Below, one piece after another: positions 1-64,000 of a stretch of 64,000 nucleotides of DNA. Within the stretch, counting starts at the first letter, position 1; every line of letters starts with the position of its first letter. The stretch lies in NCBI GenBank assembly GCA_021732785.1, contig JAKFUG010000017.1, forward strand, positions 51,352 through 115,351. Direction: 5' to 3'. The stretch comes from Planctomycetaceae bacterium. GTDB taxonomy: Bacteria; Planctomycetota; Planctomycetia; Planctomycetales; Planctomycetaceae. Position numbers and translations under genes: made by a program. The notes beneath the pieces were generated by a model. That model did not search any database. It was not told the DNA's origin and was given only the letters and a program-made list of their open reading frames with translations.

Positions 1-166
1 GGCATGGCCCTTCAGAGTGCGATACGAAGCGGCGGCGGTCAAGCGCAACGTGAGTTTTGCCGCTGTGATGGCGACCCATCATGGATGGTTTGTAAGGTGA
101 CCGTCGGTAGGGCGACTTCCTCGACCGGATGGCCGCCGCCGTCTACATTGGTGCCGAGGTGATCCA

Positions 167-1894
167 TTGTCGGCGAAAGCCCTGCCTGTTGTGCCCCGCG
201 GGACGTCCGTCTTTCCCACCGATCGGCATGCGCGCCGGTATTGGTGCCTGATCGCCATTTTGCTGGGAATCCCGGCGGTGTTGGGAGGTTTGTGTGCCCG
301 GCAGTGGACGCCGACGCACGATGAATATTGGCATCTTCCGCTGGGGTTATCCGCGCTGCTAACCGGGGATTGTCGGGCCGATCCGATCAACCCGCCGGTG
401 GTGCGGATGTGGGCGGCATTGCCCTTGTGGATGCAAAGCGTGTCGCTGGGTGAGTTGGCCCGACCGGCGCAGGATGCGTATGCCGTGGGCGATGCGTTTC
501 AGTTGGCCCATGTCGGGAATCATCGCGAACTGTTCTTCCGCGGCCGCTTGATGCTGCTGCCGTTCGGTCTCCTCGGCGGGGTGATTGTAGTCTTATGGGC
601 CCGGCGGTGGTGGGGTGACGCCGCGGGATTGCTGGCGGCGGCATTGTGGTGCGGCTGTCCGATCTTGCTGGCTCATTCGGCGATTGTTACCCACGACATG
701 CCGGGAGCGACGGCGACCTTGCTAGTGCTTTACGTCACCATGCACTACCGCGAACGTCCGTCAATGATTGGGCCGTGGGTGGTCGGCGGCATGATCGGAT
801 TCGCGTGCCTGATGAAGTTTTCAGCGCTATCACTGTTGCTTCTCGCACCGGTGTTTTGGTGGGTGCTGCCGACATCGCGACCGGTCGGTTGGAAACAACA
901 AGTCGGGGGATTGATGCCGGGGGCGATCACCTGGCTGATCGTGCTCCATCTTGGTTACGCCCTGGATTCCCTGTTTGGACGTCCGCTCCCCGCGACATCG
1001 TGGATGCTGGCGTGGTTGCCGCGGGGATTCACGCACGGTCTCGATGCATTGGGTGCGACTTTGAAGGTGCCGCACCCGGTGTATCTCAACGGGGAATGGA
1101 GTCTCGAAGGTTTTCGCACCTATTATCTGTATGGGTTGTTGTATCAACTCCCATTGGGATTATGGGCGTGCGGGTTGATCGCCAGCGGTTTGTGGTGGCA
1201 GAGAATTCGGGATCGCACCGAATTGCGGCGCGGCATTGCCATCGGTGTGGTGATCGCGGCGATTCTGTTACCGGCCAGTCTTTCCACGAATCAACTCGGC
1301 CTGCGATATGTGATGTCGATCATTCCGCTCGGAATTCTATTTGCCGCATCCGCCGCGAGGGATTGGCAACAGGTTGGTGTGGCTCGGAAATACGCGGTCT
1401 GGATGGCGATGGCGTTGACGCTTGCCGCGCTGCGTTATCACCCGCATCACTTGTCGTACTTCAATGAACTCGCCGGAGGACCGGAGCACGGCCGCGAGCA
1501 CCTCGTGGATTCCAATCTCGACTGGGGCCAGGATTTGCACGCCCTGCGCGATTATCTCGCGGCGCATTCGTCGTCAGAGCCGTTGTCTCTGGCGTACTTT
1601 GGAACGGCGTCACCAAAGTTGCTGGGGATCGAATACGATTTTCCCGCATCACCGCAGCCGCAACCGGGGCGCTATGCCCTCAGCGCGAACTTCATTGCGG
1701 GGCGTCCGCACATGCTGCGCGATCTGGACGGCCGCGAACGGATGGTCGCACTGGATGAATTCGCCCCGTTCCGGTACTTCACCCCGAAGGCCATGATGGG
1801 GTACAGCATCGCTTACTTTGAAATCTCACCCGAAGATGTAGCACGATATCACCGCGCGCGGCAACAAGCGATGGAGCAATTCGGAGAGCCTTGA
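167..1894 (+). CDS. Polytopic membrane glycosyltransferase, GT-C fold (GT39/GT83, ArnT/PMT-like)
   Basis: 575 aa with about 10 predicted TM helices at the N-terminus and a soluble C-terminal domain. The architecture is typical of dolichyl/undecaprenyl-phosphate sugar transferases. TTG start at 167; the true start is uncertain. Confidence 0.5.
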   Translation: MSAKALPVVPRGTSVFPTDRHARRYWCLIAILLGIPAVLGGLCARQWTPTHDEYWHLPLGLSALLTGDCRADPINPPVVRMWAALPLWMQSVSLGELARPAQDAYAVGDAFQLAHVGNHRELFFRGRLMLLPFGLLGGVIVVLWARRWWGDAAGLLAAALWCGCPILLAHSAIVTHDMPGATATLLVLYVTMHYRERPSMIGPWVVGGMIGFACLMKFSALSLLLLAPVFWWVLPTSRPVGWKQQVGGLMPGAITWLIVLHLGYALDSLFGRPLPATSWMLAWLPRGFTHGLDALGATLKVPHPVYLNGEWSLEGFRTYYLYGLLYQLPLGLWACGLIASGLWWQRIRDRTELRRGIAIGVVIAAILLPASLSTNQLGLRYVMSIIPLGILFAASAARDWQQVGVARKYAVWMAMALTLAALRYHPHHLSYFNELAGGPEHGREHLVDSNLDWGQDLHALRDYLAAHSSSEPLSLAYFGTASPKLLGIEYDFPASPQPQPGRYALSANFIAGRPHMLRDLDGRERMVALDEFAPFRYFTPKAMMGYSIAYFEISPEDVARYHRARQQAMEQFGEP

Positions 1895-2001
1895 GCGGTT
1901 GCGGCGCGGGGCGCGAAACCGCACAGCGAGGTCGGTGACCGTGGTGACGCGAACGAACGTCCTGTCTGGCTCTAAACTCTCGACTCTCCGCTCTCGACGT
2001 C

Positions 2002-3177
2002 TTACAGAATCCCCGGGCCTTTCACGTCGATGCCCTTGAGCATCATCTTCAGTTCTTCGGCGTTCGGGCTGATTTCGAAAGCATCGTTGCGGCTGATGAA
2101 TTCCATCTTCAGGAAGTGGTGCAGGCTATCGTTGAACTGCTGCATCCCTTCCTGCTTGCCAATGCGGATCGCCGCCGGGAGCTTTTCGTCGCTGCCTTCC
2201 AGAATCAGTTTCCGGATCGTGCCGTTGAAAAGCATAATCTCCTGAACGGGAACGCGCTTCGGCTTGTCGACGATCGTCGCCAGCAGTTTCTGGGCGACGA
2301 TCGCTTTCATGTTGAAGCCCATCGAGCTACGGAGCGCGTTGTGCATGCTCTGCGGGAAGAGGTCGAGAATACGTCCGATGGTCGACGGCGCGGATGAAGC
2401 GTGAATCGTTCCATACACGAGGTGCCCTGTTTCGGCGGCGTGCATGGCCGTTTCGAATGTTTCGCGGTCGCGCATTTCGCCCACGAGCATGATGTCGGGG
2501 TCTTGGCGCACGGCGTGTTTCATCGCCACGTGGAAGTCGATCACATCGCAACCGAGTTCGCGCTGATTGATCAGACACTTATCGGCCGTATACACGAATT
2601 CGACAGGGTCTTCGATAGTCAGAATGTGCTTGATATAGGTGTGGTTGATGTAATCCAGCATGGATGCGATCGTCGTCGATTTGCCGGAACCGGTCACGCC
2701 GGCGAGGAGCACCATCCCCTGATCGTACACGCACAGGTCGCGCAAGATCGGCGGCAGGAACAAGCCTTCAAAGTTGGGAATGTTCCGTTCGACTTTACGG
2801 CTGACCATCCCCATCTTGCCGGTTTGAATGAAGAGGTTCACGCGGAACCGCCAGAGTTCCCCTTTGTGCTCCATCACGTGGGCATAGTCGGCCCCGCCGG
2901 TCGCGAAAAAGATTTCCTGGTTCCGCTCGTCCATCATGGGCAAGCAGATTTCTTTCATCTTCTCTTCAGTGATGGGAGGCATATCCAGCGGTTTGAGCGT
3001 GCCACGGACGCGGAGAATCGCGGGCTTGCCCACCTGCAGGTGCAAGTCCGAGCCGTTGAGTTCGATCAGCGCCTTGAACAGCTTGTTGACTTCGAGGTCG
3101 CGGAGGTTGGCGCTCCCCAGGCGAATGGAATTGAATTTGGACGCGACGGCAGAACCACCACCACTCATGAGAGACAC
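2002..3177 (-). CDS. pilT: Type IV pilus retraction ATPase PilT
   Basis: 391 aa. Walker A GVTGSGKST, Asp box and His box are present. Full-length similarity to PilT/PilU twitching-motility ATPases. Confidence 0.9.
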   Translation of the reverse strand: MSLMSGGGSAVASKFNSIRLGSANLRDLEVNKLFKALIELNGSDLHLQVGKPAILRVRGTLKPLDMPPITEEKMKEICLPMMDERNQEIFFATGGADYAHVMEHKGELWRFRVNLFIQTGKMGMVSRKVERNIPNFEGLFLPPILRDLCVYDQGMVLLAGVTGSGKSTTIASMLDYINHTYIKHILTIEDPVEFVYTADKCLINQRELGCDVIDFHVAMKHAVRQDPDIMLVGEMRDRETFETAMHAAETGHLVYGTIHASSAPSTIGRILDLFPQSMHNALRSSMGFNMKAIVAQKLLATIVDKPKRVPVQEIMLFNGTIRKLILEGSDEKLPAAIRIGKQEGMQQFNDSLHHFLKMEFISRNDAFEISPNAEELKMMLKGIDVKGPGIL

Positions 3178-3346
3178 TCCCTTGGGGAAGCACGCAAGAA
3201 AACTGCGGGAAGCCGGATCAATTCGAGACGGACACCGGGGAGCGACACGTCTCCACCAAGGCCACCATCAACGTTCATTCTAACCCAAAAGGCCGGGCGA
3301 ACGGCAAGAGGAAGCGCGCGCAATCCGTGAACGGCAGACTCTGTTT

Positions 3347-3441
3347 GAAGAGTCGGGGCGGGGGCCCCGGCCTATGGATGTAAAAATCAACCTGAAATCA
3401 TAGGTCGGGGCCCCTGCCCCGACGCCTTTGAATTCAAACGG
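3347..3441. repeat. Palindromic hairpin element, family 1 copy 1 (GTCGGGGCGGGGGCCCCGRCCTA stem, ~22 nt AT-rich loop)
   Basis: About 25-bp GC-rich inverted arms around an AT-rich loop. Near-identical copies at 13184-13280 and 16371-16462. Confidence 0.8.
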
Positions 3442-3496
3442 TCGCATCACCTGCGATCAGCATATCTATCCACACGCATTCGGCGGGAATCAGCCG

Positions 3497-4903
3497 TTAC
3501 TTTTCCGCGATGCCCGGCGCGGCCACTTTGTTTTTCTGCAGCCAATCATCCAGGGCTTTCACCTGCTCGACCGTCACCTGCTGACCCGAGAGAAGGCTGT
3601 TCGTAATGGGCAGCACTAACTGATAAACCGGTTCAAACGCAGGAGTGGTCTGGGCATTGTTGCGGAAACCGCCTTTCGCTCGTTTCGCGGCATCCATGTC
3701 GGACGCATCCAGCGCGTTAAACGCCAGGTAGAGGAACCAGAAGTTCGTTTTCCAGATGGGATTCTTCGGCTGCTGCTGGGCCGCTTTCGCCAGGTCACGA
3801 GCAAACAGGGCCACTTCCCCGACCACGGTCGGCACATTGACGGACGGATCAAACGGCACGCGTCCCAGACTGCGGGCGGCCATTGCGCGGACTTGCCAGT
3901 CGCGCGCTGGATCATTCATCACCATTCGCAGCGTATCGACGATAAACGGCTTGCGGTTCTGCAGATCGAGGGTGACATCCAGCAGGGAGAGCGCTTCCGC
4001 CAGCCGCAACTGATACCAGAAGAACTTTTTCCCGTCCTTCAACTCCGCCACGATGGCATTGGCAACTTCGTGCTTGACGGGGACGCTGGGAACGCCGTAG
4101 CGCAACAAACGCACAATGCTGCGTGCCGCGGCGATTTTCACCGCCGGCGGTTGCTCGGGATCGGCGAGCACCTTGGCGAGCAGTGGCAAACCGTCGGCAA
4201 AGGCTTCCAGCTTCAAATTCCGCTGCGTATCGGTCTCGGTGAGATCCAATTCGCCGACGAGTGTCACCGCCTGAATGCGGACATACAGATTCTTCTTCAA
4301 CAACGCTTCCGACTGCTTGACGATTTCCGCCAGAATAAAGCGGCGGAAATTTCGCACGTCGGCGGCGGGGGCGAGTTTGCCAGCTTGCTGCAGATCGCGG
4401 ATGGAAAGGTCTTCACGCTTCACGTGCAGGTTCTGCAAGTTGTCTTTTTCGCAGAGCTGGGCCAACCGATACTTGATCCCCTTCCGGATGATGTTCTTGT
4501 CTTCGTCCTTAAGATTGCCGGTGCTGCCGCGGATCGCGCTTTTGTAGCGGTTTTCGAACTTCTTCAGGTCGGCCAATTCCTCCGGAGTTACCAGCGGCTC
4601 GAAGTCGATCATGACATCGGGTCTATCTGGCGGAACTTTGTATCCCTTGGGCAAACCGGTGACGGGATCGAGATTCGGGTCAACCGGTTTCGTGGGCATC
4701 ACGGCCGGTTTCGGTTTCGCAGTTCCGCCCGGAGCGGGCTTGGTGACCGCTTTTCCCGCGGCGCCCTTTTTGGGATCGGGTTTCTTCGCCTGAGCGAAGA
4801 CCTCGCGCGCCGGGACCGTCAGCAGACTCAGCATGATGAGGCTGACTGTGAGGAAAGATCCCACAAAACGTCCATCAACCTGCGGCAATTCGGCTTGACG
4901 CAC
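3497..4903 (-). CDS. Secreted HEAT/ARM-repeat protein with Lys/Pro-rich N-terminal region
   Basis: 468 aa with an N-terminal hydrophobic signal or anchor. Repeated alpha-helical motifs resemble HEAT repeats (LLAKVLADPEQPPAVKIAAARSIVRLL). Confidence 0.45.
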   Translation of the reverse strand: MRQAELPQVDGRFVGSFLTVSLIMLSLLTVPAREVFAQAKKPDPKKGAAGKAVTKPAPGGTAKPKPAVMPTKPVDPNLDPVTGLPKGYKVPPDRPDVMIDFEPLVTPEELADLKKFENRYKSAIRGSTGNLKDEDKNIIRKGIKYRLAQLCEKDNLQNLHVKREDLSIRDLQQAGKLAPAADVRNFRRFILAEIVKQSEALLKKNLYVRIQAVTLVGELDLTETDTQRNLKLEAFADGLPLLAKVLADPEQPPAVKIAAARSIVRLLRYGVPSVPVKHEVANAIVAELKDGKKFFWYQLRLAEALSLLDVTLDLQNRKPFIVDTLRMVMNDPARDWQVRAMAARSLGRVPFDPSVNVPTVVGEVALFARDLAKAAQQQPKNPIWKTNFWFLYLAFNALDASDMDAAKRAKGGFRNNAQTTPAFEPVYQLVLPITNSLLSGQQVTVEQVKALDDWLQKNKVAAPGIAEK

Positions 4904-5464
4904 GGAGTCGTCCTCTCAGGGGAAACTCGTCATGAGCACGATACTGGGGGATTGGTGGAAGAGATACGGACCCGACAAAGACGGGAGATCACTCTACAGG
5001 AGTGTAACATAGCGACGGAACGCGCCGCCATCCGGCATTCGGGGAAACTTTCGGTTGCGACTGTCGAGACACATGAAGATTGGCGGCGAAATCGTCACGC
5101 GCGGAAAGACTCGTCCGCTTCTCTGCGGGCGACAAGACCATACCGCCTCCCTCATCGCCAGTGCAGTGTTCGTATGTTCCCGTGTTTCGTCGGCCGGAAT
5201 GGTCTGGCGTCCGGTTGTCTCGAACGAAGCCTTGCGCGCATCGAAGGGACTGACGAGTTGGTCACGGTCATTTCCTTTGGGAAACCCCTCGATCCGTCCC
5301 CGCGAAGTCGGTCGGGCTTGATCAACCACGCCCCTCCCGCCGCGAGCAAACGCGCCCCGTCACTCATCATCGCACAACCGGATCGGTGGCCCGTGTCAGT
5401 CTGCGAATGATTGCGGGCGAGACACACAGGGTAGGGAACCGTATCGTATGTCTGGAGGTTGTTC

Positions 5465-6193
5465 ATGACAGGGGCGGGGTGGATTCGAGACCAATCTGTT
5501 CGCATCGGGACTTGGCTGGGCGAACGGGAGCCGGTGGTTTTATTGAGCGCATTTCTGGTGATCGCCGGGATCTTGAGTTTTATCGAGATCGCCGACAGTG
5601 TTCGCGAGGGCGAGACGACTCACTTCGATGCCTGGGCCGTGCGGTCGCTGCGGAAGCCCGATGATCCGGCGGTCCCCATCGGTCCGCGGTGGCTGCACGA
5701 GATGGGCCGCGATGCCACGGCACTCGGCGGCATCGGCTGGCTGGTCTCATTCACGCTGGTGGTGGCCGGCTACTTGTGGCTCGCGGGGAAAAGCCATATG
5801 GCGACCTTGCTGATGGTCTCCTCCACCAGTGGAACGGCGTTGGCGTTTGGGCTGAAATCGCTGTTTGACCGGCCGCGGCCGGATGTGGTCCCGCACCTCG
5901 CGCATGTCAGTTCGAGCAGCTTTCCCAGCGCGCACTCGATGATGTCCGCGATTGTCTACACCACGCTTGGCGTCCTCGTGGCGAGTGTCGTGGCGCGACG
6001 CCGGTTGAAAGCGTACATCTTAAGTCTGTCGCTATTGCTGACCGTCGTCGTCGGTCTCAGCCGCATCTATCTCGGCGTGCATTATCCCACGGATGTGCTC
6101 GCCGGTTGGATGGCCGGCCTCGTGTGGGCGCTGCTGTGCTGGCTCATCGCACGCTGGCTGCAACGCCTGGGGACTGTCGAACGCGCCGAATGA
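5465..6193 (+). CDS. PAP2 family phosphatase (phosphatidic acid / undecaprenyl-PP phosphatase-like)
   Basis: PAP2 motifs KxxxxxxRP (KSLFDRPRP), PSAHS and SRIYLGVHYPTD. Multi-TM. GGAGG RBS before the ATG at 5465. Confidence 0.8.
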   Translation: MTGAGWIRDQSVRIGTWLGEREPVVLLSAFLVIAGILSFIEIADSVREGETTHFDAWAVRSLRKPDDPAVPIGPRWLHEMGRDATALGGIGWLVSFTLVVAGYLWLAGKSHMATLLMVSSTSGTALAFGLKSLFDRPRPDVVPHLAHVSSSSFPSAHSMMSAIVYTTLGVLVASVVARRRLKAYILSLSLLLTVVVGLSRIYLGVHYPTDVLAGWMAGLVWALLCWLIARWLQRLGTVERAE

Positions 6194-6591
6194 AGGCGAA
6201 CGGGTGCATGCGGTAATTGGATGGGAGCATCCACGAACTATTCCGGACTCCGGAGCCCCAACGGGGTGACATTCGATAGCCCAGCCCGCAGGTCTTCCGG
6301 AGGGCTGGGTTTGCGATCGCACGGCACGGGCAGCCCCACCGGGGCGCGACTCTTTCCGGATTATCCCGTCGCGCCCCGTTGGGGCTTGGCAAGGTGCTTC
6401 GATCCGTTGACCCAGGGCTGCGCGAAGACGCTGCGCCGCTGGGCTATCGAATCACGCCCCCTTTGGGGCTGAAGGCCGACCTGTCCGCCAACCGACCGCT
6501 GCGATTCCGATCCTTGCCCGGCGGAAATCGATTGTCGGAACATGCTCGTCGACGCTGCCACGCTGCTGAAGTACGACCTGCCGGACGGGTT

Positions 6592-6981
6592 CTAGCCGTT
6601 GAATCGTCGGGCGAACCATTCCCCCAGCACGACGGCCGCGAGACCCCCTGCAAAATTCGCCACGGCGTGAAACCCGCCCCACAGGAAAGCGGGGGGTTGA
6701 CGAGCAAGAGCGACCGTTTCCAGCGACAACGCCGAAAACGTGGTCAGGCCACCGAGGACACCCGTGACGAGAAACAGCCGTGCATTCACGGACAGCCATT
6801 GATGTTCGGATCCGGAACCGGCGAGATAACCAATCGCCAGGCAACCGCCGATGTTGACGATCAGCGTGCCGAGCATGGGATAGTGTGGACACCACACGGC
6901 CGCCTCGCGCGCGACGACATACCGCGCCATGGCCCCGAGTGCGCCACCGAATCCAACCATCATCAGCGACCACGCATTCAT
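6592..6981 (-). CDS. crcB: Fluoride ion channel CrcB/Fluc
   Basis: 129 aa with 4 TM helices and the conserved GxLGGxTTFS motif (GVLGGLTTFSALS). Confidence 0.85.
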   Translation of the reverse strand: MNAWSLMMVGFGGALGAMARYVVAREAAVWCPHYPMLGTLIVNIGGCLAIGYLAGSGSEHQWLSVNARLFLVTGVLGGLTTFSALSLETVALARQPPAFLWGGFHAVANFAGGLAAVVLGEWFARRFNG

Positions 6982-7089
6982 AAGGGCTCACTCCGGATGG
7001 CTGACGTGGAAAGAGGAATGTTGTTCGTCGAGTTTACAAATTCCTATCGGTTCAAGCCCTCAGTGGATCGTCTTCGGTTCGGCTCGACT

Positions 7090-7578
7090 TTATCTCAGCA
7101 CGGGAATGAATTTCAGTTCGTCGCGACATAAGTCGAGAACAGCGACCGTGAATTGTCGGGCGCGGTGCAATGCCCCGGGGTTGATGAACCGTGTCGGACC
7201 CGCGCGCCGGTCTTCCGCCACGTGCGTGTGTCCGCTCAGAAAATAGTCGGGATTCCGGGCGAGCAACCGCCGTTCTTCGACGCGCAAATGACCGTGCGTC
7301 ACGGCAATCGTCTTCTCCGCCAGGGTGATCATGCCACCCAGTTCCAGCGACCGCGCTCCGGTCACTTCGGCAATTTCCCGCAGCGCTGCGACCGAATGGT
7401 AGTCATTGTTGCCGAAGACAAAATAGCACGACAAAACGGCACACGCCTGAATGATCTCAGGTTCTGTGACATCGCCACAATGGACGATCGCTTCGGCCCC
7501 GGCGACTTGCAACAACGCAATCGCCCGTTCGCACCGGAAGAGCTGATCGTGCGTGTCGGAGAGGATGCCGAGTTTCAT
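7090..7578 (-). CDS. Metallophosphoesterase, YfcE/MJ0936 family
   Basis: 162 aa. Motifs MKLGILSDTHD, GDV and GNND, then GHTH. Confidence 0.8.
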   Translation of the reverse strand: MKLGILSDTHDQLFRCERAIALLQVAGAEAIVHCGDVTEPEIIQACAVLSCYFVFGNNDYHSVAALREIAEVTGARSLELGGMITLAEKTIAVTHGHLRVEERRLLARNPDYFLSGHTHVAEDRRAGPTRFINPGALHRARQFTVAVLDLCRDELKFIPVLR

Positions 7579-7630
7579 GGAACGTGGATTTAGCGGAGGA
7601 AAGGCGATCTATTCCGCCCCGTGCGAGCGG

Positions 7631-8728
7631 TCAGGCCGCGCGACGGGAAACGTTCGTCAGCGTGTGTTTTTCGATGAGACGCTGTAACCCCCTCCACACG
7701 CGTTCGGAGGTGAGCGCTCGATGGCACGCGAGATGTTGCTCGCCGTTGTGCGGGCACGTCTTGTGGTAACTCCCCGCGCATGAGACTTCCGTCGACACGA
7801 ATTCGTGGGCGTCGCCCGGCGGTCCCGAACGCACAGCGCTCGTGCAGGTGAAGACGCCGAGCGACGGCGTGCCCAACTCCGCGGCGAGATGCAACGGGCC
7901 GGAGTCGTTGGAAAACATCGCATCGACGGAACTCACCACGGCGGCGAGTTCCTTGATCGTCGTGCGACCGGTGAGATCGAGCACGGCGGCGTGCGGCGCG
8001 GCGGCATGAATGCGCTGCGTCATTTCTTCCGAGGCACCGCGATCGGTTTTCGCGCCGACAATCACCGCGGTCCCGCCCCACGTGTTCGCGGCGCGGGCCA
8101 GCACTTCGGCGAACCCGGCCACCGGCCACCGTTTCGTTTCCCACTTCGCGCCCCACTGCACGGCGATGAGCGGCCGCGGCAATCCCGCCAGCCACGTTCG
8201 TGCTGCCGCATGGGCTGATAAGGGAACCTGCACCAACACCCGCCGCGGCATGTCGCCGACACCGAGCATTTCCGCGACGCGCCAATAACGCGCATGCGCC
8301 GGGACAGCGCGCGTGGTGCCGGGGATGGTGTGCGTGGTCGCGAAGTGCGATCCTTCCCGCGCCGTTTCGAGACCAATGCGATACCGCGCACGGGTAGCCC
8401 ATGTCATCAAGGCGGACCGCAACAGTCCTTGCAGATCGAAGACGAGATCGAATCGCGCTTGCGATAACTCGCGGGCCAACGTCGCCACTTGCAAGAGGCT
8501 CGGACGGCGATCACAACGAATCACGGCGTCAAGATCGGGATGCCCGGTGACCAGGTCGGCCAGTTCGCGCTGAATGACCCACGTGATGTGACTGGCGGGA
8601 AAGCGTCGCCGTAATGCCGGCAGCAATGGCAACGCTTGCACGACATCCCCGAGCGCGCTCGGCTTGATGATCGCAATCCGTCGCGCATCCCGTTGCTGCC
8701 AGAATCCCGTCGTCATCGACCGCATCAT
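7631..8728 (-). CDS. Glycosyltransferase family 9 (LPS heptosyltransferase-like)
   Basis: N-terminal RIAIIKPSALGDVVQALP motif typical of RfaF/WaaC GT9 enzymes. The ORF extends to 8872; the real start is probably internal, around 8716-8728. Confidence 0.7.
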   Translation of the reverse strand: MMRSMTTGFWQQRDARRIAIIKPSALGDVVQALPLLPALRRRFPASHITWVIQRELADLVTGHPDLDAVIRCDRRPSLLQVATLARELSQARFDLVFDLQGLLRSALMTWATRARYRIGLETAREGSHFATTHTIPGTTRAVPAHARYWRVAEMLGVGDMPRRVLVQVPLSAHAAARTWLAGLPRPLIAVQWGAKWETKRWPVAGFAEVLARAANTWGGTAVIVGAKTDRGASEEMTQRIHAAAPHAAVLDLTGRTTIKELAAVVSSVDAMFSNDSGPLHLAAELGTPSLGVFTCTSAVRSGPPGDAHEFVSTEVSCAGSYHKTCPHNGEQHLACHRALTSERVWRGLQRLIEKHTLTNVSRRAA

Positions 8729-8886
8729 CCCTGATTTCCTGAAGATTCTCCATGGCATGGTAGACGGTGTGGGAGATCGCGACAACGCCTGTTTTCTGCG
8801 GACGTTGGTTCGCGGAGTGGTGGACCCGGTTGCGGTTGCCGGAACCGTCGGGCACGGCGATCGAAGTTTCATCCCGAAGGGATGTC

Positions 8887-8934
8887 AGCCATTAGCCGGT
8901 AGTTGAGCGCAGCGACACCACCGGTTAATGGCTC
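8887..8934. repeat. Hairpin element, family 4 (AGCCATTAGCCGGTGGTTGAGCGCAGCGACACCACCGG core)
   Basis: Stem-loop flanked by short CATCCCGAAGGGATG-type hairpins. Related copies at 47316-47352 and 47412-47450. Confidence 0.6.
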
Positions 8935-9519
8935 TGATCCCTCTCGGGAGCAAATGCGAAGAATGAATGCCTACGATGCGTTGAAATCGCGGCTTCAAAA
9001 CGAAAAAGCCCGGAAGCAACGGGGTCCCAGGGGGGCTGAGGACCTGCATCGCTTCCGGGCGTTCGGATCATAGGGTGATCTTGCCCAGACAAAGGGAGCG
9101 AGCGCATCCTTGCGCAGCTCCCCGCGTCCTGTCCCGTTCGAGCGACGTCGTGGCGCATCCGTGCGACAGCGAACATCTCCCGGTGCGATATTGCCACCCG
9201 CGTGGCCGACACATCCCACCCACGAAACGAGACCGGGCGGCGGGAAAATAGGGACCAACTGAAACCCCGTCAACACCAATTCGTCCGTGCAGCGCGGATT
9301 GAAAATTTGTCCGTTCGACGGGACGAGTTTCGTGAAGCGGTGCGCGATTCGCATGGAGACCGGACGTGTTCCCACACTCTGCGTGGGAACACACGGCCCA
9401 GACGCTCCGCGTCGTCGCACTGAAGTTGGCTCGTCTGCCCTCTCAAACAGGAATCGCGACGCAGAGCGTCGCGGCCGGGCGTTCCCACGCGGAGCATGGG
9501 AACGAGGATTACGAAGGTT

Positions 9520-9882
9520 TTACACCCGGCGTTGGGGTCGCGTTTTCGGTCGCGGGCGCAGCACAAAATACAGGCCGGCGGAAAACAACGCCGCGGGAAT
9601 CAGGAACTTCAACGGCACTTTCGTCCGGGCGATCATCACCAATCCGAGCATCACCCCGGCGAGTGTCTGCCACGAAATGTGCGCCCACGCGGCGTCCCGG
9701 GTGCGCGTCGGCATCGCCAGCCAGACCGCACACATCACCACGCCGACGCGCGACAACGATCCCTCAAAAACTTCCGCCGCGCCGTCTTTCACCGTGAAAT
9801 GCACGATCAACGCCAGCGCGAAGCAACTCGCGGCGATGAGCCCGATCGACCACCGATTCACAGGAATAAGTCCGGACGACAT
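9520..9882 (-). CDS. Small hypothetical membrane protein (3-4 TM)
   Basis: About 120 aa starting MSSGLIPVNRW, with hydrophobic segments and a basic C-terminus. It is the short internal version of the long 9520..10371 ORF. Confidence 0.3.
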   Translation of the reverse strand: MSSGLIPVNRWSIGLIAASCFALALIVHFTVKDGAAEVFEGSLSRVGVVMCAVWLAMPTRTRDAAWAHISWQTLAGVMLGLVMIARTKVPLKFLIPAALFSAGLYFVLRPRPKTRPQRRV

Positions 9883-10053
9883 CCTTCGATTATGGATTGA
9901 CACTGAGGACAGAGCAACGCCGTTCGATTGTGACGCCGTGTGGACCGGGATACATTGCCTCCAACTGCCCTCCCCCGGAATTCGGCTGTGCGCGATGCTG
10001 ACGAGCACGGATTGAGTTCCCCCACCGTGAGAATGAACCACAGGAGAACTTTC

Positions 10054-11004
10054 ATGCCGCGTCTGCTGGGTCTCGCCGTCCTGCTGGGTGTGTGTCTGCT
10101 TGCCGACATGAATCGGTGTGAGGCCGATGGCCCGGCGGTCACCGTTGTGGAAGTGCCGGGGCAACTCGGTGTGCGTATCGGCGGCGAGCCGTTCGCGGTC
10201 TTCAATGTGGGACCGGGGCTCGTGAAGCCGTACGTCTTCCCCTTGCGAGCCCCCGGCGGACACGTGGTCAACACGGTCGCCCCGTTCGATCACAAGCACC
10301 ACAAGGGCGTCTGGGTCGGTGTAGAACACGTCAACGGCGTGAATTTCTGGGGTGGCAAATATCAACAGCAAGACGCCGTGGACACCACGCCGAACGCGGA
10401 ACGGATCGCCAACAAAAGTATTTCCGCGACGCCGAACGCCAACGGTTCCTTAACGGTGAAAATGGTCAACGACTGGCAAGGAGAAGCCGGCAAACCCGTG
10501 GTGATTGAAACTACCGACGTGACGATCTTCCCGAATCGCCTGATGGTGTACGACATCCATCTCACGGCCGGTGCCGATCCGGTGACGTTCCAGGATACGA
10601 AAGAAGGCTTCCTCGCCATTCGCGTCGCTCCGACGATGAATGGCAAAACCGGGGGCGTGATCGTTAATGCCGCCGGGGACATGGGCGAAGAAAACTGCTG
10701 GGGCAAAACGTCGCCGTGGGTCGATTACTCCGGTCCCGTCGATGGCAAGACCGCTGGCGTCGCGCTGTTCGATCACCCCGGCAATGTGCGGCCGTCGCGC
10801 TACCACGTGCGGGCTTATGGACTGTTCGCCATCAGTCCGTTTGGTGAGAAAGTTTATTCGAAAGGCCAATCGGCCGAAGTGCCGCTCACACTGCCACCGG
10901 GGCAATCGTTCGGCGTGAAGTACGGTCTCTTTCCGCACGCGGGAGATGCCGTCGGCGGGAAAGTCGCCGAAGCCCACGCCCAGTTTGTCGAATGGACGAA
11001 GTGA
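10054..11004 (+). CDS. Secreted hypothetical protein (possibly PmoA/DUF6807-like beta-rich protein)
   Basis: Signal peptide MPRLLGLAVLLGVCLLA. Beta-rich with a conserved HKHHKGVW motif. The family assignment is tentative. Confidence 0.45.
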   Translation: MPRLLGLAVLLGVCLLADMNRCEADGPAVTVVEVPGQLGVRIGGEPFAVFNVGPGLVKPYVFPLRAPGGHVVNTVAPFDHKHHKGVWVGVEHVNGVNFWGGKYQQQDAVDTTPNAERIANKSISATPNANGSLTVKMVNDWQGEAGKPVVIETTDVTIFPNRLMVYDIHLTAGADPVTFQDTKEGFLAIRVAPTMNGKTGGVIVNAAGDMGEENCWGKTSPWVDYSGPVDGKTAGVALFDHPGNVRPSRYHVRAYGLFAISPFGEKVYSKGQSAEVPLTLPPGQSFGVKYGLFPHAGDAVGGKVAEAHAQFVEWTK

Positions 11005-11024
11005 GCGCGAAAAAAAGCGGCGCG

Positions 11025-13067
11025 TCATTCCGGCAAGGGCATCGCGACGAGGGTATTGGCTTCGGTAAAGAGGAGCGTCTTGCCGTTGGGTGTCATCGTC
11101 ACGGCATCCATTTTGCCGGTGCGTTGAAAGAGCCGTTCGCCGGAGGGAACGTCCCACACATCGCATTGACCGCGGCCGCCGATGAGCAGGCGGTGGCCAT
11201 CGGTGGAAAACGCCGCACAGGGGAAGTGCTGCGGGAACGGAACAATCCGCTTCGGTTCCAGCTTGGGGACGGTGTAAAACTGACCGCCGCGGCCGGAGTC
11301 GATGAGGATTTCATCCACACCGGGACGTGCGCAGATTGCCTGGCATTGGCCGGTTTCCACCGAAGTGACGAGCTTGCCCGATTCCAGCGACCACACGGTC
11401 ACAGTGGTTCCCGCACTGCTGACGAGGTGCTTGCCATCGGTCGCAAAGGCGATCGCGAGGAAACCGAAATTATTTTGATTGTTCGCCGGGACCGGGACCG
11501 GGATGCGGATTTTTTCATCGCCGGTCTTTGTTTCCCACACGACGAGATCGTGTCGATTCCCACCCGCCGCGCAGAGTGTGCCGTCCGCTGAAATTGCAAC
11601 CTCGTGCGCCGTGTCCGTGACGCCGGCCAGCCCGACCCTTCTCTCCAGCGTCAACGGATTCCACAGGTCGAGGTGATGCGTCCCTTTGTATTGGCCGCCG
11701 GACATCAATAGCTGTTTGCCGTCGGGAGACACTGCCGCGCCGAAATACAAACCCGCCGCTTTTCCCGGGACGCCATCGAAACGCTTGTCGAGTTTTCGGG
11801 TCGTGAGATTCCACAACAGCGCCCGCTGATCGAAACCGGTGGTCAGCACATGTTCGTTATCGGGATACGCGGTCAGCGTGAGAATGTTCCCGCGGTGACC
11901 TTCAAACTGGACGAGGCCTTCCTCATCGGGTTCGCTCACCTGCGGCGATGACAGATCGGTGGTGGCAAAGAGGTTCTCCGGATCATTGGCGGAAGCGGGT
12001 TCGTCACTCGTTCTTGGGAACCGCAACCGCCACCATTGAACGTCGCCATTGTTGGCCCCGACGAGCAACTCCGTCCCATCATGATTCAGCGCAAGCAGGT
12101 CCGGCTGCGTTTCGACCGAGAATTCGCCGAGTTTCGCGTTGGGCATCGTGCTGTCATACAACCAAAGGATTCCATCCCGGCTGGCAAACGCATACCGGCG
12201 ACCGTCACCGGAAACCGCCGGGGCCCAACCGGCCACAAACGATGTGGTCGATTTCACCGCCAGCGTTTGCGGGTCGAGATGGCGGATGCCGCTGTTCTGA
12301 CTGCCGTGCAAGGCGAGTTGCCCATCCGGTTGTTCCCACAGGGCATACGCCGAGCTGCGCTGCGGCCATTTCTCCAGCAGATCGACGGTACCGGTGGTAA
12401 GGTTCCAGCGTGCGGCATGCGGAATGGGAGGCGGCACCGCATCGCTCGAAGCCGCCCCCGCCATGAAGAGCAATTGACCATCGCGCGAGAACCGCAACAT
12501 CCGCAACGATTCCACTACGGCTTTTTCCGTTAGCAGGGAACGGCCATCGACGGTGCTCAAGACGTGGACCGGCCAGCCATAGCCCCCGACGGCCAGACGT
12601 TTTCCATCCGGAGAAAAGGCGAGTTGCTGAAACGCACTGCGAGGGGTTTCCACGTCCGGGTGAAACAACCATCCGTCTTTCAGATCGGGCAGCGTCAAAT
12701 AATGCACGCGCTGCAACGCACCAATCGCGACATGCTTTCCATCCGGGGTGACCGCCATACCACCGCGGAGACTTCCTGCGAAGGTCCCTTTCCATTCCGC
12801 TTGAATCTGCCCGGTCTGACGATCGAGCAGCAGCGCGACGTTGCTCTCCTGCAAGACGAGAATCCCCTCGGTTCCCGGCACAAACGCCAAACCGGCGATC
12901 GGCGTCCGGTCGGCGATTCGAAACCGCCGCTTCAACTGGGCGGGGAACTCCGGCGACCGGGGAGCATTCGGCGCGACGGCACGGACCGCAATCGGGGGCG
13001 TCGGCTGCGCTTCTGCCAACGTCGCAAATTGGTTCCAGAAGAGCGCGAGCAGCACAACTCGAAGCAT
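11025..13067 (-). CDS. Secreted WD40 / beta-propeller repeat protein
   Basis: 680 aa with a signal peptide and more than 10 repeats of the DG..LA.GG.DG.V.LW type. Confidence 0.8.
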   Translation of the reverse strand: MLRVVLLALFWNQFATLAEAQPTPPIAVRAVAPNAPRSPEFPAQLKRRFRIADRTPIAGLAFVPGTEGILVLQESNVALLLDRQTGQIQAEWKGTFAGSLRGGMAVTPDGKHVAIGALQRVHYLTLPDLKDGWLFHPDVETPRSAFQQLAFSPDGKRLAVGGYGWPVHVLSTVDGRSLLTEKAVVESLRMLRFSRDGQLLFMAGAASSDAVPPPIPHAARWNLTTGTVDLLEKWPQRSSAYALWEQPDGQLALHGSQNSGIRHLDPQTLAVKSTTSFVAGWAPAVSGDGRRYAFASRDGILWLYDSTMPNAKLGEFSVETQPDLLALNHDGTELLVGANNGDVQWWRLRFPRTSDEPASANDPENLFATTDLSSPQVSEPDEEGLVQFEGHRGNILTLTAYPDNEHVLTTGFDQRALLWNLTTRKLDKRFDGVPGKAAGLYFGAAVSPDGKQLLMSGGQYKGTHHLDLWNPLTLERRVGLAGVTDTAHEVAISADGTLCAAGGNRHDLVVWETKTGDEKIRIPVPVPANNQNNFGFLAIAFATDGKHLVSSAGTTVTVWSLESGKLVTSVETGQCQAICARPGVDEILIDSGRGGQFYTVPKLEPKRIVPFPQHFPCAAFSTDGHRLLIGGRGQCDVWDVPSGERLFQRTGKMDAVTMTPNGKTLLFTEANTLVAMPLPE

Positions 13068-13183
13068 CGGAAAAACTCCTGCAGCGGTGCGAATGACCGT
13101 GGAAAAGGATCACCGCATCGTATCGCAGGCACATCGCTCGTTCCAGATGCGCAGCAGTGCCGAATTGATCCGGGGGCCACATT

Positions 13184-13280
13184 GAAGAGTCGGGGCGGGG
13201 GCCCCGACCTAAGATTTTAGACTGATTTTACATCCATAGGTCGGGGCCCCCGCCCCGACGTCTTTGGATTCAAACGGCCC
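13184..13280. repeat. Palindromic hairpin element, family 1 copy 2 (loop inverted relative to copy 1)
   Basis: Same stems and flanks as 3347-3441, but the loop sequence is its reverse complement. Confidence 0.8.
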
Positions 13281-13366
13281 GTACCCAGAATTGAACCGGG
13301 ATCTATGATGGGAGACAATCGTACCTTCTGTTTGTTTCACATCATCGGAACACCGAGAACGCCGCG

Positions 13367-14164
13367 ATGGCAGACGCCGGTCATCCGTCACAGACTGCAT
13401 GGTGGCAACGGTTGCGGCCGTGGTGGCAACCGGCGGTCGATTTTTTGTTTCCCCCGGCATGTCTGGTATGTGGTGCGTCCCCATCCGATTTGGAGAGCGT
13501 GTTCTGTGATGCGTGCGCCGACCAGTTGCAGAATGCGCCGGGAGCCCATTGCACGCGGTGCGGGGCCGCGGTCGGACCGAATCTGGTGACACTTTCCGGC
13601 TGCGGGCATTGTCACGGTGAGCATTTTGCCTTTCGACGGGTGATCGCCCTGGGCGTTTATGACGGTGCGCTGCAGGCGGCGATCGGGCACGGCCAGCAAG
13701 TTCACGGCGGTCCCTTGATGCGCGGGCTGACCGATTTGTTGATGGCCGATCATCTCACCGAGTTTCTCGCCGAAGAATTCGACGCCGTCGTCCCGATTCC
13801 ACAGGATTGGCAACGGCGGTTCTTCGGCATCCATTCGGCGGCGGAGACCGTCGCCGAACGGTTAGCCGAACGGTTGCAGCGGCCAATGCGGGCGTCGATT
13901 CTTCGCAAGCCGCGGCCGACGCCATCGCAAACCGGCGCGGCTCCGAGCGTGCGACGAGTCCAGCAGCGCGGGGCCTTTGAAGTCCCGACGGGGATGATCC
14001 TGACCGGGGCTCGTATTCTGCTCGCCGATGACGTTCTCACCACCGGGGCGACTGCGGAAGCCGCCACCCGCGCGCTGAAAGCCGCGGGAGCCGCCGATGT
14101 GGTGGTCGCCGTCATCGCCCGGGGCTTGGGAGCGAGTTCCGTCCGTGCCGCGCGGGTGGAATAA
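13367..14164 (+). CDS. comF: ComF family protein (phosphoribosyltransferase domain, competence-associated)
   Basis: N-terminal Cys-rich zinc finger (CLVCG...CDAC...CTRCG) followed by a PRTase fold (ILLADDVLTTGAT). Confidence 0.8.
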   Translation: MADAGHPSQTAWWQRLRPWWQPAVDFLFPPACLVCGASPSDLESVFCDACADQLQNAPGAHCTRCGAAVGPNLVTLSGCGHCHGEHFAFRRVIALGVYDGALQAAIGHGQQVHGGPLMRGLTDLLMADHLTEFLAEEFDAVVPIPQDWQRRFFGIHSAAETVAERLAERLQRPMRASILRKPRPTPSQTGAAPSVRRVQQRGAFEVPTGMILTGARILLADDVLTTGATAEAATRALKAAGAADVVVAVIARGLGASSVRAARVE

Positions 14165-14322
14165 ATCGAAACAACGATTCGAGGCGTGTGCCAAGGTGGC
14201 CTTGTTGGCGCAGGCTTCGTACTGGACAATAACATCTCGACAAACTCATGCCGGTTGGCTCAGCACTGCAAGCCTGGCACCCCGGTGATGCTCGTTGTTT
14301 TATCGAATCGTGAAGGCTTCGC

Positions 14323-15255
14323 GTGACGGTTTCTGAAACGTCTGTTGTTCGTCTGGCAACCCGCGGCAGTGCGTTGGCCCTGTGGCAGGCCCGGCATATT
14401 TCCGGCCTGATTCAACACGCCAGCCCCGGCACCACCGTGGAACTCGTGGAAATCTCCACAACCGGCGATCGCGTGCAGTCGCAACCGCTCCGCGACATGG
14501 GCGGCACCGGGGTCTTCACGCGGGAAGTGCAAGTCGCCGTGCTTGACGGCCGCGCCGATCTCGCGGTGCATAGTTTGAAGGACCTGCCCACCGAAACCGC
14601 ACCAGGTCTGGCACTCGCGGGGATTCCCGAACGGGGCGTGACCGCCGATGCGCTGGTCCTGCCAAAAGGAAGTTCGCTCGCACCGCAATGGGAAGCGTTA
14701 CCGCCGGGGGCTCGTGTCGGCACCGGCAGTCCGCGGCGGCAATCGCAACTGCGGTATCTCCGCCCCGATTTGCAACTCAGCGAAATCCGGGGCAATGTCG
14801 AAACGCGATTGCGGAAACTGGATGACGGTGAATATGACGCTCTGATTCTTGCCTCCGCGGGGTTGATTCGGCTCGGTTTGGAACAGCGGATTTCGTGTCC
14901 GATTGCGCCGCCGGTGATGTACCCCGCCGTCAGTCAGGGGGCGATTGGTCTCGAATGCCGGGCCGATGACGCCGCCACGCAGCGGTTGCTGCAACTCATC
15001 ACGCATGGGCCGACATGGGCCGCGGCACTCGCCGAACGGTCGCTGTTGCGATCATTACGCGCCGGCTGTCACGCCCCGGTCGGCGTCAGTACGCGGGTGG
15101 ACGGAAACGCCTTGCAAATGGAAGCCGTCGTGCTTTCCCCCGATGGAACAAAACGCTGGATCGCCACCGCGACCGGGACCGTTACCGATCCCGAACCGCT
15201 CGGAGCCGAAGTCGCCAAGTCCCTCATCGACCAGGGTGCCGCCGCCGTTTTGTAA
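14323..15255 (+). CDS. hemC: Hydroxymethylbilane synthase (porphobilinogen deaminase)
   Basis: 310 aa with RLATRGSALALWQA, the dipyrromethane cofactor region and a C-terminal domain. GTG start. Confidence 0.9.
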   Translation: MTVSETSVVRLATRGSALALWQARHISGLIQHASPGTTVELVEISTTGDRVQSQPLRDMGGTGVFTREVQVAVLDGRADLAVHSLKDLPTETAPGLALAGIPERGVTADALVLPKGSSLAPQWEALPPGARVGTGSPRRQSQLRYLRPDLQLSEIRGNVETRLRKLDDGEYDALILASAGLIRLGLEQRISCPIAPPVMYPAVSQGAIGLECRADDAATQRLLQLITHGPTWAAALAERSLLRSLRAGCHAPVGVSTRVDGNALQMEAVVLSPDGTKRWIATATGTVTDPEPLGAEVAKSLIDQGAAAVL

Positions 15256-15310
15256 CCGATGCCCAATCGACGCTTGCGGTTTCGCGCCCCGCGCCGATTT
15301 ACGCCGTGCG

Positions 15311-15505
15311 TTAATCTTCACTCTGCGCCCGCAAAATCGTCGGCGATTGGCTGGGCGAGAGCGACGTGAATTCCGGGTCCTGCGAGGGGGCCGGATGGCG
15401 GTTCAGCCGATGCAGCCGGTGGGGCTTCAGCTCGTGCAGCAGGGAAGCGCAGCCGATCAGGTTCGAGGCGGCGAGAATCATCACCAGCATGCCGATGCGT
15501 GACAT
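15311..15505 (-). CDS. Small putative lipoprotein (64 aa)
   Basis: AAGGAG RBS 8 nt upstream of the ATG for MSRIGMLVMILAASNLIGC. Lipobox LIGC. Confidence 0.4.
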   Translation of the reverse strand: MSRIGMLVMILAASNLIGCASLLHELKPHRLHRLNRHPAPSQDPEFTSLSPSQSPTILRAQSED

Positions 15506-15671
15506 GGCTTTCTCCTTCACGAGACCGACCTTCCTCCCGAAGTATCGATGGGGGCTGTCGTTGTTCTAAAACCGTGCTTGAATTACCAGAAGCCCAATTC
15601 CGCGGATGATCGCTCGAGTTACCGATGGAATCCCAAACTTCGTTGCCAATGCGGCGAAATCTGCCGCCCGT

Positions 15672-16172
15672 TCATTCCCGAGGCGAGGGTTCACTTCGTG
15701 GCGGCGGCGTTTTCGGAGTCACTCGTTTCGGTGTGGGACGCACGGGCGGTTGCACCGAGGGAATCGGGTCCAGTCCCGACAAGTCAATCGGCCGGAACGC
15801 GATCCGAATGCCGGGATCGACGGGATACAGCGAGCGACTGACCAGCCAGCCGTCACTTGGGAAGAACGATGGGGCAGCGGAAAGAACGCCGTGGCGGCGT
15901 TGTTCGATCCTGGCTTTGCGTTCCTGTGCGGCCTGCGCGGCCCGGGCATGAACCCGCTGTTGAGCCGGGGACGGTTCCGCAGCCGGTGCGGGGCGATGCG
16001 GAATGGGCGCGATCAGAGCCGGTTCGCTGGGCAGCGGCGGCGGTGGTGTCAGCGGTTGAAGGGCCGCGGGCGGAGTGGTTTCGGCGAACGGATCGGCTTC
16101 TTCTTCCGCACGGAGGCACTGCCCCGCGGTCAGCAGAAATCCGCACACAAAAGCCGTCAACCACCGGCGCAT
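15672..16172 (-). CDS. Secreted proline-rich hypothetical protein
   Basis: Signal peptide MRRWLTAFVCGFLLTAG followed by a Pro/Ala-rich low-complexity region. Confidence 0.35.
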   Translation of the reverse strand: MRRWLTAFVCGFLLTAGQCLRAEEEADPFAETTPPAALQPLTPPPPLPSEPALIAPIPHRPAPAAEPSPAQQRVHARAAQAAQERKARIEQRRHGVLSAAPSFFPSDGWLVSRSLYPVDPGIRIAFRPIDLSGLDPIPSVQPPVRPTPKRVTPKTPPPRSEPSPRE

Positions 16173-16370
16173 CGAAGAGCGCTCCCGGACAAACTGACGT
16201 GATTCTCCATCCATGAGGAATCAACACCGCTTGCCATCATCCTTCATCGGGCGACAACCCGGCCGACATGCAGGCGATTTGGCAGTTTACGCAAACTTTT
16301 CCGATTTTGCTGAGATTGCGGACGACGATTCGATTCGTGATTCCCTTCCGTAGTGAGTCCGCTTCAACTT

Positions 16371-16462
16371 AAGAATGTCGGGGCGGGGGCCCCAACCTAT
16401 GATTTCCCATGGATTTTCATATATATAGGTCGGGGCCTCTGCCCCGACTCTTGAAACCGACC
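16371..16462. repeat. Palindromic hairpin element, family 1 copy 3
   Basis: GTCGGGGCGGGGGCCCCAACCTATG ... ATAGGTCGGGGCCTCTGCCCCGAC. Lies in the divergent region upstream of recQ. Confidence 0.8.
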
Positions 16463-16595
16463 CACGATCTTCACTTCCTCCCGAGAGGGCAGCCCCTGCC
16501 GGGTCTGACGATCCAACGCTGGGAACTCGCCGAAAAGTTGTGTACGGTGCCGTGAACGTTTTTCGCCCATCCCCCACGCAGGAAATTGCCCCACC

Positions 16596-18806
16596 ATGTC
16601 CGCGACGACCGATGAATTGCGGTTGTTGCAGGCGGCTTTGCACAAGCATTGGGGCTACGACGGCTTCCGACCGCATCAGCAGGCGGCGATGCAGGCCGTG
16701 CTGGATGGCCGCGATTCCGTCGTCGTGCTGCCGACCGGTGGCGGAAAGTCGCTGTGTTATCAAGCCCCGGCGGTCATCCTGGAAGGCGTGGCGATCATCG
16801 TGTCGCCCCTCATCTCGCTGATGAAGGACCAGGTGGACAGCCTCCGTGAATGCGGCATCCCCGCGGCGGCGGTCAACAGTTCACAATCGGCTGCCGAACG
16901 GAGCGCGATCGCCGCGGAATTGCGGGCCGGTCGGCTCAAGCTGTTGTACGTCGCCCCCGAACGGCTTTGCACCGACCGGATGCTGCACTTCCTGCTGGAA
17001 CTGAAAATCTCGTTCATCGCCGTCGATGAAGCGCACTGTATCAGTAATTGGGGACACGATTTTCGTCCGGAGTTCCGGTTGCTGGGCCAACTCCGCAATA
17101 CGTTCCCCGATGTCGCCGTGCATGCTTACACCGCCACAGCCACCGAACTCGTTCGGCAGGACATCGCCGAGCAACTCCGGCTGAACGATACCGAATTCAT
17201 CGTCGGTTCGTTTGATCGCCCCAACCTGCAATACCGCGTGATGCGGCGGCAACAGGTAAAGTCGCAAATCCGCGATGTCATCGCCCGGCACAAAGGCGAA
17301 TCGGGCATCATTTACTGCATCTCGCGGCGGGAAGTCGATTCCACCGCCGCCGATCTGAAAGCCGACGGTTACCGCGCGCTCCCATATCACGCCGGGCTGA
17401 CCGACATCCAGCGGGTCAAACATCAGGACATGTTCGTCAACGACAAGGTCGACATCATCGTCGCCACGGTCGCGTTCGGCATGGGAATCGACAAGCCCGA
17501 TGTCCGCTTCGTCATCCACGCCGCGGCTCCAAAGTCGGTCGAGCATTATCAGCAGGAAACCGGCCGCGCGGGTCGTGATAGCCTCCCCGCCGAATGTGCC
17601 CTGTTCTACAGCCACGGCGACTTCATGACGTGGGAGAAGATGCAGTCCGACCTGGAAGGCGACGCCGCATCGCAGATGAAGGCCAGCCTGAAATTGATGG
17701 AGCACTATTGCTCGTCGATGAGCTGCCGGCATCGCACGCTGGTCGAGCATTTCGGACAGGACTACGACGGCGACAACTGTGCCGCATGCGATGTCTGCCT
17801 CGATCAACTGGAACTCGTGGCCGAGCCGCTGATTGTCGCGCAGAAGATTCTGTCGTGTGTGGTCCGTGTGCGGGAGATGTTCGGGGCGATGTATGTTTCT
17901 CAAGTGTTATGCGGCTCGCAGGAAGCCCGCATTCTGGAGAACGGCCACGATCGGTTGTCGACTTACAATTTGCTTGGGGACCTCCATCAGAACGTCGTGC
18001 GGGAATGGATCGAGCAACTCGTCGGGCAGGGATGTCTCGCGAAAGATGGCGAATATCGCACGTTGAAAGTGACGGCGTTTGGTCGGCAGGTGCTCAAGGG
18101 AGAAGCCGTCCCGCGGTTGCTGCAACCGACGAAAAAACGCGCCGCGACCACATCCACGACTTCGAAGGCAGCCGTTGACGAACAACCGTTTGATGCGGGA
18201 TTGTTCGAGTTTCTGCGGGCCTTGCGGAAGGAACTTGCCGAAGCCCGCGGCATCCCGCCATTCATGGTGTTCGGTGATGTGACCTTGCGGGACCTGGCCC
18301 GACGCCGCCCGGTGACCGCGGAAGCATTTCATGAAGTGCATGGCGTCGGCGATCGCAAAGCCGCCGAATATGGTGAGGTGTTTCGTGCGGCAATCGCCGA
18401 GTATTGCACCGCGCAGCAGTTGCCGACCGAAGTCGCTGTCCCGAAGGGGATCGTGCCCCCGGTTGTAAGCGAACGGCCGAAAGATCCTTCCGAGCGCAGT
18501 GCAGCGCAATGTACCGCGGATGGATACTTTCGCAGCGGCATGATGGTGGAGCAAGTCGCCGTGAAAATGAGCCGCGCGGTTTCCACCACGCGGCAATACC
18601 TCACGGAGTTCCTGCGCTTCGATCGGCGCACCTCACCGGAACCGTGGCTCGATCCGGCGGTCTTCGATCGCATTGCCGTTGTCGCCGCCGACTATCCGGA
18701 TGAACGTCTCAAGCCGTTGTTCGAGCATTTCGAAGGCGTGATTTCGTACGACGATTTGCGCGTGGCAATGGTGTGCCTGCGAAACCGCCAGGTCACGACC
18801 CTATAA
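16596..18806 (+). CDS. recQ: ATP-dependent DNA helicase RecQ
   Basis: 736 aa with DEAH helicase motifs ([17 protein letters not shown]), the RecQ zinc-binding and winged-helix regions and a C-terminal HRDC-like region. Confidence 0.9.
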
Positions 18807-18828
18807 TCCTTTTCGCGAAACAATCTCA

Positions 18829-18892
18829 ACAAGCCGGAAGCGCAAGCGCCCGGTTCTTTCGTAGTGACCGGGCGTTCGCGCTTCCGGCTTGT
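18829..18892. repeat. Hairpin element, family 2 (ACAAGCCSGAAGCGCRAGCGCCSGGT inverted arms)
   Basis: Sits immediately 3' of recQ. Related copies at 29530-29627, 45822-45908 and 49329-49415. Confidence 0.7.
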
Positions 18893-18993
18893 AATGGCGC
18901 TCCAGCCAATTTTTTTCTGTTCACCTCTTGACGCCGCCGCGGCCGATTGTATTATTGAGTTAATACAACACTCACCGCCGGGAGACTCGACCC

Positions 18994-19392
18994 GTGCAGA
19001 TTCATATCTCCACCACCGATGGCGTGGCGATCTACCTGCAGATCGTCAACCAGATCAAATACCTCGTCGCCTCCGGGCGGCTCGCGCCGGGGGAAGAACT
19101 CCCCGCCATTCGCGTGCTCGCCGAACGGCTGATGGTGAATCCCAACACCGTCGCCCGAGCTTACCGCGAACTGGAAGCGGCGGGCATTGTCGAAAAACGG
19201 CGGACCGCCGGGACGTACGTTTCCGATCAGGGATCGCCTCTCGCGCGGAAAGAACGGATCAAGATTCTCACTGAACGAATTGATGCCCTGCTGGCGGAAG
19301 CGCAGCAACTCAACATCGCGTTCGCGGATGTCGTCAAACTGGTCGAGCAACGCCAGGCCGTGTTGCAGCCCGCTCGTTCTGATTCTGGATGA
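18994..19392 (+). CDS. GntR family transcriptional regulator (YtrA subfamily)
   Basis: 132 aa with an N-terminal winged HTH (PAIRVLAERLMVNPNTVARAYRELE) and a short C-terminal helix, typical of YtrA. Confidence 0.85.
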   Translation: MQIHISTTDGVAIYLQIVNQIKYLVASGRLAPGEELPAIRVLAERLMVNPNTVARAYRELEAAGIVEKRRTAGTYVSDQGSPLARKERIKILTERIDALLAEAQQLNIAFADVVKLVEQRQAVLQPARSDSG

Positions 19393-19419
19393 GGAGCGAA
19401 TGGGTGAGTGTGGATCAAT

Positions 19420-19545
19420 ACGGTCCCTTCTCTCCCGTCCGCGGGGGAGAAGGTGGCCGATAGGCCGGATGAGGGGGCTGAATGTTTCAACACGCCCCCT
19501 CACCCTAACCCTCTCCCCCGCGGACGGGGGAGAGGGGACCGGAAG
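19420..19545. repeat. Inverted-repeat element between regulator and ABC genes (CTTCTCTCCCGTCCGCGGGGGAGAAGG / CCCTCTCCCCCGCGGACGGGGGAGAGGG)
   Basis: Two arms of about 28 bp that are reverse complements of each other, separated by about 55 bp. Confidence 0.6.
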
Positions 19546-19612
19546 TTACGAAAACGATTTTGTCACTTCGCACGGCTCACAAAGCCACAAACCGCTGTTG
19601 AGGAGTTTCGCC

Positions 19613-20515
19613 ATGCCCGATCCCTTCCCGTCATCGGCCCCGCCCGTGGTCGACATTCAGCGTGTGACGCGGCAATTCGGCACGAAAACCGCCTTGGATG
19701 AGGTCTCGCTCGTCGTCCCTCGCGGCGGCGTGTTCGGACTCATCGGCGGCAACGGCGCGGGCAAAACCACGCTCATCAAACACGTTCTCGGCATGCTGAA
19801 ACCGCAGATCGGAAGCGTGCAGGTGTTCGGTCTCAACCCGGTCGACAACCCGGTGGGGACGCTGGGCCGCATTGGTTATCTCTCGGAAGAGCGAGACTTG
19901 CCCAACTGGATGCGCGTGGGCGAATTGATGCGGTACACGCAGGCGTTCTTTCCGAACTGGGATGAAACCTACGCCGAGGAATTGCGGGTGGCGTTCGATC
20001 TCGATCCCAAAGCGAAAGTGCAGAATCTCTCTCGCGGACAACGGGCACGGGCTGGGCTATTGGTGGCACTCGCGCATCGGCCAGATCTGCTCGTACTGGA
20101 CGAACCGTCGTCGGGATTGGACCCCGTTGTGCGTCGTGACATCCTCGGGGCGATTATCCGCACCATTGCCGATGAAGGCCGGACGGTGTTGTTTTCCTCA
20201 CATCTGCTGGATGAAGTCGAACGAGTGGCGGATCGGGTCGCCATCATCCATCAGGGACGCATCGTCCTCACTGCGCCGATGGATGAGATCAAGGAAACGC
20301 ACCGGCGGATGACGCTGCGGTTCGGCCAATCGGTTGACCGGCCGCCGACACTGGTGGGAACGCTTTCCTGTGACGGCGGCGGGGCCGAGTGGACGTACAT
20401 CTGCAACGGCGAGAGCGGCCAACTCCGTCGCGCCGCCGATGCCCTCGGGGCCACGGTCGTCGATGATTCTTCGCTGACCCTCGATGAAATCTTCGTCTCC
20501 CGTGTGTTGAAGTAG
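19613..20515 (+). CDS. ABC transporter ATP-binding protein
   Basis: Walker A GGNGAGKTT, signature LSRGQRARAG and Walker B LLVLDEP. The start is taken after the intergenic palindrome. Confidence 0.85.
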   Translation: MPDPFPSSAPPVVDIQRVTRQFGTKTALDEVSLVVPRGGVFGLIGGNGAGKTTLIKHVLGMLKPQIGSVQVFGLNPVDNPVGTLGRIGYLSEERDLPNWMRVGELMRYTQAFFPNWDETYAEELRVAFDLDPKAKVQNLSRGQRARAGLLVALAHRPDLLVLDEPSSGLDPVVRRDILGAIIRTIADEGRTVLFSSHLLDEVERVADRVAIIHQGRIVLTAPMDEIKETHRRMTLRFGQSVDRPPTLVGTLSCDGGGAEWTYICNGESGQLRRAADALGATVVDDSSLTLDEIFVSRVLK

Positions 20516-20588
20516 TTCCCCTTTGTCCGCTTGCGGTTTCGCGCTCCGCCCCCATCCATCACCGTGACAACCGACAGGAGTCCGCATC

Positions 20589-22181
20589 ATGCGCACCGTC
20601 CCTTCCGCATTAATTTGGGAAATGGCGACCCGCGATCGCTGGCAAATGATTCTCATGGTCTGTGCGGGCAGCGCACTTCCCATCCTGCTGTACTCGGCAC
20701 TCGACTATCACGGGGCGATCGATCCGGCCGATCCGTCGTTTATGATCATGCACGTCATGCTGGTGCAGATCAATATGTTCATTTTCGGAGCCGGGGTGAT
20801 GACCTCTCTCGGCCCGATCAAACGGCTCTATTCGTATCCCGCGACCACATCGACGCTGGTGACGTGGCAACTGGTGCCGGCGATGGTGCTGGTGGGGTTG
20901 GAGATGCTGGCGATGTCCCTGGCCATGAATGCCCTCTTCGATGTGCAGTGGCCGTTGCTGGGGACATCGTTGTTTGCCGCGGTTGCTTCCTCGGCGGTCG
21001 TGGCAACGTTGTGGCTGACTGAAAATACCGCCTGGTTGCCATGGACGGTCGGCACCGTCGCGGCCGTGTTGGGACTGTGGTTCAAGTCGCGCCATGGCCC
21101 GCTGTTTGACCAACCGACCCATTACTGGACCGACATGACACTGCTGGACGGAGCGACGATGGTGGGGATTGCGATCGCCGCGCACGCGGTGGCCGTTTAT
21201 GGCGTCTCACGTCAGCGACGTGGAGAACCATTGCCTCCGATGGGAATCGCGGCATGGATTGATCGGGTTCTGAATTCCGGCGAACTCGTCCAGCGGAAAT
21301 TCGCCTCAGCCACAGACGCCCAGCTATGGGCCGAGTGGCAGAAGAAAGGGTGGGTGATGCCCGGCTGCGTGGGGTTTGGACTAATCATGAGCGGGCTCGG
21401 CTGGCTGATCTTCAATCGCAATCTGAGCGACATGATTGAAGGACTGTGTTTCGGGGGCGGGGCCGCCATGCCGATGATCGGGATGCTGGGGGGATTGATC
21501 CTCGGCAACAGCGGTCCCAGCGATGCCAATTATGCGATGGGTCCGTTTCTCTCCACGCGCCCGATGACGAACCAGCAACATGCCCGCATCCTGCTGTGGA
21601 CGGCTGCCAAAAGCGTGATGTATGCCTGGGTCCTGTGGGCCATTCCCGCAGTGTTGCTCTTTGTGTCCCTCTGGCTGACCGGCAGTTTCCCGTTGCTCAC
21701 CATAAAGCCCGGCATTGTCGACTGGTGGTGGACGTTCCTGCCGAGCGCGTTGCTCGGGCCGTGGCTCATTTCCACCTGTCTCGCCGCGGTCATGCTGACG
21801 GGGCGTTCCCATTTTTTTGTGATGTCGCTGATCTGCGCATTCATCGTTTCGCTTTCCGTGAATATTCTGACGGAGTACACGCTGACGCAAGAACAACGGT
21901 TGTTGTTTTGGCAAGCCGTGTTTATGACGGTGAGCGCACTGGCAGTCGTCGGAACAGTCGGGCTCTTCACGACGGCCCGACGACGCATGCTGATTGACGC
22001 CCCGGCGGTGTGGGTCTCGGCGGCGATGTGCGGAGTTCTCCTGGCCGCTTTGATCACATGGCAGTTCGTCGGCCCGCCGTTACCGCCTGTCGCCAGCGTG
22101 TGCCTTGTCGGGGCGATAGCCCTCATCGTGGCTCCGGTCGCCGGGACACCCCTCGCACTCGCCTGGAATCGGACACGGTGA
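20589..22181 (+). CDS. Polytopic membrane protein, probable permease partner of the ABC ATPase
   Basis: 530 aa with about 12 TM segments, immediately downstream of the ATPase in a YtrA-like operon. Confidence 0.5.
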   Translation: MRTVPSALIWEMATRDRWQMILMVCAGSALPILLYSALDYHGAIDPADPSFMIMHVMLVQINMFIFGAGVMTSLGPIKRLYSYPATTSTLVTWQLVPAMVLVGLEMLAMSLAMNALFDVQWPLLGTSLFAAVASSAVVATLWLTENTAWLPWTVGTVAAVLGLWFKSRHGPLFDQPTHYWTDMTLLDGATMVGIAIAAHAVAVYGVSRQRRGEPLPPMGIAAWIDRVLNSGELVQRKFASATDAQLWAEWQKKGWVMPGCVGFGLIMSGLGWLIFNRNLSDMIEGLCFGGGAAMPMIGMLGGLILGNSGPSDANYAMGPFLSTRPMTNQQHARILLWTAAKSVMYAWVLWAIPAVLLFVSLWLTGSFPLLTIKPGIVDWWWTFLPSALLGPWLISTCLAAVMLTGRSHFFVMSLICAFIVSLSVNILTEYTLTQEQRLLFWQAVFMTVSALAVVGTVGLFTTARRRMLIDAPAVWVSAAMCGVLLAALITWQFVGPPLPPVASVCLVGAIALIVAPVAGTPLALAWNRTR

Positions 22182-22271
22182 GGGGGTTTCTTCCAACGCA
22201 TCAACATCGGCCTTGACGTCCGTCCCCCCGCGTGCCGATAGTATGAACGCAGGCGGGCCACGCCTTTCGCA

Positions 22272-23636
22272 ATGAGGGTCGGACGGATGTTTCAGGTCAA
22301 CGGAGTCGCCGAAGCGGCGACGGCATTTCACCGTCGCCGTTTTTTACAGGCCGGATTTCTCGGTCTCGGGGGTCTCACGCTCGGACAGATGAACCGGCTG
22401 ACCGCAGCCGGGGCGGCCACAAAATCCGACACCGCCGTCATTCTCCTCTTCGTGCATGGCGGGCCGAGCCACCTCGAAACGTACGACATGAAGCCGCTCG
22501 CCGCGGCGGAGATTCGCGGACCGTTCGAACCGATTCGGACCAACGTTTCGGGCATCGACGTCTGCGAGCATCTGCCGAAACACGCGAAACTCGCCGATAA
22601 ATTCACGCTCATTCGGTCATGCACGCATGAGGAAGCCGACCATTTCGCGGGACATCGGCGGTTTCTCAGCGGTTACGGCACGTTGAAGCCCGGAACCGGT
22701 TATGAATCGTACTACCCGCAGGTCGGTGCCGTGGTGACACGAATGCTCCACGGTCGCGAACGGGGCATGCCCCCGGCGATTGCGGTTGGCGGCGTCGTGG
22801 TGAACGGTCCCGATTACGCCGCCGGTGTGTCCGAAGGTTATTGGAGCCCGATTTATCGCGTCCCCATCGTCAACGGCGGCTTGCGCGATGCTTCGTTGAC
22901 CGTCACGCCCGATCGTTTGGGTGATCGTCGGCAACTTCAGTCCAACCTGGATCGTCTCCGCCGTGATGCGGATCAAACGGGGATGATGTCGGCCCTGGAT
23001 GAGTTTGATCGTCAGGCCGTCGACGTGTTGACCTCCGGGAATGCCGAGCGGGCGTTCGATCTCAATCGCGAAGACCCGCGCGTTCGTGAGAAATATGGTG
23101 ACGGCTACGGTCAGGAAGTGTTGACGGCTCGCCGTCTGGTGGAAGCCGGGGTGCGGTTCGTCACCGTGCGCGCACCGGGAAGCGGTGTCGGGACGAAGGC
23201 GTACGATTGGGACGATCACGCCGTCAATTGGGATATGCGGACGGCCATGCTGGCGCGGTTGCCGAAGTACGATCACATTGTCAGCACGCTGATTGAAGAC
23301 CTGTTCGACCGCGGGCTGCACCAGCGGGTGATGCTCATCGTCACCGGCGAGTTCGGTCGCACGCCGCGGTTGGAATTCAAGGATGGTGTGATCGGCCGCG
23401 ACCATTGGCCGAGCGCGATGTCGATGCTCGTCACCGGCGGCGGCATTCGCACCGGTCAGGTGATCGGCGCGACCGACCACATCGGCAGCCGTCCGAGCGA
23501 ACGCCCGCTCGATCCGCACGACGTGCTGGCGACGATCTATCAACACCTCGGCATCGACCCGCACACGCACATCGCCGACCCGCAAGGAAGGCCGATCGCG
23601 CTGACGCACGGGACGCCGATTGCGGAGTTGTTTTAG
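22272..23636 (+). CDS. DUF1501 domain protein (sulfatase-fold, Tat signal)
   Basis: Twin-arginine motif RRRFLQAG. Conserved HGGPSHLETYDMKP and HW[P]S regions characteristic of Planctomycete DUF1501 proteins. Confidence 0.85.
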   Translation: MRVGRMFQVNGVAEAATAFHRRRFLQAGFLGLGGLTLGQMNRLTAAGAATKSDTAVILLFVHGGPSHLETYDMKPLAAAEIRGPFEPIRTNVSGIDVCEHLPKHAKLADKFTLIRSCTHEEADHFAGHRRFLSGYGTLKPGTGYESYYPQVGAVVTRMLHGRERGMPPAIAVGGVVVNGPDYAAGVSEGYWSPIYRVPIVNGGLRDASLTVTPDRLGDRRQLQSNLDRLRRDADQTGMMSALDEFDRQAVDVLTSGNAERAFDLNREDPRVREKYGDGYGQEVLTARRLVEAGVRFVTVRAPGSGVGTKAYDWDDHAVNWDMRTAMLARLPKYDHIVSTLIEDLFDRGLHQRVMLIVTGEFGRTPRLEFKDGVIGRDHWPSAMSMLVTGGGIRTGQVIGATDHIGSRPSERPLDPHDVLATIYQHLGIDPHTHIADPQGRPIALTHGTPIAELF

Positions 23637-23642
23637 AGGAAA

Positions 23643-23735
23643 AATCCTCTTCCACGCTTGCGCTTTGCCGGTCCCAGCGCCCGCGGCTTTTCTTCGATTA
23701 ATCGCGAACGGTGCGATCCGCAAAGCGCAAGCGTG
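23643..23735. repeat. Long imperfect palindrome 3' of DUF1501 gene (CACGCTTGCGCTTTG...CAAAGCGCAAGCGTG)
   Basis: 15-bp inverted arms about 60 bp apart. Shares the GCTTGCG motif with the hairpins at 15262-15295 and 20519-20552. Confidence 0.5.
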
Positions 23736-23744
23736 GATCGGACA

Positions 23745-24920
23745 CTACTTTCCAATCCAACCCTCGTCAAACTCCGCATGCTTCATGCTTTTCCCGCCTT
23801 CGACGAAATAACTGTAAACGACATGCACGCGGCCGTTCTTTGTTTGGATCACCGCGGGGTAGTGATATTGCCCGGTCGGTTGATCTTCGAGGTGGCGCGT
23901 CGTGGGCCATGTGCGGCCTTCATCGGTGGAGACCGACACCGCGAGTTTGTTCCGACCGGTGAGAGTGTCATTATAGACCAGCACCCAATGCCCGTTCTGC
24001 AACCGCACCGCGTCGAGACCCGAGCCGGGATTGGGAAGTTCGCTGGCACCCACCGGCCCCCACGTTTCGCCGTCGTCTTTGGATTCGCACACGCGAATTT
24101 TGCGGGTGATGCCGTTCTCGCGCATATAAGCAACGAGGGTGCCATCATCGCGACGCAGCACGCTGGGTTGAATCGCCCCGAAACTGATGAGCGGTTCGGA
24201 CGCCCGCCACGAGTTTCCTTCGTCATCACTGATCGCCATGAGTGAGAACGAAAACGTATCCGAATACAACGGCAGCAGAATCCGCCCGCTCGGCAACACC
24301 GTCGGCTTGCATCGCGGTTGCCAGCCGAGACGTTGATACAACTTATCGCCGAGTCGCGTGCGGACTTCTTCGATCTCGGCTTTGAGTTTATCGGACATCA
24401 ATGCGCTGGGAACAACGGCGACGAGTTGATCCAACTGCTTGCGACCCGCTTCGCTGAAGTCGTCCGGCTTGAGCCACAGGCTGTCGCGGCGCGCCCATTT
24501 CGGACAACCGACACCGGTGGGGTCATCCGCCACCAGCATCTGCGTCACGCACGATTCCCACGAATTCGCGAGAATCAACGGCCAGAACAACGTCAACCGC
24601 CCGCGTGCATCCACCATCAGACACGTGTTGCAATCGGGAAAGCCGGGCGTGTCGACGAGTAGAAATGCCTCGCTCCAGTCTTTTGAACCGACGGGCTTTC
24701 TGGCTCCCCAGACGGCGACATCATCCGCCCGCCGTTCCCCCGACCCGCGATACCACGAGACAAACAACTCGCCATTCGCCAACTCCGCAATCCCCGGCGC
24801 ATGGTTGTGCTGCGCGTTCAGCGGGAAGATCAGCTCCGAGGCAAAATACGGTTCCGCTGCAGTGAGCGGGGCGATTCCAGTCAGCAGAAACAGCAGGAAG
24901 AAAACGCTTCGGTGCCTCAT
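23745..24920 (-). CDS. BNR/Asp-box repeat glycoside hydrolase (sialidase/neuraminidase family)
   Basis: Signal peptide plus Asp-box motifs SDDEGNSW, SKDDGETW and STDEGRTW. Confidence 0.75.
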   Translation of the reverse strand: MRHRSVFFLLFLLTGIAPLTAAEPYFASELIFPLNAQHNHAPGIAELANGELFVSWYRGSGERRADDVAVWGARKPVGSKDWSEAFLLVDTPGFPDCNTCLMVDARGRLTLFWPLILANSWESCVTQMLVADDPTGVGCPKWARRDSLWLKPDDFSEAGRKQLDQLVAVVPSALMSDKLKAEIEEVRTRLGDKLYQRLGWQPRCKPTVLPSGRILLPLYSDTFSFSLMAISDDEGNSWRASEPLISFGAIQPSVLRRDDGTLVAYMRENGITRKIRVCESKDDGETWGPVGASELPNPGSGLDAVRLQNGHWVLVYNDTLTGRNKLAVSVSTDEGRTWPTTRHLEDQPTGQYHYPAVIQTKNGRVHVVYSYFVEGGKSMKHAEFDEGWIGK

Positions 24921-25013
24921 CGCGTGGCCTTTTCAAGAAATAGATGCTGACGGCATATCGCGGCCAACCCCACGCCGTCAACTGGCGGGCTGCACACGGG
25001 AGAAGAAGTTTTT

Positions 25014-25240
25014 CACAGAGAACACAGAAGCACAAAAAAGTGGGCGAATGAGAGGAGGGGGAACCACGGAATACACGGAAAGGAGATAAAGAGTGAAGAT
25101 GGCGATTGCGGAGAGGGGGGACAAGCCTTTCCACTTCCGTTCCATTATTTTCCTTGCTCTCGTCTTCCTTCCGTGTCCTCCGTGTATTCCGTGGTTCTCT
25201 CTCTTCCCATCTTTTCTATGTTCTCTGTGTCTTCTGTGGA
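25014..25240. repeat. MITE-like element, family 3 (nested inverted repeats GGAACCACGGAATACACGGA..GACACGGAAG)
   Basis: Outer and inner inverted repeats with an 85-bp core. A second copy at 51205-51525 has a different core. Confidence 0.7.
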
Positions 25241-25360
25241 AAAGACCTCATCCGAACACCCTTGCTCGCGCTGCGGGCTGGTAAAGCGGTGGTTTCGCGT
25301 TCGATGTCGCAATCGGGTAGACTCTCGCCGCATGAGTTGAAGCGTGTTTCCTGATTTCTG

Positions 25361-26152
25361 ATGAGCTGCGAAATGGACGTCATTGCCGGTCATTTGTACG
25401 ACTTCCCCAAGTATTACGACCTCATTTTCGGGTCGGACTGGAAAGCCGAGTACAAGTTTCTGCTCGAATGTTTCGACCTGTGGGCCCGTCGGCCGGTGAA
25501 GCGGATTTTTGAACCCGGCTGCGGCACCGGGCGGCTGATGATCAAGCTCGCGCAGGCGGGCTACGAAATCAGCGGGCTCGATCTGAATCCGAAAGCGGTC
25601 GACTACTGCAACAAGCGGCTCGCGAAGTACGGCTATCCCGAGTCCGCATTCATCGGCGACATGGCCGACTTTCATCTCAAGAAGAAGGTCGACGCCTGCT
25701 TCAACATGATCAATACGTTCCGGCATCTCCCCAGCGAAGCCGCCGCGTTGGCTCATTTTCGCTGCATCGCCGACTGTTTGAACAAGGGGGGCATCTACGT
25801 TCTCGGTCTGCACCTCACGCCGAAGACTACGCAGCAATGCACGGAAGAATGCTGGTCCGCGGCGAAGGGGAATCTGACGGTCAATTCGCGACTGTGGTCT
25901 ATCGGCATCGATCTGAAGAAGCGCGTCGAACGGATCGGCATGACGTACGACGTCCACACGCCGACGCAGCAGTTCCGCATCGAAGACGAAACCGCCTTCC
26001 GCACCTACTCCTCCGAACAGATGCAAGCCCTGTTCGACGCCACACCGGGACTGAAACTCGTGGAAACCTACGACTTCCGTTACCACATCGACTGGCCGAT
26101 TGAGATCGATGCGGATACGGAGGATATTGTGTATATCCTGCAGAAACAGTGA
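25361..26152 (+). CDS. Class I SAM-dependent methyltransferase
   Basis: SAM-binding motif I IFEPGCGTGRL, an acidic loop and post I/II motifs. Confidence 0.8.
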   Translation: MSCEMDVIAGHLYDFPKYYDLIFGSDWKAEYKFLLECFDLWARRPVKRIFEPGCGTGRLMIKLAQAGYEISGLDLNPKAVDYCNKRLAKYGYPESAFIGDMADFHLKKKVDACFNMINTFRHLPSEAAALAHFRCIADCLNKGGIYVLGLHLTPKTTQQCTEECWSAAKGNLTVNSRLWSIGIDLKKRVERIGMTYDVHTPTQQFRIEDETAFRTYSSEQMQALFDATPGLKLVETYDFRYHIDWPIEIDADTEDIVYILQKQ

Positions 26153-26164
26153 TTGGTTACAGAC

Positions 26165-26194
26165 GTAGGGTTTGCCGAGTCCACGAGGCGAACC
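26165..26194 (+). repeat. 30-bp element family 6 copy A (GTAGGGTTTGCCGAGTCCACGAGGCGAACC)
   Basis: One of four copies in alternating orientation. Confidence 0.85.
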
Positions 26195-26220
26195 TGTTGG
26201 AGTCAAAAAAGGACACTGGA

Positions 26221-26475
26221 ATGGTTACCGTCTCGGTAACGATAACTATTGCGGGGATTTGGCCAACCCCACAGGAATTGGCGGCTCGAAATGCAGTTAC
26301 AGATTCATTAACAGCATCGAACATCGGCACATTGGCCGGAGCAGGCGGCGGTCGCGGAGAAATGGATTTCTCATACCGCGTCTCAGACGAGGTGGCTGCT
26401 CGCAAGGCGATCGACTCGGCGATGCAAGCTCACATGGTTGGCACAGAGTACCGAATTCGAACCTCGATCGAATGA
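26221..26475 (+). CDS. Small hypothetical protein (85 aa) inside repeat-bounded lower-GC module
   Basis: ORF MVTVSVTITIAGIW... in a roughly 52% GC segment bracketed by inverted family-6 copies. No recognisable family. Confidence 0.25.
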   Translation: MVTVSVTITIAGIWPTPQELAARNAVTDSLTASNIGTLAGAGGGRGEMDFSYRVSDEVAARKAIDSAMQAHMVGTEYRIRTSIE

Positions 26476-26501
26476 TGTCAGATTATTGGATTCTTTGAAT
26501 C

Positions 26502-26531
26502 GGTTCGCCTCGCGGACTCGGCAAACCCTAC
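26502..26531 (-). repeat. 30-bp element family 6 copy B (reverse orientation)
   Basis: GGTTCGCCTCGCGGACTCGGCAAACCCTAC. One mismatch from the reverse complement of copy A. Confidence 0.85.
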
Positions 26532-26762
26532 GTGCTGCCGAAGCAGACCCTACGAATTCATTTCGCTAATCCGCGAAGTACCTGCGGAATATCGGAACAC
26601 TGCCAGCCTTGTTTGAAGTTGACGCCGTCGGTGCGAACCCAGGTCTTGCGGGGGAATTGCAGCGGTTTTCCGGTCGGTAACAAGCCCGTCGCTCTCCGGT
26701 CTGTGTGCCCTTGGCGACCCGGTGACGCAGGGCGAGGACCCGCACGCAACGGTGTAACCGAG

Positions 26763-26792
26763 TAGGGTTTGCCGAGTCCTCGTGGCGAACCG
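26763..26792 (+). repeat. 30-bp element family 6 copy C
   Basis: GTAGGGTTTGCCGAGTCCTCGTGGCGAACC. Confidence 0.85.
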
Positions 26793-26838
26793 TCTTCGCT
26801 GTGAGCAACACTCGCCCAGTGATTTTCTTGTCGTACGA

Positions 26839-27312
26839 TCACAGCGCATATTGATCGCGCAGTAAACCAACGCCGTTGAAGAGGACCACCAGCACGACCG
26901 GCGTGAGGACCAACGCCTGCCATTTCCAGTATTCCTGCCAGAGCCACGTGTGAAGAAATTCACCGCGCCGGATGTGCGTGTACCATTGGGCAAGCAGGAC
27001 GGTGATTGGTACGCCAATGACGTAACCGTTGAGAAGACCAGCGGCAGTTAACCAGGGGAAAATCGGCACACGCAGTCCGCCGAAGGGATCGGCAATCATC
27101 TGGTAACTGATAAAACCAGTGATGCCAACGGCGACCAACGCAAAGAAGACCGAGAGGAGTACGTCCCGTAGCCGAACACAAATTGGGGCGTCGACCCGAT
27201 AGCCACGGATGCCGCACTGCGGGCAGTACAGCATCTCCGGCAACATTGGGATATCGCACGATTCACACCTCAAACACCGATCATCGACTGTGAATTGCAG
27301 AAATCGAAACAC
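26839..27312 (-). CDS. Membrane protein with N-terminal zinc ribbon (CxxC...CxxC) and 4 TM helices
   Basis: 157 aa with CLRCESCD....CPQCG followed by hydrophobic helices. Lies inside the second family-6-bounded module. Confidence 0.5.
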   Translation of the reverse strand: MFRFLQFTVDDRCLRCESCDIPMLPEMLYCPQCGIRGYRVDAPICVRLRDVLLSVFFALVAVGITGFISYQMIADPFGGLRVPIFPWLTAAGLLNGYVIGVPITVLLAQWYTHIRRGEFLHTWLWQEYWKWQALVLTPVVLVVLFNGVGLLRDQYAL

Positions 27313-27465
27313 GGTTTTGCCTATGAAACAGGTGAATCAATTGGACGCATCATCCTCTCTACGTTTGTGGCTCGCAGGATGTGGGAAGCACAATCCGACA
27401 AAGATTCAGAGTCCGGTGATTCTACGAAATCGGTTACGACATCGACTTGCCGATCGATCCGGAAT

Positions 27466-27495
27466 GGTTCGCCTCGCAGACTCGGCAAACCCTAC
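27466..27495 (-). repeat. 30-bp element family 6 copy D (reverse orientation)
   Basis: GGTTCGCCTCGCAGACTCGGCAAACCCTAC. Lies inside the 3' end of the next gene. Confidence 0.85.
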
Positions 27496-28367
27496 GGAAC
27501 AACCGCGTTTTTCGAGGGGGCAATTGTTCGGCGCGTCCAGTGCCATTTCCGACACAGTGGGCAGCGTTCGTAGCGCAGATTCATGCCGAAATTGAATCCT
27601 GTGAACAATCCGCGGCCATACGGTTGATGGCAACTGGGGCAGATGGCGTGGCCGTAGAAAATGACGCCCAAGCGGCTGTTCCACCCGCCGAGCCCGATCA
27701 GCCACGCCAACGCTATCGTGAAACAACCGACAACCCACAGCGCCACGAGGAGCTGCGCGATGTTCTTGTCCGCTCCGAGCCAGCCGAGGTGGGCCATTCT
27801 GATCGGAAAGTTCGCACAGTAATGGGCGAGCGTAGCACTCGCAAAGCCCCATCGGAAGCCCGGACCGCAGCGCCATGCGGCCAAGACAATGGCCGTCATC
27901 CCGCTGTGAATTGCGCAGGTCATGAAGCGTTCCTGGATGAACCCGCCCAACTGATACCACGGTAGAGCCGCGATCTCGGGCTTGCGTTCCGCAATCAATC
28001 CGGCGACGGTGACCATTTCACCCAGCGCAAACCCCAATCCCAGTGCGAGCGCGACTTGCACAATGTTCTCCCGTGTGATTGATTTCCTCACGCGGGGCAA
28101 TAACAGCGGCCATAACTTTGCCGGCTCTTCAGTCAGCGGGGCGTACGCCGTCCGAAGCCAGCCCAAGGCTTCTCCGTCTCCCAGGAGCGTGACGAGCCAA
28201 CCGTCCAAGGGCATCCGGACGCCGTGAAACATCACCCAACACGTGGGCAGCGTCGCCATCAAGCACAGCGACATCCACCGCCGCTCCGTCACCGGCGTCG
28301 CGCACCACAACCACGTTCCGAACACGCCGAGGGAAACCAGCATCGCGACAAGCGTTGCGATGAGCAT
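27492..28367 (-). CDS. Polytopic membrane protein, possible PrsW/CPBP-like intramembrane protease with C-terminal zinc ribbon
   Basis: 291 aa. Candidate motifs are EExxK (TEEPAKL), an F....H region and HxxxN (HYCAN), plus a C-terminal CPSC...CPLC ribbon. The family call is tentative. Confidence 0.4.
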   Translation of the reverse strand: MLIATLVAMLVSLGVFGTWLWCATPVTERRWMSLCLMATLPTCWVMFHGVRMPLDGWLVTLLGDGEALGWLRTAYAPLTEEPAKLWPLLLPRVRKSITRENIVQVALALGLGFALGEMVTVAGLIAERKPEIAALPWYQLGGFIQERFMTCAIHSGMTAIVLAAWRCGPGFRWGFASATLAHYCANFPIRMAHLGWLGADKNIAQLLVALWVVGCFTIALAWLIGLGGWNSRLGVIFYGHAICPSCHQPYGRGLFTGFNFGMNLRYERCPLCRKWHWTRRTIAPSKNAVVP

Positions 28368-28433
28368 TTTGTACCTCCTGAAAGTCGGTCTGTGGTCGCA
28401 TCGGACATTCGTGATGTGGCCGATGTGGATTCA

Positions 28434-28823
28434 TCATTTCAGCAAAGTGACCAGACCCACGATCGACAAGATGACCACGAAGACCGCTACGATCACGATT
28501 GCCGTTAGGGCGTCCGGTTGCATTCCACTCCAGGTCCGGTACGGATCCTGATGCAATTCGGCATCTTGCGCGCGGCAGGCGATTGGCCGACGCAATCGCA
28601 CGCGGTTGTTGTCCAGCTTTTCGAACAGGTCCCACCCGGCTTCCGCTTCCTGATCCAATGCCGCGCGGAGACGGGCGGGATGGCGGAAGGTGGCCCAGGC
28701 GCTGCGGAGAATTTTGTACTCGTACCCATCGTCGGTGGTCATTGGGGCGGTCTCCAGTTCTTCTTCACGTTCGCGGTCTTCACGACGTTTTTTGGCGGCA
28801 GCAGCCGCAGCGGCTCCGGACAT
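28434..28823 (-). CDS. DUF4177-like small protein with C-terminal TM anchor
   Basis: YEYKIL core motif, poly-Ala and acidic N-terminus, C-terminal hydrophobic helix. Confidence 0.45.
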   Translation of the reverse strand: MSGAAAAAAAKKRREDREREEELETAPMTTDDGYEYKILRSAWATFRHPARLRAALDQEAEAGWDLFEKLDNNRVRLRRPIACRAQDAELHQDPYRTWSGMQPDALTAIVIVAVFVVILSIVGLVTLLK

Positions 28824-29087
28824 GGTTCCATCTTTCCGTCATTCAAGGCGATCCATTGGACTTGTGAAGCGAAAAACGTCTGAGGACATGCGGGTAGATC
28901 ACGGGCACGGAACGGTGGCAGACATTTTTTCTGAAATTCCCCCCGCCTGTCGACACGGTCGCGTATAATCCAAAAATGAATGGAGCGCCGGTGCCTTGTG
29001 ACACCGGCGGGGACGTGTCGGGCCGAAACTGTTGCCCGCCGATCTTTGAGATGACAAAACTCCGTTCGTCCCGCCTGAGAGACCACC

Positions 29088-29516
29088 GTGGCTCCGTCCC
29101 GCCGTCATAAAGCCCGCGAAACTGTCCTGCAGATGCTCTATCAGAAGGATCTTAATCCGGATGTGACCATCGAAGACATCCGCGCGATGATTCAAGAACA
29201 AATCTCGGACGACGAACTGGGCCGTTTCGCCTGGCGGTTGTTCGCCGGGGTGATGGAATCGCGTACGGCTCTCGACAGCAAGATTGAAGCGACCGCGGCC
29301 AACTGGGGCCTCAGCCGCATGGCTCCGACCGATCGGAATGCGATCCGTCTGGGTGCGTTTGAACTGCTCTATACCGACACTCCGCCGCGCGTGGTGATCG
29401 ACGAAGCCCTCGAACTTGCCAAAACCTACGGCGGCCCGAATTCCGGTTCGTTCGTCAACGGCATTCTCGACCGGCTCATCCCGGAAGAGAAACGCACGCC
29501 AAAACCAGAAGCCTGA
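29088..29516 (+). CDS. nusB: Transcription antitermination factor NusB
   Basis: 142 aa with the RRxARExxLQxLYQ N-terminus and conserved NusB helices. GTG start. Confidence 0.85.
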   Translation: MAPSRRHKARETVLQMLYQKDLNPDVTIEDIRAMIQEQISDDELGRFAWRLFAGVMESRTALDSKIEATAANWGLSRMAPTDRNAIRLGAFELLYTDTPPRVVIDEALELAKTYGGPNSGSFVNGILDRLIPEEKRTPKPEA

Positions 29517-29529
29517 TGACCGCGATACA

Positions 29530-29627
29530 ACGAGCCCGAAGCGCCAGCGCCGGGTGTATGCGATATTTGTGATCTTCCTCGGGTCTCAAATGAGAAGGCA
29601 CCCGGCGCTCGCGCTTCGGGCTTGTAG
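29530..29627. repeat. Hairpin element, family 2 copy (between convergent nusB and cation antiporter)
   Basis: ACGAGCCCGAAGCGCCAGCGCCGGGT ... ACCCGGCGCTCGCGCTTCGGGCTTGT with a roughly 45-nt loop. Confidence 0.7.
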
Positions 29628-29666
29628 GGGTGCTGTTTTCATGGATCTGTCAACGGCATCGTAGAA

Positions 29667-30695
29667 TCATCCCTGTTGCTGCCCCAGGATGTAGAGCACA
29701 TACAACGCTGCCAGAATGAGGGCGATGACCAGAATGGCGTCGGGATCGATCACGCGTTGGCGTTTCGTTTCGCCATAGAGTTGACCGATGACGGCGACCG
29801 AAGTGACGATGACCGCCGCCGCCCCCGTGACGATGTGATCGGGTGAGACCGATGCCAGCAGGCTCCCGGGGTAGAGTGCATCGAGCGGCAAAAGCAGCAG
29901 CATGTTGAACGCGTTGCTGCCGAAAATATTGCCCGCCGCGAGATCGAATGCGCCCATCCGCACGGCGACGATACTGGCGACCAGTTCCGGCAGCGATGTC
30001 GTGAGCGCCACCAATGTGGTACCGACGAATGTCCGCCCGAGTCCGGATTGATCGGCGATCACCCCGGCGCTGATCGAAAGTGACGGACCGACGAGGACGA
30101 TCACCCCGGCAGCCGCCACGAACCCGATGATCGCGGTCCTCAACGACATGGATGGGACAGCTTCGGCAGCCAATGGAGTGGGCGTCTCGTGATGGTCCTG
30201 TCTCGCAAGTTGCTGATCGCGAAAGATCAACCGCACTCCGAACAGATAGGCGATGCCCACGAGCCACAACGTCGGCGCGATTCCCCCCAATGTGATGCCC
30301 CCCAGTCGTGACCCGGCGGCGATGCCGAAGATGACGAGGCTGGTGGTGAGAATCCCCGCCATCGCGCTCAGAGCATGCCCCATGGATTCGCGACTGAAAG
30401 CTCGGCGGGCGGAATGATAGATCCAGTCGAGACTGGCAAGGATCAGCAGATTCATCAGCGAACTGCCGAACAGATCGCCGACGGCAAGATCGGGCATATT
30501 GTTGCGGATCGCGGTGATATCGACCACGAGTTCCGGCAGCGATGTCGCCCCGGCGATGAGAATGCTCCCGACCAGCAAGCGGCCGAACCCGGTCAATTCC
30601 GCAATCGCATCCCCGCACCACGCCAAGGCCGTTCCCGCCGCGACAATGATCAGCGAGCAAACGGCAAACGTGATCAGGGCAGTCGTCAGTGTCAT
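29667..30695 (-). CDS. Ca2+/Na+ antiporter, CaCA family (YrbG-like)
   Basis: Two alpha-repeat motifs, GATSLPEL and GNIFGSNAFN, and about 10 TM helices. Confidence 0.85.
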   Translation of the reverse strand: MTLTTALITFAVCSLIIVAAGTALAWCGDAIAELTGFGRLLVGSILIAGATSLPELVVDITAIRNNMPDLAVGDLFGSSLMNLLILASLDWIYHSARRAFSRESMGHALSAMAGILTTSLVIFGIAAGSRLGGITLGGIAPTLWLVGIAYLFGVRLIFRDQQLARQDHHETPTPLAAEAVPSMSLRTAIIGFVAAAGVIVLVGPSLSISAGVIADQSGLGRTFVGTTLVALTTSLPELVASIVAVRMGAFDLAAGNIFGSNAFNMLLLLPLDALYPGSLLASVSPDHIVTGAAAVIVTSVAVIGQLYGETKRQRVIDPDAILVIALILAALYVLYILGQQQG

Positions 30696-30866
30696 GCGGG
30701 ATCACCCACTTTCAGCAGGAGTTTTGCGTCACTTCTCGAACGAGTGGCGACAGATGGCGGTTCACGGGAATCGAGCATAGCCCGCCTCGATTCCCGCGAG
30801 TGCTGTGGAGACCAGCATCCTCCGCAGCACCCGCGAATCGAATCATCACTCATTGACCCGCGATCA

Positions 30867-33209
30867 TCAATTCACACTCGCCGTGTTGACGGGTTCATGC
30901 AACATCGCCGAGGCATCGCGCGTGAGCTGCTGCGTAAGGTCGTCGAACTCTGCGGGTTCTATCGGGCCGTTTGGTGTGAAGCCGGATTTTTCGGCGACGA
31001 GCAGGCCGAGTAATGTGCCGAGCAATCCTTGACCGCCGAGTGCATTCGTATCGCCACCGTTTCCGTTCGTCATGAACAATCGCTGTGGGACGAGCGGCTG
31101 CGTGGCGTGGGCGAGTTCCTTCGAGGCGAACGCCAGCGCGAACAACCGTGGGTCGCCGTAGGACGCGATTTTCTTCTGCAACACCGCGGCTTCCGCAAGG
31201 CCCTCTTGCAGAATCCGCAGCGCTTCCCCGCGGCCGGTGAGTTTGTTGCGCTGGCTTTCCGCTTCCGCAAGCAAACCGACTTGCTCCGCATGGCGGCGAG
31301 CACGGGCGACTTCGGCGTCGCCTTCACACTCGGCCATCTGAATCTGCAACCGCGTTGCCGCGAGATCGGTCTGCGCCTGCATGATCTTCCGATCGTTCTG
31401 CCGCTTGGCGATTGCCAGTTCCGCGTCGCCGTTGCTTTCGGCGATCTGCACTTTCAGCCGCGCGTTGGTCATCTCCGTCTGCATCGCCGCCTGGGCTTTC
31501 GCTTCGTTGAGGACCCTCAACTTGTCGTTCGCCGTGCATTGATGTTCGTAGGTTTCCACTTGTTCGATCGACAATTGCCGCAGACGGAGTTGTTCGAGCA
31601 GCGATTCAATCTTCCCGTCGGCTTCCGCGGTGTCGGGCTTGCCGATGAGAACATCGACGCATTCAATGTCGAACTCGTGGAACCGCCGACGTAATTCGGC
31701 CTGGGCTTCGCGCTGGATCACATCGCGGTCGTGCAACAGTTCGAGCATCGTCTTGCGGTGCGCGATGTCCCGGAAATATGCGGACAGCAGCGGATCGAGT
31801 GTTTGCGTGATCAACTTCTTCACGTCACCGAAGCGCTGGATCACGCTCGGCGCGCGTTGATAATCGATATGCACCACCACCGACAACGGCAGCGACGGTT
31901 CGTACGCATCGCGCGTGACGAGATCGATGGACCGCAGGTTTTCATCGTACCGATGCGTCTCCGTCCGGCCGGTGATCCAGTGCAACACGAAGTTCGTCGT
32001 CGGCACGAGGACAATGTTCCCCGCGTACACATTGAAGGCGTACTTGCCGGGTCCGAGTGGTTGCTTCCACACGCCCCGTTCCCCTTCGGCGACTTGCTCG
32101 CCGTGACGGAACGCATCGCCGGACAAATCGCGACCGGTGCGACCGTAGTAACTCACCACGACGCCGACATGACCGATAGGCACGACCGTCTTCGGGACCA
32201 TTTCCACCGAGGCAAACCAGCGGTTGATAAAGTACGTGCCGTCGGTGAGCGCCTGGTATTGCCGACCGCGACGACCACCAGCGTGCAGGAACGCTTCGGG
32301 GTCCTGAAAGTTATTGTGATCGGTCCCGAGAGCGGCGTCACCACCGACGGGCGGGGCGATCAGTTCCCCCGCCAGCAACGACGGGCCGTCCTGCACCGTG
32401 ACGATGCCGATGGTGTCATCGACTTCATCCCCGGTAGCAGCCGTCCCGGCACGACCGCCGACGACGACCGGTTGGAAACCGTTCACCACTTGCAATTCCG
32501 CTTGCCATTGCTTGACGGCGGTCCGTTCCTGCGGTTCCTGCACTTGTGACAGCGCAAACACATGCCCCGTCGTGATGACCACGAACAATGCCGGGTTCAC
32601 GGCATACACGCCTTCACGCAAGATGGCCCGTTGCCGCCCGCGTTGACCGCGTGGATGTTCCGGTCCCGGTTCGAGGAACAGCGCGGCGTCCTGGAAGTTG
32701 TTGCTCGGGACGATACGGCCGAGCGTTTGACTGGGCGACAACGATTCGCCATCGCGAGCATAGACGTAACCAATCTCACCCTGCGGAATGGTCACCAGCC
32801 GGGCTTTGTGAATGCGGTATTGCCAGCGGTAATAGCCGAAGTGCAGGCCGCCGCGCACCAGCCGGGCCTGATAACCGGCCTCGCCATTCAATGCGACGAT
32901 GCGTCCTTCGGCGAGGGAGCCGCGACCCGACCAGAGTTTCTCCACGACGCCCACGCGGTTATGGGGAATGTACCGCATGCAGAGCCACCAGAGAAACAGG
33001 AGTGCGGGGACGCCGATGGCGAGGAGCATCCACACGCTGGCGTGCAGGAACCAGTGGCCCACGTCGGTCAGGTTCAGTCCGTCAAACAGGATTTCAGTGA
33101 TTTTTTCCAAGATCGATCCGACGACGATTTTCATCGTCAGCCCTTCCTGCGAGCGCAACGCGGCTCGCGGCGCGGAGGCGGTCTCATTCATGGGGGATGG
33201 CCATCTCAC
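30867..33209 (-). CDS. Flotillin-like SPFH/band-7 protein with two SPFH-like domains and long coiled coil
   Basis: 780 aa with an N-terminal TM segment, SPFH motifs (RVGVVEKLWSG) and an extended E/A/Q/R-rich flotillin-type coiled coil. Confidence 0.7.
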   Translation of the reverse strand: MRWPSPMNETASAPRAALRSQEGLTMKIVVGSILEKITEILFDGLNLTDVGHWFLHASVWMLLAIGVPALLFLWWLCMRYIPHNRVGVVEKLWSGRGSLAEGRIVALNGEAGYQARLVRGGLHFGYYRWQYRIHKARLVTIPQGEIGYVYARDGESLSPSQTLGRIVPSNNFQDAALFLEPGPEHPRGQRGRQRAILREGVYAVNPALFVVITTGHVFALSQVQEPQERTAVKQWQAELQVVNGFQPVVVGGRAGTAATGDEVDDTIGIVTVQDGPSLLAGELIAPPVGGDAALGTDHNNFQDPEAFLHAGGRRGRQYQALTDGTYFINRWFASVEMVPKTVVPIGHVGVVVSYYGRTGRDLSGDAFRHGEQVAEGERGVWKQPLGPGKYAFNVYAGNIVLVPTTNFVLHWITGRTETHRYDENLRSIDLVTRDAYEPSLPLSVVVHIDYQRAPSVIQRFGDVKKLITQTLDPLLSAYFRDIAHRKTMLELLHDRDVIQREAQAELRRRFHEFDIECVDVLIGKPDTAEADGKIESLLEQLRLRQLSIEQVETYEHQCTANDKLRVLNEAKAQAAMQTEMTNARLKVQIAESNGDAELAIAKRQNDRKIMQAQTDLAATRLQIQMAECEGDAEVARARRHAEQVGLLAEAESQRNKLTGRGEALRILQEGLAEAAVLQKKIASYGDPRLFALAFASKELAHATQPLVPQRLFMTNGNGGDTNALGGQGLLGTLLGLLVAEKSGFTPNGPIEPAEFDDLTQQLTRDASAMLHEPVNTASVN

Positions 33210-33744
33210 TGTGCTTGCGCTTAGCGGACACTAGTCGCGTGCTAAGCGCAAGCAGTCATAAGACGAGAGAAATCAGGAGAGCGGTGGGCTCAATCCTTCA
33301 CGAAGAGTCTGCCCATTCAAAACGTGGTCGAGAGCACACGTCTCAACCGGCCTGCGAGGTTAGCTGACGGGCTAGAGCTTGAATGTGCTCCGGTGAACTC
33401 GGGCATCGCCGTTGTCCCACCTGCGCCCCATGCGGCTCGTCGTGAAGACGTTCCGCGTTGGTTCCCCCGCTCTCGTGTCCTGCCACGAGACTCGGCTGCA
33501 TCCCTGACATTATGGCAAGTTGCAACTTCAGACAGAAAAGATGCGAACGGCATGCCGGACAATGCAGATTGCCCGAAGATCTTGTTGCCGAATTACTTAT
33601 GGCTGGCATATTCCGGACGTTGCGATGTGTCGAGACAGTTGGTTTTCAGGAAATAGCTTCCGTGCACTGATTGCGCGGCTGTGGGCTGGTGATGTGGGGT
33701 TGAATTTATCCCATCCAATGGTATGATTTGGCTGTGTCGTCCCC

Positions 33745-34188
33745 GTGGCGTGGGTCGATAAGCATGATGCTGGGAAAGCCCTGATGAAGACCCGAGGCCG
33801 ACTGGTGTACCCAGGACATCATTTCAAACCTGAGGATTGGTTGGGGTTCATTGAGTTGAAGCCATTCACTCGGCTATGGGAGAAATTGGAGCTGACTGAC
33901 ATGGATCTCCAGCTTGTGCAGATGGCAATCATCTGTGAGCCGAAGGCGTGTCCGGTGATCCCCGCAACAAACGGCGTCAGGAAACTTCGATTTCAGAGAT
34001 ATGGGTCTTCACGCGGGAAGAGTGGTGGAATGCGTCTCTGTTACGCGTATTTTGAGGAACACAAGAAAGTGATTCTTATGCTTGTCTACCCCAAGAGCAT
34101 AAAGGAAGACATCACCGTTGAGGATAAGCGGAATCTACGGAGTGCAATGGAGCGGATCGAGAAGGAACTCGAATCACCTGCATCCTGA
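33745..34188 (+). CDS. Type II toxin, RelE/ParE superfamily (HigB/Gp49-like)
   Basis: 147 aa. Sits upstream of an HTH antitoxin, the toxin-first order typical of higBA. The region is AT-richer than its flanks. Confidence 0.5.
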   Translation: MAWVDKHDAGKALMKTRGRLVYPGHHFKPEDWLGFIELKPFTRLWEKLELTDMDLQLVQMAIICEPKACPVIPATNGVRKLRFQRYGSSRGKSGGMRLCYAYFEEHKKVILMLVYPKSIKEDITVEDKRNLRSAMERIEKELESPAS

Positions 34189-34236
34189 TCTTTCTTCAAG
34201 GGAATACAGGATCGGGTACCAGCCAGGAAAGTCACA

Positions 34237-34644
34237 GTGACCATGAAGAAAAAAACGATCTCAACGACTGACGATCTGTTTGAAGGGAAGACGTTCGGCG
34301 AGTTGCTTGTCGAAGGGGCGGAAGAATTCGCGGAGGCATTGGAGCAAGACAAGAAGTCGATTCCGAAAGAATTTACTTGTCACACGATGTCGCTCGACTT
34401 GGAACCGACCTTTTACACACCCGAAATGGTCAAGGGCACTCGCAAGAAACTGGGGGCATCCCAAGCCGTGTTTGCGCGTTTCCTAGGGGTGTCCATCAAG
34501 ACCGTTCAGGCGTGGGAACAAGGCAAGAATCGCCCGCAAGATTCTGCATGCCGGTTCATGGACGAAATCCAGGCCAAGCCGGATTATTTCAAGGAACGAT
34601 TGTCAGCGATGGCGACACAGAAACGTGTCGTTTCCGGGATGTAA
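34237..34644 (+). CDS. HTH XRE-family antitoxin (HigA/MqsA-C-terminal-like)
   Basis: HTH region LGASQAVFARFLGVSIKTVQAWEQGKNRP. Confidence 0.6.
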   Translation: MTMKKKTISTTDDLFEGKTFGELLVEGAEEFAEALEQDKKSIPKEFTCHTMSLDLEPTFYTPEMVKGTRKKLGASQAVFARFLGVSIKTVQAWEQGKNRPQDSACRFMDEIQAKPDYFKERLSAMATQKRVVSGM

Positions 34645-34667
34645 CAAATTACACATGGAGAAAATGG

Positions 34668-34720
34668 AAACCTCCCGCGATCAATTGACCGCGGGAGGTC
34701 ACACTTTCCAATTTTTTCTC
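34668..34720 (+). terminator. Intrinsic terminator after TA operon
   Basis: Stem CCTCCCGCG / CGCGGGAGG followed by TCACACTTTCCAATTTTTTCTC. Confidence 0.6.
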
Positions 34721-34798
34721 GCCCTATCGCTTTTCAGAGTGAGCCTCAAGAGGCGTCATTACTCTGTATATGTTGCTTTAACGAGCATCTGTCGAGCA

Positions 34799-37023
34799 TC
34801 ATGCACTGCGGGCCAGCGGCAATGTGGAAACGGTCGGCAGCGGTACGGTTGCCGACGTGTGACCGTAGTGAGTGACATTGCCTGTGGGCGCATTCGCGAC
34901 GAGATCGAACGTGGCTTGCGTCACTTCCACGAGTTCGTTGAACGGAATCGGTGACGGGCCGCCGGTCTTGATGGCTTCGACGAAAGCGGCAGTTTCGGCG
35001 CGATGGCCTTTGTCCTGCTTCCACAGGCCCATCTTCTTGAAGCCGGGCCAGCCGAAGCCGCGAAGCTTAAGGAAGTTGTCGAGCTGCAACACGCGACCGG
35101 CACAGAAGACTTCCAACCGTTCCTTGCTGAAGCTGCGGTGGCCGTTGCCGAGGTAATGAATCGTGCCGAAGCTGCCGTCGGCGAAACGGAGCGTGCAGAC
35201 GAGCTTGTCGTCGGCGATGCTGACCGAAGCGTTCTCACCCATTTGCAGCGACTGAGCATCAACGATCGGTTGCCCGGCGAGATACCGCAGGAGATCGACA
35301 AAGTGGCACCCCTCGCCGATCATGCGCCCGCCGCCGACTTCCGGGTTGTGCGTCCAATGGTCCGCGGGCAGCAATCCCGCGTTCACGGTCATCACGAAAC
35401 TCTTCGGTTCTGCGACGCCCTTCAAGAGTTTCGCCATCTGCTGCACCTGCGGGGCGAAGCGGCGGTTAAACCCGACCATCACCTTGCACTGCGGCGACGC
35501 AGCTTGAGCGGCGATCACGCGGTCCAACTCTGCGCGAGTGAGACACAACGGCTTTTCGACAAACACATGCTTCCCGGCAGCGAGCGCCCGGCAAACGTAG
35601 TCCGCGTGGGAATCGTGCCGGGTGGCGATGATCACCGTGTTGATTTCGGGGTCTTCAAAGACTGTCTTGAGATCGGTCGTCGCTTGTTCGATCCCAAAAC
35701 GCTTGGCGGCATGGACTGCCGAAACGCCGCCGCGGCTGGCGACCGACTTGAACCGTACGCCGGCTTTCTGGAACGCGGGCAACAGCACGTGGCTGGCGAA
35801 CCCGCCCGCGCCGATGACACCGACCACGACGTTCGAGGTCGCGGGGGCGGTCTTCTTATCAACCGCGAAGGGAACGCGCACAGTAATCTTACGCAGTGAT
35901 GCCGCCTGTGCGGGCGTGTCTTCCGGCGCGAGCAGCAATACGCCGAGTGATGGTTCTTTCCCGCCGACGACATCATACGCATCCGACGCCTGACAGATCG
36001 GGAAGCGATGCGTGATGAGTGGCGAGACATCGAGCTGGCGTTGAGCGATCAGATCGAGCACCGCGGTGAAATTGCGTTGTTCAGTCCACCGGACGAACGG
36101 CAGCGGATAATCGCGGCCCTGGTCTTCGTACTCAGCGTCATACCGTCCCGGTCCATAAGAGCACGAGACTTGGAACGAGAGTTCTTTGCGATAGAAATCG
36201 TCGCGCGACAGGTTCAATCCAGCCACACCAACCAATACGATTCGACCACGTTTACGGCTGACGAGTGCGGCTTGATGCACCGGTTCGTGGCTGCCCGTCG
36301 CCGCGGTGATCAGCACGCCATCCATGCCCGCGCCGCGTGAGAAAATCTGGGCGCGACCGATAAGGTCTTCCTGTCCGAGATGAACCGTTTCCGCCCCCAT
36401 CTGCTGCGCGAGTTTCAGTCGTGCTGGATTGAAGTCCGCGCCAAGAACGCGCGCCCCGTTGGCCCGCAGCAATTGCACCGCGAGCAGACCAATCAACCCG
36501 AGCCCGGAGACGAGGAAACACTCCCCCAGCGTCGGTGCGGCGAGTCGAATCCCCTGCAGCGCAATTGACGCGAGCACGCCGAACACCGCTTGATCGTCGG
36601 CCACACCCTCGGGAATCTTCGCACACAAATTCTGCGGGACCGACACCATCTCGGCGTGATGCCCGTTGGAAAGCACGCGGTCGCCGACTTCAAAACCGGT
36701 CACGCCGGCTCCAACGGCGACCACGGTCCCGACGTTGCAGTAGCCGAGTTCAATGGCTTCATCAAGTTTCGTGAACACCGATTCCAGCGTCGAAACGACG
36801 CCGTCGGTCTTCATTTTTTCGAGGACCATGCGGACCTGATCGGGGCGCTGGCGGGCTTTGCCGATGAGGCTCGCCTTGGCGAAGTCGGTCACCATCCGTT
36901 CGGTGCCCGCGGAGATGAGCGTGACGCGGGTCTGAATCAGCAGCCAGCCGGGGCGAACCTGGGGACAGGGAACTTCGACCACTTGTGTCTTGCCGGCGCG
37001 CAATGATTGCAGAACTTGATGCA
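34799..37023 (-). CDS. Bi-domain oxidoreductase: N-terminal zinc-type alcohol dehydrogenase (MDR) fused to C-terminal Gfo/Idh/MocA NAD-binding dehydrogenase
   Basis: MDR region LISAGTERM...GYCNVGTVVAVG. Gfo/Idh/MocA region VVGVIGAGGFASHVLLPAF...VFVEKP. Probable GTG start (MHQVLQSLRAG) preceded by GGGGGGA. Confidence 0.8.
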
Positions 37024-37606
37024 CGTTCCATCCCCCCGACTGATCCGGTCCTTCGGTCAACGAGGGTCCGGTGACGCACCCTCCCGTAGCGCGGAACGTA
37101 TTGAAATCGGGCAAACGCCGCAAGAGGGATCTGTGGCATGGCATTGGTGAGCCATTCCATGAGCCGCGCGGTGCTCGCTCGCGGTGAAGCGTCCGCGAGC
37201 GCATTCGGGCTCGTTACGCGAGGGGAACGAGCCCGACCCGCCGGCGCTCGATCGGTGCAATCGTGACGGGACAAACCGTTTGCGAACTCCGCGCGAAACA
37301 CGAAGATCAGAACGTCTGATCTCAACCCGGCTACGACGAGGCGTTCGATATTAACAAACCCCATTTCGGCTTCAAAATGCCTGCGCGGCCGGAAGTGAAA
37401 TAATGGCCAGCATGCTTAAGGATATGGATGGCTCCGGTTGACCGTACTCGGTCTACCGGAGTCGCATCGCGACAACAAGAGGTTCATGACAATCGACCAC
37501 CAAACGTCTCACATCCTGCGACTGAGCCACCCTGATTGGAGAGCACGCCAATCGGGGCCACCCGTGTCTGAACTTTTACTGCCTGGACCTTCACCGACAC
37601 CAGAAA

Positions 37607-39244
37607 TCACGGCAACAGGGGACCGAACACCGGCGCGTCCTTCGCCCAGTCGAACAGTTGATCGCGCAGGGCGACTGCCGTCTCTTCGTACGAGCCTGCT
37701 TCGCGCCCACCCGCCAGGCTGGTGCTGCCGACATAAGTTCCCCACTTGTCGGCAGTGGAAACCGCATACATGGCATTGAACCACAGCCGCCCGGAATTGC
37801 TGGGATCGACGGCGATGCCGTTGTAATCACCCCACCGGATGCGGCCATTCGAGTTGACGGTGTAGGCACGTTGGCCTTCCCGCAGCAATCCCAGCGGTTG
37901 AATGTTGCCATTCAGGTCGATCTGCGTGTAGAGACTCCCGGGATATCGGGTGCTTCCCGAGAAATTGAAGATCGTCCCCAGATTGCCATTCCCCGAAACC
38001 GCGACCGCAGGGTAATAGTAGTAGAACGAAGGTGAGCCAATCGTCACATCCAGTGACTTTGTGAAGTTGCTGGTGTTGACTCCAATATATTGGGCAGCAC
38101 ACGGGAATGTGCCTCGCTGTGCGGTATGCGTTGTATAGAAGCGGTTGTTGCGATAGACCGCGTTCTGCAACCGGGCATCTCCGCTGTCCAGTCGCGCAGT
38201 CGAGTCCTTTTGCACGGCGGTTTGTGGCGCGGTCCAACTGTTGACGGCGATCGAACGGCGGTTCATCACCCGCGTGGAAACCGCGATGTCGAAGAACGTG
38301 ATCGAACTGCCTGAACCGGACGAACAGGCGGCCAGATACTCGCTGCCGGGGGTGCCGAAAGTGATCGCCGGCTGGATCGTAAAGACCCGGTTGTTGCTGG
38401 CATCGCGGACGTCGGCGAACTCGAATCCTGACAGCGATTGTCCTGCATACGCGGCCGCTTTGGGATACAAGCGGATTTTGGCATACTGAAAGGCATTCGA
38501 GGAATTGAACTGGTTGGAGGTGATATAGAAGTATGTGTTGTCGAAGCCGAGTTTTTCGTAATCCGCCCAGAAACCCGTATCGGTGTTGGGAAAATCGATA
38601 TCATTTCGCAGATAATAGACCCACCAGTTGTTGCCATTCGTCGTCGGAATTCCCGTTTTGGAAACGGCCAGGATGTACCAGCCATCGGTTTTGGCGGAAT
38701 TGCGCGTGATGGTGAGAACGATGAATCGGCCGGAGAAATGGTCGTACGCGCAGACCGGATCGAAAACCGTGGTCCCTCCAGACGGAATACCAAAGATCGT
38801 CTGTAGCGTACCGGTCGATGCAATGCCCCCCAAGCGGTTGGAGACCCGCATCGTGCTGTTCACGACTTGCAACACATGATTGGGTCCGACGGCCAGATGG
38901 GGATCCGCCGGGCGAAAGCCCGTATCCCCAACCCCTTCAAATGTCGTGCCCGTCGCCGGGGCGTTACTACCGATACGCGACGGCGGGGCGAGCTGAATGC
39001 TGCCGGAATTATCGGTTGGGAGCGCGGAACGTTGGGTCATGCCGTCGGCCCATTCGGGCAAGGCTCCCACATCGAGATCCACTTCCCCCGAGCCGGAAGC
39101 CCGACGGGCTTCGACCGGAACAGGGTGGGCGGCTTCCGATGCGGCTTGCGGGAGTTGTTGGGCAAACGCTCCATCCGGTGCCTGACACAGTACGCCGAGC
39201 AGGAGCAGCCGTATTGATGAGGAAATCGTTGTGCTGCGATGCAT
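37607..39244 (-). CDS. Secreted hypothetical protein (545 aa, beta-rich)
   Basis: Signal peptide MHRSTTISSSIRLLLLGVLCQA. No family recognised. Confidence 0.45.
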   Translation of the reverse strand: MHRSTTISSSIRLLLLGVLCQAPDGAFAQQLPQAASEAAHPVPVEARRASGSGEVDLDVGALPEWADGMTQRSALPTDNSGSIQLAPPSRIGSNAPATGTTFEGVGDTGFRPADPHLAVGPNHVLQVVNSTMRVSNRLGGIASTGTLQTIFGIPSGGTTVFDPVCAYDHFSGRFIVLTITRNSAKTDGWYILAVSKTGIPTTNGNNWWVYYLRNDIDFPNTDTGFWADYEKLGFDNTYFYITSNQFNSSNAFQYAKIRLYPKAAAYAGQSLSGFEFADVRDASNNRVFTIQPAITFGTPGSEYLAACSSGSGSSITFFDIAVSTRVMNRRSIAVNSWTAPQTAVQKDSTARLDSGDARLQNAVYRNNRFYTTHTAQRGTFPCAAQYIGVNTSNFTKSLDVTIGSPSFYYYYPAVAVSGNGNLGTIFNFSGSTRYPGSLYTQIDLNGNIQPLGLLREGQRAYTVNSNGRIRWGDYNGIAVDPSNSGRLWFNAMYAVSTADKWGTYVGSTSLAGGREAGSYEETAVALRDQLFDWAKDAPVFGPLLP

Positions 39245-39640
39245 GAGCGGCCCTTTCTAAAATGCTACTTCAGTAACGACATGGAAACTGATGCGTCGTG
39301 ATCAACGGGAATGATGTCGATGCCACTCATCGTAATCCACGAAGCCTTCAGCGACCCTCACACTATCTCGCGGCATATGAAGCTTCAAGGAGGCGGCAAT
39401 CAGGTTATTGCCCATCGCACGGGTATAAATACCAAGGCGAATCGCGTTGGTGACCATCGCGTTGTTACGGCGGGAACGATTACGGTTGCAGGCGGGTCGT
39501 TCGCAAAGGAGCGCCGATGAGAATCCGCTCACGAAGAAACCCTTGCTCCGTGGACTCGAAGCCGACGCGGATTACAGTGACGTCGGTTGCGTTGAAACGC
39601 ACCTCTTTCACCTCATACCCAATCTGTCGAGCGTCGTAAT

Positions 39641-39765
39641 GCACCCTACTAACTTACCAGCGGTAGAGCGCCGTTCCCCAAGTCAACCCGGCGGGTGACT
39701 GGGGCGAAGTCTGCGCCGCCCCAGAAGCAGCGCGGTCATCTGGGTTGTCGACGACTCCAACCCAG
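39641..39765 (-). repeat. Repeat family 7 copy 1, includes a relic of the fabH 3' end
   Basis: The reverse complement encodes ...SPAGLTWGTALYRW* (compare the FabH C-terminus GFGAGLTWGTALYRW*). This is followed by a CTGGGGCGAAG..CGCCGCCCCAG hairpin and a GGGTTGTCGACGACTCCAACCC palindrome. Confidence 0.6.
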
Positions 39766-39778
39766 CCACTCGCGCATT

Positions 39779-40306
39779 TCACTTCGCGACGTTCGATGCC
39801 GGTGGTGGCGCGAGGGATGGTCCAGATGGGGGCGATGCCGCCAACGGGGTTTTCTTCAGGAACTTCTTGAGCGGAATGTCGTAGTATCTTGCTCCGGCCG
39901 TGGGCCCAGTCATTTGCGATCGACCATCCACCGTCATGGTGAAGATCCGAACCACAGCGCGGTCGGCGAATTCCTTTCCGACCTCCACCTGCCCGGTGAG
40001 ATTGCCGTCCTCGGTGGGCTTCATCGCGATGGGCGTCTTCACGAGATTCGTGCCCGTCTGATTCGGATTACTGAACGCCATCACGAAGACCGAATGAATG
40101 GGCTTGAGTTTCCCTTGATCTGCCAGCGTGAAGTGGACGGTCAGCATGTCGCCATGGGTGGCGTCCACTTCAACGTCGTACTTCAATCCCCACTCGTCTT
40201 TCGACGGACCCAGCGCATACCAGACCGCCCAGGTGCGGCTCGTCATCAGGACCACGGCGATGATGACGAGCAAACCTGCCGCGCGGGGCAAAATTCGAAA
40301 GACCAT
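39779..40306 (-). CDS. Hypothetical membrane-anchored protein
   Basis: 175 aa with an N-terminal TM and a Pro-rich C-terminus. Confidence 0.4.
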   Translation of the reverse strand: MVFRILPRAAGLLVIIAVVLMTSRTWAVWYALGPSKDEWGLKYDVEVDATHGDMLTVHFTLADQGKLKPIHSVFVMAFSNPNQTGTNLVKTPIAMKPTEDGNLTGQVEVGKEFADRAVVRIFTMTVDGRSQMTGPTAGARYYDIPLKKFLKKTPLAASPPSGPSLAPPPASNVAK

Positions 40307-40479
40307 GTCAGTGACACCTCATGAAGATCGCGGTCGCCGATTCACGTATCGGAAGGTCGGCTATACCCATCGCGCGACGCATTGAACCAGTCCACCTCGA
40401 TTCGAGCAATATCAATCGGAGTCGTGTAGGGCGGGCTCTGCCCGCCAGCTTGATGTACCGCGCGTGGTGGGGAGCGCGT

Positions 40480-40600
40480 CCTGCGAGAGTTACTTCCACG
40501 CCGCCGGTGTCCCCGGGCCGGGTGGCTGGGGCGAAGTTCTCGCCGCCCCAGAAATAACGCTGCCTCTGGGTTGTCGAAGACTCCAACCCAGCCACCCGCC
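40480..40600 (-). repeat. Repeat family 7 copy 2 (3' of lepB)
   Basis: About 85% identical to 39641-39765 over roughly 80-120 bp. Confidence 0.6.
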
Positions 40601-40617
40601 GTGGCGCTCAGCGGAAC

Positions 40618-41457
40618 TTATTCAATTCTTTGGCCAATCCGCGGCCAGCGAATCCGGCCGGATTCGTAATGCGTTGTGTCGTCTGGATTGGGAAACCGTC
40701 TCTCGACCGAAAAATAGATCAACATCGCTCGACTATGAAAGCTGGAAAAAGGAATCGGGCCAAGCGTGCGGCTGTCGTTTGAGCGACGTCGATTGTCTCC
40801 AAGGACAAAGAACTCACCCGCGGCAATCGTGCTCGGTCCATAGTTGGAAAGTTCAGGAACGGGGGCCAGTTCGGGATCGAGGAATCCATGTGGATCAGCC
40901 CGCTCTTCGTCATTAAGAAAAACCTTTTCATTACGGATTTCGATCCGGTCCCCCGGCAATCCGACCACACGCATCACCCACAACGCCGAGTTCGGCCCCC
41001 GACTGGAAAACACAACAACATCATCGTGGCGCAGATTCGAAGGGCGAGACCAGAGTTTGTCTGCGAGTAATCGATCACCCGGAAGCACCGTAGGGGACAT
41101 CGCGCGCGTCGGCACAACAAACGCTTCCGTGATGTTGTCACGAATGGCATAAGCGATGGCGTTGTTAGTTACCACTGCGATGACGTAAGCAAGGAGATAG
41201 GTCCACCATCGCTGATATGGACGCAACAGCGTGGCACGTTGTTGCGCTGCCACTCGATAAGCATCGACGATCAGGAACAGCGAATAGCCGACATAAAACA
41301 GCGCACCGGTGAAGATTCCCAATGGACCGGACGTGAAAGGAATTGTCAGAAAGAACAGGAGGGCAAGAATATGGCCCCCGATCCAAAGCAATAGCCCACG
41401 ACGAAGCCGACCGGCATACATGTGTCCGAGCGATCCGCCCAACAGCGCTAGCAGCAC
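40618..41457 (-). CDS. lepB: Signal peptidase I
   Basis: S26 boxes: Ser box VPTRAMSPTV, Lys box (VMRVVGLPGDRI) and GDNRRRSNDSR. The N-terminal TM extension is longer than usual. Confidence 0.85.
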   Translation of the reverse strand: MLLALLGGSLGHMYAGRLRRGLLLWIGGHILALLFFLTIPFTSGPLGIFTGALFYVGYSLFLIVDAYRVAAQQRATLLRPYQRWWTYLLAYVIAVVTNNAIAYAIRDNITEAFVVPTRAMSPTVLPGDRLLADKLWSRPSNLRHDDVVVFSSRGPNSALWVMRVVGLPGDRIEIRNEKVFLNDEERADPHGFLDPELAPVPELSNYGPSTIAAGEFFVLGDNRRRSNDSRTLGPIPFSSFHSRAMLIYFSVERRFPNPDDTTHYESGRIRWPRIGQRIE

Positions 41458-41530
41458 GGCCAGTCAAGGATGTCGAGGTTTCGCAGGAATTGCCGACATG
41501 CGGAATGTCCCGCTGCAACAAAACGCGGGC

Positions 41531-42571
41531 TTACCAGCGATACAGTGCCGTACCCCAGGTCAATCCGGCGCCGAAGCCGCTCATGAGGACGGTGTCGCCG
41601 CGGTGGATGAGGCCGCGCTGGTAGGCTTCGTCGAGGGCAATCGGAATCGAGCCCGCGGACGTGTTGCCGTACTGCTGGAGATTGTTGAACACCCGGCTGC
41701 TGGAGATGCCGAGCTGTTCCATCGCGTAATTGATGATGCGGATGTTGGCCTGGTGCAGGACGTACAGCGAGACGTCGTTCACCCCCAGCCCACTCTTCCG
41801 CAGCACCAGTTCGATGGTTTCGGTGACGGCCCGGACCGCCCATTTGAAGACGTTGCGGCCGTCCATTTGCAGGTATTGATCGCCGGCGTCGAGCGTGGCA
41901 TGCGTGAGGGGCGACTTGCTGCCGCCGCTCTTGCGATCGAGCATGCAACCGCCGGAACCGTCAGAGCCCATCTGATAACAAACGAGACCCTGATGCGGGT
42001 CTCCTTTAGTCATGAGCACGGCCCCGGCGCCGTCCCCAAAGAGGGGGGCGACCTTCTGATCGGCCGGGTTCACAATGCGGCTGTTGCAGTCGCCGCCGAT
42101 GACGAGAGCCATCTTGCTGTTGCCGGTGGCGACATACTGGGCCGCCGTCGACATGGCATACACAAAGCCAGAACAGGCCGCGTGAACGTCGAACGCCGGG
42201 GCATCAATGCCGAGCGCATCCTGCACGAGATTCGCGGTTGTGGGACATTGGTAATCGGGGGTGAAGGTGCCGACGACAACCAAGTCGATTTGCCGCGGGT
42301 CGATGTTGCCAGCGCGGAGCGCGCGTTTGGCGGCTTCGATACAGAGATCGCTGGTGGCTTGTTCGGGGGCCACATAGCGGCGGGCGAGAATGCCCGTCCG
42401 TTGCTCGATCCATGCCGAGTCGCAACCGTAGCGGGATTGCAGATCGGCGTTGGTGATAATCGTTTCAGGAAGGTACGAACCCGTGGCGACGATCTGCACG
42501 CCCAGCAGGGAGCGCGTGCGCTGCGACCACGATTTCGTCGGTGCGGCATCGGAGGAGGCATCGACAAACAT
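41531..42571 (-). CDS. fabH: 3-oxoacyl-ACP synthase III
   Basis: Active-site Cys in AACSGF, plus His and Asn regions, and the typical C-terminus GFGAGLTWGTALYRW. Confidence 0.9.
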   Translation of the reverse strand: MFVDASSDAAPTKSWSQRTRSLLGVQIVATGSYLPETIITNADLQSRYGCDSAWIEQRTGILARRYVAPEQATSDLCIEAAKRALRAGNIDPRQIDLVVVGTFTPDYQCPTTANLVQDALGIDAPAFDVHAACSGFVYAMSTAAQYVATGNSKMALVIGGDCNSRIVNPADQKVAPLFGDGAGAVLMTKGDPHQGLVCYQMGSDGSGGCMLDRKSGGSKSPLTHATLDAGDQYLQMDGRNVFKWAVRAVTETIELVLRKSGLGVNDVSLYVLHQANIRIINYAMEQLGISSSRVFNNLQQYGNTSAGSIPIALDEAYQRGLIHRGDTVLMSGFGAGLTWGTALYRW

Positions 42572-42995
42572 CGATCGTCCTAATGCCGCACGCGGCAGGT
42601 CTGCGACCATGGACTCCATCGGCGTCACCCTGGGAGCGGGAGAGCTATCGTACACAGCAAGTGCATCCTTGCGCCGAGGGCCCTGCTACGGAGCGATCCG
42701 GTCGTTGTTCTGCAATTTGAGCGCAGTCCAGCATCAGTTCGACTTCGTAACGTGGATTGTCCGTAAACCTTGCGGCAGCCTTGATTCCCTCGAAGTATAT
42801 CGACGGAGCCCAAACCCATCCAGCGAACCGCCCTTCCTGATTTGACTTTCGGAAATCCGGATGCGGTTCTGACGACTGGCGAAAGTCTGCACCCTCGGCA
42901 CGTTGCGGCATTATGGCAAAGGACGAGATTCCGGCAAGACGAATTCCCAACCCCCCGGGAATGCAATCCCGCCGCCCCTCTTTCATAATGACGTA

Positions 42996-43406
42996 ATGCC
43001 AGTACACCGTATCCATCTTCGTGGCCCGTGGGATGTCACCGGACCATGGCCCGACGCCGCAGAATCCGGGGAAATCCGGTCGGTGACCCTGCCTCAACGC
43101 TGGGAAACGGTGTTTGGATCAAACTCCGGTACCGCGACATTCTCCCGCTGGTTTCATCAACCGACGAATCTGGTCGAAGAAGATCGGTTGGCCATCGCGC
43201 TCACCGGCGTGACAGGAAGCGGCCGGGCATGGCTGAATGAGCACCCGCTCGGTGAATTCACCGCCCGTGAAGAAACCGTGAGGTTGCCGCTACGGCTGGG
43301 GCAATTGCAGCATCGCAACCGATTACGGATTGAGCTGTCGTGTACGGTCGGGCAATCCGGACTCTACGACGCCGTCGCGATTGAGATTGATTCGGACAGT
43401 GAGTGA
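42996..43406 (+). CDS. Hypothetical protein
   Basis: 137 aa ORF starting MPVHRIHLRGPWDV. Weak support. Confidence 0.25.
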   Translation: MPVHRIHLRGPWDVTGPWPDAAESGEIRSVTLPQRWETVFGSNSGTATFSRWFHQPTNLVEEDRLAIALTGVTGSGRAWLNEHPLGEFTAREETVRLPLRLGQLQHRNRLRIELSCTVGQSGLYDAVAIEIDSDSE

Positions 43407-43430
43407 TTGCGGATTCGTTCTCCATCCTCG

Positions 43431-44369
43431 CTATGCGGCTCGGGCGGGCCGTTGGGAGGTCGCGAGATAGGCAACCCGCCCGGATTGCTCGAACGTAACC
43501 GATGTGCTGCGGCGGACTTGGATGCGTAGTCCGTACGGAAGCGCCACTTCCGGTTTGAGCTGCCATTCGTCGCCGTCAATGCATTCCAGTTCGACATCCG
43601 GCGGCGAGGGCAGCGGCGGACAAAACGTCACATGCACCACGGCTTCGCGCTGACCGGAGGCGAAATGCACGCGTACGGTCCCCTCAATCGCTTCGCCGTC
43701 GGGTTCATCGCGGCGGGTCATCCACTGCGTGGTGGATTCGTCGCCGATGTCATCTTCGATGGGCGGTTCGTCTTCCAGAAGGGAGGGCGAAGCTCCCGCT
43801 GAGCCGCGGTTTGTCCCCCCGGTGTCGACGATGCCTTCGCTCGGTACCGCCTCGGTTTCCGTGGGATTCGACGACAACAGGTTCATCCACCAGTCGGTCG
43901 TTTCCAGCACCGCGACGCCGAGCACCACCGCTCCGATGGCCGCGATGCCGAGCAGTGCTCCCGATTGAGCGGGGGTTGCCGAAGCGGCGATCACCAGCGA
44001 AAACAACGTCGGCAGCCCCCACGCGGTCAGTTCGGGCAGCCATTTGATGATTGGCCAGACGTGTGCCACTGGCTCTGCCAGTGCTGATTTCAGGGATTGA
44101 GAAAGGGGTTGCTCACTGGGGAGGACACTGGCAGAGCCAGTGGCAGACGTGCGTCGCTGACAGGTTCGAGGCTGATCGCGACGGAACAACCATAACGCCA
44201 CAACGGACACTGTCACTGCGAGAATCACCGCGATGCTCAGCGCCGCCGTCGGCAGTGTCCCGGTGTAGGCCCCGGCCAACCGTCGCGAGGCGACCACCGC
44301 GGTACACAACACCAGCGCGGTCCACAGGCCGAGGGCCGCCGAGCGACTGTTGAGCGATTTTCCGTCCAT
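43431..44369 (-). CDS. Hypothetical polytopic membrane protein
   Basis: 312 aa with several TM helices. Last gene of the ECF-sigma-led gene string. Confidence 0.4.
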   Translation of the reverse strand: MDGKSLNSRSAALGLWTALVLCTAVVASRRLAGAYTGTLPTAALSIAVILAVTVSVVALWLFRRDQPRTCQRRTSATGSASVLPSEQPLSQSLKSALAEPVAHVWPIIKWLPELTAWGLPTLFSLVIAASATPAQSGALLGIAAIGAVVLGVAVLETTDWWMNLLSSNPTETEAVPSEGIVDTGGTNRGSAGASPSLLEDEPPIEDDIGDESTTQWMTRRDEPDGEAIEGTVRVHFASGQREAVVHVTFCPPLPSPPDVELECIDGDEWQLKPEVALPYGLRIQVRRSTSVTFEQSGRVAYLATSQRPARAA

Positions 44370-44497
44370 GATCCTGCTCCCTGAACCGGGAGTGATACCG
44401 TAATTGGCGGTTGGCGCACAGCAGAATTTTGCGCGGGAAACGAAGAGACCCAGGGATCGGAATCCCTGGGCTTCTGCGGATCTCGTGCTGTCGGGGG

Positions 44498-45757
44498 TTA
44501 CTTTTTCTCGATCCGGTCGAGCGATTCCTGCAGGTCTTGCAGTTTCTTTCGCAGGGATTCCTGTTGCTTCGTCAGCAGTTCCTGCTGTTGTTTCTGCAAC
44601 ATTTCGAGCTGTTTGTCGAGCAACTCAATCTTTGCGGCCAGGTCCGCAGGAGACGCGGCGGCTTTCACCGGGGGCGGTGCTGTCACGGTCACTCGGCCGG
44701 TCACTTTCGCGTCGGAATTCACGGCCTGGCCTTTGATCGTTTCCGTCTGGTAGACCGTTCGCACCGGCCAGTTCGATGTTCCCGCCCAGGGATGTGCGAA
44801 CGCCGGACCACCCGCATGGGGCAAACCCTGATGTAAGGTCGCGATCACGGCTTGCAGGGCATTGCGCCCTTCCGGCGGCAGCGTGCCGATTTCTTTCTCG
44901 GTCGCACCCCACGAATTGTTCTTGCCGGTTTGGTACTTGATCTGAATCGGTTCCTTACCCGTTTTCGTGATGGTGACGGTCACATTCTCCGGCAATTCGG
45001 GGTTGGACATCACGACGATGTGCGGCACTCCGGGGGGAGGTAACGTCACCGGAGGAGCGACCACCGGGCCGGTGAAGTGGATCGTTGTCGGTTGCGGTTG
45101 ATTGCTGATCACGGATTGCAACTCCCGCAGCAATTGCTGGATGCGCTCGGGATTGGCAGGGGCTGAGGGCGGAGCCACGGCGAGATTCAAGGTGCCTGCG
45201 CTCAGCAACGACACGTCCTGATTCGGTTGCGGCCGTTCGGCGGGCGTGACGGTAATGTCCTGCGGCTTGCCTTGGCGAATCACCGTCAACACCAGCGGTT
45301 TTGTTTCCGCTTTCACCACCATGCCGGTTAAAGTCGCCACGCTGTCGAGGGGTTTGCTTTCATCGCCGAATTTCACCGTGGTGATGACGTCATGCACCTG
45401 AAACCCGGCGGCTTTCGCGGGGCTGCTCTCCGCGACCATCGTCACCAGGAGCGCCTGCTTTTCCGTCAGGCCGAGCTGCGATTTCAAAGCGTCCGTGGCC
45501 AACTCGCACCCGAGACCGATCCAATACTTGCTCTCCGGCCCAGCATCGACCAGGGCGAAATGTCCGGAACCGACCACTTCCAACCGCGGGGCATTCTCCG
45601 GCGCTGTTCCATTGGAAACGTTCGCATCGACATCGTTGATCAAGGTGGCATCCACCCGAATCGCAGCCGGTTCTTCTCCCCGCACCACAGACAGCAGTAC
45701 GCCGCCTGCCGCCAGGACAACCCACAGGCCGAACAACATTCTCGACATGGAATTCAC
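44498..45757 (-). CDS. Secreted PDZ-domain protein with C-terminal coiled coil
   Basis: Signal peptide, a PDZ-like region (GLTEKQALLVTMVAESSPAKAAGFQVHDVITTV) and a Q/E/K/L-rich C-terminus. Confidence 0.5.
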   Translation of the reverse strand: MNSMSRMLFGLWVVLAAGGVLLSVVRGEEPAAIRVDATLINDVDANVSNGTAPENAPRLEVVGSGHFALVDAGPESKYWIGLGCELATDALKSQLGLTEKQALLVTMVAESSPAKAAGFQVHDVITTVKFGDESKPLDSVATLTGMVVKAETKPLVLTVIRQGKPQDITVTPAERPQPNQDVSLLSAGTLNLAVAPPSAPANPERIQQLLRELQSVISNQPQPTTIHFTGPVVAPPVTLPPPGVPHIVVMSNPELPENVTVTITKTGKEPIQIKYQTGKNNSWGATEKEIGTLPPEGRNALQAVIATLHQGLPHAGGPAFAHPWAGTSNWPVRTVYQTETIKGQAVNSDAKVTGRVTVTAPPPVKAAASPADLAAKIELLDKQLEMLQKQQQELLTKQQESLRKKLQDLQESLDRIEKK

Positions 45758-45821
45758 TCCTCAAAAAGGTTTCACTTCCACGACGATCCTTCGTCGCAGG
45801 TGATTTCACAGATCATTTTTA

Positions 45822-45908
45822 ACAAGCCCGAAGCGCGAGCGCCGGGTTCTTCTTCGTTCGTTATTCGAGATCAATGCGAAAAACCCGGCGCTGGCGTTTC
45901 GGGCTTGT
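45822..45908. repeat. Hairpin element, family 2 copy (inside the sigma / anti-sigma / PDZ gene string)
   Basis: ACAAGCCCGAAGCGCGAGCGCCGGGT ... ACCCGGCGCTGGCGTTTCGGGCTTGT. Confidence 0.7.
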
Positions 45909-45915
45909 GAGACGC

Positions 45916-46611
45916 TCACCGGAAGTCCGCGAGGCTCACGGGGCTGACGGTCCATTCCTGCACGGGCAGGTAACCTCGCCTCCCGTCGGCGAGATCGACT
46001 TCCACCCATTCTTGCCGTTCCACCAGCTTCTGACCGTGCCGCAGCAGCATCTCGCGGACGCGGTCGGGCACACCGGGGGTCGCGTGCAGCCACGCCTGCC
46101 CCACGGGCGAAGACGCATCGACCACTGGCGTCGCCACCGGGTGCGATAACGCCCCGTCGCCATACTGGAACGACACCGGTACCGTTTCCATAACAGGAAC
46201 CGTGGCTTCGTCGTTCTGTTCGGAGGATTGCGGGGCAACAGCCACTGTCGGTGCGGACTCCGTGGCAATCGACCACGGCCGCCCGAAGTGCATGCCTCCG
46301 AAGAACGCCAACAGCACTGCCGCCCCCGTCAACAGGAAGTGTGTCACCCCGCGGCGGGAGTGCGGTATGTTCTTTGTCGTCGGAGTCATCATGACAGCGG
46401 GTATCGTGGGCGCGATCCAGTCCTGACAGGTTCGTCGCAAGGTCTGCGCTTCGAGAAATGCTAACCCGACCCGCCGCCATTGAATCGGCGAATTTTCTAA
46501 CTGTTCGAGGACCGCCCGGTGTTCCGCGGGCGACAATTCCCCATCGACGAGCCGGTCGAGCAGTTCATCGGTCAGCGTCTCTTCGTTGTCGGACAGCGCG
46601 GATAAATTCAT
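45916..46611 (-). CDS. Putative anti-sigma factor (single TM)
   Basis: ATGA-overlapping start with the upstream ECF sigma gene. Cytoplasmic N-terminus, one TM and a periplasmic C-terminus. Confidence 0.5.
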   Translation of the reverse strand: MNLSALSDNEETLTDELLDRLVDGELSPAEHRAVLEQLENSPIQWRRVGLAFLEAQTLRRTCQDWIAPTIPAVMMTPTTKNIPHSRRGVTHFLLTGAAVLLAFFGGMHFGRPWSIATESAPTVAVAPQSSEQNDEATVPVMETVPVSFQYGDGALSHPVATPVVDASSPVGQAWLHATPGVPDRVREMLLRHGQKLVERQEWVEVDLADGRRGYLPVQEWTVSPVSLADFR

Positions 46612-47162
46612 CGGGTCGACTCCAGCAACTGAAACGCGGCGAGTTCCGACCGCAACCGGGCCCGCGCCCGATGCAACCGGGCTTCCACCGCCGACTCGCT
46701 CACGCCTAACCGGGCGGCGAGGTCGCGATAACTCCATTCCTCCGTGTATTTGAGCACCAACAACTCGCGATCCTTCGGAGTCATTCGCAACAGCGATTGC
46801 CGCACCAACTGCTGCCGTTCGTCCGCCAGCAGCCACGCCAGCGGATCCAGAGGCGCGGCCGGACGCTCGGCACCATTCTCACCAAAACGCTGCTGCAAGC
46901 GTCGTTGTCTGCCCCTTTTGCGACGGTACAACAGCGCCAGACGAACCGCCATGCCATACAACCACGCGGGGAGTTTGTCCGACGCCACATGCACCGGCGG
47001 CTTGCGGATCACGGCGACGGCGAGTTCCTGAAACAACTCGTCGACCGCGGTCCGTTCGCCGCACCGCACCAGCAGCACCGTCCGCAACCACCGTCCGTGC
47101 GTCGCCAGCAGCGCGGGTCCGTCCGCAGGTCCAGCATCGGCGGTAGTCCATCGCCCGTGCAT
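46608..47162 (-). CDS. RNA polymerase ECF-type sigma-70 factor
   Basis: Region 2 (WLYGMAVRLALLYRRK) and region 4 (LVLKYTEEWSYRDLAARLGVSESAVEARLHRAR). Confidence 0.85.
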   Translation of the reverse strand: MHGRWTTADAGPADGPALLATHGRWLRTVLLVRCGERTAVDELFQELAVAVIRKPPVHVASDKLPAWLYGMAVRLALLYRRKRGRQRRLQQRFGENGAERPAAPLDPLAWLLADERQQLVRQSLLRMTPKDRELLVLKYTEEWSYRDLAARLGVSESAVEARLHRARARLRSELAAFQLLESTR

Positions 47163-47315
47163 CTCACCACGGTAGTTGCCGCCGGAAGAAAAATCTTGCG
47201 AAGTGTTTCGTTTTGCCCAGAATTTATGGCAAGGTTTCGATTGCTGACAGGGTGACATGCGGGATGGGAACGACCGGGGTATGCGGTTTCTGGAAACGAC
47301 CCCGGTAGGGGTCTC

Positions 47316-47450
47316 AGCCATGAGCCGGTGGTTGAGCGCAGCGACACCACCGGACTTTGATTCGAAATGGAATTGCATCCTGAAGGGATGCGATCCTTCG
47401 CATCAACTTGCAACCGGTGGTGTCGCTACGCTCAACCACCGGCTAATGGC
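47316..47450. repeat. Composite hairpin element, family 4 (two inverted copies flanking a GCATCCTGAAGGGATGC hairpin)
   Basis: AGCCATGAGCCGGTGGTTGAGCGCAGCGACACCACCGG on one side and its inverted copy AACCGGTGGTGTCGCTACGCTCAACCACCGGCTAATGGCT on the other. Lies 150-300 bp upstream of the ECF sigma start. Confidence 0.6.
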
Positions 47451-47615
47451 TTTCATCCCTCCGGGATAAGTAAACGCCCGGGGACGATTTCGATAAGCCG
47501 TGTTAATATCAACACCGTTCATGGCGAAGATGATGTTGAACGAACGTCTGCACGTGAAGGAATCGGATCCTCATTAGCCGATCCGTGGGTGCTCGTCCCG
47601 AAAAGTGACGAGGAA

Positions 47616-48119
47616 TTATAAATCCACGGTGAACAACACCGAGCGCTGCGCTTCCGCGGCTCGATGATAGAACTCGACGAGTTGCTCGAATTCGTCCCAC
47701 GTTGACTGGTAATCGTCGAGACCGTACGGGCCGTCGTAATCGTCGGGAGAAATCCGGTCGTAGCCCACGCGGAAATCGCGTGACGTGACTTTGCTCAACG
47801 CAGCGGCGATGAGTCCCACCTGCTCGGCATCTTTCAGGCTGATGATGTAATCGTTCTCGTCGTAGAGTTGCTCGCCGCCAAGAATCACATGATTGAGCGG
47901 GAACGTCCCGTTGTTCCAGCCAATGTCGCCGTCGGTGAGACAGCGGTGGATCGCGTCCCACGTCTTGCCAAGATCGCACAGCCACAACGGCTGATTCTCG
48001 AAAAAGTCTTCTTCGATTTCCCGTTGCAGAAAATCGACACGGTCATCGTCATCGTCCATCTGACGAAGCCGATCGACGACTGCGGATTCCACAGCGAATA
48101 ACACACCGATGCCGGACAT
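47616..48119 (-). CDS. DUF1877 (YfbM-like) family protein
   Basis: 167 aa. Motif pattern DF...LW..D.GKTWDAIH.CLT resembles E. coli YfbM. Confidence 0.45.
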   Translation of the reverse strand: MSGIGVLFAVESAVVDRLRQMDDDDDRVDFLQREIEEDFFENQPLWLCDLGKTWDAIHRCLTDGDIGWNNGTFPLNHVILGGEQLYDENDYIISLKDAEQVGLIAAALSKVTSRDFRVGYDRISPDDYDGPYGLDDYQSTWDEFEQLVEFYHRAAEAQRSVLFTVDL

Positions 48120-48133
48120 GGGAAAGCTTTCAA

Positions 48134-48273
48134 GGAGTCGAGAGCGGAGAGTCGAGAGTCAAGAGCCAAAGGGAGAGCAAGACTCACGCACAACATATCA
48201 AAGTGACCACGACGTAATTCCGAACGAGCCGACTTATCTGGCTCTCGACTCTCGACTCTCCGCTCTCGACTCC
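48134..48273. repeat. MITE-like element, family 5 copy A (34-bp inverted arms built from GAGTCGAGA tandem sub-repeats)
   Basis: GGAGTCGAGAGCGGAGAGTCGAGAGTCAAGAGCC ... GGCTCTCGACTCTCGACTCTCCGCTCTCGACTCC with a 72-bp spacer. Confidence 0.75.
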
Positions 48274-49317
48274 CTACACCAGCGGCGTCTTGTGGGCTTC
48301 GCCGGGGATTTCGCGGACGTATTGCGGCACGGCATAGCCCGGCAGGCGCTTGCGTAGTTCGGTCATCAGAGTGCGACCGGTTTCCTCGGGGACTTCAAAA
48401 TGCGCGGTGCCGTTCACGCGGTCGAGCTGATGCAGATAGTACGGCATGACCCCGAGATCGATCAGCCGTTCGCACAGCTCCACCAGCGCGGTCACCGAAT
48501 CGTTCACGCCGCGTAAGAGCACCGTCTGGTTGAGCGTGGTGATCCCGGAGCGAACGAGTAGCCGGACGACATCGGCACAATCGCCGGTCAATTCCCGGGC
48601 ATGATTCGCATGGATCACCATCCACGGCGTGAGCCGCGATTCGGACAGCCGTTCGATGAACGACGGGGTGATCCGTTCAGGCAACACAATCGGCAACCGC
48701 GTGTGAATGCGCAGCCGACGCAAATGGGGAATGGTTTCCAGTTGTTCGATGAGCGCGAACAGCCGGGCATCGGTCAATGCGAGGGGATCACCGCCGCTGA
48801 GCAGCACTTCGTGAATGGAATCATCGGCGGCGAGCGCGTCGAGCGCCGGTTGCCAGTCGTCCAACTGTCGCGGCGATTCGGCATAGGGATAATGCCGGCG
48901 GAAGCAGTAACGGCAATGGACCGCGCACACGCCGGTGGTGATCAGCAACGCGCGGCCGTTGTACTTCTTCAACAGCCCCGGCGCGATTTGCGCGGCATCA
49001 TCCCCGACGGCATCCACGCTGTAACCCGGCGGCGATTCCGCTTCGACATCCAGCGGCAGCACCTGCCGCAGTAACGGATCGTGTGCGTCCTCCGGCGTCA
49101 TTCGTGCGAGGTAACTTTCCGGCACCAGTAACGGAAATAACTTCGCCCCGCGCTGAGCCGAGGGCAACCATTCGCGCGGCAAAGACAGGCGTTCCAGCAA
49201 CACCGCGGGATCACGCACGGCATTCGCCAGCGCCTGCTGCCAGGCGGCGCGATGGATCGGTGCGGAAAGGGGGGACAACATCGTCATGAGACGATTGTCC
49301 CCGGAAAGCATGCACAA
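48274..49317 (-). CDS. Lysine 2,3-aminomutase family radical SAM protein (EpmB/KamA-like)
   Basis: CxxxCxxC radical SAM motif CAVHCRYCFRR. GGDPL. Length about 347 aa fits EpmB. Confidence 0.7.
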   Translation of the reverse strand: MCMLSGDNRLMTMLSPLSAPIHRAAWQQALANAVRDPAVLLERLSLPREWLPSAQRGAKLFPLLVPESYLARMTPEDAHDPLLRQVLPLDVEAESPPGYSVDAVGDDAAQIAPGLLKKYNGRALLITTGVCAVHCRYCFRRHYPYAESPRQLDDWQPALDALAADDSIHEVLLSGGDPLALTDARLFALIEQLETIPHLRRLRIHTRLPIVLPERITPSFIERLSESRLTPWMVIHANHARELTGDCADVVRLLVRSGITTLNQTVLLRGVNDSVTALVELCERLIDLGVMPYYLHQLDRVNGTAHFEVPEETGRTLMTELRKRLPGYAVPQYVREIPGEAHKTPLV

Positions 49318-49328
49318 AAAAAGGCCCC

Positions 49329-49415
49329 TACAAGCCCGAAGCGCGAGCGCCGGGTTCTCTTTATCATGCCGTAAAGCAAAATTCGAAGAACCCGGCGCTC
49401 GCGCTGCGGGCTTGT
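49329..49415. repeat. Hairpin element, family 2 copy (divergent intergenic region)
   Basis: ACAAGCCCGAAGCGCGAGCGCCGGGT ... ACCCGGCGCTCGCGCTGCGGGCTTGT. Confidence 0.7.
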
Positions 49416-49563
49416 GAATGCGGTTTTCCCCCTACAAGGGCGAATTTTCTCGACTTTTTCTCTGCGATTCCGCTATGCTCGCCGAATCAACCACTTTCGA
49501 TGCGTTGCTGTCCGCAAAGTTCCGCATCGCTGGTCCCCGCACCTCTCTGAAAAGGCGGCAACG

Positions 49564-51138
49564 ATGGCTCCTCGTTCTCGACGTGAATTCCTGGCCGATG
49601 TCGGTTGCGGAATGGTGGTCGCGGGTATCGGTTCCGCGACGGCGTTCGATCTCGGTCTCGCCCCGGCTTGGGCCAAAGAAGGCGACGGCCCTGAACTCGC
49701 CTTCGGTGATCGTGAACCGCTGGTCCGCCTGTTGCAGGACACCAGCGCGGACAAGATGCTGCCGATGGTGGTCGAACGTTGGAAGCAGGGAACGTCGCTG
49801 GAAGAAATCGTGGCCTGTGCGGCGCTCGCGAATGCCCGCACGTTCGCCGGGGAAGATTACATCGGCTTCCACACGATGATGGCCCTCACGCCGGCGCTGA
49901 AGATGGCCCGCGAGATGCCGACGGCAATCAGCTTGCTGCCGATCCTGAAAGTGCTCCATCGCAACAGCACCCGCATTGAAGAACACGGCGGGCATGCTTC
50001 GGAAAAAATGCACCCCGTCGCCTTCGATGCCACGCAAACCGCCGTTCCGTCACCGGACCAGCTTCATCAGGCGGTGCTTGGAAAGGACAAAGTGCAGTCG
50101 GAAGAACTTTTCGCGCGGATCGCCCGGCAGTCTCCCGACGCGGCGTTCAACAGCGTGCTCGAAGTTGTGCAGGACAACACGGAAGTGCATCGCGTGGTGA
50201 TGCCGTACAAAGCGTGGGAACTGCTCGATGTCGTCGGCCGCGAGCACGCTCATTCGCTGCTGCGGCAATCGGTGCGGTACTGCGTGAAAGCGGAGATGAA
50301 CACCCACAACGATTATGCCCGCGGCGGCAGCCAGTTGTTGCCGAAGCTCTTCGATGAACACAAGCTGTTGTCGAAACCGTTCGGGACTTCACCGGCTGAT
50401 GACGCCTGGGTTGACCATCTCTCGAAAACGATTTTCCAGAGCACGCCCGATGAAGCCGCGGCGGCGGTGGCGATGGCGCTCACCGAAGGGTTCGCCCCGG
50501 ATGCGATCGGCGAAGCGGTGACACTCGCAGCGAATCAGTTGCTGCTGCGCGATAAGGGACGGCCGAAATCGCAAGCCCAGGCGACCAAGCCCGAAGGCAG
50601 CATCCACGGCGATTCCATCGGCGTGCATGCGGGGGATTCGGCGAATGCGTGGCGGAACATGGCCCGCGTCGCCAATCCGCGGAATGTCGCCGCATGTCTG
50701 ATTCTCGGTGCCTGGCAAGTCGCATTCGATCGCACGTCGCGCGGCGGTGACTTCCTCGCCTGGCAACCGTGGCCGTTGTCGGAACACACCGAGACGTTGA
50801 AGTCCGCGGCCAGTCAGCTTTCTGCGGATGACGTGTTGAAGACGCTGGATAATGCCATCCGCGCGAACGATCAGGCGCTCGCCAGCGCGGCAACGGCCGC
50901 ATTTGCTGATCGCGACGGCAACCCTGCGGCGATCTTCTCATTGTTGCGCGGCTATGCGATCAGCGAAGACGGGGCCTTGCACGCGGAAAAATACTACCGC
51001 ACCGTCAGCCAGGAATTCGCCGAAGCCCGCGCCGCGTTCCGGTGGCGGTATGTGATCGGTCTGTCCCGCGTCACCGCCAGCGAATTCGGCCGGCCCGCGC
51101 CGGGAGTGGCGATCGCCCGTGAATTGCTGCACGGATAA
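49564..51138 (+). CDS. Tat-signal exported all-alpha hypothetical protein
   Basis: Twin-arginine motif [17 protein letters not shown]. No recognisable family. Confidence 0.5.
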
Positions 51139-51204
51139 TTCAGACAGAGAAACCAACGCCTCGCCCGCACCCCGGTTGCTTCCGTGCAGCCGGGGTGCTT
51201 TCGT

Positions 51205-51525
51205 TTCATGTGGTGGAAATAAGAGAGGAACCACGGAATACACGGAGGACACGGAAGAATACCGGAATGAAAAGTCAGAGGGCGGAGCGACTGACACGCA
51301 TTCCAGGAGTCATCCGTGCGTTTTGAAACGTGCCGCTCATCACGCGGAGCGTGATGGCCACCATGGTAGCCATCACGCTCCGCGTGATGAGCGGATCCCA
51401 CACAACGCGCTGTTCATTGTTAGGATCAGTATGACACGATCTCCGCCGGACCGAGATTTCTTGATCCTGATCTTTTCCAATTCCGTGTCTTCCGTGGTTC
51501 GCTCCGTTTTTCTGTTCTGTGGTTG
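51205..51525. repeat. MITE-like element, family 3 copy 2 with nested 64-bp near-perfect palindrome (51333-51394)
   Basis: Terminal inverted repeats GGAACCACGGAATACACGGAGGACACGGAAG / ATTCCGTGTCTTCCGTGGTTC. Inner palindrome CGCTCATCACGCGGAGCGTGATGGC...GCCATCACGCTCCGCGTGATGAGCG. Confidence 0.7.
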
Positions 51526-51592
51526 CGAACTCCCCGCACGGCGGCGACACTGCGGATTCGAGTTCATTCCAATCAGGCACGAGGAAACGCAG

Positions 51593-52387
51593 ATGCGCAA
51601 GAATCCGGTGAAGGCGGCCTTGAGGGCGGGGCAGCCACAAGTGGGAACGTGGCTCTCGTTGGGGAGTGTCTTCGCCGCGCGGGTGATGGCCCGTGTGGGC
51701 TTTCCGTGGCTGACGGTCGACCTCGAACACTCGCCCATCGGTTGGACCGACGCTGGCTTGCTCTTCGGCGCGATTGCCGACGCTGGCTGCACCGTGTTGG
51801 CCCGCGTGCCGAAGGGCGATCACGATTACATCAAGCGCGTGCTCGACGCCGGGGCGCACGGCATCGTGGTGCCGATGGTCAACACCGTGGAAGAAGCGAA
51901 GATCGCGATCGCCGCCGCGAAGTATCCCCCCGCGGGCAACCGCTCCGTCGGCGGATCGATGCACGCCCTGAATTTCGACGCCACCGCGGGTGACTACTTC
52001 AAGCATGCGAACGATGAGATTCTCGTCGTGCTGCAAACCGAATCGCCGCAGGGGGTCGAGAATGCCGACGCGATCTACAGCCTGCCGGGCGTGGACGCCA
52101 TTTTCGTCGGCCCTAACGATCTCACCTTCCAGATGCGCGACAAGGACGGCAACGATCCCACCCCGGAAGTGTTTGAAGCGGCGTTGCAAAAGATTCTCGC
52201 CACCGGCAAGAAGCACGGCACCCCGGTCGGCCTGCATGTGCAAAGCGTCGATCAGGTCAACCGCCGCATCGCCGAAGGCTGGCAATTCATCGCGATCGGC
52301 AGCGAACTCCGCTTCATGACGGTCGAAGCGCAGAACATCGTGAAGTCCCTGAACCTCGCCACCGCAAAAGACCTCGCGCGGTATTAA
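51593..52387 (+). CDS. HpcH/HpaI family aldolase (2-keto-3-deoxy-sugar acid aldolase)
   Basis: TIM-barrel class II aldolase. GAGGAA RBS before the ATG at 51593. Confidence 0.8.
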
Positions 52388-52524
52388 CCATGAAGTGGAG
52401 CAACGCCGGAAGCCCAGGGTCTTTACGTTCCATTCCTCTGTTATCACCTTCCATCAGCAGATAAAATCAACTTTGCTACCTACCCACCGCTCACTTCTTT
52501 TCGTGACATGCTGAAGGGGCGATC

Positions 52525-52767
52525 ATGTCCCGTGTGGAACAACTCCTGGAGGCCAGTCGCCAACTCCGGCCTGACGAACGGCTCACGCTGGCGGAAGCCC
52601 TCTGGGAGTTAGTCACTGCCGATGATGATGCTGGAGAGTTGCAACTCAGCACAGAACAACGCGCCGAGTTGGATCAGCGATGGGAACGCTTTCAAGCGCA
52701 CCCCGAATCAGCCGTGAATTGGGCGGACGGTCTTGCAAAACTTGCTGTCTTGCGGTCCAAGAGATGA
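52525..52767 (+). CDS. Addiction-module antitoxin (TIGR02574-like component)
   Basis: 80 aa acidic protein. Its stop overlaps the toxin start (ATGA). Confidence 0.55.
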   Translation: MSRVEQLLEASRQLRPDERLTLAEALWELVTADDDAGELQLSTEQRAELDQRWERFQAHPESAVNWADGLAKLAVLRSKR

Positions 52768-53046
52768 GTGTCCCGCACCGGTTTCTTCCGGAATTCTTCG
52801 CCGATGTGGAAGAAGCGGTCGCATGGTATGACTCTCAGGAACCTGCCGCCGCCGATCGGTTTCATCTCCTGATTTCAACCACGCTGGACCGTCTGATCGC
52901 TTCGCCGCAGTCGAACCCCCATTGTGGATCACATCACGCGAGTCGCCGTGATGGGCGATTTCCCGTACGGAATCTATTTTCGGACAGTTGAAGATGAAAT
53001 CGTTATCGTCGGGCTTTGGCATTTGAGCCGAAAGCCGGGCCTGTAG
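52764..53046 (+). pseudogene. RelE/ParE-family toxin gene, frameshifted
   Basis: The N-terminal part reads in one frame, MSVPHRFLPEFFADVEEAVAWY.... The conserved C-terminus VMGDFPYGIYFRTVEDEIVIVGLWHLSRKPGL is in another frame. The switch is near the C5 run at 52916-52920. Confidence 0.55.
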
Positions 53047-53098
53047 CATCGCCGAAAGTAACTCGCGATGAATTCGCCGATACACTTCAATGCAGTCG

Positions 53099-54250
53099 TT
53101 ATTTGACGAACGCAATCCGTGCGGCTTTGCGGAAGACGTCCTGGCTCTTGGCCCCTTCGCCCCGGAACCCCGCGTGCTGGACCAGCCAGATGTAAATCAG
53201 GCCGGTGTCGGTCTCGGCGACCGAGTTCGTGGAGTAGGCCCCTCCATGACCGAACGTGGTCTTCGAAACGCTGAAACCGAGGCTGTAACTTTCTTTCACG
53301 GTCTCCGGGGTCTGGCGGGTGGTGATTTCCTTCATCGCCGCTGCGGAGAGGTACCGCTTGCCGTCGAGTTCGCCGCCGTTGAGCAGCATCTGGTAGAACC
53401 GGGCGAGATCGTGCGCGGTCGAAAAGAGTCCCCCGGCGGGCATGGGGAAACGTTCTTTGCGATCAGTGAGCGGGTAGTACAACTGGCCGATGGGGGTCTC
53501 GACGAGCCCTTCTTTACCCAACTTATCCATGCCCGGTTTGTACGCTTTCGCAATCCGCGCGGCTTGGGCTTCGCTCGGCCAGAACGTGGTGTCGGTCATC
53601 CCCAGCGGCTGGAAGAACCGCGTGTCGAGGAAGTCTTCAAAGGACGTCTTCGTCACCACTTCGATGATCCGCGCGGCGGTGTTGATCCCCGCGTTGCTAT
53701 ACTGGTACTTCGTGTCGGGATCAAAATCGAGCGGCGTCATGGCATAGGAACGGACGCGCACGCTGAGCGGATACAAATCGAGCGTCGGTTCTTCGAGAGC
53801 CGATTTGAACGGCATCCCGCTGGTATGCGACAGCACATTCCGAATCGTCGGCGGATGCGTCGGCTTCTTGAGCAGTTTGTGCGCGTCATCTTTCTCCGCG
53901 ACATACATCAGCCCTTTGAACTCCGGCAGATATTTTTCCACCGGGTCATCGAGCGAAACTTTGCCTTCATCGACGAGCAGCATGAACGCCGCGCCGGTGA
54001 TCGGTTTCGACTGCGATGCGATCCAGAACATCGAATCGGACTTCATCGGCTGCTTCGCGGCGACATCCGCCCAACCGACGGTTTCCGTCGTGAGGATCTT
54101 GTCCTTGTTCGCGACCAGCATCACCGCCCCGGCGAGTTCTTCGCGATCGACGAACGGCTGCACTTCCTTTGAAACCGTCTGCGCTGACAAAGGCGCTGCG
54201 ATGACCAGCGTGATGAAAAGTGTGAGGGAGCGGGAGAGGAGGGTTTTCAT
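53099..54250 (-). CDS. Serine hydrolase, beta-lactamase/PBP4-like family (class C-like)
   Basis: Signal peptide MKTLLSRSLTLFITLVIAAPLSA. SxxK motif SQSK, Tyr and KTG-like regions. Confidence 0.8.
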   Translation of the reverse strand: MKTLLSRSLTLFITLVIAAPLSAQTVSKEVQPFVDREELAGAVMLVANKDKILTTETVGWADVAAKQPMKSDSMFWIASQSKPITGAAFMLLVDEGKVSLDDPVEKYLPEFKGLMYVAEKDDAHKLLKKPTHPPTIRNVLSHTSGMPFKSALEEPTLDLYPLSVRVRSYAMTPLDFDPDTKYQYSNAGINTAARIIEVVTKTSFEDFLDTRFFQPLGMTDTTFWPSEAQAARIAKAYKPGMDKLGKEGLVETPIGQLYYPLTDRKERFPMPAGGLFSTAHDLARFYQMLLNGGELDGKRYLSAAAMKEITTRQTPETVKESYSLGFSVSKTTFGHGGAYSTNSVAETDTGLIYIWLVQHAGFRGEGAKSQDVFRKAARIAFVK

Positions 54251-54336
54251 TGGGAATTTCGCTGAAAGTGAGAGGTCACTCGGTGGGATCGACGCACGGC
54301 ACGAAACCGCAAACGCAGTTGGCAGGCGATGGGTTC

Positions 54337-55812
54337 TTATGGCTGTGAGGAAGTCCACATCTTCCCGACAGTCTCGACAATGTTCTTGATCTGACTGGGC
54401 ACGGCATAGGCGGCGACCACGAGAATGCAGAGAACGGCAATCCACAACAGAACGTCGGTGATCAGCCATGGCCGCAGGCTCCGATGCACCTTGAAATACC
54501 GGAAATACAACGTTGAGACGGCAATCATGGGAAGTGTCGCGCCCTGGGCAACGCCCCCGATGGTCACCATCAATACCGGATTGCGCGCGAGAACAAAGAA
54601 CGCCAGCGCCAGCAGCGGATACACCAAACAGAACCGCCGAATCCACCGGGCACGCTCTTCCGCCGATTTCGTCGCCGTGGCCCCGGCCAAGACCAGCACG
54701 TCCGCCATCAACCGGCTATTCGCGGCACAGGAAAGGTACAGCGTTTTGAACAACACTGCCCCGGCACCGATGAGGAACAACACTCGTGCCCATTCTCCGA
54801 ACGGACCGACGTACATCTTGGACAGGGTGTCGATCAACGACTGGTTGTCCGGAACCAGTTTTTGCGGATGCAGCACGGCGGCACCCATCACATAAAATGC
54901 CACGGTCGATACGGTGAACACCACCATGCTCACCCAGGCATCGAGGTGCATCACGCGGACCCAGCCGCGCGCCCGGCGATCCCACTCCGGCGTGCCGTCC
55001 GCGCGTCCGACATACCGCGCGTACCCTTTTTCGAGGCACCAGTACGGATAGTAGAACAATTCCGTTGCCCCGACCCCGGTAACCCCAAAGACAGCAAACG
55101 CAGCCATCAGGCCGCTATCGGGAAACTGGAACTGGAATCCGGTGGCGACATCGGCCGGTCGAATAGGATAGGCCGTGAAGCCCAAGGCACTCGCTGCGAA
55201 AACGGTGACGAGTGTGACGCCGACCACAATCAAGGTCGTCAGCCATTCGATGCGACGATATCCGCCTCCGTAAATCAATGCCATCGTGACGAAGCACGTG
55301 ATGATCGCCCACGGCAGCTCGGGGCGATCGAGCAACACCGCCTGCATTGATGGAGCGATCGTGCCGACCCATGCGGCAGAGAGTCCGGCCACTTTGGGAA
55401 ACGCCAGATTCAGCGCCTGCCCGATGGTCCCGACCATGCCGCCGAGTTGCACCACCGTGCAGAGCATCATGAAGAACCACCACCAGACGAGCCAGTGGGC
55501 TCCGAGCCGCGGTCCGGGCAGTTCGTTGAGGGCTCCCAGCGTGGGGCGACCAGAAGAGATCGCGTACCGGCCAATTTCGATCTGCACAAAGACCTTAATC
55601 ACGCAACTGAAGAGAATCAGCCACAGAAAAATGAAGCCATGTTCGGCCCCCAGACGGGTCGTCAGAATCAGTTCGCCGGACCCGACGATCGTCCCCGCGA
55701 GGATGATCCCGGGTCCGATTTTGCGCAGCGCTGCCCACATGGTGGCAGGTGGCTCCTGGATGTCTTCCGGGGGGAGCGCGTACGGATCGTAGGCCACGAC
55801 TTCGTCGTTCAT
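54337..55812 (-). CDS. NRAMP-related membrane transporter with divergent metal-site motif
   Basis: TM1 region GPGIILAGTIVGSGELILTTRLGAEHGFIFLWLIL aligns with NRAMP GPGFL..DPGNIETDLQAGAQYGY.LLWVIL. The DPGN is replaced by GSGE. Confidence 0.5.
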   Translation of the reverse strand: MNDEVVAYDPYALPPEDIQEPPATMWAALRKIGPGIILAGTIVGSGELILTTRLGAEHGFIFLWLILFSCVIKVFVQIEIGRYAISSGRPTLGALNELPGPRLGAHWLVWWWFFMMLCTVVQLGGMVGTIGQALNLAFPKVAGLSAAWVGTIAPSMQAVLLDRPELPWAIITCFVTMALIYGGGYRRIEWLTTLIVVGVTLVTVFAASALGFTAYPIRPADVATGFQFQFPDSGLMAAFAVFGVTGVGATELFYYPYWCLEKGYARYVGRADGTPEWDRRARGWVRVMHLDAWVSMVVFTVSTVAFYVMGAAVLHPQKLVPDNQSLIDTLSKMYVGPFGEWARVLFLIGAGAVLFKTLYLSCAANSRLMADVLVLAGATATKSAEERARWIRRFCLVYPLLALAFFVLARNPVLMVTIGGVAQGATLPMIAVSTLYFRYFKVHRSLRPWLITDVLLWIAVLCILVVAAYAVPSQIKNIVETVGKMWTSSQP

Positions 55813-55949
55813 CGCGGAAGGCCCTGGGGGTGCAACGTCGGGGTGTGATGGATCAAGGAGCAGTGATGATACCATCGCGCGCGACCGTCCGCATGGGTCA
55901 GTGGGAACCGCTCGCCCCTTCGGCTAACGTCTTTTGCACCGGTTCGGCT

Positions 55950-57311
55950 ATGATTCCTGGAAAGAATCGTCATCAGCGACCGTTCGCGATTCCTCTCCAC
56001 TGGCTGCCATTGATGTTTGCTTTCGCTATTCGCAACTTGTTCAGCCGACCGATTCGGACCGTCCTCGCCTTGCTGGGGCTGTCCGTCGCCATCATGGGAA
56101 TGGTCGGGCTGTTCTCCGTCGCGGCGGGGTTGCAGGCCACGATCGATCAAACGTTCGGTCGGGTCCCCGGATTGCTCGCGATGCAGCCCGGCGCGCCGTT
56201 TCCGCTGTTCTCGAAATTGCCCGCCAGTTGGGCCGATGAAATCGCACAGTTCCCGGGCGTGAAAACCGTGTGCCGGGAACTCTGGTCGCGCGTGCAACTG
56301 GTCGATGGCAAAGTGACGTTTAATCCCCCGCGGTTTCTCTTCGGGATGGATCTCGACAACGTGGGCCATTTGACGAAAAGTGTCTACCGCGGCGACATCG
56401 TCGAAGGCCGGTTTCTGACCCCGGACGACGAAGACAAACTCAACTGCGTGATCAGCGGCGAGATCGCCCGCGACTACAAAAAAACGGTCGGCGACATTCT
56501 GCGGGTCGACGGCGTTGACCTCACCATCGTCGGCATCTATGAGACCGGATCGATGTTGCTGGATGTCGCCATTCTTGTGCATAGCGCCACCGGCCGGAAA
56601 ATGATGCAGTTCGACCCGGCATCGATTTCATCGTTGTACATCGAGCCCGATGGAACCGTGCCGAACGAAGTTCTGCTGGCAACCATTCAACAGCACTTCA
56701 AAGGCCGCGGGCCGGCTGCGGAGCTGTCCATGAGCGCGCTGACCGGCGGTGGTCCTCAGGGCGCGATTACCGACATGGCGCTGAACCTGCTCTCCGGCAG
56801 CAAGCCGAAGCCAGCACCCAAAGCGGAGAAGGATTCTCCTTTGAAGGTCGTTGATGACGACGGCATCGAGGTCCGCACGGCACAGGAGTTCGGCCAGCGA
56901 CTCAACAGCTTCAGTTCCGAACTCGATATCTTTCTGTGGTTGATGAATACTATCGGGGTGGTGATCGCGCTGCTGAGCATTCTCAACACGATGATGATGA
57001 GCGTGTCCGAACGGTTGATCGAGTTCGGCGTGTTGCGGGCGAATGGCTGGACCGCGCGGGATGTCCTCAAGCTGATCGTGGCGGAAAGCGCCGTGCTCGG
57101 CTTCTGCGGCGGGGCGATTGGCTGCGTGCTGGGATGGCTCGGCACCTTCGTGGTGAACTGGTATTTCGCGGCGAAGATTTATTTGTACGCGAGCCCGCCG
57201 CTGTTGTTGACGAGCCTGATCTTTGCCATCGCCCTGGGGATTTTTGGAGGTGTCTACCCCGCGATGATGGCCGTGCGAATGTCGCCGATTGACGCGATTC
57301 GGAGAGGATAA
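55950..57311 (+). CDS. ABC transporter permease, FtsX/MacB/LolE family
   Basis: N-terminal TM, large periplasmic domain and a C-terminal 3-TM FtsX domain. No ATPase gene is adjacent. Confidence 0.8.
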   Translation: MIPGKNRHQRPFAIPLHWLPLMFAFAIRNLFSRPIRTVLALLGLSVAIMGMVGLFSVAAGLQATIDQTFGRVPGLLAMQPGAPFPLFSKLPASWADEIAQFPGVKTVCRELWSRVQLVDGKVTFNPPRFLFGMDLDNVGHLTKSVYRGDIVEGRFLTPDDEDKLNCVISGEIARDYKKTVGDILRVDGVDLTIVGIYETGSMLLDVAILVHSATGRKMMQFDPASISSLYIEPDGTVPNEVLLATIQQHFKGRGPAAELSMSALTGGGPQGAITDMALNLLSGSKPKPAPKAEKDSPLKVVDDDGIEVRTAQEFGQRLNSFSSELDIFLWLMNTIGVVIALLSILNTMMMSVSERLIEFGVLRANGWTARDVLKLIVAESAVLGFCGGAIGCVLGWLGTFVVNWYFAAKIYLYASPPLLLTSLIFAIALGIFGGVYPAMMAVRMSPIDAIRRG

Positions 57312-57421
57312 ACTGAACTCATACCAGCCCGTGGATGTATTCGCTTTCGTGTGCCACGGCCGTGGCTTACAATCAATTCAAGGGCGGCTAACGCTCGTCA
57401 CATTCTACAGGAGTATCGACG

Positions 57422-57793
57422 ATGCGAACCCATTGTTTGATCGCGGGGGCAATGGCTCTATTGTGTGTATTCTCGACGGTGGAGTCCGCCCATGCGAACG
57501 TCAACGGTAAAGCGTTCGCGGCGACGATTTACACTCTTTCGCAAACGCACTACACGAACACGTACATCTTTGCCGACGATGGCGGCGATCCGAACACCGG
57601 GCCGTTTGGCGTCATGGAGGGAGGACAAGGGAACTGGCAACAGTGGCCCCTGCAACAGCTCTCTCTCTGGTCGGCGGCCTATTCCTACGGGAACAGAACA
57701 TCGAACATTACCGGCATTCAAGTCGGCACGCGGATGTATGGTTACGGAAACAGCAGCACCGGGGGCTTGTTTCTCGTCTTGCCCTATCCGTAA
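57422..57793 (+). CDS. Small secreted protein, paralog 1 of a tandem pair
   Basis: Signal peptide. Conserved V.GK.F....YT....F.D.G....GPF....GG.G.WQ with 58063-58470. Confidence 0.5.
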   Translation: MRTHCLIAGAMALLCVFSTVESAHANVNGKAFAATIYTLSQTHYTNTYIFADDGGDPNTGPFGVMEGGQGNWQQWPLQQLSLWSAAYSYGNRTSNITGIQVGTRMYGYGNSSTGGLFLVLPYP

Positions 57794-57912
57794 TCCAAAG
57801 TGAACCGCGGTGGCTATGGCTGTCGCCACCGTCACACGCCGGTTTGATCGGCATGCCGCGGTTTGTGACTGCACGGTGATTCGAGAACCAGCAGACTCAC
57901 CTCACCGCAGCA

Positions 57913-57962
57913 TATAGCCGGCCGTGCGAATGTCGCCGATTGACGCGATTCGCCGCGGATAA
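57913..57962 (+). pseudogene. Duplicated 3'-terminal fragment of the ftsX permease gene
   Basis: GCCGTGCGAATGTCGCCGATTGACGCGATTCG is identical to 57270-57301, the end of the permease ORF. Confidence 0.6.
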
Positions 57963-58062
57963 TTGTTGCGAACCGTGGTTTTGGGTCGTTAAACTTCGGT
58001 GGGCATTTTGCCCACTCGTCTCCGTTTCCCGCTTCGCTTGTTCAACCAGAAAGGCCCGCGCT

Positions 58063-58470
58063 ATGTTCGCCCATCGATCCCTGCTGGCAATTGCCACACT
58101 CGCGGTTGTCTTGACAGTCAGTGGTTCGGCTCACGCCGACGTCAAAGGGAAGACGTTCCCTGTGAATGTCTACACCAGTTTTGCTACCAGCTTCAGCGAC
58201 AACCTCACCTTTGGCGATGGCGGCAGCCCCGCCATGGGCCCATTTACATCGCAACAGGGCGGCGCGGGAACCTGGCAGGAAACGAACATCGGCCCCCTCG
58301 CCATCTGGTCGTGCTTCTTTGTTGACGGATCGCAGTTTCGCGTCGATCTCGGCGGCCTGCAGTACGGCACGTTTCTGATTGGTACCGGCGGCAGCAATGA
58401 AGGTGATCGGTATTTGGTGATTTCCGCTCAGCCGACCGGGCGGAGTGCGGGCGGTTCCTACAAGCCGTAA
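58063..58470 (+). CDS. Small secreted protein, paralog 2 of a tandem pair
   Basis: Signal peptide MFAHRSLLAIATLAVVLTVSGSAHA. Homologous to 57422-57793. Followed by the hairpin TCACCCCTC..GAGGGGTGA. Confidence 0.5.
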   Translation: MFAHRSLLAIATLAVVLTVSGSAHADVKGKTFPVNVYTSFATSFSDNLTFGDGGSPAMGPFTSQQGGAGTWQETNIGPLAIWSCFFVDGSQFRVDLGGLQYGTFLIGTGGSNEGDRYLVISAQPTGRSAGGSYKP

Positions 58471-58529
58471 TCGCCCTGCTCTCGATTGTCGAATAATCAC
58501 CCCTCATCGACGGCGATCGAGGGGTGATT

Positions 58530-60113
58530 TCATTCCGCATACAGCGGCTTGTGCCGATACGGTGTTTCCAGAATCAGCAGGCACATCACGGTGACGTATA
58601 ACCGGCCGGCTTTGTCGCCGTATTCTTCGCCCGCGCCCGGTGGTTGTGTGGGATGCCAACTGCCGCGGACGTCGTTCCCTTTACCACCCCCGCCGATAAG
58701 CTGATTCTTCACCACGAGATCGCGCACCGGCGGGTACCACGTTTCCCACGGTTCGCCCCCCAAGTTGTGCAGCATCTGCGCGGTGTAATACCACCCATAA
58801 ACATTGCGGCGACCGCCCGACCATTCCGCGCGATTCTCAGGGGTCAACAGAAACTGCACGCCGTCGACCATCGGCGGATGATCCTTCGGCCAGCCCATCC
58901 ATTGCCGACAGAGCAAGCCTTCCGCCGTCAGTGCCGCCGTCACCCGTTGCGGCGGATCGTGCGGTTCGTATTTGTAACGCGCGCCGCGTTGTTCCTGCAC
59001 GGAATCGAGGAACTGGCTGGCCCGCTCGAACTCGCCCTCGCCGACATTGATTCCGGCAATCCGGGCCGTGTGCAGCGCCATCAACGCCCAGCCGGTGACG
59101 GACAAATCGCCATTCATCTGCCGGGAAATCGGCCGGTATTTCCAGCCCCCTAAATCGGGATGTTGCGAGTCGAGGAGATAGCGAACGGCTTTTTCTGCGG
59201 GAACGCGGTACGTCTCGTCATCGGTGAGTGCGAGCGTTTCGCACAGCACCAGCGTGGCCATCGCGTGAGCATAAAATGCCGGTTGCCGGCCTTCTTCCTG
59301 TCGCTGGTCGTGTAAGTCGCCGGTGTTGGGATCCTGTGTGTCGACCAGCCACTTCAGCCCCTTCCTGACGACCGCGGCGTGTTCCCCTTCGAGATGCGTC
59401 GCGTTGGTCCCCAGAAACGCCAGCAGCGCGAGCGCCGTGGCTCCGGTATCGGTCCGAATCACTTTGAAACCGGGGTCGGGATAGCCTTGATGAAGTTCCC
59501 ATTTCCCGTCGCTGTTCTGTTGACGGGCCAGCCATGCCAATCCGGCTTTCACGGCCCGTTGCGAATCGTTTGAACCGCCGAGACCTTCGAGTCCGGTCCC
59601 GCCGCCACCGGCTCCGTTTCCGCTTCCCTTCCCGCCGGTGCCCACGCCCCGGTTGCCGAAGGCCCCCTGGCCGACATTCACCGGTTTCACACCCGGCCCC
59701 GGTCCGGCGACGGGGGCGACTTCTTTCGGTGGCGTCTTCGCGGACCCTGGCCCCCCCGTCGAAGGAACGGCGGTGATGTTCACCGGCAAACCGACCGGCT
59801 TGCGCTTCCCCTTGGTATTCGCCGGCAAGTGCGAAGCATCGAACCAATCGGCGATATACGTGTCCACCACGTTTTCGCGCGGAAGCTGGTAAATCCACAG
59901 CCCCAGGGCAATCAACACGGTCGCGTGCAGAAGGACGCTGATGCCGACGCCCGTTCCCAGCGTGAAGGCCACCCGTCGCAGCTTTTCCTGCCAGGTGAGC
60001 TGCTGCCAGGTGGACTCGCGGGGATCGACATCAATGCCCAGGTCCGGTCCGCGCACACGCTTCGGCCGCGGTTTGGCGGCAGGCGGAACAATCATGGGCG
60101 GGTCAGCGGACAT
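58530..60113 (-). CDS. Membrane-anchored prenyltransferase / squalene-oxidase-repeat (alpha/alpha toroid) protein
   Basis: N-terminal TM followed by a Gly/Pro-rich linker. Repeats of the QNSDGKW / DLGGWKY type, typical of terpenoid-cyclase-fold proteins common in Planctomycetes. Confidence 0.7.
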   Translation of the reverse strand: MSADPPMIVPPAAKPRPKRVRGPDLGIDVDPRESTWQQLTWQEKLRRVAFTLGTGVGISVLLHATVLIALGLWIYQLPRENVVDTYIADWFDASHLPANTKGKRKPVGLPVNITAVPSTGGPGSAKTPPKEVAPVAGPGPGVKPVNVGQGAFGNRGVGTGGKGSGNGAGGGGTGLEGLGGSNDSQRAVKAGLAWLARQQNSDGKWELHQGYPDPGFKVIRTDTGATALALLAFLGTNATHLEGEHAAVVRKGLKWLVDTQDPNTGDLHDQRQEEGRQPAFYAHAMATLVLCETLALTDDETYRVPAEKAVRYLLDSQHPDLGGWKYRPISRQMNGDLSVTGWALMALHTARIAGINVGEGEFERASQFLDSVQEQRGARYKYEPHDPPQRVTAALTAEGLLCRQWMGWPKDHPPMVDGVQFLLTPENRAEWSGGRRNVYGWYYTAQMLHNLGGEPWETWYPPVRDLVVKNQLIGGGGKGNDVRGSWHPTQPPGAGEEYGDKAGRLYVTVMCLLILETPYRHKPLYAE

Positions 60114-60116
60114 GAA

Positions 60117-60288
60117 GACAGAGTCAAGTGTCAAGAGCGGAGTGTCAAGTGCCAGAATACGACACAAGCCGAGACCTCGACAGAGATCGATTCTGTGAAG
60201 GTCACGTTCAACCGGTCAAACTCTCGGAACAGAGTTCTCAAGCATCTTTCCGGCACTTGACACTTGACCCTCAGCACTTGACCGTCTT
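60117..60288. repeat. MITE-like element, family 5 copy B (arms built from GTCAAGTG tandem sub-repeats)
   Basis: AGACAGAGTCAAGTGTCAAGAGCGGAGTGTCAAGTGCCAG ... CCGGCACTTGACACTTGACCCTCAGCACTTGACCGTCT with a roughly 95-bp spacer. Confidence 0.7.
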
Positions 60289-60348
60289 CTGCGTTTCCGC
60301 GAAAACGGAGGGGCGCTAATCGCTTTTCGCTTTCCAGGATCGCTTTCG

Positions 60349-62037
<1,689 letters not shown>

Positions 62038-62090
62038 GAAGCCCAGCCATTGCGATGGCTGGGATGGAATCCGAAAGCAGGCGCGATCCC

Positions 62091-62576
62091 ATGAATCTGA
62101 TTGACGAACTGAAAACGATTGTTCGAGCCATGCACGCCGCGGGAATTCCTTATGCGGTCTGTGGGGGCATCGCCGTGACGATTCATGGATTTGCACGAAC
62201 CACGCGCGACATCGATCTGTTAATCCAACCCAAGGACCTCGACCGCACGCTCGAATGCGTTCATGGCGTCGGATACAATCTGGAAGGCGGGACGATTCCC
62301 TTGGGAACCGGCGAAGGGTTCGAGCAAGAACTGGTCCGCATTTCCAAAGCCGTTGGACGAGAACTGATGACGCTCGACTTACTGCTAGTCGACCCGCTGT
62401 ATGAACCGGCTTGGGCATCACGCAGCCAGTTCGTCTGGCTGGATGAAAATCTCACTGTGGTTTCGCGCGATGGTCTCGCCATCATGAAGCGGTTGTCAGG
62501 TCGCCCGCAAGACCTCGTGGACCTTCAACGATTAGGAATTGACTCGGATGACACCCCCAACGCGCCCGCCGGTTGA
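62091..62576 (+). CDS. Nucleotidyltransferase-fold protein (MNT/DUF6036-like)
   Basis: GG..V..HG motif (CGGIAVTIHG) and a DIDLL acidic dyad typical of minimal nucleotidyltransferases. Confidence 0.5.
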   Translation: MNLIDELKTIVRAMHAAGIPYAVCGGIAVTIHGFARTTRDIDLLIQPKDLDRTLECVHGVGYNLEGGTIPLGTGEGFEQELVRISKAVGRELMTLDLLLVDPLYEPAWASRSQFVWLDENLTVVSRDGLAIMKRLSGRPQDLVDLQRLGIDSDDTPNAPAG

Positions 62577-62577
62577 T

Positions 62578-62751
62578 ATGTCTCCCGAGGCCATTGCCCA
62601 GCGCCTCGAAGAACTCGCGGATTTGTACGAGTTCTGGAAGTCGATTCGCACGGCGAAGTACGTGGGACCGGTGAATCCGCCGGCCACATCAACCACGGAA
62701 AAGCAGAACACCCCAGCCTTGGCAAAGGCTGGGCTTCCGGGCGATGTTTGA
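62578..62751 (+). CDS. Small hypothetical protein (57 aa)
   Basis: Starts 2 nt after the nucleotidyltransferase stop. No family. Possible partner protein. Confidence 0.2.
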   Translation: MSPEAIAQRLEELADLYEFWKSIRTAKYVGPVNPPATSTTEKQNTPALAKAGLPGDV

Positions 62752-62757
62752 ATCGTA

Positions 62758-63999
62758 TTAACCCAACCATTCCGGCTTGAACAGCATCATCAATCCGATG
62801 GCAAGAATCACGCTGCCGCTGATGAGCTTCAGCATGCGGCCCCCCTCTTCCTGCAGGCGATGCTTGCCGAGCGTGATGACCACCACGGCGACCATCAGCG
62901 AATCGTCGAACATGTAGGCGGCGATGTACAGCAGTAGATAAGCGTGATTCATCCACGGCGGGAGATTTTGCATCGTGAGGACGCCGGTGTACATCGCGGG
63001 GAGACCGGCGGTGCAGAGGAGTTCCACGATGTTGACGAGGACGGCGAGCACGCTGGCCCCGATGATCGCCCCAATCAGCGATTCCGCCATCACAATCTTG
63101 CGGACGCGGGCGGCGACACTCGACTTCGCCGATTCCGGGATCGACAGCGACACGCCTTTCTTGAAAGCGAAGAAATCCTTGACGTGGATCACACCGACTG
63201 TGGTGCCGAGAATGCCGAGGGCGATCTGTGCGGCTCGCACCAGTCCGATGAGATAGAAGACGTTGAGCCACGCCGTCATGAAGAGGTAGTACGCGGCACC
63301 GCTGATGAAGACGAATGATCCCGCGACGGCGAGAATCTTGCGGCGATCCTTCAGGTTCACGAGAACTGACAGCAGAAACATCAGCACCCACATCGCGCAC
63401 GGGTTAAAGCCGTCGACGAGGCCCACCATGATGGTGAACGCGGGCATGCCCCACTGCTTCCAATTGACTTCGCCGATGAACGGCAGCTTGACCACATCGG
63501 ACTGCCGAGCGGCTTCGACCACGACCTTTTCCACGGCCGTTGTTTCTTCGGGGAGCGCAAGTTTCCGCGGCGATTTGACCGCCGGAGCATCGCCGTCATC
63601 GGCCATGGGTTCGATCGCCGACGGTGGGAGGGCGACATCGTTGACTGCGGGAGGCGGAGCAGCGGCATCATCCAATGCCGGTGGCGGTGTCTCGTCTGAC
63701 AATGCCGGCGGGGGAGCATCATCGGCCCACGCCTGTCCCCACACGGACGGATAGTGGTAGCGTTGTTTGTCGTTCCGAAGCGACGCTTGCGCCGGTGGCG
63801 CGGGTGCCGGGGCTGCGGCGGGAACACAATCGAGGGTCACCGCTTTGAGCGTGTCTTCCCATTGCTTGCCGGTCGACACGATGTCGTTGAAGCCGACCTG
63901 GAATTTTCCGGCCGCATGCACCGCCGGAACGCCAGTCCCAGTGACACGATACCGCTGGGCGACTTCGTTCATGCGGGCGGAAACGCCCGCCTCCAGCAC
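62758..63999 (-). CDS. Membrane thiol-disulfide protein: thioredoxin-like periplasmic region fused to DsbD/CcdA-like transmembrane domain (5' end outside window)
   Basis: The TM region carries Cys in FNPCAMW and LCTAGLPAMY, reminiscent of the DsbD_2/CcdA core. The ORF continues past the window end. Confidence 0.45.
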   Translation of the reverse strand: MLEAGVSARMNEVAQRYRVTGTGVPAVHAAGKFQVGFNDIVSTGKQWEDTLKAVTLDCVPAAAPAPAPPAQASLRNDKQRYHYPSVWGQAWADDAPPPALSDETPPPALDDAAAPPPAVNDVALPPSAIEPMADDGDAPAVKSPRKLALPEETTAVEKVVVEAARQSDVVKLPFIGEVNWKQWGMPAFTIMVGLVDGFNPCAMWVLMFLLSVLVNLKDRRKILAVAGSFVFISGAAYYLFMTAWLNVFYLIGLVRAAQIALGILGTTVGVIHVKDFFAFKKGVSLSIPESAKSSVAARVRKIVMAESLIGAIIGASVLAVLVNIVELLCTAGLPAMYTGVLTMQNLPPWMNHAYLLLYIAAYMFDDSLMVAVVVITLGKHRLQEEGGRMLKLISGSVILAIGLMMLFKPEWLG

Positions 64000-64000
64000 G

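Follow-up and report, generated by a model that had tools for sequence, protein, structure and literature searches.

Results

Gene order downstream of fabH

Which elements are the structured repeats that follow two consecutive genes downstream of fabH in this member of the Planctomycetaceae, and how did those genes, and the fragments of coding sequence beside the repeats, come to lie there? We addressed these questions in a 64-kb stretch of DNA (the window, meaning the whole stretch analyzed). An initial annotation had given the minus-strand order as fabH, lepB, a repeat, a hypothetical gene, and a second repeat, and this order was borne out. The features are as follows, all on the minus strand.

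41531..42655, minus strand: fabH (beta-ketoacyl-ACP synthase III), with Pfam ACP_syn_III and ACP_syn_III_C domains and homologs of up to 93% identity
41531..41569, minus strand: live 3' end of fabH, corresponding to the relic and encoding AGLTWGTALYRW and the stop codon
40601..41519, minus strand: lepB block, consisting of a ~60 nt leader, signal peptidase I, and a ~17 nt trailer
40618-41457, minus strand: lepB, matching Peptidase_S26 and TIGR02227
40520..40597, minus strand: HP2, a REPIN with a left REP, a 14-nt spacer, and an inverted right REP
40490..40519, minus strand: orphaned end of g217, the last 9 codons (GPGTPAAWK) and the stop codon
39779..40306, minus strand: g175, a hypothetical membrane-anchored protein of 175 aa
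39693..39771, minus strand: HP1, a REPIN whose right-hand tag is mutated (GTCACCC)
39654..39692, minus strand: orphaned 3' end of a second fabH allele, 12 codons and the stop codon, adjoining the right end of HP1 directly

The fabH gene itself is conserved, and its stop codon forms the left edge of a variable region. The insert between the live fabH end and the relic contains only lepB and g175, the latter having no Pfam or NCBIfam match. An assembly artefact was excluded, as Logan contigs from two separately assembled runs reproduce positions 40597-38592 and 40594-38667 at 100%.

The repeats are doublets of inverted, tagged hairpins

The repeat unit is ~79 nt in both copies (39693-39771 and 40520-40597). 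Two copies had been annotated at ~120 bp each; the copies are real, and the excess bases are flanks that they do not have in common. Both halves of the repeat matched with 0 mismatches at two places only, against an expectation of 0 from shuffled sequences, and a search of the 64-kb window with an nhmmer profile of the repeat detected neither another full copy nor a half copy.

Each repeat is composed of two inverted REP hairpins with an 8-bp stem and a GGGT(G/A)GC tag that faces outward; the hairpins of the initial annotation are present. The left REP of HP2 reads GGGTGGC-CTGGGTTG..CAACCCAG and is followed by the 14-nt spacer and the inverted right REP, CTGGGGCG..CGCCCCAG-CCACCC. In the doublet, left and reverse-complemented right REPs can be aligned over 33 nt. 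The spacer measures 14-22 nt in copies of the window type and up to ~60 nt in contig L011. As DNA, the sequence can alternate between two hairpins and one long hairpin. Across 14 REP units, 97.3% of the stem cells were paired, and compensatory double changes (UA to or from GC, CG to or from UA) were found at two stem positions, the observed score being reached by no shuffle. The tag is GGGTGGC in nearly all REP units and GGGTAGC in L005, and its GTGG core lies one base from GTAG. Thus, the repeats possess both the palindrome with a tag at its foot that characterizes a REP and the inverted pair of REPs forming a hairpin that characterizes a REPIN doublet. These features match the published definitions of REPIN and RAYT (PMC3337134), and tagged REPs have been reported in Planctomycetes (PMC3733652).

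Related genomes carry the same repeat family and RAYT genes flanked by it

Near-identical doublets are present in the Planctomycetaceae assemblies L005, L006, L007, and L009 and in the metagenome contig L008, while L011 contains divergent doublets with a CTGGGTCG stem. Scanning with the exact pattern yielded three relevant loci in a genome collection of species representatives and one locus in a metagenome collection; two scans of viral collections gave no match. A further match in the genome scan, to L004 (Burkholderiales), was dismissed as a chance hit. Contigs or unitigs end inside the repeat in L006, L007, L017, and L018, which indicates further copies. More copies are likewise indicated in the source sample, where short-read unitigs of the strain analyzed here break off within the left REP of HP2.

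In established systems of this kind, REPINs are non-autonomous and depend on a RAYT, an IS200-type tyrosine transposase of the Y1 HUH class, that is encoded elsewhere in the genome; the enzyme binds the tagged hairpin when the DNA is single-stranded and mobilizes the doublet without target duplication. Positions 1090-1662 of L008 scored 114 bits against the NCBIfam model REP_Tyr_transpos (cut-off 80) and also matched Pfam Y1_Tnp, and two full-length homologs of the paralog of this RAYT (P0145 and P0175) passed the REP_Tyr_transpos cut-off as well. In L008, L009, L010, and L011, inverted REPs that bear the GGGTGGC tag lie on both sides of the RAYT genes, and those in L011 are full doublets.

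The repeats are probably REPINs that belong to a REP/RAYT system of these Planctomycetaceae. They resemble the REPIN/RAYT systems of Pseudomonas fluorescens and the REP/BIME sequences of E. coli in having inverted short palindromic REPs, a short spacer, and the capacity for one long hairpin, in the tetranucleotide-type tag at the outer foot of each REP (here GTGG, with GTAG in one copy), in their extragenic position just past genes, and in the flanking of Y1/HUH RAYT genes of related genomes by the same inverted REPs. They differ in the tag, which is GTAG or CGTC in the known systems, and in the divergence of the two REPs of one doublet by compensatory changes (TTG/CAA versus GCG/CGC). The apparent copy number is also low, with two full copies in 64 kb, whereas a genome with a classical REPIN population contains tens to hundreds of copies. 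Furthermore, tblastn searches with two RAYTs found no RAYT gene in the 64-kb window. The REPs of Pseudomonas are a mark of old, stable regions, and DNA acquired recently constitutes a "REP desert" (PMC3390384), whereas the REPINs described here occupy the most variable part of their locus. The absence of a RAYT gene from the window, the low copy number, the variable location, and the GTGG tag count against a REPIN assignment.

A different view of the repeat is that it persists at gene ends chiefly because its RNA or DNA structure has a function, such as an mRNA 3' stabilizer, a terminator, or a regulator of translation termination, and that it spread by selection rather than by transposition. 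Its position is compatible with such a role: in all seven copies with a readable left flank, the repeat begins 8-20 nt past a stop codon and is oriented in the same sense as the gene before it, and for the two consecutive same-strand genes of the window the gaps are 8 nt (g175 to HP1) and 20 nt. The long-hairpin RNA folds predicted for the gene-sense strand of the two copies (-45.8 and -54.0 kcal/mol, z of -3.4 and -5.1) are likewise stronger than those of the opposite strand (-40.6 and -49.2 kcal/mol), with G-U pairs favoring the gene-sense strand, and E. coli REPs near stop codons affect mRNA stability and translation. Nevertheless, a terminator and promoter scan called none at the repeats, no T run lies 3' of either copy, and no Rfam family matched at the repeats in a permissive search of 39000-42000 or in a gathering-threshold search of the whole window. 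The occurrence of near-identical sequence in unrelated gene contexts and genomes, along with the REPs that flank RAYT genes, points to mobility. We regard selection for structure as a quite improbable main reason for the presence of the repeat; it would in any case be compatible with the REPIN assignment, not exclusive of it.

The repeats are not integron attC sites or IS200/IS605 ends

The motif pair GGGTTG/CAACCC had suggested an analogy to integron attC sites, with lepB and g175 as integron cassettes. There is a genuine likeness, in that structured repeats stand tightly behind two consecutive, promoter-less-looking genes in one orientation within a region of variable content. An attC site is defined by outer boxes R'' (RYYYAAC) and R' (GTTRRRY) spaced 50-140 nt apart; however, neither box occurs in or around either copy on either strand, and the number of complementary attC box pairs in the whole window is 0. 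What GGGTTG and CAACCC form is the stem of a single small hairpin in the interior of the element, rather than its outer boundary. The initial annotation had itself seen no integrase, and none was found in the 64-kb window: a tblastn search with the L001 integrase revealed no tyrosine recombinase, IntI included, and Pfam scans of 26 ORFs of the window, 20 of which were scanned expressly to look for recombinases, detected no recombinase domain. Moreover, relatives carry the supposed cassettes without the repeats, and REPs with the same tag are associated with RAYT genes instead. The probability of an integron origin is, in our judgment, close to nil.

IS200/IS605 elements and PATEs share with these repeats the Y1 HUH superfamily, subterminal hairpins that are recognized in single-stranded DNA, and the absence of a target-site duplication at the ends. 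No tnpA or tnpB lies between HP2 and HP1, and no shared target tetranucleotide was found at the junctions. In that family, left- and right-end hairpins in direct orientation enclose a unit that is mobilized in one piece. The possibility that HP2, g175, and HP1 together form a transposon was rejected, as g175 and the end of g217 occupy the same place beside fabH in L001 without hairpins.

The coding relics derive from two different genes

Both copies had been described as beginning with sequence that encodes the FabH C terminus. This holds for the flank of HP1, where positions 39653-39693 and 41530-41570 are identical at 35 of 41 sites, confirming the claimed homology to the real fabH 3' end. 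The relic proper (39654-39692) agrees with the live end (41531-41569) at 33 of 39 nt and encodes the same peptide, AGLTWGTALYRW, and stop codon. All six differences fall at third codon positions and are synonymous, and the chance that six random substitutions would leave the protein unchanged is P=8e-5; the longest identical run is 10 nt. Synonymous-only differences show an origin from another fabH allele rather than from a decaying or in-place duplicate. The fabH relic is the unmutated leftover of this second fabH allele and marks a recent gene insertion.

The flank of HP2 belongs to another gene. Positions 40490-40519 read GPGTPAAWK and a stop codon, and the g217 gene of the closest relative, L001, where it is intact, ends in GGPSLVPVWK and a stop codon; from 40499 downwards, the window is 84.6% identical to L001 7608-8331, starting in the last codons of g217 and continuing into its downstream region. 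In the window, lepB and the REPIN have replaced the remainder of g217. Because only HP1 adjoins a fabH relic, the fabH 3' end was duplicated once, so the proposed repeated duplications of the fabH terminus do not account for the locus.

No second fabH end was found downstream of fabH when the L001-L003 loci were searched for orphaned ends. Several other candidate traces were set aside. The 5' half of fabH is ~80% identical to that of L001 and the 3' half 90-97%, but other relatives show a weaker form of the same trend, so no mosaic breakpoint can be claimed. In L014, a sequence that precedes the lepB leader (CAGTGGTACCCGGTAAG) might be a decayed fabH relic, but it forms part of a local hairpin and its length does not allow a call; the likeness between the window sequence after the relic and the L014 sequence after fabH (both GTAGGGT..CGACGC) is too weak to call.

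The region downstream of fabH is a gene-turnover hotspot

Past the fabH stop codon, eight related fabH-carrying contigs either show no similarity to the window or resemble it only in particular cassettes, which identifies the region as a gene-turnover hotspot. Continuous similarity ends at the fabH stop in L001-L003, L012, and L013. Downstream of it, L002, L003, L012, and L013 show no similarity to the window and L001 shows g175 only, as an ortholog of identical length after g217, with similarity stopping at the left end of HP1; g175 is thus native to the locus in this closest relative. In L014 and L015, the only similarity downstream of fabH is lepB (85% identity), which follows ~280 nt of unrelated sequence, and in L014 ~220 nt of g217 are kept directly after lepB. 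The lepB block is absent from six of the eight contigs, and none of the related contigs has both lepB and g175. L016 carries lepB in a different left context, with similarity covering exactly 41519-40601. This synteny supports the earlier proposal that the genes downstream of fabH are insertions.

The companion proposal, that genes were inserted as cassettes next to a conserved 3' element, fails on the same comparison: the lepB block (L014) and g175 (L001) both occur without the repeat, and the repeat is therefore not the recombination site of a cassette. Since the REPIN-free INTERMEDIATE of L014 and L015 already has lepB in place of g217, the REPINs look like secondary colonizers of the region.

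The locus recalls the minimal mobile elements of Neisseria and its NIME/dRS3 repeats, where different genes occupy the same slot beside a conserved gene across strains, small repeats lie in intergenic space, and exchange presumably proceeds by homologous recombination in the flanking core gene. In contrast to those elements, only the left flank (fabH) is conserved in the retrieved relatives, and the right join, which is probably illegitimate, has left a gene end in duplicate.

Orphaned gene ends recur, often at REPIN ends

Orphaned gene ends were found once more in the window, behind an FtsX permease gene, and at three related loci, often exactly at a REPIN end. Over this handful of loci, at least five genes have left relics (fabH, g217, the FtsX permease gene, an AHSA1-like gene, and a DinG-like helicase gene), with lengths of 25-70 nt and, where scorable, only synonymous differences from the live gene. 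The FtsX relic (43 nt) is 93% identical to the live end and has no REPIN at its junction; an ancient tandem duplication was rejected as its source, as the flanking small genes are 39% identical as proteins and have no DNA similarity, versus 93% for the relic. A doubtful REP remnant (TTCGCCAGGGCCACCCG), undetected by the repeat profile, precedes the relic in L005.

These relics bear on whether REPINs themselves capture genes, the right end of the REPIN being the fixed donor-side end of the incoming DNA. RAYT cleavage with one-ended strand transfer, or a hairpin that stops exonucleases on taken-up single-stranded DNA, may be the cause, and homologous recombination in the conserved upstream gene may provide the other end, giving the order gene, new genes, REPIN, and orphaned gene end. 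In three independent cases (HP1, HP2, and HP-b of L008), the inserted block ends exactly at ..CCCAG(C/T)CACCC, with the REPIN right end touching the first retained codon of the relic and the right arm in frame with it (..SGAAxTSPQxP, then the relic). In L009, a RAYT-flanking REP lies 15 nt from the helicase relic, and the synonymous-only divergence of the scorable relics, all relics being short, implies DNA from another lineage. Conversely, lepB replaced g217 in L014 and L015 with no REPIN; the FtsX relic of the window has none at its junction; the L005 relic has at most the doubtful remnant before it; the recipient junctions share no tetranucleotide, which IS200/IS605-type insertion requires; and the sample is small and made up of loci chosen for containing the repeat. 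Gene capture by REPINs is on balance unlikely. The corresponding general model, in which genes are added at the 3' ends of conserved genes by homology anchoring, with the other end fixed by a REPIN hairpin and an intact synonymous allele end as the scar, is equally doubtful.

The relics could alternatively reflect a decayed site-specific integrative element, or CIME-like accretion, with the live fabH end as attL, the relic as attR, and the integrase lost. Positions 41531-41569 and 39654-39692 do form direct repeats (39-41 nt) of a conserved gene 3' end, with an orphaned target end at the far side of the insert and the live, element-side copy still encoding the same protein. Integrases that act on the ends of genes (tRNA genes, fda, guaA, or rlmH) classically leave such a repeated 3' end with the protein kept. 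L001 also encodes, ~2 kb upstream of fabH, an HTH_17 excisionase-like protein and a Phage_integrase protein. Yet no integrase was found in the insert or elsewhere in the window, and the L001 integrase gene is on the opposite side of fabH, separated from it by three genes that the window shares. The relics of at least five different genes would call for many distinct site-specific systems, the g217 event destroyed its target instead of restoring it, the inserted blocks are tiny (0.6-1.9 kb), and an identical run of 10 nt is the longest that the supposed attL and attR share at fabH. We consider such an element very unlikely.

Discussion

The repeats are probably mobile REPINs that sit in non-coding remnants within a gene-turnover hotspot downstream of fabH, and the coding relics beside them are probably scars of gene replacement rather than parts of the repeat. 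The anatomy of the doublets, their occurrence in relatives, the same-tag REPs that flank RAYT genes, and the identities of both relics are direct observations, as are the allelic, synonymous-only character of the fabH relic, the breaks in synteny, and the lepB intermediate that lacks a REPIN.

From these observations we infer the following order of events. The ancestral arrangement would have been fabH-g217-g175, as in L001, in which lepB replaced the 5' two-thirds of g217 to give the L014 state with no REPIN. In the lineage of the window, HP2 would then have displaced a further ~190 nt of what remained of g217, so that 30 nt are left today; the REPINs would thus have arrived secondarily. Finally, a block comprising a fabH 3' end, lepB, g175, and HP1 would have joined a different, orthologous fabH allele 39 nt upstream of its stop, stranding the last 13 codons of the recipient allele behind HP1. 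The most likely joining route would be homologous recombination inside fabH on the left and an illegitimate join on the right. Secondary colonization alone leaves unexplained why, in three cases, the REPIN right end falls at the first codon of a relic and in the same frame. The recurrence of synonymous-only orphaned ends, often at REPIN ends, is the interesting residue that the REPIN reading does not explain.

By itself, the repeat is a modest gain: a known class is extended by a GTGG-tagged REPIN/RAYT family from Planctomycetaceae. The scars are the more useful result, as synonymous-only orphaned ends are datable, direction-giving marks of recent gene insertion between lineages. If the association of REPIN ends with relics holds genome-wide, it would link a repeat system that is presumed to be domesticated and vertically inherited to the horizontal gain of genes, and recent insertions in uncultured genomes could be recognized by a simple sequence mark. 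Should REPINs prove to fix the genes that are added, REPIN/RAYT systems would be drivers of gene gain and not just intragenomic passengers.

Two REPINs lie among the genes downstream of fabH

The minus-strand order fabH, lepB, repeat, hypothetical gene, repeat was found as the initial annotation had described it.

Genes and repeats downstream of fabH
41531-42655, minus: fabH, first in the order
40618-41457, minus: lepB, signal peptidase I, next after fabH
40520-40597, minus: HP2, repeat, between lepB and g175
39779-40306, minus: g175, hypothetical gene (175 aa), between HP2 and HP1
39693-39771, minus: HP1, repeat, last in the order, after g175

Both repeat copies are present after the two genes, but the unit measures 78-79 nt rather than the ∼120 bp first reported, the surplus bases being flanks that differ between HP1 and HP2. 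The halves of the unit gave zero-mismatch matches at HP1 and HP2 only (shuffles expect none), and a profile search revealed no further copies in the 64-kb window. On the gene-sense strand, both copies possess a left half, GGGTGGC-CTGGGTTG-(10 nt)-CAACCCAG, a spacer of 14-15 nt, and a right half, CTGGGGCG-(10 nt)-CGCCCCAG-CCACCC, which matches the left in reverse complement except for compensating stem changes (TTG/CAA versus GCG/CGC). The repeat can fold into one long hairpin or two small hairpins. When 14 half-units drawn from five genomes were compared, 97.3% of the positions in the stem were paired, compensatory double changes occurred at two stem positions, and column shuffles and register shifts all gave stem pairing scores far below that observed. 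The start lies 8-20 nt past a stop codon in all seven copies with a readable position. The window repeat is a REPIN (a doublet of inverted REP hairpins) as defined in PMC3337134; Rfam yielded no match to it.

Window segments 40597-38592 and 40594-38667 were recovered at 100% identity in independent Logan contigs from two separately assembled runs, which rules out an assembly artefact. Source-strain short-read unitigs (L017-L020) break within the left REP of HP2, with L017 and L018 ending at window position 40569 and L019 and L020 starting at 40597 and 40594, which indicates that the same 31-mer is present elsewhere in those samples. Contigs L006 and L007 likewise terminate within repeat copies.

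Several other elements were observed in the window. A c-di-AMP riboswitch (ydaO/yuaA type) at 33335-33507 (minus) scored 55.7 bits (gathering threshold, 38). A dispersed repeat of ∼30 nt, GAAGAACCCGGCGCTCGCGCT(T/G)CGGGCTTGT, occurs close to gene ends in both orientations (∼45806-45860, 49330-49358, and 49385-49418). The G+C-rich palindrome GTCGGGGCGGGGGCCCCGAC, with the common tail CCTAnGATTT, follows several genes (3345-3423, ∼13190-13220, and 16377-16405) and probably represents a terminator-like hairpin family. The repeat GAACCACGGAATACACGGAGGACACGGAAG occupies two distant sites in inverted orientation (∼25145-25210 and 51222-51257). Small head-to-head GT(A/G)GCC-tagged hairpins (CATCACGCTCCGCGTGATG) at 51338-51389, which lie within ORF 51119-52387 or at its start, resemble a different REP-like doublet.

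REPs with the same tag flank RAYT genes in relatives

Exact-pattern scans identified near-identical doublets in the Planctomycetaceae assemblies L005, L006, and L007 and in the metagenome contig L008. Loci L009 and L011, retrieved via homologs of the RAYT (REP-associated tyrosine transposase, Y1 HUH), provided one more near-identical doublet and divergent doublets with a CTGGGTCG stem, respectively. The genes flanking the doublets in L005-L009 and L011 show no relationship to the window genes. An ORF of L008 scored 114 bits against the NCBIfam equivalog cut-off of 80 for REP-associated tyrosine transposase and also matched Pfam Y1_Tnp; a second RAYT copy in L008 is truncated, and its homologs carry the source annotation RayT, with the full-length ones passing the same NCBIfam cut-off. 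Inverted REPs with the GGGTGGC tag flank the RAYT genes of L008, L009, L010, and L011, those of L011 being two full doublets. A RAYT gene between inverted same-tag REPs is the defining arrangement of the REP/RAYT system, and tagged REPs were already reported in Planctomycetes (PMC3733652).

No RAYT or integrase was found in the 64-kb window, in keeping with the absence of an integrase recorded initially. The likeness to integron attC sites proposed at the same time did not survive: attC boxes are absent at the repeats, and the shared tag belongs to REPs beside RAYT genes. With its defining tests failed, an attC reading is scarcely conceivable.

L008 also contains a second REP type with the GGGTGGC tag and a different stem, CCCAGACGCTG..CAGCGTCTGGG, at 1090-1119 (plus) and 1678-1707 (minus), flanking the complete RAYT gene in inverted orientation. 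The truncated paralog (727-1086) adjoins the complete RAYT and has a window-type REP on its 5' side.

Orphaned gene ends accompany the insertions

Relics (orphaned 3' ends of genes) and associated genes in the window
39654-39692, minus: fabH relic, 39 nt immediately following HP1
40490-40519, minus: g217 relic, GPGTPAAWK*, flank of HP2
57270-57311, plus: live end of an FtsX-type permease gene, last 13 codons and stop, AVRMSPIDAIRRG*
57422-57793, plus: small secreted-protein gene, between the FtsX live end and relic
57921-57962, plus: FtsX relic, ∼610 nt downstream of the live end
58063-58470, plus: gene after the FtsX relic, 39% paralog of the small secreted-protein gene, no DNA similarity

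A FabH C-terminus had been noted beside both copies. It is genuine at HP1, where the 39 nt encode AGLTWGTALYRW*, identical to the live terminus, and mistaken at HP2, where the flank is the end of g217, a 217-aa gene located between fabH and the g175 ortholog in the related locus L001. From 40499 downwards, the window is 84.6% identical to the L001 g217 end (GGPSLVPVWK*) and its downstream region. The fabH relic differs from the live end at 6 of 39 bases, all third codon positions (P=8e-5 for random substitutions leaving the peptide unchanged), and the two are about equally distant from the L001 allele. A decaying in-place duplicate could not show such synonymous-only differences; the two fabH ends diverged while both were coding. 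The relic thus represents another, orthologous fabH allele whose end was stranded here, and the join is too recent for decay to have set in. The REPIN right arm is in frame with the relic at HP1, HP2, and HP-b of L008.

When orphaned 3' ends were searched for mechanically, a second case emerged in the window, the FtsX relic, with no REPIN at its junction. It matches the live end at 40 of 43 nt and encodes the same peptide, with synonymous differences only (P=0.02). An old tandem duplication as its origin was ruled out by the 39% paralog lacking DNA similarity. The junction shows only a GGTGGC..GCCACC mini-hairpin (∼57806-57831).

Similar scars in L005, L008, and L009 begin with a gene that is intact, continue with REPINs, inserted genes, or both, and finish with a short orphaned 3' end of that gene whose differences are mostly or only synonymous. 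The order in L005 is an AHSA1-like gene, two toxin-antitoxin-like genes, the orphaned AHSA1-like end, and a REPIN, and all eight differences (1591-1626 versus 783-818) are synonymous (P=1e-5). L008 has a DinG-like helicase gene, a REPIN, a reverse-strand gene, a second REPIN, and a helicase relic (1721-1775 versus 2763-2817) touching that REPIN's right end; the relic (∼70 nt, 82% identical) shows mostly synonymous changes and one frameshift. In L009, the RAYT and its REPs lie between a helicase gene and a 25-nt relic (4740-4764 versus 6055-6079). No explanation that we found covers the recurrence of synonymous-only scars together with their frequent contact with REPIN ends.

The region downstream of fabH is a gene-turnover hotspot

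Content after the fabH stop codon in relatives
L001 (FabH identity 93%): g217, then g175
L002, L012 (85%, 86%): YfhO-like gene
L003 (79%): HEAT-repeat gene
L013 (83%): other genes
L014, L015 (fabH DNA 90-93% identical): ∼280 nt of other sequence, then lepB

Unbroken similarity to the window ends at the fabH stop codon in L001-L003, L012, and L013, and among these resumes downstream, at g175, only in L001. The lepB genes of L014 and L015 are 85% identical to that of the window. In L014, the last ∼220 nt of g217 directly follow lepB without a REPIN, indicating that the first step was the loss of the 5' part of g217 to lepB; HP2 stands in place of ∼190 nt more of this remnant in the window lineage. 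The lepB block of L016 has a different left neighbour, and its similarity spans exactly window 41519-40601, up to the base before HP2. The g175 of L001 has no REPIN, and similarity stops 8 nt past its stop codon, at the HP1 start. Since lepB and g175 occur in relatives without REPINs, the repeats are not their entry or exit sites. Thus, the proposed insertion of genes after fabH is borne out by the varying content, but not with the repeat as insertion site; the REPINs seem to have colonised non-coding remnants at a later stage. Descent from att sites of a lost integrase is very doubtful, as many different specificities would be needed and the model fails at g217, which was destroyed.

L001 has another synteny break next to this conserved block, ∼2 kb upstream of fabH; exactly at the point where similarity to the window ends lie one HTH_17 (excisionase-like) and one Phage_integrase gene (2495-3876).

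Mobile REPINs and scars of block insertion as the probable reading

In REP/RAYT and IS200/IS605 systems, the tagged hairpin is recognised in single-stranded DNA by a RAYT whose gene lies elsewhere, and the enzyme relocates the doublet without duplicating its target. The analysis established what the REPINs look like and which family they form, that same-tag REPs flank relatives' RAYT genes, what the relics are and that they are allelic, that the locus is a hotspot, and that a lepB intermediate without a REPIN exists. On this basis, we consider that the locus probably combines mobile REPINs with gene-end scars of block insertion, the REPINs settling later. Foreign or allelic blocks would enter via homologous recombination within the conserved upstream gene; the other end would be attached by an illegitimate join, some tens of bases short of the stop codon of the resident gene, whose end would thereby be stranded, and REPINs may afterwards insert into the junk sequence or take the place of part of it. 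The main rival, that the REPIN end is an active or protective donor-side terminus, accounts for the exact REPIN-relic abutments; however, it is unlikely, given that the lepB and FtsX events lack a REPIN and a common target motif is absent. A predicted structural RNA role at gene ends, although compatible with mobile REPINs and later settlement, is quite improbable (the att-site, attC, and RNA alternatives were judged separately, not as shares of one total).

Compared with the REPs of Pseudomonas and E. coli (PMC3390384), the window REPINs have a low apparent copy number, carry a GTGG tag, and reside where the locus varies most. The window repeat family adds to the known REP/RAYT class.
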